NCBI GenBank assembly: GCA_973895155.1 | Contig: OZ316892.1 | Span: 20,585,619-20,649,618 of the forward strand | Source of the DNA: Marsupella aquatica | Lineage: Eukaryota > Plantae > Marchantiophyta | Reading direction: 5' to 3' | Length of the DNA: 64,000 nt | In this document: in pieces, positions 1 to 64,000 of the stretch | How positions within the stretch are numbered: the stretch's first letter is position 1 | Layout: every line of letters starts with the position of its first letter | The notes under the pieces: model-generated | Database searches by the model: none | The model's input: the letters and a program-made list of their open reading frames with translations, nothing else | What the model was told of the DNA's origin: nothing | Program-made: the position numbers and the translations under genes

Positions 1-275
1 CTCGCCTTGCCTCGCCGCCCCCCCGGCCCCCCGGCTCGCCTCGCACCCCCTCCCCGCCCGGCCCGGGCCGGCCCGGCTCGCGTTCCACTACTATTCCCCA
101 CTCCCGGCTCGCGTTTCCTATTCCCCATTCCGGCTCCCCAATACTCCTGAGACCGGGCCGGGAGAGGGGTGCCCGGGATTTTCTGGTCGCGACGGGCCGG
201 GCCAGGAGGAAAGTAGCCGGGCCGGGAATTACCGGCCTGGAGCCGGACCGGGGACCGGGGTGGACGGGTGACAAC
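1..275. repeat. GC-rich block of short CCGGCCCG/CGGGCCGG direct and inverted repeats, probably the end of a non-autonomous DNA transposon cut by the window edge
   Basis: Repeated ccggcccgg, gggccggg and ggctcgc motifs in both orientations; GC content drops abruptly after ...gggtgacaac at ~275. Confidence 0.35.
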
Positions 276-564
276 TTGTCGGTTGTCGAGTCCAAAGGCC
301 TATATTTGTCGGACAAGTCCAAACCGGGGCACTGTCAGTTTGTTAGGTCAGCTGCCTCAGCACTTCTATTGTACTGTTGTATACACGCAAACCTTCCAGG
401 TCTGACGGAGCTCGAGCATCTTATTGAATTGTCACAACCATCCAGATGGATAGACATCAGAATCAAACAAGGGCTACATAAAACCATTCCTGCCACTATA
501 AACGATTTGGGTTCAGACACGACCAAATCATTCACACGTAGGCCAAACCATGCTGTCTTAATTG

Positions 565-616
565 TTATATTATATTATATTATATTATAGTATAGTATAT
601 AGTATAGTATAGTATA
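565..616. repeat. (TATAT/TATAG)n microsatellite
   Basis: ttatattatattatattatattatagtatagtatatagtatagtatagtata. Confidence 0.85.
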
Positions 617-1959
617 CGTACGTATATGCCAAAAAAACAAAAAGGAGCCCAATGACACGATCCTACAGGCCAACGACTCAATAAAGAGGGGGACAACAAG
701 AGGAGACAAAAAAAAACCAGGGGAGACCCAAAAACCAAGGGGAGACCAAAAAAACAAACAAACCAGGGAGACAAAATGCCAGAGTGACCCAGGTAAACAT
801 TTAGGATCTAAGATTTGATTCAGCTTCCTTTGTTGATATAAATTTAAAAGTGGAAGCCCTTATCACAAACATGTTGGTGGTTATCAAGAGTGGCGTTCCT
901 GGCATCCAGTACCTTGTCTGAAACTCCTCATCTGTGTGACTCTGCCGACTCTGATTTCAGTTTAACTTGCTAACTGGTGTCACAATACAGTGTAGTTCTT
1001 TACCCCTTATCCCAATCAGACTCTCACTACCTAATAGTGTCATGCCACTGCGACACTGACCAATACAGACAACGAGACACACCAAACATCAACCCACATA
1101 CTTCCTGATGTAAAAAAGTTAATCTAGTTTTACCTCCTTCATTTGCCAAGTCTTGTTGCACAATTCATGTACGGATTTTAGTACCGCGAGAGCAGAGTAG
1201 ATGAGATAATTGTGTGGACATAGAAGGTAGATGAGAATGGTTGCTCAAGAGGTCCATATACTGAGCTTATATCATATTCAAAGTTGAACTGTGACCCTAC
1301 CAGCAGGGCCCCATGAAATTGCTTGGGAGGCGAATTTCGAACTGCGACGAGACTGGTAATCACACATCAAAATGTGACTGCATTCATTGAGTGAAAGAAA
1401 AAAACTAGTATTATCATTGATTGAAAAGAAAAAACTAGTATTATCACTGTATATATTAGGGGTGTCTTACATAGTATATATTATATTATGATGTGCAGTT
1501 ATCGAGACCCCAAAACTTGTGCACCACTGTAGTTATCCCCGAAGATAATGTGCTCAGGACAGAATGATTGGGAGAGAAGCACTCACTCACTCGTCATCGA
1601 ATGTAGTCGTGTGCATCCCACATTAAACCTTCCCAATTTCGGCTCTTCTCCCGAAAAAGAAACTTTACACATCGGGCCAGCACAGTTATGGCGTTTTAAC
1701 TTAAAGCGAAGATATTCCTCTCAAACTGACAGCGTCAGACACTGCACTATCGGTATTACGCCGCCCGGCGCGGGTATCTTACGCCGTGATGATTGCACCA
1801 GATTGGTGGGTATCTACGCTAGCAGGTCGAACAAATTACTTTTTTAGCACCGTAGCGAAGTGAACAAAGCTCCCGATGAGGAAAATGATAGTGTCGACGC
1901 CCGACGGCTCCCTGAGACGTCCACTTACCACTTACCGTGCGGGCAGAGTCGATGACCAG

Positions 1960-1995
1960 TGGTGGTGAGGTGGTGAGGTGAGGTGAGGTGAGGTG
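1960..1995. repeat. (GGTGA)n simple repeat
   Basis: ggtggtgaggtggtgaggtgaggtgaggtgaggtg. Confidence 0.75.
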
Positions 1996-4900
1996 CCTGG
2001 GTGGACTTCACCTTTTTATGAGAAAACTTCTCGACATCCGCGCTTCTCAAAGTAGAGGGCTGTCATGGAGCAGAAATACCGAGCTGAGCTTTGCATGGCA
2101 TGGGCGTCTGGCAACGCGGCCGTGGATAAGGAGCTAGCGTACCGGGCCCATCGAGCAGCTAGCCGAGCACGAGGCTCTCTAATAATCGGCAGCCGCCTGG
2201 ACACCTAGAGCCTAGAGATTCGTTCCTTCATAACGCGCTCTGGTGCTCATGAATCCTGAACTCCTGAAGTCTGCAGTCCGCACGGCACTACGGTTGTCTT
2301 GACGACAATGTCGGTAGGCCAAAGTGAAGCCGCGCCATCTTACTACGAAAGGGCATTGCAAAGCTATTTTTGAAGGTTACTTGTGTAGAGTAATGCAAAA
2401 CCTACTTTTGAAGGTTACTTGTGTAGAGTGACGACTCTAGAATCTACCTTTAGATTGTGTGGAGTGAAAACTCTAGAATGTAACTCCCAATAAGGACAAA
2501 ACAATAGAATAGAGTGAGAAAAAACAAAAATTGGGCAAAAATTCAGCATATTGTCATTTTTATTGCACCATTTTTTATTGTCTTGGTCTCTATTCATGTT
2601 CAAGTACTTGGGGGCTCTAATCAAATTAGGGGTGGGGGTTGAAAATGGGGATGGGGATGGATTAGTTTAGGAAGTAGTGCACTACATCTGAAAATAGGGC
2701 CGCTTGTGAAGAGAGACAGTCAAGTAGGGGCTGCCTGTCAAGAGAGTGGATGGATTAGGGAGACCCCCTGTGAAAAGGTCAGGTGCTATCATTGAGGGTC
2801 AAGGGCTATGGTGAAACGGCCACCTCTTCTTCAATAAAGAATCATGCAGTAAAAATCAAAGTGAGAGTGCACCAGAGTGCTTTGGTCAGCTGCTCTCAGA
2901 TTGAGGGTCAAAACCTTTCTATCCTCATCTCTATTCACATTCAAAAAACACATAGTCGGACTAGTTTTGGTGAATGATGGGAGTTTTGGGCTTATAACTT
3001 GATGATGAGTTTTAAATAATTTTAGATTTTTCACTTGCAAGGCAACCAGGGAAGGAGGGGACATTAAAAAAATACAAGCCCTAATTCTTCATACTAACAC
3101 AATGAAAATTAGTCTAATAGATTCTACCCCTGAGCATTCCATGATGAATAACTCAACAAATGGCTAGAATCTACTCTCACTTTGATGAAAGTGTAGCTGA
3201 CCTACTCCTCTAGCACATCCTCAAAACTAAAACATATTTGACTTTGTGAACATCAAATTATTACAATTAAACTCAAATTTGAGAAATGTGATCCATGGAG
3301 GTTTCAAAAGACCAACTTTTCGGTCATGGGAGCATCACTTTCAAATTAAAGTAGGCACAAAGCCATTCTTGCTTGGCATTCCAATTGTTGCATGAAACTG
3401 GGTTTCTGTTGTCTGGTTCTGCAAGTATACATGACTCTGCACCATACTTTGGGTGTTAGATTCATTTGCCTGACTCTCCTATGTACTTCATTTGTTTTAC
3501 CCTCCTATGTGCTTCACTTTGAACCTCTACTCGGCTCTTCAGTCTGTCCCTAGGTAGGGTTTTAGGTCCTCTTTTCCTGGTTGTTTTGCAGTGCAATTCT
3601 TCCCGGGCTTTCTGGCTCCTTGTTGCCCCTTATGATTGGGACTTTTGTCGGTGGGATCCTGTCTCCCTGGTTAGTCCCCTTGTGGTCTTTTGCAGTTTAT
3701 ATATAAATATTTATTTATTTATTTAGTTTTCTTCATGTAAGACTCAGTCTTGGAAATACCAAATACTCCCACCTAGCTCCCAACGTTTTGTAGTAGCTAC
3801 CAATATAGTAATCTTGAGATCAAAACCAACAATTTTAGGGTCAACGGGGACTCACTTTATCATCCACAAAATAATGGGATTTTTATTTTATGGGTTTTAT
3901 GATTCCCCGACTCAAGTAGTGCACCCTGTGTAGTCGAGGTTGACCAGACAATGACTGCATCATAGTTATTGTGTTTTATGATTTTCTCATAATCGATCAT
4001 GCAAAGGGCCTAGTGGTCAAATCCTGAATCCATCGGTTTTAAGAGGGGCCAGTTAAGTCCTTTGAAGAATGAGCCCAATGCCCTTGCAGCCCACGATTAA
4101 CAAAGGTGACGCACCATGGGCAAGGTGGATGCACAGAGGCCATGGATCACAAGTTGCGGAGAGCCCAGGGATGCCCAGAGGCGTTTCTGCCTCATCAAAT
4201 GATGACAATAGGGGAAGCAAGGGGCAGGAGTCTTCCCACCCAGATGACAACTCATAAACAGATGATATGCCAGAATGAGTCGGATTGGATATATTATGGT
4301 GCTTATTAATAAAAATATAATATCTCCTAGGCCTTAAGCCATTAGATCATTCAATCCTGATCTTAAGCCCTATCTTAAAGATAGCAGTCAGACCCTCAAA
4401 TCTTGATTTATCCACCTAATGAGGTATATGCATGTTTACCCCTGCCAAAAGAAATTTAGATGATAGGCCCTTTTGAAACTTTAGTTACAAACTAGGCCCC
4501 CTCTGACACTTTTGAGTCAGATGTTCTTGTAATGTTCCAATAAGGAGTTTTAGCTTGATATTATCACCAATAAGAGCTACTGTAATATAGTCCAATCATG
4601 TTGAATGATAAACGACACCGTTGGGGACCACGGAGTAATGGCGGCCGTCATGCAAATTGCAAGTTCCTAGGTGAAGACAATGAGGTTCATGTCTTCACTT
4701 TTGAATTTTGTCTTTAGGTTGCTTAACTAAGCCTATGCACAGGGTTTGCATGATGTTTTGACGTTTCTCTATATTCTTTTGTCTCATTATGAAATGAATC
4801 CTCTACTTTTGGCCATTGGTCCCTACTGCAACGTTTGAAAATTGTCCAAGTGTGGAATGAAGACAATGCGGATGTTGTCTTCTCACATCTAGACCCCAAA

Positions 4901-6210
4901 TTTGTCTGGAATGAACCAACTAAGTATCTTTTACCCAAGTTGGCTGTTTTTCCTTGTTGCAACCTTGAAAAAAATTGTCTGAGTGTGAAACAAAGACACC
5001 ATCAAGTCAATCATAATGGGAAAATTTTGCTAGCCTGCAAGAACTAGACTAAATGTAGTACAAACCCACTATCCTGTAGTGGTGGATCCCTTAAAATTCT
5101 TTTAACTATGTGAAAATAGAATCCATTATGTCATCCAGCATAGATGTACGCGCGGTGGACTGTGATGCGGTGTGCGATGGATTGTGGTGGGAAATGTAAG
5201 GTTGACCATGCATTGTTTTAGGCATCACATAAGAACCATGTGTAGAAAATCTATGTAGGGGGCTAGTTGGTCACAACAATTTTACATTATGCATATCATA
5301 TCATTTTTGACAAGTTTCAAAGTGACACCCACTTATTTTGTCATAATTGGAACCTGAAATTCATTATTTTCTGAGCCAACCTGATCATCATTACGGTATT
5401 ATTCATCTACAGTGCAGTTACAGACAGGGGTCAATGGGATTGAGGACGCACATTTTTACTTTTGAGAATGGAAAATGATCACCAGTCCTATTGTTTGTTA
5501 TTTGCTTGTCTGCGGGCGCCAGGTTGATACTCAACGTTCCAGTGCCTGCAGGTTGATACGACCCAGTTACGGGACAGGTATAGTTTAGCCTTCGACTCTA
5601 GCTTAGTCCACGCTTCACCTACGGCTAGATAAGTACTGTTAGTATATGAAAAACTTCTGTACATGATTTGCTAACATTTTGTTACTTCATATCATAGATT
5701 CAATTCCTGCTTCAAACAAACGGAAATGTTGTTACGTACCCAGAGTTTAGCTGTCAAATACACGAGATCTAGTCCAGTGATGTACAGATAAAGTGCACAG
5801 CAGCCGCTTCCCTACTTCCGGTACTGCAATGATAAGAGCGACAGTTTAGTACCGAATAAACAAAAATAAAGCAATAGAGTATTTTTGTCAGCACAATCAT
5901 GGGGGTGATGCCGCAGGTGACGTAGTGCAGTCTGGTACGGAGACCCACTATTGTGCAACTACTGAACCATCAACCATTGTGAATATCTTTCGTGACCACA
6001 AATTGTATTTCTGCACCGCTTTTTGACCACAAATTGTTCCCCTGCAGGTCCTGACAGTACATGCTTCACTCCATGAGAACGTGAATTGGCTTCCATGTAC
6101 GGTATTGGGCAAGCAATAATGGACATTGGGAGGGACAGAGGTGAGCTCAGGATCCTACTTATTAGGGAAAGCAGAGATGGGCTCAGGATATTCACGGAGA
6201 CAGGGAGAGT

Positions 6211-6322
6211 AGTCCCTGCTAAAGCATTTAATATGCCTCGATTCTCCCCCACAAAGCCACCGGAAGGACCCCCCGTTTTCCCATCAAGCCAGGCATCCCC
6301 CCTCGTCACTTTTCAGGCAGGT
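6211..6322 (+). repeat. Left terminal inverted repeat
   Basis: 44-bp perfect core, then ccggaag, tttccc and tcacttttcaggc blocks matching the right copy in order. Confidence 0.9.
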
Positions 6323-7685
6323 AAACACTGCCCCTGCCAATTTGCCCGTGAGTAAGCCCGTGAGTAACTGTTTTTTACCTTTACATTCAGTTTTCACTCA
6401 ATTTTGACGCACAGTCTCGGGCTTAACCTGATTTGCAAGTCTGTGAAAGTCTGTGAAAGGAGACAACTATCGGGATTGGGTTTTTCTTCTTCTGTTTTTT
6501 CTGAAGTGGACGATGAACCGAGGGGATGAATCTCGAGTCCTTGATGGACTTTACACACTGAAAAAGTAAAGTAGCCCAGAAAAGACAATAGAGGATACAC
6601 AACGTAGCCCAGAAAGATCTACAAGGCAGCCCAGAAAAACAACAGAATTCTTTAAAAAAAACTTAGACAGATTTCTATTTATGTTATGACATCACCGGTA
6701 AATCTAATTTTCAAATTACTTATTAAATTCTTAACGAATGGTGACAATCCTGAGCTCATTAGGAGAGTCTCTCCAAGATCTTTCCGATGCTATATTATAT
6801 GTGACTTTTCATTGTGATTTGACTCAGAAATTTGAAATCGAAATTTGCAGCCGGGAAAAAAGTCGCGAAAATCTGAAATTTCGATTCATTGTAACTCATT
6901 CAAATCTAGACTAAAATCTTCGATGTTGGATTCTTTTGAAGCGGATTGACAAGATCTTTCTAATGTATCATAGCACTCCCAAATTTTGTTGTGGATTGAC
7001 ATATTGACTCATTAAATTCTTGCTGCAGAGAAAAGTTGATGGAAACTATCAGCTGCATGAAGCAACGGTGAAAAAACGAATTCAAAGACTGAACAGTCTA
7101 ATTAAGCAGAAGCAAAACCTACGATGCTATCGTTTCTCAATAAATTCATGGCCCGATTACTTACAAGTAACCATGGACGTCTGTCTGTGTTCAGTGTGTC
7201 TGGAATTCCTGAATGAAAATTGCTCAAAGCAACTCGGGTAAGAATGGACGTCTGCAATTTTCGTTTTGTTTGTTGCTTCCAGGCCAAAAGATGGCCATTT
7301 CTCGAGTCGGGCCAAATTGCTTATGTGGATGTAAGGAAATAATGAAAATTGCTCTAGAGGCAAAAAAGTTAACAATGGACATCTGTCGGCGAGTCTCATG
7401 TTACGCTGTTCTCAGAAGTCCAGTGCACTGGCTTTTAAAAGCGAGCTTGTAGGTTAAAGATCTTCCCGTTCTAAGCAAATTAAATGTTGGGTTATAAGTA
7501 AGGCTAAGCGCATGGCTGAACATATACAAAGGGAGCTTAAGTTCAAATCAATCAAATACACTGGTTAACCCAAATTTTATAAAAAGTCTCCGCATGACAG
7601 TACTTCGTCAAAACTCCATTGTATTGTATTCTTCAAAATGGAGGAACATTTCTATTTAATCCTTTATGTCTTCTACATAAGAGGC

Positions 7686-10600
7686 TTAGAATTGCCTTAG
7701 CTGACTTTCCAGAGAAATAATAGGGTATAGGGAAGACCACATGCCAACATTTGACACCTCATTTAGGCAAATAGGACTCATTCCAACCATACTTGACGTC
7801 TTCTCTTCTACAACTTTACTAACTTCCTGGCCAGGGGCCTTCTTCTGAATAGGTGGTTTGGGAGCTTGTTTCACAGGAGCCTTTTTCTGCCCAACTGGTT
7901 TCACCTTTGCAAGTTGTCTGGCATCTTTTTTCATCACCTGTGTTGCAGACGAGGTTGCACATGAATCTGTATTCTCAATGTCAACATTGTTTGCCTTCCG
8001 ACTGCTAACCTGTTTTATAGGCTTCTTGTAACGCCCCATTGACGCTGTGAGATGCCAATCGTGCTCCTGGTTGAGATCCAGACTTGCCAACGCTGCCTTG
8101 TCAAGTTTTTGCTGATCTGACTCTTGCACTGTAACAATTCTGACAAAGGGAGCTGCAAAGTTCTTTTCATTGGGGCCTCAGTCAAAGTTGAGCTTCTCTG
8201 TGAATTTGGTAAACGCCTTCCTCTCTTCCACATCTTGTCCACAAAAGACTCTTTCCTTTTCAAGCTACGGTCTGCCCCAGGTACAATTTTGAATGCAGGT
8301 GGATTTGGCATCTTCAGCAATGGAGTAGGCCCAATTTGTACAGAGTCATATCTAGCCCCAAGTGAAAAGATCTCATCTCGTAATTTTAGCAAGCCAGTCA
8401 TGCCAATGCTATTCAAATGAGGAATGCTCTCAACTTTACCATAAATCTCCTTTAAGACTTTTCATAATGCCCATAGCTAAAAGTTAGATCCTCCTTTTCT
8501 GGCTCACAATCCTCCAGTAGTGGCTCACAATCCTCCAATACAGGCTCTTCTACATTTGCCTGGTCTGAATCATTGCTGGCTGGATCCATATTAGGCTCTG
8601 GATCCATATTAGGCTCTGGCCACTGTGCCCTCTCAAATTTGAGCCCACCCACCATAGTTCCATAGGTTTGAAGAATCTTGGACTCACACATGCCACTCAT
8701 AAGCAACAATTTTATTTGTACATCAATAGAGAAACACAAGTAATATGAGACATTGTCATGATAATGTGTTTCATATTTCATATGAAATTACAGTTGTGGC
8801 TAGGTAAGATATAAATGCACCTGAAGCTTACAGGTATTACCTTGCATGCTGGATCCACAAGTGCACATGCAAGTATCATCGAAGTATCCTTCAAGGACGT
8901 GCCACTCTCCTGGCTTCTTCTGGCTACAAACAAATGCAACAGTGTTGCCTTCCTGATACTTGACATCATCTACAGGAATGCTCCTTGCCTTCAAGATGGT
9001 TTTCCAGATTATGTCTTCAATTTTCCGATTTCTGACCCGCCCTTGCCACTTCATATAAGACATACACCAATAGTGGTGTTCAAGATGGATAATCAATTGT
9101 TCTACTAGCCAAACAACCTTCCGCCCTACCTTAGTAGATTTCTCTTCCTACAAGTATCGCTTCAGAGTTCCATGCCATCTCTCAATCGCCCCATTGGTGT
9201 TCTGGTTGGCATGGTTGAAGCTCCTGAAGTTTATAACCCACTTATTGATCTTACAATGCCAGTATGTTCTGTAATACTCCACAAACACTAGTTGCTCATC
9301 TCCCCATGATGCCATGAACCGGAGGGACTCTTCGACAGGGTCTGTGAAAGAAAACAACACACAATCATGAAATAAGACAGAGCTTTCTGGAGACAAATAG
9401 GGTCAGAGTTTACCTTTGTTTTTCTGGTACATGAGGTCTCCAAGCTCTTAATTCATTCTGGCGCATGAATGGGGATCTCTTACTTTTTCCAGTATGTTTT
9501 TAGTCCATGCTCTCCTCACATCATGCCACACACATAAAGTGATTGGAACACCTGGCCAACCTCACTGCCAACGCAAATGGAGTCAGATGATATAATACAG
9601 TGACAAGGTGCTTTAATACTGGAATTTTTAAGCAACTGTGTTTGGGTGAAACTACCTTAACACATTCTGCTCTTCAGCTGCACAATCCACTATAAAACAA
9701 GCCGGAGCCCATGTCCTGTCTAGGCGTAGGTCATCTTGTTTGGTTCTTTCCATGGCTACCTTTACTGTAGTCAGAACTTGTAGTAAATCTCTCTCTTTGT
9801 GGGTCTCCATTAGAGCCCAACATGTGGAATTCCATTCTGGAATTCATCAAAACAGAGCACAGTGTACAAAGAATACTGTACATGCACACAGCCAAGGTTA
9901 CAATTACCACTTAAACTTTTCAAAACAGTAATATAAGTCAACCTGGAACCTGGAATAGAAACAAAATTTTAATGAGTATCACTAACCTCATACTCATTCA
10001 CACCAAAAGTGGCATCCATGGACACAGCACTACCATGCTCAAGAGTGGCCATTTTTTCCAGTTGCCACTCAGTTGCAAACACCAATAGAAAAGGAGTTTG
10101 TGTCTTCTCATCCCTCTCTTGGTACAATAACACTTGACAACCCATTAGCTTGCACCCACAATTTGCATCCCAGAGGATCATCACTCGCCCAATGACTTTT
10201 CCGACTGTTAATGGCTTTCTTGACATTTTGAATGTCCTTCAAATCTAGTCCCATGTCCCTTGTCCAGATTACATTGGCTCTGTCACTGAACCTCTTTCTA
10301 TGCTCACGCAGCTCTTCCCGTTGGGCCTTCAGAACTCCCAGTTCAGTGACTCCTGTTCGCAAGAGCCTTTCAATGCTCTCACAAAGGTCAATGGATATTT
10401 TGGGGGCAATGTGAGCCCCCACATCCCAGCAGATCTGTCCTCCCAACCATGACAAAAATTCCCTGTATTATCAACATGTTTGAACTCTATGAATTTCAAC
10501 AAGCAAGCATTGGGCCTTTCCATCTCCTTGAAATTCGCTGAAAAATTGAATCTACAGCCTCTCCTAAAAGACTCTCCAGTATGTGTAGTCTGTCGTAGTG

Positions 10601-10950
10601 GTTTCTCTCCATTTTGAAGAACTCTATTTTCTGGTAGATCTTCCCGGATGTCTCCCCTGGCATCTTTTGGTCCATAACAACAAAGATACCTGGCTTATGG
10701 TCAACCAACCACGTTCTTTGTTTCTTAATACTGTTTCTTTTATTTTCAGGCAAGTGTTAAATTTCTCACGACATTCCTCCCCTTTCAGGAAATCTTTGAG
10801 CCTGGATTTTGGAATCCAAGCTTCTTTTTTAAACCAGGTCAAATGATCAAAAGTAAACTTCCCTGGTGCTGGAATCTGGATTTGGTCACATTGTAATGCA
10901 CCATAGTGACGTCTTGATTTTTTGACATTCGAAGCATTCCCATCAGACAT
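7686..10950 (-). pseudogene. MULE (Mutator-like) DDE transposase with SWIM zinc finger, disrupted
   Basis: Joined frames give YLCCYGPKD...RGCRFNF...H (N-terminal zinc motif), SMDATFG (D1), FIVDCAAEE (D2), LCVWH, NTNGAIERWH (E) and CMCTCGSSMQGNTCK (SWIM, His lost). Several frameshifts (~10700, ~10420, ~10135), in-frame stops (e.g. 9148-9150) and GT-AG introns. The 3' end is approximate. Confidence 0.85.
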
Positions 10951-11189
10951 CTGACATTGAAAATAAAAGTGTAAGGACTAGTACTTGCAATTCAAAGAAA
11001 CAAAGCGTTTCTAATCAGAAATTACAGTTATTATTCTATTTCATTTACATCCAGTCACTTACTCTCTATAAATCTCAAAAAGTTTAAGCATGCAACAGGC
11101 TCTCGTCATTCACTGACACACAATCACTCTCAATATGTTCACACAAATATTGTTTTCCATTAGAATAGAACACACAGGGCACATCATTT

Positions 11190-11407
11190 GCATTACTCAC
11201 AGTTATTGTTATCATTGCATCAGATCTCATTGCAATGCATATTCTCAATTTAGTTTTTATTTACGCACGACTACTGTAGTTCTCATTGAGTTACATGCTT
11301 TCATTACTCACAATTACTATTATCATTGCGTCAGATCTCATTGCAGGGCATATGATTCTCAATTTAGTTTTTATTTACGCACGACTAGTTCTCATTGAGT
11401 TACATGC
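11190..11407. repeat. Tandem duplication (~110 bp x2) upstream of the MULE coding region
   Basis: cattactcaca...cagatctcattgca...ttctcaatttagtttttatttacgcacgacta...gttctcattgagttacatgc occurs twice. Confidence 0.8.
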
Positions 11408-11787
11408 CAGTCATCGCATTGCGTCTTCCTTCTATCGTATTGCGTCTTCCTTCCAATCATTAAATCTTTCTCAAAGCATAGTGTAAAACTGACATTTGTG
11501 TACAAAATGAATGTAGTCACTTACCTTGGAACACGATTTCGGACCGACCGAGAAGTGTGTCGGAGTTCTCGTTTAGCCCGATCCCGTTTTTTTTCTAAGG
11601 CAATGCAATGACCGATAAAATTGGAAAAAACTCTCCGAAACGCCACTTTCCTCCATTGCATCGCCGCGGGAATGCAGGGAGCGATACGTGCATCGGGTTT
11701 TACATTTCGTCAGTGAAAAAGTCCGAACTGCGAGTAACTTGGTCCGAACCGCGTAATCCAGGAACGACCACGCACTAACCCAGGTAA

Positions 11788-11850
11788 AGGGGAAACTTAA
11801 CCATGGTTAAGGGGAAATTAACCATGGTTTAGAGCGTCTCCTATATAAAG
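11788..11850 (+). promoter_or_regulatory. Putative divergent promoter: duplicated 21-22 bp unit containing a 16-bp palindrome, followed by a TATA box
   Basis: aaggggaaacttaaccatggtt / aaggggaaattaaccatggtt; CTTAACCATGGTTAAG at 11796-11811; ctatataaag at 11841-11850. Lies between the minus-strand MULE gene and the plus-strand cargo ORFs. Confidence 0.45.
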
Positions 11851-12442
11851 AGGAGCGGGCTGCCCATAAAACGTTTGCTTTCGCCAGAGCAAATATCTCC
11901 TGACTGAGAGCGAATACCAAACTCCCATCAAGTCTTACATTCCTCCCAAGCGATTCGACTCTTTCTACCGAAAACCCGATAAATTTATCGGAACAGCCAT
12001 TCCTGTTCAAGTTCTCCATGTAAGACTAACTAGTCATTTAGTGTAAAATGTCCAGATCCGAGCGGACTGCGATAAATTTATCGCATTTTGCATTCCTCTG
12101 TTGCAATCATTTGATCCAGTGTTTAGAGAGGTGTTGCCTTCATTCCGATAAATTTATCGGAGTCTTCATTCCTTTCATGGAAAGAGGAGTAATTGAGAAT
12201 CTGATAAATTTATCGGAGTTGTCATTTTTGTGAAAGATTGAATTCAGGGGTTAGGTGTCTGAGGAAGTCATATTTTCAATTCGAATGCGGAGTGCGATAA
12301 ACTTATTGCATCCTCCTGTGAGAATCATTTTCCTTTGTTTTGTTTGGAGACTCATCTTCATCTCTGATGTCGCAGTGTTGCCGGGTTTAGGAGGCACAAC
12401 GGAAGGTCGATTGCACTCCGTGGACAACAGGTATTGTGACAA

Positions 12443-12772
12443 ATGGCTGTCTTCCTTGAAAATTGTGTCAAACGTGCACGCCGGTTGTACAAGAGACTCG
12501 TGCGACTCAAAGTTCTCCCCATCGGTATAGGAGCATTGTGGATGGGTGGTACTGATCCTGGAGATAGGCAGAATCCTCTCCGCATTGAATTCTGCAGAAT
12601 GAATGATGCAGGAGTTCCAATTCGTTCAAGGTTGATGTTAACGGCGTGTTTACATTCTTTGGAGTTTTCTTGTAACTATTGTTGTCGTCGTCTTGACAAC
12701 AAGTACCACAAACAGGCTCACTTTTGTTGTAAGATTTGGAACGAAGACCCTTGGGTGAACCTTTCACGATGA
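12443..12772 (+). CDS. Small Cys/His-rich hypothetical cargo protein
   Basis: 109-aa ATG ORF with CLH..CNYCC..HFCC; co-oriented with the neighbouring cargo ORFs; no recognisable family. Confidence 0.35.
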   Translation: MAVFLENCVKRARRLYKRLVRLKVLPIGIGALWMGGTDPGDRQNPLRIEFCRMNDAGVPIRSRLMLTACLHSLEFSCNYCCRRLDNKYHKQAHFCCKIWNEDPWVNLSR

Positions 12773-12966
12773 GTGTTTCGACCTTTTCATTGAGGCGCGT
12801 CTTGGAAGGACATATTTAAATAAACAAGTCCTACCCTTGCGCAGCGAATATAATACGTCACGAGTCCTAATCGTTAAAATGTCGTGCAGGGTTGGTACTG
12901 TGGATGTGTTCGGTTACACCTGGTGATTGAAGGTATTTTTATTGGTGGTTTTGGTAGCTCTGCTTC

Positions 12967-13515
12967 ATGGCTGCATCGGAGAATCTAATCGTTGCAAAGA
13001 TGGGATCCATTTTAGCCCACGAGCGTAGGAAATATATTCGAGGAAAAGTGCCCGGTGTGGAATGCGGAAGTTTGTTGAATGGACTTCCTGATGAACTCGT
13101 TGAATCTCACATTTGGCCCCTCCTAGCCTTGTCTTGCACACAAGATGAACACCTTGGCCTTGACCTAAAACTTCTACCAGAAGAACGACTGACTCGAATG
13201 AGAACAATAATTTGTCTTGGAGCCACCTTGAAGAAATGGAACCATCTTGTTGTTGGTACACGATTTTGGGCGCTATTGAAATATGCAGTCCGTGAGATCA
13301 ATGACATAAACAAAATGCTCGCAAGCATTCCTAATGCCGACCTTCTCTCAAACCTACATATTGCTAGGGTCTTCCGAGAGGAAACTCATTTCCTCCCTCC
13401 CATAGATATGCTTGGGTGCTTTTCGTATGAGCAGTTAGATCAGTTTCGTAGAGTTTGGATAAATCTTGGAGAAAGCGGGAAGCGGACAATTCTTGCATGG
13501 CATGGACGAGTCTGA
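12967..13515 (+). CDS. Hypothetical cargo protein with F-box-like motif
   Basis: Uninterrupted 182-aa ATG ORF; LLNGLPDELVESHIWPLL and LGATLKKWNHLV resemble the two halves of an F-box. Confidence 0.55.
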   Translation: MAASENLIVAKMGSILAHERRKYIRGKVPGVECGSLLNGLPDELVESHIWPLLALSCTQDEHLGLDLKLLPEERLTRMRTIICLGATLKKWNHLVVGTRFWALLKYAVREINDINKMLASIPNADLLSNLHIARVFREETHFLPPIDMLGCFSYEQLDQFRRVWINLGESGKRTILAWHGRV

Positions 13516-13807
13516 GTGGATGAGGCATTGCTACGAACATCCGATAAATTTATCGCACTCCTCATTCCTCTAGTTGATTTTGGGTGCTTGTAAAGAAACA
13601 CTTTGAATATAATTGACTCTGCCTCCCCTGACTTCGGGTTGTGTGGTCTAGAGTGTATTTTTTTGCGCCTCTTCGGACGATTAGCTGACAAGTGCATTGG
13701 CTTCACAACCCGTTATACAAGGTACTGTAAAGTTGGATGAAACTTGTAGAATTGTAATTAGTATGTTCTCCAAAAATTATTCCTGATTTCTATTCGGTGA
13801 TCAGGCC

Positions 13808-14521
13808 ATGCTCGAGCGACGCATTTTTGTACCCTACCCGGATCCTCCAGAATGGGGGAATGGAGCCATGCTGGACCAGCTAAGGAGGCTGGATGAGTCA
13901 CTAATTTTAAAGATATGCAGGCTGGTAGTAAAACCATTTTACCATAACGCATTTCACTTCTACGTAGATCAGGTAGGGGGAGAAATTTATATTCGGTGGG
14001 ATAGATATGTTGGATTTTCTAGAAGAGTTATCCTACTCTTTCTGAAAACCGGTGCAGTAAGACGTTTTATACTCCACTGTTGTCATGTTGTGAAGGGCAA
14101 TCCTGCTTATGAGCCAGAATTCTATGCCGACAATAGACGTAGAGCATTCGATGAGATTCAGGATGTGATTGACGAGCTGGACAATCCTCTTGCCCCCGAG
14201 TTTTTTATTGACACTGGTGGGAAACTATATTCATACAAGATTCGTCAACTCCCCCCCCAGCCGGTCTGTGGGCTCTTTAACTTGATCTATGTAAGTTGCC
14301 TGTGGACGAACGTCCTTGCCAATGGTGAGATCTGTCCATGCTGCACAAATGCTTGTTGTGACATTCCGTCACGCCGGTATTCAGTAGCAGTAGTGAATCC
14401 TGAGACTGGTGAAGTTGATTTCCATTGGCTGTGGGCTTATGATCATCGCGTCACTCATATTCCCCAATGGCCCAAGAAGCGGATCGAACGCTTTGCTCTG
14501 GCGAGGTTCAACTATGATTAG
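13808..14521 (+). CDS. Hypothetical cargo protein, weak F-box-like N-terminus and Cys cluster
   Basis: Uninterrupted 237-aa ATG ORF; LRRLDESLILKICRLV; CPCCTNACCD. Confidence 0.55.
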   Translation: MLERRIFVPYPDPPEWGNGAMLDQLRRLDESLILKICRLVVKPFYHNAFHFYVDQVGGEIYIRWDRYVGFSRRVILLFLKTGAVRRFILHCCHVVKGNPAYEPEFYADNRRRAFDEIQDVIDELDNPLAPEFFIDTGGKLYSYKIRQLPPQPVCGLFNLIYVSCLWTNVLANGEICPCCTNACCDIPSRRYSVAVVNPETGEVDFHWLWAYDHRVTHIPQWPKKRIERFALARFNYD

Positions 14522-14741
14522 GGTTTAGATTTAGGGGTTAAGGTTTTGGATTTAGGGTTCCGTAGCTGATTCTTCGACCTGTACACTCGGCCGGAAATTT
14601 AAAGAAGGCTCACTTTTGCGATAATTTTATCGGTCTCTTTGTCCTTGTGTGATGAGATGTCGTGTCCACATGTGCTGTGAGATTGGCGGCGATAATTTTA
14701 TCGCTCTTTGCATTGGAATTTGTTTATTTGCAGACTTTTCC

Positions 14742-17700
14742 ATGGCTGCTAGTGGAAAGAGTGGATCTGCTGAGGCAGAAAGTCTCATGACAAGCCTCAC
14801 CAATGCAATTTGGACAAGTGAAGACATTTGTGAAGAGGTCAAGTGTATCAAGAAGTCATGGTACTTCCGTGACGCCAGATTACAGTCCACGGGTTTCGAA
14901 GACTGTGCTACCCCAATCCTTTGGGTCTAGTTGCAAAAATCGGCGAAAGTTAATGTTTCATATGGCCCTGTCATTGCTGTTGTCGTCGTCGAGTTCATGG
15001 TTGGCCACGGGGAGGGAAAAGTGTTGACAGAGGGCCTTAGTTTCTTGACAATGTGTGGGCGCAAGGGTTTCACATCTCTCATTGTTACTCTCGATAACTT
15101 TGATGAGAAATCGATGGACAGTTATCCAGAAGATCCCCTTGTTGCCAATGTTCGGGCAGCAAGAGAGATGAATGTTATGGGTTCAGCTTGGATTGGCCAG
15201 TATGTGCAAGATTGTGATGCCATCATGCTTCCAAGGGTGAACGCAGAGTTCAAACCTGTCCGCAAAATTGTTTTCAAGAAACCAGGTTCAAGTGGCAGCG
15301 GTGGTTCTAATGCCGATAAAATATCGGGGCGGAAAGAACCATTGCAATCCTCTACACATATTGACGTGGACGAACCTACAACTTCTGGTCGGGTTTCGGG
15401 AAGTGGAAAAGGGAAAGGGAGAGGTAGCGGCAGGGGAGATGCCGCGGGAACCTCTGACGGTGGGAAGAAGAGCCAGGAAACTGGCGGTAGTGGGAGAGGC
15501 CGGGGCAACCGTCGAGGACCATCCGCTAAACCAAGCGAAAGTAAAGGATCCGAGGGATCCGGGCCATCTGGTTCTGGACTTAGCACAAAGAGGAAGAGGA
15601 CTGGCTGGACTGAGACGGTGGCTGCAAAAGTAGATAGAGCTCCGTCAATTCCATCAATTCCAGTCGCGGTTCCTGCGGCGCCATTGGTAAGTACTACGTC
15701 GTTGTACTGTTTAACAAACACGAAATCCGATAAAAATCTCGTTGTTTATTTCCTGAATTGCGGATTGTGGAGTTATGTTGAACAAATGCGAACTCCGATA
15801 AAAATCTCGCAGTTTCTTTCCTTAATTGAATTTGCAACGCTTTTGTAGGCTGATCAGGAGGAGGAGACGGCTCTTTTGATGTATGAGACGGACGCGATCA
15901 AGGCAGAGCTCAATCTTCTGATGCAACGAAGGGTGCAAAGGACAACTGTGCTTCTGCATGTCGACAATCTCATATTTGATGAGGAGGGGGATTTGTCAAC
16001 TTTGATTAGACCAGTGGATAGATTGCATGTGGAAAATATCAAGATACTTCTCATGAAAAACCCCACCAACTTCAGTGCCCCGTTCGTGCTGTGTGTGGAT
16101 CCGAAGGATTGTCCCACAACCGCAGATTGGGACATCCTGAAGTCAAGGGGTATGGAAGTATAGAATTATTGGAGGGAATCATGGTGCTCAGGCAAAGTCC
16201 GAGTTGTTTAAAATGTACGGGAAGCAAATATATGGTGAGCTGGAAGCTTGGGTTTATGCTGGGCTTACGAGATCCGAGGTCCGAAAGTTAGGCTTCCAGC
16301 ATAACTATGACCAGGAGTATCGGAAGAACATGACTAAAATTGACCAAGTTCGCGCTTGTCACAATATTTTCCTTGAAATGGGTGTGGGCTCGACTAAAGA
16401 TGTCCGCGAAGCATGTTGTCAAGAATGCATGATGGAGTACACGCCAGGAGTTCGTGACTCCATGGCCAAACATGATCAGGCTTTCCAAATTGCTTTCCGA
16501 ATAGGTGAAATTTGGGATCTTCAGGAGAAGATTTTCCAGATGTGGGAGAAAGGTATTGTCTTAGGACAACCCAAAAAAATTGTGGCAACGACGAACGCAA
16601 AGGGAAAGGTAAAACCTTTGACGGTAAGGGAGATTAAAATGAATAAACTTGCTGGTGACCTCAACTTAAATTCATTTCGAGGTCTCCAAGGACTGTCAAA
16701 TAAGGAGCATGTCAAGCGTATCTTGAATAGGGTTATCGGGAAGGTGATCACTTTGGATCAAATGCACAAGGAAGGTGAGAAGTTGAAAAAGCTTGCCAAG
16801 GTGAAGAAACTATTTTTGCAGATATCTGGTCAGCCAGATTGGGCAACATGCAGAGAAATATTTCCCAACGAAACAGATGTCTCGGTCCTTGGCATATGGG
16901 CGGAGAAATTGAGTGATGCGGTAAGCATTCCTCTCACAGCATGCTCTATCACGAGATTTTTATTGGCTTTAGCATTCCTTTGTTGGTTTCTAAGCGATTG
17001 CATCTATTGGCTAGCGTGCTCCATCGCGAGATTTTTATCGGCTTTAGCATTCCTTTGTTGGTTTCTAAGCGATTCCATCTATTGGCTAGCGTGCTCCATC
17101 GTGAGATTTTTATCGGCTTTAGCATTCATCTCACGCTATTCTAACTGTAGATGTGTCTGACATTCTTACAGCTGAAAATTAATTCAAAAAGGAAAAGCAA
17201 AGTGGTTCCGGCTGTCACTTATAATTCTGCGGGGGAGGTTATTGTTCCCTCAGCTGAAATCCCTTATGTGTTTAAGAATTTTGTGCTTGCTGCAATCGAT
17301 AAGTACAATCGGCTGAGGTCCTTAGGCGAGGGCACAGCAGAAGCGTTTGAACAAACATGGAAAAATGCAGACGGGGATTCTTTTCCCTACTATCTCCATG
17401 TTGGTGATGTTCGAATTTTGGATTCTTTTGTTCAGCCAAGGGCTTACACCCTTGCGGTTGCGGATATTCCGTATGGTTTTAATGCTCCTGGTTCGGAGTT
17501 TGATGAAGTGGCCTTCACAGAAAAGGACATTTTAGACATGTTGACAAGTTTCTCAAAGATGAAGACCGCTAAGCAGTGGAGGTTTGTTGTGATCCATTCA
17601 CTACAACAAACGCATATGGTGATGTCTGCACTGGAGAGTGTATGCAACTGTGGGGTCGAGGCTGGAATCTAGGAGAAGACTAACATTCATGAGCGTCCCG

Positions 17701-18284
17701 CTGGAGCTCGATTGGCGTGGGGTTTTGAGAACTGGTCGATAGGTTTCTATAGCGAGGAAGGCATTCGGAACATGAACATGTACAATTTCCAACCGGATGA
17801 GTCTCGCGTCAATATCATCAAGGTTCCATGTGTAACCAAGAAGTCCGTTGATCCGTTGGGATTTGTTGTGAACCCATATCAGAAGCCTGTTGGTTTAGGG
17901 GCTTGGTTTGTTTCCCATTTCTCTGAGAAAGAGGATTGGGTTATTGATCTTTGTTGTGGAACCGGATCGACATTAGCTACTACGCTCCTCAATTCTCGCC
18001 AGGGTTGTGCTGTTGATAAGAGTTCTGCGCAGATTGGTTTTGTAAAATCCCGGATCATGATTCTGGAGTCAAACTGGAATTTATATGAAGAATCCCAGAT
18101 TGAAGGGCACGGCGTTGAAGGTCATGAGATTCAACCACCAATTGCAGGCCAATTGGGTGTACTCGGGACATCGACTTACGTAGTTGAGGTCGTGAAGGAG
18201 ACCGAAGAGGAACAAGAAGAAACTGAGGAAGAGCCTCCCAGAACACCAAATGAGGATGATCTCAACGACATGTTATTAGATTAG
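14742..18284 (+). pseudogene. ParB/Srx-like domain fused to a beta-class N6-adenine/N4-cytosine DNA methyltransferase (~1040 aa, 3 exons), disrupted
   Basis: Exons 14742-15686, 15849-16920 and 17172-18284, joined by phase-0 GT-AG introns. ParB-like: IRPVDRLHVENI..APFVLCV..YRIIGGNHG..AWVYAGLT..HN. MTase: motif IV DIPY (17463-17474), I[W*]EK, PYQKP (17874-17888), motif I VIDLCCGTGST, RQGCAVDKS. Lesions: TAG at 14928-14930, +1 frameshift ~16147, TAG at 17670-17672. Confidence 0.88.
16938..17127. repeat. 75-bp tandem repeat x2.5 in intron 2 of the ParB-MTase gene
   Basis: Read-through translation repeats every 25 aa; each unit carries a CGAGATTTTTATCG-type site. Confidence 0.9.
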
Positions 18285-18611
18285 TTGCGTGTGCTCGTTA
18301 GGATAATGTCAATCACCAATGAAGTTGTCGATAAATTTATCGACTTCTGTATTCCATGAGGAAGAACCTTTCTCACATTTATTAATGCGATAAATTTATC
18401 GGACTTTGCATATATCAGACTGTCGCGGTGTTCCTGCTGGGGGAATGGAGTTGTCGATAATCTTATCGGACAACATTGTATTCTCTAACTGGTTTGTCAT
18501 TGCAATTATTTAAAAAAAAGATATCATTATAGCTACGGAGTACATAGTCCCAGAACGATAACCACTGTACATATTCATGGGAACGATAACCATTATAACT
18601 TAAACCTGAAA

Positions 18612-21600
18612 CTAGCTTCGACTATCAATGACTACAGTCTCCATTGCATTTTGAATGATTCGTCTTGTTTGTATAGGGAGAGTACTATTTGCCAATAACG
18701 CAAAGTTATACGCATAAACGGCAGTTTCTGATAGGGACAATTCATCCTCCAGTACTTTGCTAGACGAAGCCTCTTTCTCCGGATAATATCTGCCTTCAAT
18801 TGCAGACTCTTCCTCCGAATCCATGGCATACCAAGTGATTTTAATCCGCTCCGGGATGTCGTTAATTCTTGTGAGAATCTCAGTCACTTTTGCCATCCAG
18901 AATGGTCTTCCCTTGGGATCCTGATGGGCTGCTACACATATCATTGCAAATTTAGTATTCACCTCTAGATCCTTGAAGTCTCCAATTTCTGTGACTTTTC
19001 TTCGACTTCCGGAATACATGACTGTCCTCACACCCGCTACTTTATCAACCAAGCTAGGTTCCATTGCTGCTTCCGTAGGATTACTCGGAAGTTCTCTCTG
19101 TACGTTTACCTTGGGCCAACTCCAATCAAAACTCCATTGTGCAGGTTTTAGGTGGTGCTGAATCACTTCTTTTTGTTTGTCAAAAAAATGACCCCACCAT
19201 AGACGATCTGCGTCGTCAAAGTAATTGAATCCATCTTCAATTGCTCTTCGATATTTTTGAAGAGTTGACAAATAACTTTGAGCCGCTCGCTCATCTTGTT
19301 CCTCAGCATCATTCTCTTGCTCTTCATTGTCTCCTGTCGCTCCCGTGGCCGACTTCAATGCCATTTGTGGTGCGACCCACATTCCAGATGATGGAATGTA
19401 CCGAACAAAATCCACCGTCTCCCCCCAATCGATTGTCGTTGAAAGATGTTTGGCATGGAATATGGACCGAGCACTTCCATCTTTGAGTACTCTAGTAATC
19501 CGAAATTGTTTTTGAGCACTTATGTCGTGGAGAGTACGTAGAACCTGACCATCCATATCCTTGTCATTTGCTTGATCTTTGTCTGACACAAATTTCTTGA
19601 AATCGGCAACCTCGTCGATGAAAAATATCTTTGCCGTAGGATTGTAGGATTCCTCTATGATTGCTGAAAGAGTGTCCAACCGGAAAGCTTTTCGCTTGTT
19701 CAATTTTGAAGAAAACTTGCTAAACATTTGATCAATTTGATCATGGGTGTGCCCCACCAATAGGAAACCAACCTTTATTTTCTGGAAAACACCTATCTCC
19801 ACCAACATATTCAAATATGTCATAAGATATTTATTCTTGTTTTCCCGAGCTGTGTTATCAAGCTGGAGGTAAAGCACTGGAGGGAGCAGACCTTCCCAGG
19901 TATTTAGAATATGCTGGATAACGTGGATGGTCAGGTTGCTATCATTGTGAATATTTGGATAGTTCAAAAAAACATTTGAACTTAATTGTTTATTGAAGAT
20001 CAAACAACCCACTACGTGTACGGGGATGAAATACTTTTCATCCATATTCTTCGGACACCGAATGAAATGAGGTAACTCTGTCTTCTTTTGATCCATTCCA
20101 TCAATACAGATGCCCAAATATTTCTCCGGACTCTTGTAACATTTGCTCCGGTGCTTTGCTAACTTCTCCCTCTCGACTGCTTGTGCCTTCCGATGCTCGT
20201 TTAGCAATGTTGAGAATTTTCCTACAATAATAAAAATGTTTAGGACAAAACATGATAACCGCAATGTTGAACCCTGACAGCGATAAATTTATCGGGTTCA
20301 GTATTCAAACACGAGACCGTAATGATAAACCTTGACAGCGATAAATTTATCGGGTTCAGTATTCAAACACAAGACCGTAATGCAAAATTGTGACAACGAT
20401 AAATTTATCAGGTTCAGTATTCAAACTGTTCAAACGATATATTCACTCACATGGCCAAAGAAGAAGCACATGAATACTCAACCCGATAAAATTATCGGGA
20501 GTAACACACAGGTTTAGAAACTTGCTCTTTTCTGCTTCGAGTGTTGCCTAGTCACGGAGTGCTTTGAATTCAGTATACGGGGCGCAGGTGGAGAAATGGC
20601 TCCTTTTGGGGATGCGCACGCGAGGAAACTCCTTGTTCCAAATGCGAACAAACCACGAATATGTCATGCCTTGTTCTTGGCGCATTAGAGTTTCGGATTG
20701 GAAGGCATCAAAAACTTCTGTTTTTGTCCAATTGTCAGGTAAATGAAAGATATCCTTGTTGGGGAGACTCTCGATATTTGTGGAAAAAAAATCATCTAGC
20801 CATTGGACGAGACCAAGATGTGCGGGTGATTTTTCTCGACAAATTGTACCGATCTGTATCCGAGAAAACATGTTCTTCGAGATTTTTTGGAGACGATTAT
20901 TTCCTAGTGAAAATAATTTCTTAAAACCACTTCGACAAAAGGATCTACCGCTAACTGAGTAACCACTTGCACCAGCATGCCCACCCTTCACACATCCTCT
21001 TAGAAGGACGTTCTTCTTTGGGTAGGATAGCCCATAGTAATAAGTGCGTTGTTTCGTCACGGCTAGCAGACCCAAATTCCGCAGACAGTAATTATCACAA
21101 CACGAATACTTATGAATTTATCTCATTTTATTTCTATTCAATTTGTCATTTATCACATTGTCTTTCCTAGTAATTCGGTCCCTATCTTTTTTACTAGGCT
21201 CATTTGACTTCTCTACAACCTGAAATCCATTCATAACATTGGCATTTTCGGGTCCTTCAGGTGCCTCGCAAATAGATGCATCACTCTCTGCTGAGCTACC
21301 ATCCACTATAGATCTCCTTGACGCATTTAGAGGGGCACTGAATAGACGACTATAGCTATTCTCTTCGACAGCTCCTTCTAAACATTCAGACACAACTTGT
21401 GCTATTATATCGGATTCTCTATCTCCTTCCTCATCTTCGTCCTCCGATGCACTCGACTCATCTGAAAACACAATTGGACTCCGTGGCTCTCTATACATAA
21501 CCCGAACGCCACTAAGACCTCTCCTCGATACTTGGAGCCTGGAACCAATGACAGTCCGCCCTTGAGAACTTGGAGATTCTGGATTCGCACGTGCAGTCCC

Positions 21601-22203
21601 AACGACTCTGCGAGCTGCTGGAAAATTGAGCACTTGTTCACCACGATTCCCACGGACCATTTGAGAAAGGGCCGAGTCTGGACTTCGCAGTCCGATTCCC
21701 TCGCTTGCTCGCACATCCAATCCAGGCAATGCAAAGACCGATCGCCGTATCGGTCTTTGTATTTCTGTGTCCCGATCCTCACCCGGAGACTGAAAGATCC
21801 ATCGTTGAACTTGTGTTGAATGTGGCGACTTGAATGCCGACTGTGATACGCGTATCGGTCGCCGGATACCCTCTCCATAACCCGGGATGGATGGCCTGAA
21901 GCGACGTCTCGGACCTAAACTTGGGATTGAAAGTTTCTCATTTCTTGGCGATGGAACGCTCAAGCGACGACGCTTCTCAGGTTTACTAGGCGACACATAG
22001 TAAGCACTGGGCTCAGGACCAGAACTTGCATCAGAATCTGAGTCAGAGATTTTGGGCACTATTTGTTGTGAGAGAGGTAGAGCTTTAAGTATGCGACTTG
22101 GCAAACAGCGAGCGATAAGATTAGGAGAGGATTCAACTGAACTGGAAGGTGAATCTGTGTCTGATTGAGACATGGCTATCCGAGACACTATGGGGCTTTG
22201 CAT
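18612..22203 (-). pseudogene. DUF7869-like (Sola-like) DDE transposase, ~1095 aa, 2 exons, with nonsense codons in exon 1
   Basis: Exon 1 22203-20526 (Ser/Arg-rich N-terminus, CCDNYC, FCRSGF, WFVRIW..FP.VRIP..S.FSTC) has in-frame stops at 21118-21120 and 20548-20550. Phase-1 GC-AG intron 20525-20222. Exon 2 is open: IDGMDQKKT..PH, NDSNLTI, LYLQLDNTARENKN, FLLVGHTHDQIDQMFS. Confidence 0.8.
20272..20427. repeat. ~58-bp tandem repeat x3 in the transposase intron
   Basis: tgacagcgataaatttatcgggttcagtattcaaac repeated, with palindromes at 20281, 20339 and 20397. Confidence 0.9.
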
Positions 22204-22317
22204 TCCTCCCACAATCAGGGAAAACGAAAGGCTCAACGGACAGAATGTTGCTCCAAGAACACAACTCCCAAAACTCTACTCTCGATAATGACGCCAAAAA
22301 GTTATCGGCGGTGGCCC

Positions 22318-22366
22318 TTTTATAGTGTCTGTTGAGGGGTTGGCCCACGTGTCCACTTTTGATTGG
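22318..22366 (-). promoter_or_regulatory. Putative core promoter of the DUF7869-like gene
   Basis: On the minus strand: CCAAT (22362-22366), G-box CACGTG (22346-22351) overlapping TGGGCC, then TATAAAA (22324-22318), ~115 bp upstream of the ATG. Confidence 0.5.
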
Positions 22367-22459
22367 CTGTCACCCTAAACGACAAAATAGCAGAAAAGGG
22401 TATATTTCTTGGATTTCCAATTTCATTCTCACACGTGCATCGTGGCAAAATTATATAGT

Positions 22460-22650
22460 TTTGAAATTGAAGCGATAAATTTATCTGATGTTGGTATTGC
22501 AAAAGTGGTTCCTTCATATGGAAGTTGCAATTTGAAATTGAAGTGATAAATTTATCTGATGTTGGTATTGCAAAAGTGGTTCCTTCATATGGAAGTTGCA
22601 ATTTTGAAATTGAAGCGATAAATTTATCTGATGTTGGTATTGCGAAGAGT
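22460..22650. repeat. ~71-bp tandem repeat x3
   Basis: tttgaaattgaag(c/t)gataaatttatctgatgttggtattgc... with palindrome variants at 22473, 22544 and 22616. Confidence 0.9.
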
Positions 22651-23357
22651 TTTCTTCATATTGATAGGAATTTTGAAATTTAACCGATGAACCGAAGGAT
22701 CTTAGTATTGTCGACTAGTATTTTTGTCGCCCGTAGTTTTCGCGATAATTTTATCGGACTGCACATTGTTGTTGAAAGAATGGCATGTTGACTATGGTCA
22801 CTTGCGGAGGTAACTGGTCAATTGCGGAGGTAACTGCAAGGTAAGTTTGACGAACCGTGCAGTAATTCTTATCGACTGTGATGTAAAATATTTTTGGTAA
22901 ATATCCAAAAACTGAGAAACCTGAGATTGGGTCGGAGTTTTCGTAGCTCAAATCCGGAGTCCAATACAGTTATCGCACTTGGCTCGAAACATGGATATGG
23001 ATTTATAGATAAGACCTTTCATATATCTTCGGAGAGCGTGAATATGAGGTCGAGGAGAAATTTTTTCGGATCTAATTGTTCCTTGATAATATGAATGTTT
23101 GTTAGCATGAATTTCATTGGTTTTGATCATTATTAAATTTGCTGTTTCAATCCGAACTCCGATACGAATTACATTATTTCCCCAAAAACGCATTTTTGAT
23201 GAAAAAAACTGTCGATTTCGCGAGATTCGGCGGAAAATGAAAATACACTTCTTGTTTAGAGGAAATAGTTCTCGTTCGGTCCGAAATCGTGTTTTGGACT
23301 TGTATTTCACGGCATTTCACCTTCCGACAAGTTTTTCTTTGCAGCATGCCAAGGTTT

Positions 23358-23435
23358 GATCATTCATTCGACTCCCTGCCAACATATGACGCCGTCTGCT
23401 GATCATTCATTCGACACCCTGCCAACATATGACGC
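23358..23435. repeat. ~42-bp direct repeat x2 in the right subterminal region
   Basis: tgatcattcattcgac(t/a)ccctgccaacatatgacgc occurs twice. Confidence 0.85.
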
Positions 23436-23741
23436 AGTCGCTATCAACTAAGTGTTTGGGCCTGGCTACATACATTTCGAATCATTCCTGGCACTGGCAA
23501 GTGATGCCAAAAATCTGCACTTTTGCACTGCCATCTCCATGAGACCTCTGTGCCAAGGTCGACTACTGCACATAACATCGGGCATAACATTCATGCTACA
23601 GTGGTAAGACAGAGTACAGGCTATTGCTTTCACGCACATGCATAAAAGAGTACCTTCAGTTGGGATATTCCTGTGTAACCCTAAAGTAAATTCAGGAAAG
23701 TCAGGAACTGACAGGGCGGGCACAGGCAGCAAGAAAAACTA

Positions 23742-23852
23742 ACCTGGCCTGAAAAGTGAACAGGAGGTGCTGTCTGGAAGGGGAAACACGGTGGGCTCTT
23801 CCGGTGAGTTGTGGGGGAGAATCGAGGCATATTAAATGCTTTAGCAGGGACT
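23742..23852 (-). repeat. Right terminal inverted repeat
   Basis: Reverse complement of 6211-6322; perfect over the outer 44 bp. Confidence 0.9.
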
Positions 23853-26438
23853 CGTATCCGTGATCTCAGGATCAGTCGTTAATTTTCTGGGACACTGATG
23901 GTATTGACGGTCAATAATGTTGCTGCTACCGTAGTACTTGTTGGAACCATGCGCGATTCAATTCGTCATGAGGTTTTCTAAGCACTCAACTACCCAACAA
24001 ACATACGTGCAATTGCAATAAAGATTATATTTCTTTGCATGGAGCATGATTTGTGCAGAATCATCTTATAGAGTTCAACCTCCTTATTTCTTGGACCCAA
24101 CATGTACTGTAAACGTGCGTATTGTAGCATCATTTCTACATAATCTCTTATAGAGTGAAACATCTTTATTCCTTTTCCAACACATTCCATATGTATGAAT
24201 CGCATTCATTGTTCACTGCCTAAAATGCCTATTGTTTGTGTTGCTGGGCTATAATACGCTACGGTATTGACTGGGACCATGATTGAGTTCTCAATATAGC
24301 ATGCTCATCCTGAACATGCTTGAATTTTTTGTCTTGTAGTGATTTGAAAGTAAATAAAATATGAGAACATAATTAGAAGGATTAGTGCATAGTGACCAAT
24401 AAAAAGTACAATCAAGGATGCTACGATGTCTACACTTAATTCAATGTACTCATGAATGAAAAACCATAAACTTAGGAAAGAAAGACATAAGAGTAACTTA
24501 AGACACAATCAGAACCATTTCTCTCACTCATGAGAATACTTTGTTCAAGTGGTGGAGGCTTTTGGTTCATCTCTGATAAATCACAAACATCAAAATTTAT
24601 AAGGGGGCTGCCATAATAAGTCCAAAATACTCTAGAATCCTAAAATTAAAGGGATCCATAAATTAAATAAAAATGTATATTATACACAGGCTGCCCCTTG
24701 ATAAGGCACATTGAAATAAAAATATATGACACCAAAACTCTGAAAAGGTGGATTCACCATATAGCAGTTTCATAAATTTTTGAGGACAAATCAAAACCTG
24801 TGATGACTATTTTCTAGCAAAGACGAAGATCGACGTGTTTGTCGGCAATGCATCCTCGAGTACTGAGTTTAGGGCCAGGTCATTCTTGCGGTGCGCACAT
24901 CATGTCGTCGAGAACGACTTGTCCTCCTGTTTCATCTTGATTCACAAAACCCGTAGAATTGTGTGGATATGTTTAAGTAAGGGTGGTTTGGTCGCTCAAC
25001 GGGCAAGTTCCTAGAGTATAATACTCCTCACTTATGAGAAGGTTAAGTTTTCTCAAACATATATACAACGGAAGGGCCTGGGTGGAGATTGCAATCAAAG
25101 CTTTCAAGAGTTTTTGTGACCATTTTGCCATTACTCATCAAAACCCACCACTTGCCTTGTAGGGCATACTAGCCTCGAAGTGACCACCAGATGTATTCTA
25201 CAGTCGAGAATGATTCCTTGTCTATGAATTCCAGGTTATTGTCGATAGCAAAGACTTTCCATGCTTCGAAACTCCTGTCCCTTCATTTGCAATTGCTTAT
25301 CTGTTGAATTGCGTCCATAATACCAAAGGGTCCTTTGTAAACCAATCGTTTCCACTCAATTGCAAAACTGTTTGTATGCACTGGAGGAAGATTTGAACCT
25401 CTGAGTCAACATGCGAATATCTGGGCTGATGGGATCCAGTTGCCTAGTATAGATGTTTTAAATATGACAAAAGTTTGTTCCTGCGTGCAGAGGCAAGCTG
25501 TCTGGCAGTAGCACCGTTTTTATATCAAACGTTTCCTTCCATGGTTAGCATTTCAGGCAGAGTTTCTTTGAGGGAAGGACTTGTCAGATTAACGCATGCT
25601 GATGCAGTTCAGTATCCAATTCAAGTTCAGAACTGTTGAGTTGTTTTGAAGGGAGATCTTGTCTGATGAACCCAGTTTGATCCAGTTCAACATCCAATGG
25701 AAGTTCAGACTTCGGGAACAGAATGATCGGCAGAGATGCTGGACCAGAGTCATCTGGTCATAGATCTTCTCTGGTTCTACCCCTAAGTGACAATAGACTG
25801 GTTTACAATTGCTACCGAGTTTATGGGTAGAATTTCTCCCTTCCACTAATCACTAGCGATCAATAAGCTCCTGCTTTCTCTCATGACTCCAAACATCAAA
25901 TCGTCAAGAAACCTTGCGCTGTTGAAAAAAGCAGGGTTATCTGGTTCCAAGGAGTTACGGTTCGAATGTATACGGGTGTCCAAATGTCAAGGCAGTGGTT
26001 CCCACTTCAAAGGCGGTGAAACAGCTTCTATTAAAAAAAACATTTTCAGTTAATATCCTGTGGGTTCCGAATAAAATTGCCATGAGATCAACTGGTAGCC
26101 TGTGCGGAAAACCATTCCCACTCCCTTTATTGCTTTCATAATCGAGCTAATGTCGATGGACGGGAAACAATGACAGCCATCTTATGCCGACTGAATCTAT
26201 ACAGAGTAAAGTCTGATCTCATTTTCAAACCAGGAAAATGTTTCAGTCAAGTGGTACAGAAAGCACCATCGCTATTCACACTACTAATGTGCCTTGTCCT
26301 ACCTACGCCTGCACACAGTTCCCTCACTTCCCTGGGCACGCCGCCTCTCCTATATTTACAGTTGACATTTGCTGGACCGCATTATAGGGACCAATGGAAT
26401 AAAGAGTAGCTGCCAAAATTGTATTCACATTCATCACC

Positions 26439-29400
26439 CTACGACCCACACAATCCAGCAGCCACTTGTCCTAGAGGCACACATAATGTGTTCTCAAATT
26501 CCAACCCCGTTTCCCGCTTTTTCTCCTCAAAAGCCTGGTCACCTCTTGCTTTCGTTTTCACGGTTGGTAAACCCCAACTCAAAGGTAAAAGCAAATTGTC
26601 GGAGTTCAATGCTTCTTCTTTGATGGACAAGTCGGTTAAAATGCGTCTACCAGTGTCTTTGTTTACTGTTCTGCTTGGAGGACTCAACTCCTCCACGAGC
26701 CTCTGCATCACTTGATCACAGGTTGCACGTATAACCTGCCAACCGGCTCCAACACAATCATGGGTTAAGACTGGTCAGTTTGTAAGAATCACAAATGGTT
26801 ATCACAAACTCAACCCAAATATCTGTTCGACCCGGTATCTTAGCAGTTAACTTGAAGGGCAACAGCCATGTAGCGATTACAAATATGTCAAAAAGTACAT
26901 GTAAGACCAAGGATACCCAGAGAAGAGAAAGCATTCATATAACAAAACAATGTTAGAAATATGGTTAGTATAGGCAGACAATCAACTATTTCAGTCAGAT
27001 TTATGTTCACTCTGCTTGAACTACAGCTGAGAAAGATTGACAGAGCCTGGTTCTGGAATTATACCAGAGAAGCCCGCGAATCAAGTGGAGTACTCTGAAG
27101 ATTGACAATCACCACCCTCCCTCCATTACCCAAAATCTTTGCCGGTAGATCACAAGCTGGAGTAACTTTCAAGCTCGAACCTAATACTATTCCCAAATCA
27201 GCCTTCTGAGTATGCTTTGTTGCTGAATTCATTGCCTGCAGTTCAAACCAGGGTACAGAATTATGGCAGCCTCCTAGATTGACATGGGACTAAACGTTTG
27301 CGACGTGAGATATGTTTGTGTGAATCTCGTAATATGCATTTCATAGCAGCGAACAAACCGAAATTCAAGGCAAGAGACATCATAATAAAGCGTTCCCACA
27401 TGCCTATGCCTTAGCAACTCAGGCATTGCAGAGAGATTCCACTAATATCAAGAATCGAGTACTTGAGAAACACTGTCACGAACTCAACACTTTGTCAATC
27501 CTAGCTTTGAGGAAGGCTCATGTCTCACCTCTTCTGGTAATTCTTCCCAAAATTGAATCACTGAATCTTGAAGGTTTCCTTGGCATCCTACTTTTTCACA
27601 TTTCCTCCCCGTTTGATGTTTTGACTGTTGGTCTGTATCTTCCATCCCGGATTCCGACCTATTCAGCTTTGTCTGCTTCTTACACGTGGGGCCTCCATCA
27701 CTCTTGCGAAGCTTGCTAGGTCTTGATGAAGCAGATTGTTCAACCAGAAAGTTGACCCCTGGTTCAGTAGTTGATGCTAATCCAGCCCAAACAGCATAAG
27801 ACCTAAAGTAGGAAGTTTTGCATTCTGGACATATCTCTAAACAGTAATTACCATGGAGCTCACTTAGATTTTCCGGAAAGACTCCACTTCTTAAATGTAG
27901 ACCATCAATATTTTGAGAAATAATATGTCTTACTTGCCCTGCATCCAAAAGCCTTTTCAGGGCAATGTGGCTGAATGTTGGCTCCACCTGTACCGAAGAC
28001 AATGGTCTACTTATATTTGTTATGCCGCACACTACCAGACAGTTTGAAAGGTAAAACAATAAAACATGTCAGAAAGTACCAGTCTATAGAAAAAAGATTC
28101 TCCTAAAGATCTTATCTGTTCCCAACGCACAGAACAAAACCTGCGGATGTCCCATAAGCTAGAAAAGGATATCCTGATGCTACAAAAACCCACTATATAC
28201 AAATGCTGCAAGTGCATTGAATTCCTATACATCTTGTGCCTCTCATTGATAGCAATTCACGGGTCAGATCACAATGCAGACATATCAAGTAAAAGCTTCT
28301 AGATAGCTATTGAAATGGGTCCTTACTTGGTTGCTTTGCACTAAAGTCGTGCGAAACCTTAAAAACCATTTCAATTTCGAAACCCCAAAGGGACTACCTA
28401 TTGTAGCAAGATCATTGTCTTCAATAACGCGCTTGAACAGACTAGAAGTAATCGAAGACTTGATGATTGGACGGGGTAAGAGGAGGCTCCTTACTAACAG
28501 ACGGCTAAAGCTCCGGTTCGGATACAAAGCCTTCGTGAATAACATATTGACCAGGTCTGCAGTGGTGAGAATCAGCCTAATGGGCGTTACCAAAGGCAGA
28601 GCTCACTCTGTTGTTTCTAAATGTATGAAGGAATATAATAATGGCTGCGACCTCAGGGAGCAGAGGAAGATTTCTAGACAAACTAAAGTTCCCAGATATC
28701 AAGAGAAAACATTTCTCAGACGAATGCCCAGGATTAAGGAACAGTAGCAGTTAAAACGACTGCACGTTGTATAAAATTCAAAGATGTGATAAGGAGTGGA
28801 GGAATTTTGAGATGGGAGAAAGTACATATTTCCGGGGAGATTCTGAGGAAATTTTCAGAGGGGTATCTAGTAGCTACATCCTTCCGAGAGCATTAAATTT
28901 TTAGAGGGAACAACGTGATTTTGATGCTCGTGCCACAGAAAGCAGAAGAGAGATGATGAGTATGGAGAGAACCCATCCAATGTCCACCAGTAAAAGTTGT
29001 AACGGAAGCGAAAATAGACTGATGGCAAGATATTCAAAGGAACGAGTTGAGATGGACTTTCATTGAATAATGGACAATTAGCCCTGGCCGATAAAGTTCT
29101 ACCCACTGAGAACGATGGATCACAGACCTAATCACTCTAACAAAGCTTGAGCTGTGGAAGGTGAATTTCACAGCAGGAATGGATTGAATCAATAAAGATT
29201 TGAGCTTTCTTCCCAGTCTGTTCAAGCACTAATTACACCAAACCTACAGCCTGCAAAGATAAATTCCTATCCTGGAGAGTAAGAGGTAACCTTGCTGAAA
29301 TCAGGCTCGGACAGTCGCTTGCCTTGTGCTCTCATAGTCCAAACTCCTGAGGGTCCCCGGAAGTCCGGTATACCTGCTGCAGTTGAAAGACCAGCTCCCG

Positions 29401-30269
29401 TATAAACCTATATAATACAGTTCTCCAGACTCAGTCCCAAAAAACGAATGTGCGTTGAAAAAAGCCCAAAACCGTACTTCGAGAAAGATAACGCAGGAGG
29501 TGCCAGATTTAGACAGATTACATAATAATAACCACGGCATGTCGCATACATATCAAGGACATAAAAGCTCATACATCAGGCACATTACTCAGGACTTAGC
29601 CTTGAGAATATAATTAGGGCGGGTCAGGAAAAGGTACCACAGTATACTTGGAGGTGCGGATCATGTTGGCCAGCTCCCTGACTTTCAACCGTACACTATC
29701 AGGATCATCTGTTATTTCTTCCATTGTTTTGGGAGCGCGGCTCCGCAACTGATATCTGTGCAACACGGTGACAGAATTTGTGAATCTGATTAGCCTGATG
29801 AGTCATGTCAAAAATCTCATCTTTCATCATTATTTATCATGAGAATATTCCAAGCGAATTCTTCTGATACATTTTAAGCTTCGAGAAAAAACTTGTAGCT
29901 TGAAGACTTTCATGTCAGATGCGAAACGAACTGCTACGATATGAATAACCTCGTTGCTTGTATATATGATAAGGGCTAGATGACTAGCTGTCCGTCACTA
30001 TGGAACTGATCCTCAAAATCTCTGGCGCTTGCCCTATATTCGGCTCAATATGAGGAGAGCCTAGCCAGCCGTGAGCATATTGCAGGACCTAGTGCCTCTA
30101 CTGTTTCAATCTGTTGAGTAGAAATCGAGGTCCACATAAAGCGATATAGCGTGTGCGATTTAGTACAACAATTAATGAACCTTGACATGCGTATGCTTTC
30201 GATACTGGGTCTGCTGGTGTCCAGGGGGACGTTGCGCCCTAAATTGAACAGAGTAGGAAGAGAATTCAT
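26439..30269 (-). CDS. NAD-dependent protein deacylase, class IV sirtuin (SIRT6/SIRT7/SRT1-like)
   Basis: Exons 30269-30181, 29755-29638, 29407-29291, 27987-27529, 27235-27065 and 26735-26439, with phase-compatible GT-AG junctions. Motifs [61 protein letters not shown]. The first exon is less certain. Confidence 0.9.
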
Positions 30270-30359
30270 CGGTCTCTCTCCGTTTCTCTCCTTCGATCTA
30301 GTTTAAGACAGTATTTTCATTCTCGTAACTCCCCCTGACACTGCTCATCCGACTGCCTT

Positions 30360-31330
30360 AAGCAACACATTGAAAGATGCCTAGCCAGTGATGAATTGGG
30401 TCCACACGACATCTTTCCAGTGGAAACACATCCAAAGAAGGACATGTCACTGCGGAACTCTGTCCAGAAATTTGCATTTCACGAGTACAACTCAAAAACA
30501 GTACAATGATAGGCAATCGACAATTGACTCTGCATCCATGATTGGGAAAAGAAAGTTTCCGCCCAGAAACCACAAACAAAATGCATGGAATTGGCGCCTC
30601 TCGGTCACACAGCATGCTTAGGGTCTGGCTTACCTCCTCATGGTGGACTCCGGCTCTGGCCCAGGCTCCCAAGCCGAGAAACAAATGATATGACAACTCT
30701 TACAGCAAGAATGACGAACTCAAAATGTCACAGAGACGGTGCCATTTACAACCTCTTCTCCAACTCCTCCACCTTCCACACCCAACGGTCCTTCTGAGCA
30801 ATCCTGAATAGCAATGGCACCTCAGAAACTGCTTCCAATTCCGAACTCCAGCACTGGAGGTGGGCACCCATGAAAGAAGGACAACAAGAAAAGAACACCA
30901 GAATGGTGCAGCGATGGTGGTTTGTACCAGCACAAACTTGCTGCTCTGTTCTGGAGACCCAAACAAAATCCCTGCCACGGAGAAAACTTCCCCTCGAAGA
31001 AAGAAGTATACAGAAGCCAAAGACTGGAATATATTGAGGCTGGTGAATAAGAACGTCCAACCACCAAGTTTAGGAATTTGACAGTAGGTGGACATCCAGG
31101 ATGTACCACATCCTAATATTGGTCTCCAGAACCAGTTCTTTACATGGACTCCATACCCTTGTTACGTCTCCTGCCAAAGCTCAAGGTGACATCTCATCTT
31201 TCATCCCATGCTTGTGCCATCCTTCCAGCACTGTAATTAGGTGGCCCTAGACTCTAAAATCAAGCATGATTCTTTGGTTGCCAGTCCTGTTCAGGTGTGT
31301 TAAGGTGTAGTGCTTCACATCCAGGTTTTC
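30360..31330 (-). mobile_element. Degenerate L1/LINE 3' fragment (zf-RVT-like region)
   Basis: Trp-rich broken frames (WVWK, WRSWRRGCKWHRLC, ..RAGV..LCDR..ILF) resembling the plant LINE C-terminus; many stops. Confidence 0.35.
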
Positions 31331-34300
31331 CATTCAATTTACCTATTATAGCACTAAGCATGGGCAACCATGTTCTTGTTATCTATAGTTATGTTATCTA
31401 TGGAGACAAGTTATGAGAAATGGAGGCAAGACATGGACACTTGGGGAATGATTTCAATAGGGCATGTTAAAGTATCACCACAAGCAAAGTCTTATGACTG
31501 TAAATTTTTGGACACAAGATTCTTATGGGATGTGTATTTGGGTAGCGGATAAGGATTACGCCTGGCCATAAAACAGTTTTATGGCGATGGCCATATCTCA
31601 CTTATGGCGCTGCTTTGACACACCCTAATGAGAAGCCAAACATGGTGTATCTTTGGGTTGCCATAGCTATAATTGGAGTGGACATAAGTCATACATGTAT
31701 GTTAACAGAGTGGAAAGAATCTGGCCCTTGATGGTGGGCTTTGTTGGCATCATGCTTGCCCTCTTTATCATTTCATGTTCCTTAGCGGCCTGGTAATTGC
31801 ACATCAAAAACTGACAGCCAGAATGATAAGTATTTAGACTAGCACTAAGTTTTTTAAACAAAATACCTGTGTTTATCATAGTATGGAGTGACACTGTACA
31901 TCATATATTATAACATTTTGATTTGCAAGTACGGGGGCTCGTTTCCTTACAGTAGTACATTTTGAGGGCAATTTTGTGGGCAAGAATTAGGACTGGTCAG
32001 AGGGTTTTATTTATTTCAACTTATGTCCTTTCTTGTCTCCTTTATGGTTTGACTAAGTTTAAGTAGCTTAGTGTGTTCTCCTTGATCTTGTTGTGGGTAC
32101 CCCCTTGTGCTTTTGCTTTAAAATTTGCACTGTTTACTTGGGGGTTGTTCTTCATTGATGACAAGGTTGATGAAACTCTCACCTTAATTATACATTCCAA
32201 CCCAGTCTAATCCTATCATGCAACATATACGGGTGCACAGGAATGGTGAGCTGATGAACCAATAGAGTGCAGCAAGAAAAATTGCATAGGAGAGACAAGT
32301 ATGGCTCCATGTGTGAGAGGGGCTGGCAAGGAGGGAGAAATAGGCAAGAAAATGGGGCATGGATAGAAAGGAAAGGATGGGTGGGGAGGGGAGAAAGCAA
32401 GAAATGAAGAGAAAGGGGAGGGAGAATCAAGGAAAACTAGAAAATTTGTCACAGGGAAGACAATTGGGCAGTAGGGACAGAAAAAGGGAGCTTGTAGCAT
32501 AGTCAATTGTTTTCTACCCAACACCGCTTGCCCAACCTGCCTTACTTACACTTGACACCGCTTTTGCTGGATAACACTTTTTGCAACAATAACAATTTTT
32601 CAATGACAGCACTTCTGCTCTATGTCAGTTTACTTAACATCACTTGGGCTCAGGAGGACTTCATCTCAACAACCTTTTTCACTTGCCACCACTTACGTTT
32701 CAAGAATGGAATACTCAAACAATCAGCACAATTGCAAGTATAAACTAAAGAAGTACTACAGTTAATGTCACTGTATCCAATTGATAGTACCTTGAGCTTA
32801 GGGAATCAACTACAAATAACCATTACAAATAAAACCGTGAGTGGTCCAATAAAGCCAATTTCATACTGTTTGGACCAAAGTCTTAAAAGTTTGTTAAGAA
32901 GTAAATAAGGTGTTCACAACTCAAACAGATGAATCAAAGGTTCTTATTCGATACCTTTTATGTAGCCTCTAGGAACCTAAATAATTAGAATTATATAATT
33001 TGATACCTCTAGGAGCCAGCCTACAGAGGTACTGGCGTGGCTGGTGTCAGGAAAGAAACCAAGACAGACTACACTAACTATACTGTCATGCCGGTTTACA
33101 CAGGGTGTGCACAAAACATTTATTACTTTTCATTTTAGGCATTAATGCAATAAAATAATATCATTCTCCAATTTCCATTTTTAAATTTAAAAGCAATTCA
33201 ATTTAAAGTCACTGTGTTACACCAAGATGCGTAGAAATTTACATGAAAAAAAACATTCCTAAGTTTTATGAGGACCCCAAGATTCTTTGTTAGCCAGCAC
33301 CCAATTGAATTTTAGTAGTTTTTCTGTTGCACAAACCGAGATGGCACCATGTTATTCTCGAAGCCATTTGAGGTATCCTTGGTGGTCTCACTCAACATAG
33401 ATCCATCCCATGCTACTATTTACTTTCCTCAAAAGCTATTCCTAAATTCTCTCTAAGCCAATCATATGATGACATGCATTGGCTTTTGTTTGGACCCCAT
33501 ACTTTGGAGAAGTTCTTATTAAGTCTTCTTAAAAACCAGTTAAATAAATTGCTCTATGTTTTGGTACAGGTGGTGTGCTGTTTCTGCAGAAGTGAAATCC
33601 CCAAGGAGGTGTCTAGCTACTCTATGGGGGGATGCACATCATCCCCAGCAACCAGCCCTATCAGTGAACCCCCTGCAGTACTCCAACATTCCAATCCTTT
33701 ACTTGAAGGAATTCTAGAATAATTACAGTTCAGATTGGCCTTGCACAACCACTGAAGAATAATTAGAGTGAGATGTGAGGGCTTAGTATTTTGTACAAAA
33801 CATGTTTTAAGAGGCCTCTTTGCATTCTTGAGACCAAGCGCATGTATCATCCATTTAAAACATACATCTTCCAAACCTCATGCTCTCATCGGCACTCCAT
33901 TTTGGCCAAAAAATGCTATCTTTTGCGTCTTTGTCCTAAATTGTTCTAACCCAACAAATGATCTCAATGAAGATAATTGCACAATTAGATTTTAGAGTAT
34001 TGCATTCGTTTAGTCTGGTTATAAGCTATACCCTTACAACTATGTAATCATGGTTTGGACTTGAGCTGGAGAGAATCGGACTTGCGCAATATTCGGAAGT
34101 GGAAATACAATTCTGTCCTGCGTGCAAACAACACTCCTGGACATGCCTCTTTGTGTACTTCGACTCTCTGGAAGACCGACCACCCCACCCACCTAACACA
34201 ACGGGAGCAACTCCTTTGACCCACACCCTCGTTGCCCACAAGCTTCCAACCAGTTGGAGAATTACTCCATTAAACATCCTTCCTGAATTCTGGCTCACAC

Positions 34301-35082
34301 AATGAAAGAAAGATTTTCATGCCAAGGACGTGAGTGGAACACAGGGCCATTCAGTAAAAAGCCACACATTGCATTGCTTCAAGGGAATATGAGAAACGGG
34401 GGAAAATATTATGTGTGTTACATGAACGAGCTACACGATAATTATGCTATGGTGGGATGGGAAGATCAGTGGATTAGCTCTCATGAACGAACCTTAATAA
34501 CTTCGAAAGCGTGTTGTTGAAAATGTGTGCCAGTTCTTTTCGGCAAATATACTTGTTCCCATTCTCTCGCGTGTAAAGATATTACAAACACACACGAGGT
34601 TACGAGGTTTTTCTGTGAACAAATTCCCCTCGCCATTTTTTGTGTAAACTCTATTATAAGGGAAAGGATGTAGCAAAATCACTGATCTCAAAATCGCGCA
34701 GACGACTTTATGATGCCAAAGGAAAGCTTTAATCGCACTTTGCAAAGTTGTCACCGTTTCTCTTCTAGTATTTTCCCTCCTCTCACTGCAAAGTTCGACA
34801 ATATTCAAATAGCCTGACAGGAGCATGTCGATGCAGACTCCCCGTCATCCATATATTATACAAATAAAAGCGAAGCCACAGCACAAAATTATAAAGATCC
34901 GAACGACTCGAAGAATGTACAGTCTGGACTGTGTTTTACAATTATACACGAAGCACTGCTTCCTACCGCTTTAATTAAGGTACATCAGGCTGTGATTGTA
35001 ATACAACATTGACCCTGAATTAATTTACAACCATAGGAGTTTGACAGCAAATGCGAGGGGAGAAAGTCCACAATCTCATTGA

Positions 35083-37272
35083 TCAAAAATTGGCAGTAAG
35101 CTCCTTTATCTCCTCTACGGTAATTTTCTGGACGGAGAAATTGAAACATAAAAGTTAGAATCATTCAAAATGAAGCTTAGAAACTGTCTGTAAAAACTTG
35201 CGAAGTGCGCGGCTCATTCACAACTGTGCAGCATACTCGATGAATACTATGCAGACCATTCACGACATCTTCTTAAAAATGCAACAGCAAACCTCTCACG
35301 AGTATTCATACTTCGTGCGAGCAAAATAAAACCACACACACCTGGTCTTCGCCAGCGAAGTCATTGTCGGATGTCAAGAATAGCATACAATGACATTCCT
35401 TCCTGAAAACAGCCCAAAACTCAAGTTAGTGACAAGCCTCTGAAATGCGCATGATCCCAATCCCAGCTTGTGCTTTTCCCCAAAGTAACCTTTCACTCGC
35501 ATACAAACTCCAAGAATCCAACAAAGGACTACACAAAAAGTGACTACAGAGAATTGGACCCTCACATTCATGATTCATCCAGGTTACATGCTGAAAATCT
35601 GTCCTCTAAGTAATGCAATGTTAACTCTGTTTTAAATTATGAACATAAAAATGTGATAACTGTTCTGTCCCGTCATTTCAAGGGTGCATACCAAACTCGA
35701 GGCAAATTCTGTTCATGCAAAACTGAGGCAAATTCTGTATCAATTGAAATGGTCCCGGATCAGCTATTACAGAGAGAACCCAGGCAGACCAAATACTTGT
35801 ACAAACCTCTCTCTCATAGGAACACAAGGGCAATTCCAGAATCCCTGCTCCACTTCGGCTCGTTTATCATCATAATGCCTGCAGGATAAATATCAAAGAG
35901 GACACGAGTAAGTCTCCGGGCTTGAGATTAAGTACACAGACTCTGAAATAACCCCACAGCACCGGACTTTGTGACCCATCTCCTCTGCGTTGGAACTTTG
36001 CACGGAACAGAAACTCAACCCGGAAAGAACTCATTTGAACCCACTTCCTCTCATGGATCCCCAGCATTTACAGGTATCTGCCCACGAGATATTGGAGCTA
36101 AATGCATTATTGCTCGCCAGAGCAAGGTTCATTCGGAAAACCCTCCAGCTATTGGAAAGTAAAAGATTGAGTAGAATAATTGACGAGCTTATCGCACTTC
36201 TCAACAACCGTGCCCAGTAAAGAATCCCACTAGTACGCAAGTATTCCTTTAAGCAATAGAGAGAACAACACACTGACCTATATCATGCTGCTGGTTGGCC
36301 AGTGTGAGTAACTCACCTACAGGGACAGAGTGGGGCACCAAGAGAATCTTTGTGCTCTGCCAATCCCTGTTCAAAATTCAACGAAGTAAGCACCTTCAGA
36401 AGAGATAGATGGGACGCCATTTCCTAGTGCTAGCAAGAAAACAGCGCAATGTAACGGATTCACCAGGCTTGCACTTGACATCGAGCGAAACAATTCAGCC
36501 TCAGTTGTAAGAACTGTTTATCTTTCTAAAAGCTTCGTAAACTGCACTTTGCATTCCGGTTTAAAAGCGATGGAAAGATTGAAACCAGTATCTTCAATTC
36601 GATTCGATTGGCTAACCTTAATTACAACCGATGTGACACCTTTGTCAACACAAAAAAAGGTCCCTGACCGCTTGGCATATTGCTCTGAGAACTTGCGCAT
36701 AATATCCAAACTTTTATCACTCGGTTCTACTGCAACCACTCACAAAAACCACAATGAACAAAAATTCGTTCCCACAATCTCCTAAGAGCTCAGCTGCCTC
36801 AACCTACGTGGACACCTCCACTACAATATCGAGAGAAATACACAGAACCTGAGTTCTACCTTTGAAGCTTCTGTATCAAGGACCCTGATTACTGCCTTCC
36901 AAAAAACACTCGGAAAACCAATTTCTATGATGCAGTACGCACAGCCCAAAACAGATTGCATACAGGGAGGAAAGAGTGATATCTTTGTATTGGAAAACAC
37001 CCTACACTCCAACAGATGACAACGCCATACATAGATCAAGCATTATTGTCACGCATACCACAAAATCGCTTCTCTAGAATGCACACTGCTAATACAGTGG
37101 ATACGAACACCGGAAACCCACCTGCACTGCAAAAAATGGGGGAACGATACCGGACAGTCCTCGAATCTCTCAAAGAGCACTCGCTATGGCCTCCGATTGA
37201 GATCCACACCTGGGTTCGTGCAGCAACGGATCCGAGAGCAGCACCGCCGATCGTAACTGAAACCGCGGCCAT
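35083..37272 (-). CDS. FTRC: Ferredoxin-thioredoxin reductase catalytic (beta) chain, chloroplastic
   Basis: Exons 37272-37122, 36729-36617, 36366-36317, 35878-35807, 35402-35342 and 35127-35083. MRKFSEQYA, GLAEHKDSLGAPLCPCRHY, FWNCPCVPMRERKECHCMLF (CPC/CPC/CHC); transit-peptide-like exon 1. Confidence 0.97.
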
Positions 37273-37327
37273 CTCCAACAGCAACGACGACAATAATAGC
37301 TCCAACGATTACAGATTCGCCACCCCT

Positions 37328-37361
37328 GCTCTGCTCTGCTTTGCTCTGCTTTGCTTTGCTT
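37328..37361. repeat. (CTCTG/CTTTG)n pentanucleotide repeat upstream of FTRC
   Basis: gctctgctctgctttgctctgctttgctttgctt. Confidence 0.75.
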
Positions 37362-38691
37362 GGCCGAAAGCAAAGCCTCGAGGTTCGGCTGATTCTCTTG
37401 CACAATCAGCCATTTCATTTTTTGTGGGCGAAAATCCGTCTAAACCTTATCTATGAAACGTTCTTGCGACTGAACCAAGTGCAAAACCAAGGCCATTGGC
37501 TACATACACGCACGCGGCTGTGTCTCATTCGCCAGATGTAAAACGATCTAACGGCTCTCTATATTCTTAGGGAGATCTGAGGGTAGTCAGACATTCAATA
37601 ATCACGAAAAGGGCTTTGTTGTAGGGGAAGGCAGTGCCCCCTAAGCCTCTCCTGCCTAAATAAGAAAAACCATGGGTGAAGGGTTCTGCTTTCACCTACC
37701 AAACTGGTGGTGATTGGTGAAGGGCTAACCTGACTGCTCTAGCTTTGCTCAGCTTCTCCACCTATTTCTTGGCTCCAATATTGGCCAGGGATGCCTTCTC
37801 CACCTGTTTCTTTGCTCGAATATTGGCTGACACCTCACAGTCTAGAGGCTTCACCCTAACTAGAACATAGGCTCCAAAGTGTAACTTTTGATTGCACATT
37901 ATTTGGGGGTCTCAAACCTCTAAATTTCACAGACCTTAACTTAGCAGGTTATGGACAGAAAAAGTGATGGACCACCAAATTCATGATCCATAATTTTCTG
38001 CCATGAAGATTGGTCATATGCCATGACCATGTCGAGACCATCGAGTGAAAAATGTTTTTACATATTCGTGTGAAATAGCTATAATGGCCATTTGTTTATG
38101 GACAACAGTCATCATCTGTAAGTGAGAAGCTTTGAGATGACATATTACTAAGATACCATCATGGATGAAGGGCAGACAGGCAAAGGTGAGTGGTATTGTA
38201 GACCCGTAATCAGGGGTCATCTCACTGTAATCGATGCAAGATGAACCTACTAGTAGAACCCTGCTCCTGCCACTAGGAGTGGGAGGTCCCCCCCTCTCAG
38301 TTTTGCTCCATGGGACCCAGTTGATATTGAGGGCATGTAGATGTATATGGATGGATAGATGAACCTATAAGTGGGAACCCTATCCCTGTCACTGTGAGTG
38401 GGAGGGGGAGTCAGCACCATTCTCTGCCTCTCACAGTTCAATCTTTGGGATGTAGCCCAATCCTGGGTCCCTGACCCAAATGCGTCAAAGGCAAACCGAT
38501 TAGGTTTCCTACACAGTTAGTACTGCCAAAATTGTACCAAAGAGTAGATTAGTACTACACAGAGGTTTTTAAATTTTTTGGGGAAATTAATTGGCCCAGA
38601 GCGGGGCCCAGAGCAAGCCCTATAACCAAGACAATGGACTTTGAAACTGAAAATTTCAACCCTCATCATGAGCTTAAGCTACACTATAAGC

Positions 38692-38866
38692 AAAAGTCTA
38701 ATCATCAAGTTGAATGGTTGCATTTTGTTTTTGCTGCTACCCATGGAACTTGCATTGAAATCTAGCTTTCACTCATAATTACAGCTAAAGTTCAATCCAA
38801 CTCCCAATAGCAGCAATAAATTGGGCAATAAAAAATGCAACCATTCAACTTGACAGTTAGACTCTT
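38692..38866. mobile_element. Small MITE-like fold-back element
   Basis: aaaagtctaatcatcaagttgaatggttgcatttt (38692-38726) vs aaaatgcaaccattcaacttgacagttagactctt (38832-38866): ~35-bp imperfect inverted repeat. Confidence 0.6.
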
Positions 38867-39027
38867 CCATAAATTGCCAATCATGATACCGACTCTCAAG
38901 AAGTCTCAAGAATAGCTCCTTTAATTTCAGGCATCCAAATTTAGATCTTCTATTTCACTTATTTATACAAATTGGCTGATATATATACAGTAGTTTGTTT
39001 GACTTCAGATAGTCAGATGTCATATCT

Positions 39028-39045
39028 TATATATATATATATATA
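39028..39045. repeat. (TA)n microsatellite
   Basis: tatatatatatatatata. Confidence 0.85.
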
Positions 39046-40285
39046 CAGCTTACAACAATGAATACAAATTTTTAATTTGTTATACACAAGACACATTTGC
39101 AGTCAACTTTAACTTAGTTTCCTTGTGAGCAATAGACTGAACAACTTGCACCATTTATTTTAGAGGCAGCCAGAGTAGTTTCCTCATATCTTGGTCAGCA
39201 GAATCCTCAATTTAGTTAAATAATCACGGAGCCTCAACGCTCAAGTTGAATGTGTTGTGCTTTTGTTTTTTGAATGCTGAACCTAGTATTGCTGTGGGAA
39301 TTTTGGGAGGGCAGACAGAAAACCGTAAATGTGGCTCAGGGAGAATTCAAAACTCTAGCGGGAGTTGATCTACTTCCAATAAACAAGCTCTCATTTCCTC
39401 TCATCCTTACATGTTATAAAACATTAATTTGCGAGGAAGTGGATGGAAGCAAATTATATGATGGTGGCTCTAATGTTGTTGTCTTTGTGAATCAACTAAG
39501 TATGTTTTCTTGATAGGTAATGGTGATAAAAGAATGCCTCACACACAGATGATACAGGTATATATCCTCATAGCCTTGGTAAGGTAAGCCCTTAACTCAA
39601 ACATCTGAAATTGTACGATAAGGCATCCAAGCATTGATCCAATCCAGAAACTTTAATCAACCTTTTACATGGGTTGTTTCCAAGGATACTTCTTCATGTG
39701 CCATTCAGCACATCCTTGGAAAACAAGGTACATCGTATTACCACACAGGAGCATACTTCCAAGAGTATCATGCAGGCAACCTCTCAATCAGCTATGATTG
39801 TAAAGAGCTACCTTCCCATGGTAGGTCAAGGGTTGTAATACTTGGCTAGGGCAAGTCAAAGGTTGCATAGGTTTGATTTTGCCATTTTGTGAGATTGTTT
39901 AGTCCAAAAGAATATATAAAATTTAGAAGACTTCTAATTTGGCTAGGTCTCAGCAAATTAAAGCATCACACTATTGCAGACCACTGTTGATTAATTACTG
40001 ACATGTTGTACCTTGATTGAATTACGTGAGAAGTCCAAAGGAGCCATTGGTACATAGCTCGATTGCAAAAGAGAGAGTGAAAGGCACTGAGTGTTAGAAA
40101 TTGACCAGAAGGTGAGAAAGTACAACACATTTAATATGCTATTTTGAGCACAAAGTCCTCCCGGAATACCAAGAACCTCTGGTTCACTTAGAAATCATAG
40201 TTGTTACCAGTCAAACCAGATGGATGGCCTTAACTGCGTACATATCCAGCAAAAATGACCAGATAATTGTAGTTGGGTCACTTTC

Positions 40286-40547
40286 CAGAGGTATAGATTG
40301 CAGGATTTCAAGGTGATATGGTAGCGCCAAACTGTGGGGAAATGGATCATCCAATGGAACTTCAAGTCACCAGGAATGGAAAAGATTACAGCAAAGAGAG
40401 GGGAAGAATCAGAGGTATGGATTGCAGAATTACAAGGTGATATCGTTAGCACGCAAATTGTAAAATTGTGGGAAAATAATGGATCAACCAGGGGAACCTT
40501 AAATCATCAGACATGGAAAAAATTACAGCAAAGAGAGAGGAAGAAAT
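40286..40547. repeat. Diverged tandem duplication (~125-135 bp x2)
   Basis: cagaggtat.gattgcag.att.caaggtgatat...atggaaaa.attacagcaaagagag at ~40286 and ~40410. Confidence 0.75.
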
Positions 40548-41733
40548 AAAAGCTGTTGAAAATGATCACAAGAATTCTCCTGGACCATGGTGCAGTAGGA
40601 TGGAGAAGGAGAGAAGGGAAATGCAACGATCAATTACACTAAGGAATTCATCGATCTTTGAAGAAAGAAGGAGATCTTGCCATGGACAAAAGCCAAGCAA
40701 GATCAAGAAATTGTATCAGAAACCTTCCCAAAAATCACAGCATGCACAAACTTGTGGAATGTCACCAGTGTGTGGAACATCATGTGATGACGCATCAACC
40801 TCTTTACCACCTTGGCCATTGGGCCTTGGTGGCACTGGACTTCCCATCCAATCATACAGGAATAGACTCATGACACAGTATACAAACCAGTATATGGCAA
40901 ATCAACAGAGTTTCGGTGTTTCTATTGGAAACATCTTGTGCACTCCCCCTATCATTTTATTGATGCCCAACATGGCTCCAAGAGCATCTCTCATGTCAAC
41001 TTCTTCCCCAACCCAACCTGCTTGTTCTAATCAAGATGCTCAATCAACTTCACGTGCTCCCCATATGCTACCCCAAAATTCGACAGTTCATGATAATGAA
41101 GCATTTACACCAAACCCTTCCAACAACAGAACTCATTATGTAACAACCCCCATTTCTCCTACTAGCTCATCATCTACAAACACAACTCCATCTGCTCCCC
41201 CTAGTCCTCCCCCTCCTCCTCTTCCCAAAGAAGCAATACTTTCTCCAATAGAAATTACTTTCTTACCAGGGCCATTTTATGAGGGAGGAAGACCTGCATC
41301 TTCCCCTTTAGGATCTACTCCCTCTCAAACACCTTCCTCAACAATAACCACTCCCACATCCGGACCTACAAATACTAGCTCACCTATTAGAAGCTCAACA
41401 AGCCCTTCTACACCCAGAAGGGTAAAAACTCCACTTCCTCAACCTCCCTCGGTTCCGGACCCTACAGAAGGTGACTCTTGTACTCTCTCCCAAAGCGGGC
41501 CCCATGATTACCTTCAAGAATTAGTTGCTCTATTTGTACCAAGTATTCCTACTCCAGAAAATCCTCCTTGTGTCGAGTTTGAAGAGCCACCTTTACATCT
41601 TGAGAATGAGATTCATTGCATTCCCCGTTCGGTATCATCAAACATCTTGATGCTGATAGGGCTAGCCTTGGGGTTGGCATCTGGCTATGGCATAGAATAC
41701 CTTGGAAGGGTATCGAAAAAGAGCTATTTTTAG
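40513..41733 (+). CDS. Pro/Ser/Thr-rich hypothetical ORF (406 aa) with a C-terminal hydrophobic segment
   Basis: Long intronless open frame; low complexity; ILMLIGLALGLASGYG near the end; no recognisable domain; may be TE-derived. Confidence 0.35.
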   Translation: MEKITAKREEEIKAVENDHKNSPGPWCSRMEKERREMQRSITLRNSSIFEERRRSCHGQKPSKIKKLYQKPSQKSQHAQTCGMSPVCGTSCDDASTSLPPWPLGLGGTGLPIQSYRNRLMTQYTNQYMANQQSFGVSIGNILCTPPIILLMPNMAPRASLMSTSSPTQPACSNQDAQSTSRAPHMLPQNSTVHDNEAFTPNPSNNRTHYVTTPISPTSSSSTNTTPSAPPSPPPPPLPKEAILSPIEITFLPGPFYEGGRPASSPLGSTPSQTPSSTITTPTSGPTNTSSPIRSSTSPSTPRRVKTPLPQPPSVPDPTEGDSCTLSQSGPHDYLQELVALFVPSIPTPENPPCVEFEEPPLHLENEIHCIPRSVSSNILMLIGLALGLASGYGIEYLGRVSKKSYF

Positions 41734-42767
41734 GCTTTTTCATATCCTGTCTCATGGGTCCATTCAAAGAAATCTTAAATCCTATCCTTGAAGTTCTCTT
41801 CTTTGCTAAGGATGGATTTATCAATGACAACAATCTGTAATCATGTAAATATACTCCACAAATTTCTTGTCAAATAACTGCTCTGATTGAACTCCTCCTA
41901 TCATAATTATCAAGACTACTTATGAGGTTACATGTTGTTCAACAATCTTCAGACAGTGCTTCTAGTTTTTGCGCCCCACATGCATACAAGGAGAAGAAGC
42001 AAGTTTGTCTTCATGTTGGACATGGTTATAATGGACCTTCAGTGACCTAGAAAGAGACTCAAATGTTATTCCTCGGAAAGATCCCAATATTTTTTATGGT
42101 GTTGATATGGAGTGCGCAAAAGCTTCAATTGCAATGATTTCTGTTTACATTCTTTACATTCTTTACAAAGTAGATTACTTTCTATTGGCTCCAGGCTCCC
42201 AGGTTGTCTCCTGCTTCACACGTTGGCTACTTAAATTTCTTGTATTCGAATAGCCAGCGCCAGTCTGTGGGGGGTTGGGGGATTCGGGTTATATTCAAAT
42301 AATGCACCTTGGGCTTTATATTTGAGTTTTCTTTAGGAAAGGATAGGGCTATTCAAAGAGTAAAGCCGATATTCGAACTTGGGGCTTCCTTATTGCAATA
42401 GCACTTTCACTGAACCTTGAGAATTGGATATCGATTTTCTGAAGCATTAAACCTTTATTTAATCGTAGTGCCGAAATTAGAACACAAGGCCAGGCTCTCG
42501 AATAGAAAGGGCATCGTCTTCTAACCAAAACCAACTTTTTCTCAAAACGTCCATTTTGGGGGGACTTGGAAACACAAAGGCCGGGCCTTCGTTTCGGTGG
42601 AAGTCAGTAGTCCCATAAATTGAGTTTTACATATGAGGCTACCTTATTTCTATCCGATTTCCGACAAAACTCCTGAATCCTTCGTAACATTTGGATTCTG
42701 GAAAGTACAAATGTGAGTTCTCCACTCTTCTCCACTCTACAGATGTGAACGATCTTCCAAGAAATTT

Positions 42768-45700
42768 CTATGCTTTGATGTGTCGCTGGACTTTGATGGG
42801 ATAACCTCCCTTGGGCAAAGGGAACGGCTTGAACTCTGCTCCCGTATCAGGCTGGGCGCTCGTCCATCTGCACCAACAGAAATCAACGGTTCATACTGTT
42901 AATTCCATTTAAAGCATAGCATACCTTGGCTCATGCATCTCACAAACTAGTAAAGGTGAAGTATTAAACATCATTTAAGCTCTGGACACAATGATGACAA
43001 CAGTATCTGAAGAGACTACAGTAATACAAACATTCTGCTGGCGGAGAGAAAGTGAAGATCTAATATTTTCGTAGTTCTAAATGTCCGCACGAAAAGGACT
43101 GTTACTTGGCATTTATGCGACTTTGTTGTATCAAGCTTACGCATCACCCACCTAAATTTTGTGGTGAAATGATGCATGAAAGTGAACATATTCAGCTTCG
43201 CAAGTTCGTTTCCTGGACAGACGTGATTTCCCCCGGCGAATGGGAGATACGTTCCTGGTCTAGGAGCGACCTGCATCACCCAGATCACAATACATGAGTT
43301 GATCACCAGGTCCAGCTTGCTGTTCGTCAAAAAGCTCACCTGACAAGACTCATTTTCGCACATTTTCGTTAAGTGCACGTGAGTGCAAAACAAAACTTGC
43401 TCTCATTACCTTGAAGCGAGAGGGGTCAAAAGCTGTGGGTGAAGGGTAAATTGCAGGATCCAGATGGATGCAAGTAGTCATGACGAAAACTCTCCATCCC
43501 TTGGGAATGAGATAACCTGAAAACGTAAACAGCAATTTTTCTTAGATCTCATTTGCACACTGCACTTTAAGGTTCCTGGAACAGTCAGCTTTCGTCTTCT
43601 TGCTCGTCAAACGATTCAAAAAAAGCCGTGAAGCCCTTTAGGTCACAGAAGCTGCACCTTTATACTCTACATCTTGCGTTGCGGCTCGACTGGTGAATTG
43701 TAAAATTGTTGGATATCTCAGTGTTTCTTGAATAACCTGCAGTGACAAATAAAATTGTATCCTTAACTTCCTGTATCAATATGAAAGCATGATTACATTC
43801 ACGGACAAATGCATGAACAAGGGAACTTACAAACCTGCATCGAGACTAACAACCGGAAAAATTGAAGGTTAACCTCAGAATCAGCAAAGTTTGGCGTTCT
43901 ATCCAACCTCTGGCTACTTGAAGTTTTCAAGCGACAAATTCTCCCATTTCTCGTGTATCTTGATATCCACACATGTAAGGGACTCACTCACCTGATGTGT
44001 AAAGGGCATTTTTCGAGTGTCTTCCCAAGTCAGAGGCTTGCCTGGTTCTTTCAGTCTCACGATTTCCTCTTGCTCAGCCTGGTTAACAATACGAAGAGCA
44101 CCGAGTGAGTCAACGCAATCCAAACAATTGATCATGTTACAAGCTGTACACACAACAGCAAGGTAGTGACGGAAGTATCCTTGATAATCCTCGGTAAAGT
44201 GAATAGCTGGTCCAAATTGAAGTCACTTTGAAAAGTCACCTTGACGACCCTTGAAAGATAAAAACTTTCCCCTTTTGTGTGTCCTCAAATACTCTAAATT
44301 TGTTCCACAAGACCATCCTCTCCCAGTCATTTCTATCCGAAACATGTACATCGACAAGCCATACAGGACTTCAATCAAACAGAAAAAGTCAGCTGGAGAG
44401 GAACGGAAAAATAAGAAATCCTGGAAGGTCGGGCGTGTCTGTGGAATGGCCCGGTACCCACCACTACAGCTTTCCACATGTCAGGATTCTCAGTAAGAAA
44501 CTTGATAATCCACGTCAGTGAAGTGGCGGTCGTATCATGTGCTCCAAATAAAGTCCCAATCAGAACATCTATAATTTCGTCGTTCTCCAGTTTGTTGCCG
44601 TTCTCGTCTACGGCAACCACCAGTGCTCGCAATACGCTATTACACGGTTTGCCCTCTTCTGCATCTTTCCTACTTTTGGCAATTAATGTGTCCAAATACT
44701 TGCATGCTCGCTGCTTGCTCTGCCAGACAGGTCATTTGGAACTATCAAATTGATCGCCCCTATTGAACTTCAAGCAGATTATGTCATACATCATTACTTT
44801 GTTCAATCCAATAAATAATTAGATCTGATTACTTCTACACTTGATGACAATGAGGGGACCAAACGCAGCATCCATTCACGGACGTCTATATCATTCTCAA
44901 CTATGAGCAGCGGTCTACACAAGCTTCAACAACGTGATCTACCTCACTGAACATGTAGCTGTCCGTGAAAAAGGAAGCTGCATACCTGCAAAGCTTTATA
45001 CCAAGTGAAGCCCGGGAGATTGATAGGGATGGCATAGAAGGCTTTCGAAAGTGCTCGATATGCATCGACGAGAATTTGTGCTTCAGCTGACCCACGAATA
45101 TCGGGGATCCCAAATATGAAATAGACAGCCACAGTAAGAGTGAACTGCGGACAAATGCGGGTTGTCAGACAGCAACGAGTGCTACCTTTCTAAAGTAATT
45201 TCGACTCCATATTCAGCAGCAACGAAATCGATTGATTCCAAATCACCTTGGAAATACTTTCTAATGGTCACAATACGAAACGAAACATCTTTTTCTCCCT
45301 TTACTAGTTCTGACATGTACGACAAAGCCAATAAAATGTTCGTCGCTTTTGTATCTGTTACGACAAGCATTCAAGGAAGAGATGATGTCTCTCGATGGTC
45401 AGTCCCATTCCAGCATTCACTTGCCAACAAAGAAGTAATGCAGTGATCTCAAATTTGCGCTCATGACTTGATAGTGATTCTGAGTGTGGAAAATTCAAGG
45501 ATCTTGCACTCACCTCCTTCGTCTCTGCTGCTGTCTGAACTATTCTTCCATCCCAAGACTTCAGAGTGTCTAGCACAAAGTCTTCCAAACGGCCCACTTC
45601 ACGCCTTAGAGTTTCTGGAAGAAGAGCACTGTGTACTATTCTCTTCAGAAAGGGGTGCCGCGCAGGGTCGCAATTGGAAAGAGATTTTTTCCCGATAAGA

Positions 45701-46574
45701 GTTGCAATGTTTCGCGGATAGCTTGCTCGGAACAGACTCTTTTCAGAATACACGAACTTTGCCATATCCGGAGATGTGACTACAATCGAGGGTACTCCAG
45801 CTATATGAGATCTGAAGACAGGTCCATACCTGCAATCCATTTAATTGCAAAAACTTTCAGAATTTATCACACCTTAGCCCAGCTGACATTCGAATGACTG
45901 AAACTGATGATTTCTAAAGTGAAGGCTCTTACGGCAACAAGCCATTTGGGGATTCGTCCTCCAATCTCTTTGCTTCAATTTGAGAGTATCGTAATTTAGT
46001 GTTAGAGCTGGAAGGTGCACTCTCTCTAGACCCACTATCACAGGGTGGGAGAAAAGGAGTAAACTTCCCTGGTCGAAGGGACGGGAATTGTTCGGCAGCC
46101 ACAGCCCAAATTTCTGGAGAAATATTTGCCGACCTATTGACTTGAAATAGTGCGAAAAATGAATGAGCTACTTCACAATGACTTCAGTGAATTCATCCAT
46201 TCCTTGCGTCCATACGTTCATTCATTCATCGGTCTGTCGGAATGAAAGAAGTAAAGAGTTAATGTGCAACGATGGTCTTACTTCTTCACGCGAGGCGTAG
46301 CGAACTCGACAGGATCGGCATTCGCAAAAGCCAGCGTTTCTCCGATCAGGGGCCACCCCTTGGACCCTCTGGGAATTTTAGCCTTCGAGTTCCCGTAAAT
46401 GCGTTGCCGCAGCGCACGATTCAGGACCACCCATAAGAGAAGGAGAACAGCGGCTCCCAGCACGATTGCCACCGCCACAGGATCCTCCATTCCGTCCCAC
46501 ATCTTCACGTGATCCCCGCACCACGAGACGATACGTTTCACAGCCGAGACCGGGCAACTAAATCCCCCAGACAT
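42768..46574 (-). CDS. Cytochrome P450, CYP85 clan, CYP707 (ABA 8'-hydroxylase)-like
   Basis: Multi-exon gene: TM anchor and PRGSKGWPLIGETL, YGPVFRSHI, I-helix GAHDTTA, ExxR (QETLR), YLIPKGW, FDPSRF, heme motif PFAGGNHVCPGNELAK; stop TAG at 42770-42768. Confidence 0.92.
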
Positions 46575-47573
46575 CACGATTCACCCGAGCAAGCCAACGA
46601 ACTTGCTATCAAAATCTTAGAAGTGAATATCCAAAACCCAAACCGAGCTGCCGGGTGGCAAAAAAACCGTCGAATTGTTGCTCTGGATTCGTAAGCGAAA
46701 GCAAAACCTCAATTGCTGGTTGCCGCTACCTGCTCCTACATCGCAATGCTAGGCACATGAAGAGATTCAGAACCATTAAGCTTTCCCAAAACGTTTATAT
46801 AACAATTTCACAGCTCCGGTGTGCCTGTGCAGAAGGAAGGATGACCACGACGACGACCACGCATTCGAAGACCCAACCGATGATGATTGGAAAGGCCAAG
46901 GCCTTAATTAATAACGCACACCCGCTGGACATTCTGCGAGGCCGCCCGTACTGACGATCGGTACTCAGCAGCGACTCGCCATCTATCCGTCTCCATACTC
47001 AATCAATTAACCAATGAAACGACTGTCGCAGCAGCAGCAGCTAGACTAAAACAGCCAGATAAGAAATGCTCCACCCGTACACTCCAATTCGTGACCATGC
47101 CTCTTTCGTCTCAGCGGCACCGTGACTCCGTCGGCACAATCATGACACACTGGATCGCAAGTCGCGACAGCCTCGACTAGTAGTAGCAACAAGAGTAGGA
47201 TGAGGATGAATTGTACCTGAAACAATCGAGCTGGTCTCGAGATCACTTTCCTGAGCATCAACCATACGACAAATTCGATCGCAAGTACTCAAGTAGAGAC
47301 AGCCTCGAGTCCTCGACTACCACCGTAGCAGCAAAACAAATTGGAGTGATGGCGGCATGAGGATGAATTGTACCTGAAATAGTCTCTCGCCCGAGCAGTC
47401 TCTCCAATCAGAGCAGGTATCCCGTACTCGAGCGAGAGCGAGAGCGAGCCAGAGGTGACCTCACGGACAGAGAGTATTGACGGCCGAATCGACAAGGCAG
47501 CAATTAATAAAATAATAGTGACAAACCCGACTTTATCTCGACTTTAAATACCTGATGGGCCCCGTCGGGCTCG

Positions 47574-48160
47574 GGAAGGATTTGAAAGGGACTTTCTGGG
47601 CCCCACTTCGCTGCAGCCTGCCCCTCCGCTTTGCGACCCCCGTACCTGCAGCCTCGAGAAGGCTTGGACTGAATAGGTACAGTGGTGCCCGCCCCTCCCC
47701 TTTGTGACCTCCCTTACGTGCAGCCACGCGAAGGCTTCGCGTGAATAGGTGCAGCGTTGCCCGCACCTCCCTTTTGCGACTGCTTTGTGACTACTCCTTT
47801 GGCACCTGCGGGAAGGCTCCGACTGAAGAGGTACAAGTTCCTGTCCCCTACTCTTTTGCGATGCCAGTAGTAGTAGTAACGTGCAGCTGCGGGAAGGCTT
47901 CGACTGACTAGGTACACGGCCCGACCCTCTGCTTTGTGAGCCCGGTACGGAGCCGCGCGACGGCTACGCGTGAATAGGTACAAAGTGCCCGTACTTCCCC
48001 TTTGCCAGTGAGGTACTTGCAAGTACGCGACTGAGTAGGTACATGTGTCTCCCCCTCCCCTTTGCGCGGAATTGCGGAAAGGATTGGAGTGAATAGGTAC
48101 AAGTGCCAACCTCGGAATGAGCCGCGGGAAGGCTTCGCTGAATAGGTACCGGTGTGCCAT
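47574..48160. repeat. Array of ~8 degenerate GC-rich 50-80 bp units
   Basis: Core gaaggcttcg..tgaataggtaca..gtgccc..cccctttg recurs at ~47658, 47730, 47812, 47893, 47960, 48021, 48079 and 48128. Confidence 0.75.
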
Positions 48161-51100
48161 TCCACACATGCGCCGCGACAAGGATTTTCGAGAGAATTTT
48201 TCAAGATTTTGTTTTTTTTCAGGATGAGGAATGTCTTGGAGGATGAGTAGATGCTGAGAAGATTTTTTATATAATTTCTATTTTTATTACGCTATCGTAG
48301 TTTGAGACCGTTAGATCTTACTCGATTTAAGGTGATATTCTTTCTCGCCAGGTTGACGAATGTCGGGGAAAATAAGACGATGCTAGAATTATTATTATTT
48401 TATTTATAAATTTTGTTAGATTAATTTCGAGAAGATCTCCCTAGATTCCAGGTTATTTTTCTATTTGGCCAAGGTGAGGAATGTACTGGAGAATAGAAAT
48501 GCTAAAACTATTCCTCGTGTTTGTTTCTTAGACTATTTTTTTATGACTTACACTCCCGTATAGGGTTGCTCCAACCTTAACCAATCTCCCAAATGGTTAT
48601 AAAATTCTCTTAAGACTATCTTATATACATAAATGAAAAACAAATTGCAAGTACTTAAAAGTGTGAAGATTCTCATAAAAAGGTTAAATACTTTGTTGAG
48701 AAGAATAACTAATCGTTCATTTTTAGAGGTGGATTTTAGTGTAACCTCTTTGAAGCAAGAATAAATTAATTTTGGATGACTTGGTACTTGTGACTTATTG
48801 CTTATTCCTTTACCAAGTAATGGCTCACTTCTATCCCACATGCCATATTTCTAGTAGACATGATAGCTTCTAATTAAACTATTGTGAATATATTTTGTTC
48901 ATTTGGAAAATAAATATATATGTAAAGGGGGGGGTTCTCTATCAAGAAAATTACAAATTTTTCAAAAAAATACAACATTACAAACATTAAGATGGGGTAC
49001 AAACAATTCCAAAGTCCAAAAGTACAAAGGATGCACCTTGTCTAGAACAAATCAAAACAAAAATACATCTCAAAAATCTCAATAATACAAAGTAACCTGA
49101 GTAGGGTCCTTAACAAGGTAACACCAAAAAAGGCTCCCTACTATAGCATTCAGATAGATTGAGTCTAATGGGATTTGAGCAACAAGTTAATGGAAACACA
49201 CAAAGCCTTGTTATAAAGTTAGTTGATTGTACTGTTTTTTTCTGGCAAACCCTCCTGCACCTTGGATTTGATCCTGGCGGATGGCCTGGATTTTTCACAA
49301 ATTTCCCTTACTTACCACTACCGATGATGGAAAGCTTCCCTCACTAATGTGCAGGAAAGTCAAGCAAAAGACAGTCCTTGGAGTTTGGTGATTTAGTGAG
49401 TTGTTTTGAAGTCTAACTTTCTTACTACTACTCAGAATCTGGCCTTCTTGATACCTTGGAAAGCTCTTGGCAAGGCAATGAATATTGTATGAAATGTAGC
49501 CCAAATGGTAATTTTTTTAGAAAGTTAGCCATGCTAAGGTTTTTACATTTTTCTTCAAGTTTCCTGCGCATTTGGTGATTGTGCGAGTTAAGTGATTTTG
49601 CAAATCATTTTGGCTCGTAACTTTCTTCATCCTACTCTGCTTTTGGACTTCTTGATGGCTTTGGAAAACTCTTGGCAAGGTGGTGAACATCAATCCAAAT
49701 TCTGGTGATTTTTTGAGGTGTTTTGGCTCATAACTTTCTTTATCCCGCTCAGATTCTGGCCTTCTTGACGTCTCTGGAAAGCTCTTGGCATGCAATAAAG
49801 CTTCATCCTAATTTCGACCCAAATGGTCAACTTCTGAGAAAATCCCCCCCCCCCATTTTGGTCTTGATGTTTTCCTTCAAGCTTCATGCAAAGTTTGGAT
49901 GCACCCTCTTTTAACCAGTTGCAAGCCCTATCCACATCACTTTTGCCTGATCTTCAATTTTTCTCAACTGATTTAATTATTTGGCTCTTCTCATGTCTAG
50001 CAACATTGATACTCATAGTTGCCCAGATGGTCTAGTATCCACAATAGCCCCTCCACGGACGCCCGTGCTTTCCCACTAAGTCTTATTCGTCACTACCTAA
50101 CCGCCTTGCCTCCAGGACATGTTCATGGCCCAAATAAACTAGCTCGTCCTATTTAAACGTCAGGACGGTCAGTTTGGCCTCAACTATAGCAACCATCTCC
50201 AAGGTTCCAACTCATTTGAGAGTCTTGGGGCCAAATGCACTTGGACCTTGACACCCATGCCTACACTGCATTGTCTCCCCAATGCAAGTTCCCGCGAGAA
50301 ACTAAACATAACTTGGCTGCTATTTTGGCAGGATTTGGCAAGTACGTGAGCAAGAAAGTCTTCGCAAACCTCAAGATGCAAAGGCGTCCCTAGATTGACC
50401 TAGTTGAGCTCAAGATGATATAATCCTCCTCAAGATCTTTCCAACACATCCAAGAAGTTTGTAAGAAGAGGAGTTATTGTAATTTCCATTTAACGTTTCT
50501 TTTTAGTGTCTTGACCACCGCGACTCACCATTGGGGCTCGCCCTTGGCCCCCAGAGAGACACCACTACTCTCATATATGCTTCTAGAGGCCCCGCTAGAG
50601 GCCTGTCACTCCGAACCACTTTTGGTCTCCTATAGTTGGACCGGTCCTCAACCTGGACTCCAACCCGATCGTATGGACACATAACTAACTTGCTATGCCC
50701 ATAACTTTCTAGCTAGACGTCCGTAAGTGAAGTGCCTTAGCTTGTTATTGGGCCAACCCAGTGCTCATGCCAAGGTCCTCAAAACCTACAGTCTGAGGTC
50801 TCAAATGGACACACGAGCATCACATCGTATCTCATGTGCCATACGTTTGTTGCGCATGAAGTAAACTTTCTAAGGCTTGGGCCCAAGAGGAGCTCTCACT
50901 CGAGCCCTTAGAACTTAAAGTTTGTCCAGGGGTCCGAAAGGTCCATCCTAAGTTTAGCCCTTCCCATGACCCAATTAGCTCATGTGCTAGTCTAAGCCCT
51001 TAGTATGCATCACTAGCTTAGTGCAATGTTTTGTTGCCCACTAGTCTCCCCATACTCAGTCCCCATTGGATGGCCGTTCTAGGGGCCTCGACTATAAAGG

Positions 51101-53849
51101 CCTAAATAACATCACCAATTGTAACTAGTAAGTAACCAAAATGATAAAAATTTACTTTTATTGCAATGAAAGTAAATTCATTCCTAACATGAAAAGGATT
51201 TTATCATCAATCAATAAATGAGACTCAATCGATTTGATCTTCATGAGTAGAAACCATTGATCAAGTCTCCATTTTTTGAACTCTTTTTTTCTCTGATCTG
51301 ACCAAGAAGGGTAGTTTGATTTTATGAATCTATGTGCAGTACAATTTGAGGCTGAGAGCTTGTGAAGATAATATAATCACCGTATAATGGTTTAGGGTGC
51401 AATGATGAATAATATGTCATGGGTGCTAATAGATGTTGCCTCTCCAATGAGAACTACATTCTCATAAAAGTACATTGGGACTTTTCTCATTACAATTGCC
51501 AAATTCATCCCAGGCTCATTTGATTTCAGGTTTGTATGTTGACACCATAACATCCTCAGGCTTTCCATAGCCTCATGTGTCGTTGATAAGACAGTGAATC
51601 AAGTTGATCAAAACCTTTATACCAATTGGTATGATTCCAATACCAAAATCCAATGTCAAAATATTTTGCACAAAAATCCAAAAACTCGTGTCCAAATAGT
51701 ATAGGAAATATCACTTTTCCTCGCATGCATTAACCCTTTGAATTCTTCAATTGTTTTGATAATCCAATTGAGAACACTACATTATTTTCAACATGATTGT
51801 TTTTTATCATCGTTGGTCAACACTACTTGAAGGAGCACATTCAGATTATGTGATTGCATGCACGACCAAATTGCAACATCAAAATTGCAGATGCAAAATT
51901 CCAAAAATCATCAAAACAAAGCATCTGATACATGATCTTATACTTGACTCAAACTCTAGCACTTTGGTCAAGGTTTTCGGTTGAATAAAACACTTAATCA
52001 TAATTTTGTTTACTTCAAGAATGAGAAATTTCTTCGCCTATACACTTGTAAGGAGAAAATTGATAAAAAAATTATTTAAAACACCCTAAACTTTGCTACG
52101 TATATCTAGACATCATTATAAACATGCTCTAATGAGATCTAGAGCTTAAACTTCCGCGACACTCTTGGAGGAAGCTTTTTTGTATAGCCATTAAAGTTCT
52201 TCCTAGATATGGATAGACATTATCCATTATTTATAAAGTTTTCCAAATGTGATGGCCCATACAACTCCTTGTCCATAATTACAAGTGATATCGCTTACGT
52301 GGTGGATAGATGTGTAAGAGATTAGTATTGAATCAAGGAAAATGCATTGTACTTTGGAAAATGTTTACACAAAACTATTTAAGAAATAAGAAATTATACC
52401 TCGCGTCCTTAGGAATGGAAGTGGCACATTCAATCAATAATCAGCGTAGGTCTCATTGGTTTGGTCTCCATCTCCATCCATTAATGTCTTTTATGAGGTG
52501 AATTCAATCTATACACTCTTTGCGGTAGCTCCGTGATCTAGGTCTTCCTTTTCAGGAATGGAGATGGAATCATTGGCACCGGTATCAACCGTGGGTGACA
52601 ACCCACGAGCTATAGGTAAACAATCCTCAATGACACGGCTATTCCAAATGTGTGGGTGATTGGTCCTCAAGTGGAAAAGAGGACTTCTGGTGGGCAAGTA
52701 GTGAATCCGAAGGCTCTTCTATTCTTTCGTAGGCGCCATACAAAAATGTATTTTTTATTGAGTGACATCTTATTAGAAGGCTCTATGTATTTGGAGGTGT
52801 CTTCCATAATAGACTTGTAATACTCCTTTCCATTCCAAGCGTGTAGCTTTAACTCCTCTGAAAAATAAGTATCCCAAAGTTGGATCATTGGAATGTTGTT
52901 CTTCCAGGGTATATACTATTTGAGGAAATTTGGAATTGCAACCAAGTCATATCTTCCATTCTGTCCATGGGGAATCCTTTCTAATTGTGTGTTATTGCTC
53001 CCCTCACCACTAGTTTCACTATTTTTTTGTTATTAGAACTACACCTTCTTTGTTATTCTACTTAGCTTTTGAGTAACTGCTTTGTCAAGGAGAGGTCCGT
53101 TTACTTCATGAATATCTTCATTTCCCCCAAATTGGCATTGCCACCTTGTCCACCTTGATTGTTCCCCTCCTTATTAGTCGGATAATCTCTTGGGGGTTCT
53201 TGCGTGTGATTATCAAAGTCCATGTCATTGTCTAGATCTTTTGCATCTTTCTCACTCTCCATTTCTTCTCTGACATCCTCTTTGCATCCCGCTTTGCATT
53301 CCTCAACCCTCTTCTCATTGGAATAGTCAGTGGTGTCAAGGAGTTTTGCTTTGTTCTTCTACTTAGGGTCACCATTACCCTCACTTTTCACCATTACCCT
53401 CATTGTCATCCAACCCTTCCTCCTTTTTCTCCTCTTTTTGTTTACCATTTTGCGATTTGTTTGTGCTCTCCTCTTCAACTTCACTTCTCAATATTATTTT
53501 TGCAATCTTGTCCTTCATTTCAATTGGATTGAGAGAAATGGTTTTTGACATTTCTTGTTGGAAGTTGATTGTCCTCAAGGTTCTCCTATGAGCTTGACAC
53601 CAAAATCGCATAGGCACCATTTCATGGACAAACATTACAAATAATTTGTAAACAACTCTTTAACTACAAGAGTGATTGTTTAATGCCACCACTTATAGCA
53701 GCAAACCCCTTGTTGTAGCCAATTTACCTCTTAGAGGGACTAACCTAGGTTAGCGACTATCTTTGTCGTTGTCAATCCTACCCACTCACTACCATCCGTG
53801 CTTGCTTGCTAGTCCCACTTGAGCCTTACTCGGACCACTTATCCCCTCA

Positions 53850-54137
53850 GGGGTCTCACTATTTGGGGACCTCCCCATCACCTACGACGTTTTTAGGCCT
53901 CTGACCACCTAAAATGTAAGATTTTTTAAAAAACATTTAACCCTACAAAGTTGGAATATTTTTGGAATATTCTAAAAATTGGATAAAAACAACCCTAATG
54001 TTCTTATAAGTCTCAAAATTCAATTTAAAAGACCCTATTGTTCTTCTACAAAAGTTCTTAAGTTTTCCCATAGAACCACTAAAATGACCTTATTCTTTGT
54101 CGCACATGATATGTCATTTTTGTGGAAGTGAAACCCC
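53850..54137. mobile_element. MITE-like element with GGGGT(C/T)TCACT termini, copy 1
   Basis: ggggtctcact ... agtgaaacccc; internal sequence homologous to 61632-61876. Confidence 0.6.
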
Positions 54138-54759
54138 CCCAATGGCCGTGTCGCCCCCTTAATTTGTAACATCAATCCTGACATGTCTCTTTCAACTTTT
54201 GGATGTCACTTGTTAGCCGGTTCATGTGTTGGCTTAGGGATGCCTCCTCCTTTTGAGTCAATCCACATCAGCCTTGAAGGTGTCAATCTTGGCCTCGTCT
54301 CTTTGCTCCCTTGCGTTGGCTTCCTCGACATCCTTTTGCCAGCTAACTCGCAAACCTTTACATTATTGATATATTTGGATCCAAAGTTGGGCTATCTCTG
54401 CATCCTTCCTGGCTGCAGCTTGGATGACCAAGGTTAGTTGGGCCTCATAGTCAAACACCTTGGCCAAAACAAACCTCAATTAGGGTTAGATGGTGTACAA
54501 ATTTGCCTCATTAGCCTTGAATATGTCCCTAAGTCGGATGGCCTCGGTATGGAATTGGGCTATTTGCTCCTCCGCTTTGGATCGGATCAGTCGCGAACAC
54601 AACTTTCACCTACTTGTAATTTCTCCGACGTTGCCAACTCTAGCGTTGAGCCCCTCTTAGATTTGCTATCATCCTGACCATTATGGATGCAACTAACAAA
54701 GAGAAGGCTAGTAAGAGCAAGGACAAGACTTGAGGAAAAGTGTGCTCCAATTAAACTCT

Positions 54760-55370
54760 ATTGGACCTGATGCCAATCGTGAAAAAATGAACTATTTATT
54801 CAACGGATTACCATAAGGGCCCCAGAAGCCTCACATGAGCCCAGTCATGGGGCCGCATATATTCCTCGGCCAATGGACCAAGGGGCCAAAAGGTATGGCC
54901 GATTCAAGTTGCATACTTGTAGTTTGGGGCTGTTGCCGATCACAAAAAATGAACCATTTTTCCAACAATCACCAGAGGGGACCCAAGAAGCCCCACATGA
55001 GCCCAATCACGGGGCCTCATATTTCTCGGCCAACAAACCTAGGGGCCATAAGTTATGGCTGATTCAAGTTGCATGCTTGTAGTTTGGGCCCGTTGTCGGT
55101 CATAGAAAAATAAACTATTTTTCCAATGGATAATCATAGGGGCTCTAAAAACCCCAATTACCCAATTATGGGGTCATATATTTCTCGATCAATGAACCCA
55201 GGGACCAAAAGTTATGGCCAATTCAAGTTGCATGCTTGTAGTTTGGGCCCGTTACCGATCATGGAAAAGGACCACCATAGGGGCCCAAGAAACCTCACAT
55301 GAGCCCAATCATGGGGTCGTATATTTTTTAGCCAACGGACCAAGGGGCCAAAAGTTATGGCCGATTTAGA
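54760..55370. repeat. ~140-160 bp tandem repeat x4
   Basis: gagcccaatcatgggg..catatttctcggccaa..ggggccaaaagttatggccgattcaagttgcatgcttgtagtttgggc repeated. Confidence 0.85.
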
Positions 55371-56399
55371 ATCGACTAGAGTTGTCGCGCATTGAGGGAC
55401 ACGCCTGGACCAAAGGGGGATTGCCTGGACCAGGGGGGTTGTCAGACCAGAGCAAGATTTTAGGTCATAACTATTAGCCCTCTATGCCATAATTTGTGTT
55501 GAGACGTCAAGTTACAGAGGGTTGTTGATTTGAGCTAAGTGACGGAGCTCACTGACCCTTGTATATGGGGCCAAAGATAGGGGACCAAAGCTGGTTCGAG
55601 GATGGCAGGTCAACAGATGCATACATAAGGGGAGTGATACTCTCAAATTTGAGCTCGAGCTAATCAGGATCGACCAAGATAAGTCATTTCAAGTTTTGGA
55701 GCGGAAACAAGCATAACTCGATGACCGGATCTTGGAGAATGCTTGGGATTGTTGGAAAGCTAATGAATAAAGCTACCTTATGGTGCTCTCTAATAGGGGC
55801 ATTTAGGTGGTTTTGAAGCTTACAATGGGGGGAATTTCTCTTATTGATTCGAAGTCAAATAGTAACTAAATCGCATTTGGTTCCCACGGGGGCATGATGT
55901 TGGGGAGGTAGTAGACTCTGGGGGATTCCATTGAGATCTGGTCCCAATACATGGTGAGAGTTTGAACAAAACCCGGTTCCTTTGAGAGGTGGCTAAGAAC
56001 TAGAAATTAAAATGTCCCGACATGTTACTACTAGCTTGTGACAAACTACGTTTGGGCCATGGGCATGTCTTGGAGACAGGGCGGTCAGCCATTGACGGAT
56101 AGAAAGTGAAGAAGCTTGGGCGGCATCCAATAGATAGACTATTCCGGACGAACGGTGATGCCGACCTTAGCTTCAGCTTATGGTAAGGCCATGCAGGCTT
56201 AGGAGGCTCTATCAGCTGACCTACTTACTAATGACTGTTGAGCTTGATGCAAGACAATAATCTTGGGAGTTCTGAGATCAAGACGAGCTACTTACCGATT
56301 GGTTGGTTGCTTGTGTAGATAGTAAAGACCGTTGAGCGACAGTCATGCTGACAAGGGCAAGTGCGGCTCCATATGGGAGTGGTCGCTAATGACAAGCAG

Positions 56400-57970
56400 T
56401 ATAGTCAAAGGAAACTTGCCACATGGCTTGGTTTAGCACATCCAAGGCCGCGATTGTTGTGGCGTCAAGCAACAGGGAAGAGGCAATAATATTTGGCCTC
56501 AAGCTCAGAGTTGCCGCCATGGGTACTAGACACCTGGCTTGGGTTTGGGGTCTTCACCCATTTGGACCTCATAATCTCCACCTCATTGCATTGCGGGAGC
56601 AATCATCCATCAAAACAAGCATTACACCACTCCAAGATGATCTCAGGCCATCTGCACCTTGCCCTTGAAGTACGCATGTCGTTCCATCTCCTCGTGGATC
56701 TTCTTGGAAAAAATTGCCCACTCTCTTGGCAAGTATTTCTCAACCCAAATTACCTGGGCCGTGGATATCTGTACCCAATGCTCCATCATGTGGAGGGCGT
56801 ACCTTTGAAACTTGAGCCGCTCCTCTATATCTGGCCTGATACACCTTTTCAAGAGGAAGCCCTTGCCTACATACCCGTCGGGTGAGAAGCTAGAGGAATG
56901 GTTCCTTGCCACTTATCCTTCTGGTCGAGCTTCTGGTGCCCAAAATTCCACCTTGTCTATACCTTTGGGCAAGCCAAAGATGACTTTGAGTCGCTCTTTG
57001 GCCAAGACATCAAGCACCCTTGTGCTTGCATTTCATGGTGGGCCTCGTTGTAGTTGGTTACAAATTCCATTATGCCTTGCCCATAGTACCAACAAGTGTT
57101 CTAGGGTAAGGCCACAAGGTGCTCAAATCTGTGGGCCTTTATGTAAGCCACATACTTCAATGGTGAAGGATGTTATAGTGAACGTTCTCCCCCATCCGAT
57201 GCATGGTGAGCTTGGCCATGATCAAGTCAGCCATGGAGACTAGCTTCTTTGTCCTCTTCCTACTTTGATGATATGCCAAGGGTGAGAGTTCTTCGTCCTC
57301 CCTATTTGTTCATTGCAGTAAGCATTCCACCATTAGTATTGGTGCCGTGGTGGCAACTATTATTGCGTTGTCTACTAAGATTGCTACTTGGGTTTGTGTA
57401 ACTTGGGCGGGTTGGAGAGCCAAGGCCATGGCTAGAGATTGGCAGACAAGGAGATGGATTTCTCATGTGAACTTATGTTCATTGCAATTTTCACTAATCA
57501 TACCTAATTGGATGGTGTGACCGGATCGAGGTGTGAATAACTAAACGATTCCCAAGGTGGCACCTATTGTTGCTACTAGCTACTAGGGCAATTCAATGCC
57601 AGGATGATGATGAGAGCGCCATGGGAGTCAAAGTCCCAACTACTAAGTCTAATTGTGCCAGCTTTTGGGATGGTACCCAGTAACAGCCCAAGGGTGAATC
57701 AAACCGCTGATGATAAACTCCTATACCCTTGTCAAAGTGGTGATGCCACAAGTCTACGGTCCCCGGGATCTTGAAGATGCCCTTGGGAAACCAAAGGAGG
57801 GCTTCTCCAATTCCAAGGTACTTATCTGCCTCAGAGGAGAATTTGGTGATGATCTCAGCTTGATGGTACTTGGACTCGTAAGGAAGGAAGAGGTATTGTT
57901 GTTGTTGTAATAGGGGTGAGCATAAATGTGGATAAGCCCTGCATAGTCCTTCTCGGCTTCCCACCATCAC
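56400..57970 (-). mobile_element. Heavily decayed LTR-retrotransposon gag-like region
   Basis: Broken frames with gag-like fragments (KFSSEADK..LWF..IFKI, FQRYA..W..F) beside tandem repeats of the kind found in LTR-element UTRs; no RT/IN motifs seen. Confidence 0.3.
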
Positions 57971-59214
57971 GGGTTGTACTATGTGCTGTAAGCCAACGTA
58001 AGAACATAAAAATAGCTTTTCTAACTTTAAAACTTGAAATTTGATCCCTTTAAGAACATAATTGGAATAGTTTGAATGGTTTAATAACTTTGAGAGGTTT
58101 AGAGTCCCTTACTCTATACAACTCAAGTTTCCTTGCAGGAAAAATAAATAAATCAACAAAACATAAACAAAGTAAACTTCTGAGTTATAGATGAAAGTAA
58201 GTCTAGATTTAGTCAAATTTATTATCAGTTTAATACTGCCACTCCTTTAGAAAGGATTATGATCTTATCATATGCAAAATGGAAATTATCTTTGTCTATC
58301 TATCCTTCCTCTAAATCCATAACAACATTGAATGAAAGAATCATGCTCATCAAACCCAAAGTAGGTTTCTAGTTGCAAGTACTAAGATATCCACAAAAAT
58401 GCTATCAACATGGATTCATCTTCGACGATGTCTTGGGGTTTTAAACTACTCGAGAGGCACTGGGCTTTGCTGCCTGAACTATACAAACACAAAAATACTT
58501 AAAGTTCCACTTGGATGATCCCCGTAAAGTATTAGAGCTTCTTCCGAAGATACTATAACATTATACGACTCTTCTCCAAACTTTCTTATTAAGATTTCCC
58601 TACACGCTATCTTCCTTCGCACAATAATCTTTAGACTCAAGGAAGACATCAAATTTAAGATTGGACTTGGGACTTGATTCAAATCCATCTTTTCTAATAC
58701 AAAATATAGATAGTACACACCCACTCTTCTTCATAAGTAACTACGGGATATATGAGTGGAATATTTGAATTCATAACCATGGTGGCAAAATCTATACCAA
58801 ATTGATACATAAGCGTTTGACGCATTACATTTTTATCCAAACAATGTAATCTAATAAAAAATGGGTTGACAACCACTCCCGGTGGTCTATGCACTCTTGG
58901 CAACCCATGCAACATCATTCACAATCTATGGGAATAGTTAAACCTAAGGTACAAGTTAATCTTTGATAATATATCCTTAATACAAGCGACATAGCCGTCC
59001 TTGCCAGATTTGAGTATTTAATTTAAGGTGCTCAAGTGGTGGCATAGCCCTCCATGACCATAAGAAAAATCCTCAATTCCTTCCATCATGAAAACCGGTG
59101 GCATAGCCCTCCGTTATATCAAGGCAAACCATGGACTCCACTCTCAATAGTGGGAACACAATGCCCTATGGGAAGCAAGTTCCCTTCTATTTATACTTTG
59201 AAATGTTGATCACC

Positions 59215-59431
59215 CACAATTTGCTAGCCCACTTTTTTGCCCACTATCTTAGCACACTATTTTGTAAAGTGGACTATCCACAATTTGCTAGCCCACTATT
59301 TTGCCCACTATCTTAGCACACTGTTTTGTAAAGTGGACTATACACAATTTGCTAGTCCACTATTTTGCCCACTATCTTAGCACACTATTTTGTAAAGTGG
59401 ACTATCCACAATTTGCTAGCCCACTATTTTG
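59215..59431. repeat. 65-bp tandem repeat x3.3
   Basis: cacaatttgctagcccactattttgcccactatcttagcacactattttgtaaagtggactat repeated. Confidence 0.9.
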
Positions 59432-60681
59432 GCACACTCTTATTTTTGTCCTATTATATTATCTTGGCCTACTATACTCATTTGGTATATTATTTTATTT
59501 TTACCTATTCTATGATTTTGGTCTATTATATCTAATAATTTATAAATGACTACTCTTTAAAGTCACACTATTTATTTTTATTTAATTTTTAATAATGTCT
59601 AATGGAGTGAGAAACTCTATGTGAGGTATTCTAACTCCAAAACTCATTTCTTTATGACAACGATGCGCAACTCCAATCAATCACTAGTGAATATGCCAGA
59701 GTACAGGAATGATAGTTACTATTATGAAAATGGAATCTTGTTTCTCATATTCAAGCATTAATTCTTGAATTGGCTAGCAAATTTCATCTGAACAAGTCTA
59801 GAAGTGAATTCGATATAAACATAAAAAAATTATGGTTAAATTTAATCATCAAAATAATCTTCTAAATTCAATCACAATTCAAGATAAACGATTTACTTCC
59901 ATACAAGACATTGACTCTCAATATTTTGTTACAATGGAAGGAGGAACAACCAGTCATTAGTCTCCATTACTGAATAATGTTCTACTTGCTCAAGGGAGCA
60001 ATCCTAAAGGGTCTTATAGGTTTAAAGTCCTAACATAATGATGGTATGAACATGTATACATTTTTGAGTTTAACTAAGCATGACATGAGTGAAGTAAAAA
60101 TATTTCAAAAGTGGCAAAATACTACTCTAAGAGTAGTCTACTTCAAAAACTAAGTTTAAATGCCAAAATAACTAAGTGTCATCAAATTTTTTTGGCAAAA
60201 TAAAATGTTTGACTATCTTTGCTTATTTTTCATTTCTAATCTGGAATACCCAAAATGCTGATATTCATATAATGACTTTTTCTTTCTTTAATCTATGGGT
60301 TGGAAAAATCTCAAACTTTTCTTAGATATTTAGGTGCTTCAAACAAATCAGACAAAAGCGATGTTGAATAAATATATAATCTACAAGAAAATTTTCAAAG
60401 TGTCGGGGGAAAACATTGACGCTTTGTGAAACATTGAGTAATGTCTTGGACGCTTTCCAAAGCGTTGAGTAAATTTCATCGTCGGTAGCAGGTAGACTCT
60501 TCCAAAAGCATCATCAAAAACAGAGTGGATGAAGAATTGGCAACTTTGAAAATTCATAACTTTTTAACCGCAACTTGAATGAAGTTGAAATCTTGCTAGG
60601 GTAATCTCTTAGATCTATTCTACCTAGGATTTCAGACAATCATGAGATCTATAACATTTTAAATAGAATAACAGGGTATTT

Positions 60682-61700
60682 AACTTCTTAAACTGCATTC
60701 TACACTTAGAAACTACTCAAACATCTCTTCTTCATAAAAAATTGTAAATAGTCTAGAATAAACTCCAAATGATGAAATCCGAAAAAAATGTCTATCCACA
60801 TAGCCCTCCACTCAAATATCAACGTGTCATCGCAAGAACTTGAAACACTTAAGTCTCTTTAGCTATTTTGGTGTACATATAGTTGGTCTCTTTCGTTCTT
60901 CTTTAAATTACTCAATCAAATAGTGTCATTTCATTCCATACCATTTCAATCTACAGTCATTTTTGCTGATAAGCAAGAAATTATTTCTTCAAAGTCGTGA
61001 AGCTTTATAGTAAGGGCCAAACTTTGACTAAGGGTAGTCAAAGTAAACCTCTGATCTTTGTTCTTCCTTTAGCATGATACGAGATCATAAGCTGATCAAG
61101 GGGGTCTCACTATATGGATGTTTCCCATCCCCTACAACATGTTTAGGCCTCTAACCCCCTTAAATGTAAGAAAAAAATTTAATTTTTTAATTCCTATAAA
61201 GCAGAATATTCAACTTCTTAAATTACATTCTACACTTAGAAACTGTTCAAACATCTCTTCTTCATAGAAAGTTGCAAACAGTCTAGAATAAACTCCACAT
61301 GATGAAATCCGAGAAAAATATCTATCCACATAGCCCTCCACTCAAATATCAACGTGTCCTCACAAGAACTTGAAACACTTGAAGTCTCTTTAGCTCTTCT
61401 AGTGTATATGCAATTGGTCTCTTTCGTTCTTCTTTAAATTACTCAATCAAACAATGTCATTTCATTCCATACCATTTCAACCTACAGTCATTTTCGCTGA
61501 TAAGCAAGAAGTTATTTCTTCAAAGTCGTGAAGTTTTATAGCGAGGGCCAAACTTTGACTAAGGGTAGTCGAAGTAAACCTGTGATCTTTGTTCTTTCTT
61601 TAGCATGATAGGAGATCATAAGCTAATCAATGGGGTCTCACTATATGAATTCTCTCATCCCTTACGACATTTTTAGACTAGGACCCCCTAAAATGTAAGA
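60682..61700. repeat. ~530-bp tandem duplication
   Basis: aacttcttaaa.t.cattctacacttagaaact... starts at 60682 and again at 61212, with high identity through to the MITE start. Confidence 0.9.
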
Positions 61701-61876
61701 AATATTCCAAAAAATTGGTTAGAAAGACCCTAATATTTCTATAAGTCTTAAAATTGAATTGAAAAGAGCCTATTGTTCTTTTGCAAAACTTTTTAAGTCT
61801 TCCCTTCAAACCAATTGATAAAATGACCCTGTCCTTCATTGCACGTGATGTGTCATTTTTGTGGAAGTGAAACCCC
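61632..61876. mobile_element. MITE-like element copy 2 (a truncated copy lies at ~61100-61210)
   Basis: ggggtctcact ... tgtcatttttgtggaagtgaaacccc, homologous to 53850-54137. Confidence 0.6.
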
Positions 61877-64000
61877 CGAGAAGCAGTTATCTCAGTCTGA
61901 TAAGTTCTTTTTCATACTTATAAGGAATAGCATATCCATCATGGGATACCCAAACATAATAACTGAATGGCCATGGTCTATCTGGAAGCAAAGGAGGAAA
62001 GGGAGAGGAAGCTCTTCTAACTGTATAAACCCAACACCAAATTTTAAATGTATAGCATTTTGACTTCCTATCCTTATCTATTGGGGGTATTATCTTGGGA
62101 AACTTGTATATGAGAATCAAAGTATGAATACTCTTGTAATAATTGTCTAAAATTAGACAATTAGAAATAATGAATTAGTAAAATGCCATGGTATTTTTGG
62201 AGTCAATAGCGTTCTAGCGCAGCACAGAGCAATGATGCAACAACGTTTCATCGTAAACGACATTAATTTGCGTTTTAGAGTAAAGGCAGAATAACATAAT
62301 TGCGCAACGATACTTCGACGTGTTTTGCCCAACCGCTTTTATATTCATGACTTTGACTTTTGCCTTGACTATGGCGGGGTATTTACATAAGACAGGAAAT
62401 AGGAAACTAGGAAACCCAAAATAGGAACTGATGACAGGAAATAGGAAACCAAATACACAAAACTTCAATGAATAATGCGGGAATTTTTTTGGGGGTGAAC
62501 CAAGATCTTGACATTCAAAACAGGTTTTTGAGAAGATTCGTGTCAAATTCCAAGAAAAATGGTTCAGAACAACATCAGACGCTCGTTTTATAAACTTTTG
62601 GGAATTGTACATTTAATCCCGGGTATTCCCAAAAAGCATAGGCTTGCACCAGGCGCTACCAAAACTAGTCAATAACAACCAAATGTTCGCTATCTACTCT
62701 ATAACAACCAAATCAATATATGATAGCGATTAGCAAATGTCAGTCTCTCATCCATTACCACAAATGAAAGGGTTAGTCCCGATCAGCAAAAACTAGGCTA
62801 GTCACAAAAGACATTGTCGTCTTTGTGTATTGGGATATTCAAGAACATTGAGCACACTAGCGTCGGGCGCTAGTGCTCTTGGTCGTGGATGAATCGCACT
62901 CATCATCGATGCCAGCCATAGATCGGGCTCTTTGACATTATGAATTGGCTTTGACAAGAAATCCAGAAGAAGAAGATTTGTCTTGCCCCGATATTGGCTA
63001 TCCCAACCCAGTAGTAGCTCTAGTCGCTCGAAACATAAAATCTAAAAATTATCCATGCAATGTGGGAATTAGGTAATCCAAAAAAAGAATATGGCAGAGC
63101 CGAGCACTTACCAAAGGACGTAAGAAATCTTGACATTGAAACAAACCAAATCCAACCAATTTGCACGTACATCCGACGCCACTCCACAATCCACAAAGTC
63201 TTGTGATGGATAATTCATTTAGCAAGATGGTAGAGCCAGGCGCTGATATAAGTTTAAAGTGATCCGGGGTGTCCACACTGACGGAAGGATTGAAAAATTC
63301 AAAATGCAACGCGCATCTGATATCTCTCACTTGATACGACTGGCCGGTATACTAGCGCTAGACACTTGTAAGAGTTTAAGACAAGCGATGCCAGAAATGG
63401 CTAAGAGATCCTCAAACTAATCAAAAACAAACTAATCAATTAAGCTATAGGCATCCGCCAGATCAGATCCAATCTCATCATTACATTTTGAAAATTACGC
63501 TAATAGTGTCCATTGTGAAGATGACCATACTAGCACTGGGCGCTAGTCTACTCATTCGTAGATGATCCACAATCATCCTCGATTCTAACTGCAGATTCGA
63601 CTCTATCAGGAATGAAACCATGCTCACGGGTCCTGATGTAAGCCAAAGATGGCTTTCGCTCAACACCTCTTTGGAGAAACTTACCAAGAATGGTGGTGTT
63701 TTGGAAATCAATACGGCCAAGTTCTTCCTGTTTCCTCATTTCATCCTCCCGAGTTGGACTATGGGGAGGAGGTGGTCAGTGAACCGTAAACCTTTCAACA
63801 AATATTTATGGTGGAGAATCCCTCAACCATGGGATAAGCATTTCACCGGGACTAATTGCTTCGTCTTGCGGAAGGTTGAAGCGGTTGCGGAAGTCACTTG
63901 TTTCCAACCAATTGAGCTGTTCAGTGACGGGAATCAAACCCTCTTCCAAGATGATAGAACTTGTTCTTCAAACGTACGCCGCAGAAATTCTCCTTAGACT

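Follow-up and report, generated by a model that had tools for sequence, protein, structure and literature searches.

The 17.6-kb unit first reported for this region is two nested transposons, an inner one inserted into an older outer one, as inverted repeats, contig depth and flanks indicate. The inner element has its own ends and many insertion sites, and the claim of a DNA transposon family carrying a conserved amino-methyltransferase (MTase) fusion together with its own non-coding palindromes is supported. Positions are those of the window, the whole 64-kb stretch of Marsupella aquatica DNA that was analysed.

Two nested transposons

6190..23864, no strand: outer element, older MULE-like transposon, ~5.9 kb (6190-11529 + 23298-23864), left end probable
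6182-6189 and 23865-23872: 8-bp direct repeat of the outer element, CTCAGGAT
7686..10953, - strand: outer transposase-like gene, presumably MULE/SWIM-type; broken by many stops and frameshifts
11530..23293, no strand: inner element, 11,764 bp, Sola1-like cut-and-paste transposon
11530-11561 and 23262-23293: inner termini AACACG...CGTGTT, imperfect TIR of ~26-32 bp
11526-11529 and 23294-23297: 4-bp TSD of the inner element, TTGG

Contig depth falls across 23293 from 2810 to 46 (X1) and from 7178 to 112 (X2), and contigs running past this position enter various flanks in all four sequencing runs examined. The empty site of the insertion was found in one contig in X1 and one in X2. The right end of the inner element therefore rests on the depth edge, the mixed flanks and the empty site, and the left end on the TIR, the TSD, the empty site and a single X5 contig in which the match ends at 11530. 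The inverted repeat near 6211 and 23852, read in the initial annotation as the bounds of one element, does exist, but a second pair with the TTGG TSD bounds a separate inner element. The outer borders also move: the right end is at 23863-23864 rather than 23852, with 5 and 7 contigs diverging behind 23863, and the left end is probably at 6190, judging by symmetry and the direct repeat. Both transposase genes reported earlier are present, but the second, broken one belongs to the older outer element, where the inner element has landed within its 5′ exon, beside a splice donor at ~11525. A Pfam search of the outer element gave no match; its MULE label is our assumption from motifs of that group and the TSD length, and the family label of its gene is likewise presumed.

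Genes of the inner element

12443..12772, + strand: small ORF0, 109 aa; may not be a gene
12967..13515, + strand: cargo ORF1, 182 aa
13808..14521, + strand: cargo ORF2, 237 aa, Cys-rich C-terminal part
14742..18284, + strand: ParB-like + beta-class amino-MTase gene, ~1,040 aa
14742-15686, 15849-16920, 17172-18284, + strand: predicted exons of this gene
15849..16920, + strand: ParB/Srx-like region (plausible label), R..D..HV..I...PFVL...YRIIGGNHG...WVYAGLT...A.QHN, then a helical region
17172..18284, + strand: MTase exon, catalytic motif IV ADIPY preceding SAM-binding motif I DLCCGTG (beta order)
18612..22174, - strand: DUF7869 transposase (Sola1-like), tail-to-tail with the MTase gene

The transposase matches DUF7869 in Pfam (E 4.7e-49), has one intron at ~20223-20523 and is interrupted in the present copy by stops at 21118-21120 and 20548-20550. 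Residues D (IDGMD), D (LDN) and H..D (GHTHDQID), which we take to be the Sola DDD triad, are retained in 6/6 aligned sequences. The element thus shows the Sola hallmarks of TIRs, a 4-bp TSD with an empty site (from one insertion only) and a DDD-type transposase, and is labelled Sola1-like from DUF7869, the only Pfam family found, and from termini like those of Sola1-1_Ec32. The three small ORFs reported earlier do lie inside the inner element, and family searches including Pfam gave no match for ORF0, ORF1 or ORF2; by eye, ORF1 carries LPDEL..HIWPLL, presumably an F-box-like motif. A scan for bacterial promoters and terminators stayed at chance level, a type of scan not applicable here.

The exon model of the MTase gene is based on splice signals and on homologues starting at the same position. 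A stop at 14928-14930, one extra base at ~16147 and a stop at 17670-17672 interrupt the gene, and the present copy of the inner element is dead. The spliced gene proposed initially does end in an N6/N4-MTase domain, with motif IV before motif I and the beta fold of the beta-class amino-MTases (PF01555). Motif IV reads AD[IVL]PY in 19/20 homologues (the 20th sequence is incomplete) and motif I is found in 20/20; both, together with NPYQKP, are conserved over these 20 sequences at 48-89% identity. A fold search with homologue P0001, which is 58% identical to the window's MTase exon, gave CcrM, M1.HpyAVI, rotifer N4CMT, PvuII and RsrI as best matches (best E 1e-12). Against the metagenome relative L001 the MTase shows a saturated pS and a pN of 0.27, matching the transposase (pN 0.24), and the gene has been under purifying selection. 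The predicted enzyme is probably active on DNA. Because the catalytic motif is DIPY, DVPY or DLPY in 19/20 and not the SPPY of eukaryotic 4mC writers, its predicted mark would be somewhat more likely 6mA than 4mC. DIPY also deviates from the canonical DPPY.

The front of the protein is harder to name. A ParB/Srx-like pattern can be drawn from 104 homologues, but the ParB domain of the initial annotation had no Pfam, PHROG or PDB profile match. An HH-alignment to five phage ParB_N domains was in register but weak (E ~0.07), with shuffles scoring equally well in 1/20, 3/100 and 9/100 cases; the Atlas gave a lead at 0.87-0.90, and a single-sequence fold of the exon reached a pLDDT of 35, too low to be of use. 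The arginine of the CTP-binding G.HR..A box is absent, the family reading GGNH(G/S/T/C) throughout, while the box consensus is present in phage proteins L010-L014. The ParB label is plausible, though without statistical significance in any test.

Homologous fusions occur in Chara, Riccia, Adiantum, Ginkgo and animals, with motif IV in distant homologues reading DAPY, DLPY or DFPY, and DIPH in Ginkgo. A single-copy host gene was considered for the MTase and rejected. The nearest prokaryotic sequence matches of the MTase part are phage ParB_N + N6_N4_Mtase proteins at 24-29% identity. A tblastn search of the ParB-like exon against phages found nothing, nor did word-based searches in which the MTase and ParB-like exons of the window were compared with longer proteins. 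Locus scans of metagenomes and viral sequences for the ParB-like exon were empty, as were those of viral sequences and prokaryote genomes for the MTase alignment and for the transposase. These scans thus give no hint of a close source among prokaryotes or viruses.

Palindromes, relatives and copies

11977..22756, no strand: palindrome sites CGA(T/G)A-N4-T(A/C)TCG, mostly CGATAAATTTATCG, in clusters with 56-127 bp spacing
5′ part: left leader and first intron (11977-12308), 13542, 14619 and 14690
MTase introns: 15728, 15796; 16952, 17027, 17102
3′ part: 3′ spacer (18329-18468), transposase intron (20281-20497), right leader (22473-22756)

The palindrome CGATAAATTTATCG occurs between 6211 and 23852 in 8 exact copies, 16 at ≤1 mismatch, 19 at ≤2 and 25 at ≤3, where 30 order-3 Markov simulations gave expectations of 0, 0, 0.17 and 1.5; the earlier figure of about 25 copies is thus reached only at three mismatches. 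The inner element holds every site at ≤2 mismatches, from 11977 to 22743. A palindrome common across the window was rejected, with 0 matches in the rest of the 64 kb. Sites of the form CGA(T/G)A-N4-T(A/C)TCG, a grammar widened after the relatives' sites had been inspected, number 28 against 0.8 expected. As noted at the outset, almost all are non-coding: 26/28 fall in the non-coding 32% (p 3e-11). Every gene is flanked by sites and both MTase introns are filled, with no clustering at the element ends; the TIRs are free of sites and the first good one lies 447 bp from the left end. The palindromes contain GATA.

Relatives were found using the transposase as search key, and the motif is conserved among them. 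Half-sites with a CC-rich spacer are present in 3/9, L001 (4), L004 (7) and L007 (2), in the equivalent transposase intron and 3′ spacer, and L001 has the identical tail-to-tail MTase/transposase arrangement. The proposed association of MTase, DUF7869 transposase and palindromes is supported by these three, with the MTase gene reached by only 1/9 relative loci. Two close relatives, L002 and L003 (transposase identity 62-65%), had no site in their covered parts, which for L002 include the equivalent intron.

A 461-bp contig with a depth of 510 differs from the present copy by 5 letters and 1 gap, where unique flanks have a depth of 11.5-19 (X1). Depth is no copy count, but this points to tens of near-identical copies of the inner element. 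Other copies read TGG at 17670-17672 and have no extra base at 16147, and are therefore free of two of the MTase lesions. The inner element has a CpG observed/expected of 0.87, compared with 0.41 for the outer 5′ part and 0.55 to the right of the inner element; for coding DNA the values are 0.75 (inner) and 0.27. This retention points to low long-term 5mC, although high CpG can also come from recent arrival or from constant selection in active copies. Among the 26 best-supported differences that set the present copy apart from the family majority are 17 C>T or G>A changes; 13/17 fall at CG/CHG, which make up 35% of C sites (p 6e-4). This enrichment suggests that the present copy was probably 5mC-methylated.

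Possible functions and known systems

Our preferred reading, which stands at about an even chance, is that the inner-element MTase binds its own palindromes through the ParB-like front and methylates them or adjacent DNA. A dimer reading two CGA(T/G)A half-sites four bases apart would be a fairly likely form of such binding, and the proteins would be supplied in trans by intact copies. By analogy with VANC and VANDAL, binding and marking at leaders, introns and 3′ ends might keep the genes open against host 5mC, though we consider this somewhat doubtful; CpG retention speaks for self-marking or anti-silencing, and the C-to-T scars at CG/CHG in the present copy against it. The broadest version is tentative and rather unlikely: that land plants, from liverworts to Ginkgo, carry a transposon family that writes its own 6mA (or 4mC), a ParB-like reader with a fused methylase stamping a family-specific spaced palindrome as a private self-label against 5mC silencing.

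The same anatomy would fit a protein that marks its sites to restrain or time transposition, with methylated sites damping the genes and hemimethylated sites licensing jumping after replication. Dam acts in this way on IS10 and Tn5. The 5mC scars, which make any protection partial at best, agree with such a role, as does the rotifer N4CMT, of related fold and described as marking silent TEs (PMC8885841), but TIRs without sites, the distance of the first good site from the left end and the CpG retention make it unlikely. We also doubt, if a little less, that the palindromes serve the transposase, a cargo protein or a host transcription factor (given the GATA inside) while the MTase acts elsewhere or on a short common target. 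Transposases can, by one account, activate cognate copies themselves (10.64898/2026.08.24.746577), the motif's tie to the transposase gene in relatives follows from the search key, and the ParB domain is not statistically confirmed. Against this, the sites surround all genes and occupy the MTase introns without gathering at the ends, and in Plavaka elements, which are unrelated, inverted-repeat arrays are described next to ParB-like genes (10.1101/2025.02.11.637652). This links such arrays to the accessory gene rather than to one kind of transposase.

A passenger role for the MTase, catalytically dead or directed at RNA and retained as a binding scaffold, is quite improbable. The non-canonical DIPY, the variants of distant homologues (including the Ginkgo DIPH) and the origin of RNA m6A enzymes from the beta fold, seen among the lower fold matches, would allow it, but the three motifs are conserved in all 20 homologues and the best fold matches are DNA MTases. 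Least probable by far is a single giant element moving as a unit with two transposases. The outer repeats do enclose everything at the locus, and giant elements of Ectocarpus are described as having kept moving despite nested insertions (PMC12477816), but there is a roughly ten-fold depth step, the inner element has a TIR and TSD of its own, contigs continue from 23293 into many other flanks, and outer copies without the insertion exist. This contradicts a single element as the main unit; at most a rare composite copy at a second locus is conceivable.

Self-binding and self-modification by accessory genes have precedents. Two 2025 papers propose, as a hypothesis, that ParB-plus-enzyme accessory proteins both bind and modify the transposon that carries them (PMC12477816, 10.1101/2025.02.11.637652), and a 2015 survey found land plants poor in N6A-MTases (PMC4738411). 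No land-plant report of such a transposon design was found in the literature searched, and a moss TE paper makes no mention of Sola or methylases (PMC7466625). The present family suits a direct test, with many near-identical copies, majority alleles without two of the lesions, a 14-bp candidate site and a grammar common to relatives, and the outer element without sites is a built-in control. For seed-free plants and gymnosperms it offers a possible origin of local 6mA or 4mC. If the self-label reading is true, land plants would have a system of sequence-specific DNA amino-methylation that has so far gone undescribed in them, and one that would be a natural, programmable tool against silencing.

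The initial view that this architecture was undescribed, made for plants, overstated its novelty, since the literature already has Sola1 with a ParB-like/N4-N6 MTase from Ectocarpus and ParB with inverted-repeat arrays from red algae. Sola1-1_Ec32 carries a ParB-like + N4/N6-MTase gene for which self-modification was proposed; like the present element it is a large Sola1 element with a 4-bp TSD, similar termini (AACCG...CGGTT there, AACACG...CGTGTT here) and an accessory gene opposite in strand to the transposase (1,104 aa there, ~1,040 aa here), whereas it comes from a brown alga, is 21.5 kb long and, in the description on which this comparison is based, has no target palindrome named (PMC12477816). 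In the Plavaka (EnSpm) elements PAG2 and PAG3 of Bostrychia, ParB-like genes adjoin inverted-repeat arrays, and self-binding or self-modification was proposed. As described, these share with our element the giant size, a PF01555 methylase, a ParB-like protein and inverted-repeat arrays, but belong to another superfamily, have ParB fused to a 2OG oxygenase and the MTase to SET, and carry their repeats, unlike here, in tandem arrays adjoining one gene (10.1101/2025.02.11.637652).

VANDAL elements of Arabidopsis likewise amplify element-specific short motifs in intronic, intergenic and terminal non-coding DNA that vary between related families, and anti-silencing was demonstrated there; they differ, as reported, in being MULEs, in a VANC without MTase and in non-palindromic 8-9-bp motifs (PMC5735166). 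The VANDAL factor is MULE-encoded, whereas here it is the inner Sola-like element, and not the outer MULE-like one, that holds the gene and the motifs. MpDN4MT1 of Marchantia and N4CMT of bdelloid rotifers are also bacterial-type N4/N6 amino-MTases in eukaryotes, nuclear there, but are described as host genes with (T)SPPY that write 4mC, without a ParB-like part or transposon carrier (10.1101/2021.02.12.428880, PMC8885841). The phage proteins L010-L014 have the identical domain order, ParB_N then N6_N4_Mtase, in ~410 aa and with a canonical ParB G.HR box; the present family differs from them by its introns, a helical spacer of 250 aa, a long N-terminal part and the absence of the box arginine. 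The present element extends the architecture to land plants: it is a land-plant case of a design published for algae, with a named candidate target site.

Two nested elements

The initial annotation read 6211..23852 as one giant DNA transposon enclosed by a single inverted-repeat pair. That outer repeat and its genes were found, but the region holds two nested elements: an inner Sola1-like transposon with inverted arms at 11530-11561 and 23262-23293, flanked on both sides by TTGG, and an older MULE-like transposon around it.

Features of the inner element and host genes in the window
11530-23293, 11,764 bp: inner element with three small ORFs, the ParB-like/amino-methyltransferase (MTase) gene (+) and the DUF7869 transposase (-)
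27484-28068, - strand: sirtuin gene (Pfam SIR2), a host gene
45358-45840, - strand: CYP90-like cytochrome P450 exon, a host gene; CYP90B1 is closest among solved structures, which fits a land-plant host

Contigs were compared in four of the seven listed sequencing runs (X1, X2, X4 and X5), covering three organism labels and three studies, with X1 possibly from the same source as the window. Mean depth in X1 is 614-2372 in bins 11770-23595 as opposed to 37-283 in bins 6514-11112, and its unique flank contigs have depths of 11.5-19. At fine scale, depth falls across 23293 in all four runs, and contigs enter unlike flanks at this position (12 in X1, 13 in X2, four in X4 and two in X5). An empty site, in which a single TTGG joins 11525 to 23294, is present in one contig each of X1 and X2. 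Together with the inner arms and their TTGG, the depth fall, mixed flanks and empty site argue strongly against a single giant element. The outer element ends at 23863 (five and seven contigs); its start, marked by an 8-bp duplication, is probably at 6190. Without the insert it measures 5,907 bp. We take it to be of MULE/SWIM type from its motifs; its transposase-like gene had no match in Pfam.

A 461-bp contig with a depth of 510 and 99% identity to the copy in the window suggests tens of young copies of the inner element, although depth does not equal copy number. One X4 contig lacks 9,973 bp between 12322 and 22296, and is possibly a non-autonomous deletion derivative in which the two termini and the outer clusters of sites survive. 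Elsewhere in the window, a separate ~450-bp repeat (24294-24744) with very high depth and many different flanks in three runs is possibly a MITE or SINE-like element, and a 51-nt inverted pair (50084-50134 / 56051-56101; 80%) whose arms are separated by 5.9 kb, where CG and CHG are depleted, is perhaps a further decayed element.

Coding state and palindromic sites

The MTase gene and the transposase lie tail to tail, and in the window both are dead, the former with two stops and a frameshift and the latter with two stops, though its three acidic motifs are kept. The search for intact copies succeeded in part: in others, 17670-17672 reads TGG and the extra base at 16147 is absent, but the remaining three lesions do not figure in the best 40 of 1,729 rows. 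A fully intact copy likely exists. A TATA-like box and a splice donor (~12020) lie within 11842-12025, with four palindromes in the first intron. In the interval between ORF2 and the MTase gene, degenerate TTTAGGG units adjoining ORF2 (14518-14560) form what we take to be a telo-box-like run, which may be part of the MTase gene promoter.

The palindrome CGATAAATTTATCG, put at about 25 copies in the initial annotation, reaches 25 in 6211-23852 when ≤3 mismatches are allowed, but 19 at ≤2 and eight exact (simulations expect 1.5, 0.17 and 0), and none was found at ≤3 mismatches elsewhere in the 64-kb window. A wider pattern, CGA(T/G)A-N4-T(A/C)TCG with one mismatch, broadened after relatives were examined, gives 28 sites in the inner element against 0.8 expected, one in the outer 5' part and two in the other 47 kb. 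The sites are almost all non-coding, as claimed (26 of 28).

Relatives of the transposase were compared at nine loci (L001-L009; 36-65% identity, most contigs short), among which the half-sites are the conserved part of the motif. The expected co-occurrence of palindromes with the transposase holds at L001, L004 and L007 (four, seven and two wider-pattern sites, with CC-rich spacers, placed in the transposase intron and the 3' spacer as in the inner element), but L002, L003, L005 and L009 have none in the parts covered, and L008 has one. The more distant Sola-like L006 (42% identity) carries its own palindrome, CATGATATCATG, five times (660-730, 1915-1995, 3410-3425), once in the same transposase intron; its left end has a divergent ORF.

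The MTase and ParB-like parts

A fragment from L001 used as query retrieved 20 MTase homologues of 244-398 aa, 19 of them from metagenome or run assemblies only, to which the MTase exon in the window is 45-68% identical. The model of one homologue, P0001 (mean pLDDT 63, core higher), matches the folds of CcrM, M1.HpyAVI, rotifer N4CMT, PvuII and RsrI, as well as phage N4/N6 MTases. DPPY-type motifs usually mean 6mA and SPPY 4mC, but the accessible part of PMC8885841 describes repeated switches within the family, so motif IV does not assign the product.

The ParB-like exon search gave 104 representatives, and the MTase profile also matched 15 of these, including 13 of the 23 of at least 500 aa. 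Homologues named among 20 looked up come from Chara braunii, Riccia sorocarpa, Adiantum nelumboides, Ginkgo biloba, Holothuria, Ptychodera and Clastostelium. The plant proteins are P0062 (Ginkgo), P0081/P0086 (Adiantum), P0058/P0063/P0077 (Riccia), and P0043 and others (Chara), several with an MTase; multiple paralogues suggest that the Chara and Riccia genes may be mobile copies. P0054 and P0135 have a SAM or Tudor-like domain fused to the ParB-like region, either in place of the MTase or in addition to it. None of the Pfam, PHROG and PDB profiles calls the family's domain ParB, and PF08775 matched another part of one family member (E 0.16). HH-align of 14 family stretches with five phage ParB_N domains, trimmed at the analyst's choice, paired GNH with GH.R and AGLT...A..N with LT...A..N at E ~0.07, a score equalled by 1/20, 3/100 and 9/100 shuffles. 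The box arginine is absent from the family, which makes CTP clamping like that of ParB-parS doubtful on sequence grounds. According to PMC13229309, these residues are also dispensable in a phage ParB whose role is to activate an enzyme that modifies DNA.

Possible function and known systems

On the most probable reading, the accessory protein would act as a dimer that recognises two half-sites and methylates there, and this methylation would keep the inner element's leaders and introns open. We consider the chances evenly balanced that it binds and marks these sites itself; an anti-silencing purpose is more tentative and somewhat improbable. This mechanism is supported by the CpG retained in the inner element (0.87 vs 0.41-0.58 around) and by a layout the same as that of VANC sites in PMC5735166. 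Against it, of the 17 C>T changes that set the copy in the window apart, among the differences listed, 13 are at CG/CHG, indicating that this copy has probably been methylated.

The protein may instead serve self-restraint or replication timing, or the sites may be bound by the transposase or a host factor (10.64898/2026.08.24.746577, accessible part); the MTase gene was reached at only L001 of the nine loci. The MTase could also, with lower probability, be a dead scaffold, against which stand NPYQK and motif I in all 20 homologues and AD[IVL]PY as motif IV, outside the query, in 19. Compared with L001, the MTase has a pN of 0.27 with pS saturated, the transposase being similar.

The claim that no such element had been described in plants held for land plants in the literature searched, with subscription papers mostly outside its reach, but not for the design itself: the accessible part of PMC12477816 describes a 21.5-kb Ectocarpus Sola1 element with an opposite-strand 1,104-aa ParB-like/N4-N6 MTase, for which self-modification was proposed. 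Compared by entry rather than by alignment, Sola1-1_Ec32 and the inner element are alike in their AAC...GTT termini and 4-bp TSD. In a Bostrychia preprint (10.1101/2025.02.11.637652), which cites Iyer et al. (2011) for green algae, ParB-like genes adjoin inverted-repeat arrays. The inner element is real, a land-plant instance of this recently described kind with a predicted function, and it is of value because its site can be tested and because the family is broad.

Follow-up and report, generated by a model that had tools for sequence, protein, structure and literature searches.

A decayed transposon-borne gene for a beta-class amino-methyltransferase with a putative ParB-like domain, accompanied by dispersed palindromes

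To our knowledge, evasion of silencing by transposons is understood in detail mainly for the VANDAL/VANC system, and the enzyme responsible for any N6-methyladenine (6mA) in the DNA of land plants is unsettled. According to the accessible text of the respective reports, Arabidopsis VANC binds motifs placed similarly to those described below and removes silencing (PMC5735166), and in red-algal Plavaka transposons, genes for a PF01555 methylase and for a ParB-like protein lie next to arrays of inverted repeats, and both self-binding and self-modification have been proposed for them (bioRxiv 10.1101/2025.02.11.637652). Land plants have few N6-adenine methyltransferases, as far as the available part of a third account goes (PMC4738411). 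We analyzed a 64,000-nucleotide stretch of DNA (the window), in which an earlier note had proposed an intron-containing gene for a ParB-like/methyltransferase fusion. The note had missed the enclosing element with its terminal inverted repeats (TIRs) and target-site duplication (TSD), the dispersed palindromes and the red-algal precedent of N6-methyltransferase and ParB-like accessory genes.

The gene runs from 14742 to 18284, as had been proposed, and consists of the following parts:

14742, plus strand: ATG, start of the methyltransferase gene
14742..15686, plus strand: exon 1, N-terminal domain of unknown fold, then a Gly/Ser/Arg linker
14928-14930, plus strand: in-frame stop TAG in exon 1
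15687..15848, plus strand: predicted intron 1 (GT..AG, phase 0), palindrome variants at 15728 and 15796
15849..16920, plus strand: exon 2, ParB-like domain (about 15939-16401), then a helical region
near 16147-16150, plus strand: one-base frameshift in exon 2, within a G run
16171-16182, plus strand: GGNH motif in exon 2
16921..17171, plus strand: predicted intron 2 (GT..AG, phase 0), three copies of a 75-bp unit with one palindrome variant apiece (16952, 17027, 17102)
17172..18284, plus strand: exon 3, beta-class amino-methyltransferase and acidic tail
17463-17474, plus strand: DIPY (motif IV) in exon 3
17670-17672, plus strand: in-frame stop TAG in exon 3
17946-17969, plus strand: DLCCGTGS (motif I) in exon 3
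18282-18284, plus strand: terminal stop codon

Two phase-0 introns, two stops and one frameshift had been postulated to restore a protein of ~1040 amino acids. Spliced read-through, which yielded 1,042 amino acids with X at the three breaks, and alignment to a related locus bore this out. That single locus (L001) came from metagenome contigs, as one confirmed case among 337 pattern matches; its gene has the identical three-exon layout and encodes 1,080 residues with one stop. The two proteins aligned across residues 13-1005 with 44% identity, and with 33% in the N-terminal domain of exon 1. After position 15244, exon 1 lacks 24 nt relative to related copies. Intron 2 occupies the same aligned codon at both loci, and intron 1 lies at most three codons off, inside the unalignable linker. 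The motif at the start of exon 3 was present in 10 of 27 close homologues, in nine of them within the first 33 residues, as expected of ORF calls on an intron-containing gene.

Reads from four of the eight listed public runs were compared over 14600-18400. At position 17671, G took all depth in all four runs, giving Trp instead of the exon-3 stop; this Trp is found in 26 of 27 homologues, and the 27th does not extend so far. The reads also showed a one-base deletion at 16147-16149, which accounted for 1,067 of 1,159 depth units in run X1, 614 of 1,147 in X2 and 2,476 of 4,422 in X4, and since the extra base lies within a G run, an assembly error is possible. For the first stop (14928-14930), no read difference appeared among the 40 of 579 differences listed. 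Many related copies in the reads lack two of the three breaks. The main contigs had depths of 840-908 in run X1, with several minor contigs at 32-34, and of 510-550 in run X2, with minor ones at about 16.5. Judged by contig depth, which is no copy number, there are probably tens of copies, and contigs of 80-90% identity represent additional subfamilies. From the 40 listed differences we hand-picked 21 copy-specific ones, at which another letter had nearly all depth: 18 were C>T or G>A, and 14 of these 18 lay in CG/CHG (baseline, 581 of 1,717 available cytosines). This excess is consistent with decay in which methylated cytosines were deaminated, and the proportion in CHG with a plant host. The window copy itself appears to have been silenced in spite of its methyltransferase gene.

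That the gene might be transposon-borne, as had been suggested, was supported by an enclosing TIR/TSD element:

11530..23293, no strand: DNA transposon-like element of 11.8 kb, with TIRs, TTGG repeats and a transposase-like gene
11526-11529 and 23294-23297: TTGG direct repeats flanking the element (4-bp TSD)
11530..11561, plus strand: left TIR, its first 18 nt a perfect match to the right end
23262..23293, minus strand: right TIR
12970..13515, plus strand: cargo ORF, presumed F-box-like start
13808..14521, plus strand: cargo ORF, function unknown, 237 aa from ATG
18612..22275, minus strand: DUF7869 transposase-like gene (PF25273, E 4.7e-49), convergent to the methyltransferase gene
11977..22975, no strand: dispersed palindrome CGATAA(A/T)(A/T)TTATCG with its variants, clustered in introns and intergenic stretches

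TIRs, TSD and a transposase-like gene are features of cut-and-paste transposons, and we are highly confident that the gene is transposon cargo encoding a beta-class methyltransferase. The core exon of the DUF7869 gene (18612 to about 20217) contains the motifs DxxD, DN and GHTHxxxD, and the upstream frame has a stop at 21118-21120. Acidic motifs of this kind are typical of DDD transposases and suggest that the gene acts as the transposase; phmmer found no match for it in the PDB. Elements of the Sola superfamily have a 4-bp TSD and a Sola-type DDD transposase, which the DUF7869 protein may resemble. Linkage of the two genes was seen at the window locus only, L001 being too short to show it. 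Pfam gave no match for the cargo ORF at 12970..13515, nor for a short Cys-rich ORF at 12440-12772 (CNYCC..., HFCCKIW), which may represent one more cargo gene, the third.

The 11.8-kb element lies within a larger one with inverted repeats at 6201-6282 and 23781-23862. Besides these repeats of 82 nt, the outer element (6190-23863) shows what may be a duplication of 8-9 bp (CTCAGGAT). Its minus-strand gene at 7686-10977 is fragmented and has motifs that we take to be Mutator/SWIM-like; Pfam gave no match behind this label. The observed/expected ratio of CpG was 0.87 within the inner element (0.79 with palindromes masked) and 0.81 in L001; in the outer element it was 0.41 in the left part (left outer flank) and 0.24 in the coding part. 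High CpG retention as a sign of self-protection was rejected: it would equally be expected of a nested insertion of younger age. A viral origin was set aside on account of the introns, the TIR/TSD ends and the lack of a viral hallmark among the ORFs scanned. Elsewhere in the window we observed a host sirtuin exon (27484-28068, minus strand, Pfam SIR2 E 2.6e-13), a cytochrome P450 exon (45358-45840, minus strand, E 4e-4, missing the cut-off), a GC-rich array at 47648-48118 of about six imperfect 32-51 nt repeats with the common core GAATAGGTACA, and tandem or dispersed repeats with periods of 160 bp, 64 bp and 530 bp at 54802-55366, 59197-59431 and 60672-61877, which are likely other mobile elements.

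Copies of the palindrome CGATAAWWTTATCG with at most two mismatches numbered 22, where chance predicts 0.53 on average; all lay in the inner element, often one per tandem-repeat unit of 58, 71 or 75 bp. L001 has its own variant of the same design. A joint pattern, drawn after both loci had been seen, had 28 matches in the element, 26 of them non-coding, and three in the rest of the window; L001 had 18, of which 16 were non-coding. A design that persists when synonymous sites are already saturated, and that stays out of exons, speaks for a site bound by protein.

The methyltransferase was, as claimed, of the beta order: motif IV (DIPY, residue 770) precedes motif I (DLCCGTGS, residue 931), and this permuted order is kept in the family alignment A1. 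The match to PF01555, for which the earlier note had suggested HMMER, missed the cut-off for the window piece (E 1.5e-4); of the 28 members of the alignment, 22 matched at E ≤ 0.01, the best of them with 9.6e-9. Predicted structures matched the methyltransferase fold, which confirms the assignment at the level of modeled folds. A phmmer search with exon 3 found no match in the PDB, and the profile A2 matched methyltransferases there. The suggested preference for 6mA over N4-methylcytosine (4mC) was supported. The motif of the window protein is not SPPY. Relative to L001 the methyltransferase is the most conserved domain, with 64% identity at saturated pS, and the gene has evolved under strong purifying selection.

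The ParB/Srx-like label of the exon-2 domain held for its motifs and found weak support from profiles; searches of Pfam, NCBIfam and PHROG gave no ParB match. Conserved R369, GGxH (423-426), A430, GLT (453-455) and HN (466-467) align with the ParB motifs PR, GERR, A and EN. The second Arg of GxxR is absent, in line with the canonical Arg that the note had seen replaced; all 15 family domains read G-G-[NGT]-H followed by a residue other than Arg. Lacking this Arg patch, the domain is not a canonical ParB CTPase, and no ParA partner was found among the ORFs of the element. When the 15 family domains were compared by hhalign with ParB domains (12 of the 15 fetched), 110 columns were in register at a probability of 2.4% and an E value of 0.019; shuffling reproduced this score once in 100 trials by columns and three times in 100 by blocks. 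Searches by hmmsearch between the family domain and ParB were not significant in either direction, and profile A2 matched no ParB chain in the PDB. In the ESM Atlas, the window exon-2 piece and the Riccia domain retrieved clusters of phage ParB/sulfiredoxin with values of 0.87-0.92; a value of 0.96 was given to animal clusters without a name and to fungal DUF3723. We regard these matches as leads. DUF3723 is a conserved Starship cargo, according to the accessible part of its description (bioRxiv 10.1101/2021.12.13.472469). The aligned motifs weakly suggest that this domain, N-terminal to the methyltransferase, is homologous to ParB.

HMMER against 1.84 billion representatives yielded 215 matches at E ≤ 0.001. 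We looked up 20 distant or long ones among the 150 of 215 listed: nine had a species name (five Chara braunii, one Ginkgo biloba, two Riccia sorocarpa, one Adiantum nelumboides), and eleven were metagenome or Logan records. Among the listed proteins, 13 have 300 or more residues ahead of motif IV, and the GGxH domain occurred in 10 of them, a circular count in that those rows built the profile; the common layout is visible in the alignment. Homologues of the same architecture in Chara, Ginkgo, Riccia and Adiantum speak against the recent prokaryotic capture, comparable to DN4MT1 and N4CMT, that had been envisaged. Nor did a 44-row tree place the window protein near phage ParB-methyltransferases, of which three rows stood apart on long branches. 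It grouped with plant-like rows in a clade of 21 mostly unnamed members (100/99), nested in a clade with Ginkgo (97/95); Chara formed its own clade, and most deeper unnamed rows had DPPY. The tree left out 16 cluster duplicates and all rows without either motif, whereby Riccia, Adiantum and three of six phage references dropped out, as well as DN4MT1 and N4CMT; its root is arbitrary, so that we claim no donor. This pattern fits an old family better than recent capture. A search of IMG/VR and GTDB contigs turned up no family member, and tblastn against phages gave matches at the level of motif I only; thus, no prokaryotic donor was identified. The longer homologues escaped word-index searches and came to light in a profile-free HMMER scan. 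In public databases, the homologues go under no more than 'hypothetical' or 'DNA methylase N-4/N-6 domain-containing'. One Chara gene model (P0051, GBG86584.1) has two tandem ParB-like/methyltransferase units. The metagenomic proteins P0083, P0087, P0092 and P0144 (690-980 aa) have the family architecture with DPPY, DLPY or SPPY; a scan of viral contigs for P0083, P0092 and P0144 did not find them. The locus is a genuine, decayed member of a family of transposon cargo in streptophytes that seems not to have been described before. The literature searched held no description of the fusion family; most subscription papers and Repbase lay outside its coverage, and an earlier account may exist.

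We propose that an intact copy would supply the transposon with an accessory protein in which a beta-class amino-methyltransferase is joined to a likely ParB-type domain. As a dimer, this protein would contact the palindromes by means of the ParB-like domain and the helical region and methylate its own element, likely to N6-methyladenine, and the mark would keep the element active against host 5mC silencing, possibly letting it escape. We assign this whole chain a probability of about one half. Palindrome binding by the fusion rather than by the transposase, catalysis, the modified base and the anti-silencing role are presumed. More tentatively, and with the odds against it, non-flowering streptophytes may harbor an old transposon family that combines parS/ParB-like self-recognition with an active adenine methyltransferase. 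Loaded at the palindromes of its element, the protein would write 6mA across it as a private mark, and site and protein would co-diverge from family to family. If this is correct, land plants would have a DNA-methyl writer encoded by a transposon, and 6mA in plant genomes a defined source. The questions of silencing evasion and of the 6mA enzyme become directly testable with this element, which provides candidates for the writer and for its binding site and exists in many copies that look intact.

The strongest competitor, which we still consider unlikely, is a DNA-binding factor with a dead or weak methyltransferase, where palindrome occupancy or recruitment of host factors would de-repress the element in the manner of VANC. 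Motif IV is D-x-P-Y with the first Pro replaced: DPPY occurs in deeper family rows only and became DIPY, DVPY, DAPY or DFPY in the plant rows, where FxGxG became CCGTG. Loss of this Pro and Cys for Phe in motif I may impair catalysis, and DIRS1 retrotransposons have a likely inactive adenine methyltransferase domain in the part of the source available (PMC4738411). However, the family retains the motif IV Asp, Pro-Tyr, the PYQKP segment and GxG, the Chara and Ginkgo rows keep FSGSG, and the high conservation of this very domain speaks for function. Somewhat less probable still, the palindromes could be sites of the DUF7869 transposase or another cargo protein, with the methyltransferase acting independently on transposition intermediates, bulk chromatin or RNA. 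One palindrome, degenerate and located at 11549, falls within the left TIR, so that the transposase could be the binder; four lie in the likely transposase intron (about 20218-20550), and eukaryotic N6-adenine methyltransferases have repeatedly shifted to RNA, as the accessible text of Iyer et al. has it. The sites are, however, spread across 11.8 kb, including both methyltransferase introns at both loci, and not mainly near the ends. It is improbable that the self-marking takes the form of 4mC written at the palindrome CG and blocking 5mC there, since Asp opens 105 of 109 family motifs, whereas DN4MT1 and N4CMT have (T)SPPY. A host gene or passively captured fragment lying in the transposon by chance, as the gene models annotated in Ginkgo, Chara, Riccia and Adiantum might suggest, is very improbable given the many near-identical and diverged copies, the element's palindromes within the gene's own introns and the purifying selection.

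Compared with bacterial enzymes, the window methyltransferase shares fold and motif order with CcrM, M.RsrI, M.MboIIA and M.BceJIV at 14-21% identity, and differs in its DIPY and DLCCGTG variants and extra N-terminal domains. Marchantia DN4MT1 and bdelloid N4CMT are likewise eukaryotic PF01555 beta-class enzymes; in the accessible parts of their descriptions, they are host genes that make 4mC, DN4MT1 without extra domains and N4CMT with a chromodomain (bioRxiv 10.1101/2021.02.12.428880, PMC8885841). The fold of N4CMT is no nearer to the window enzyme than those of the bacterial enzymes. Phage ParB-methyltransferase fusions of ParB-terminase loci (L002; PMC4738411) also have a ParB-type domain N-terminal to a beta-class amino-methyltransferase, but as described in the available text they have about 410 aa, DPPY and GHGR, and no long helical region or introns; their rows lie outside the family in the tree. 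The VANDAL/VANC system shares with the window element a short, family-specific motif enriched in non-coding parts and introns and amplified in tandem, but its motifs are 8-9 nt long, non-palindromic and located in Mutator-like elements, and the accessible description of VANC mentions no methyltransferase domain (PMC5735166). By description, Plavaka PAG2/PAG3 resemble the window cargo in being borne by a DNA transposon, in the PF01555 methylase, in the weakly detected ParB-like domain, in inverted-repeat arrays beside the gene and in the binding and modification of the own element that are proposed for them. According to the same partial account, PAG genes reside in EnSpm/Plavaka, Mutator and Zisupton elements and are two in number: one joins the methylase to SET, the other the ParB-like domain to a 2OG oxygenase. 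Here, both belong to one protein, whose gene lies in a DUF7869 element, probably of a land plant. Pfam found no SET, 2OG or EnSpm match among the ORFs of our element. As far as their available descriptions go, the ParB-like/methyltransferase fusion is absent from both Plavaka and VANC.
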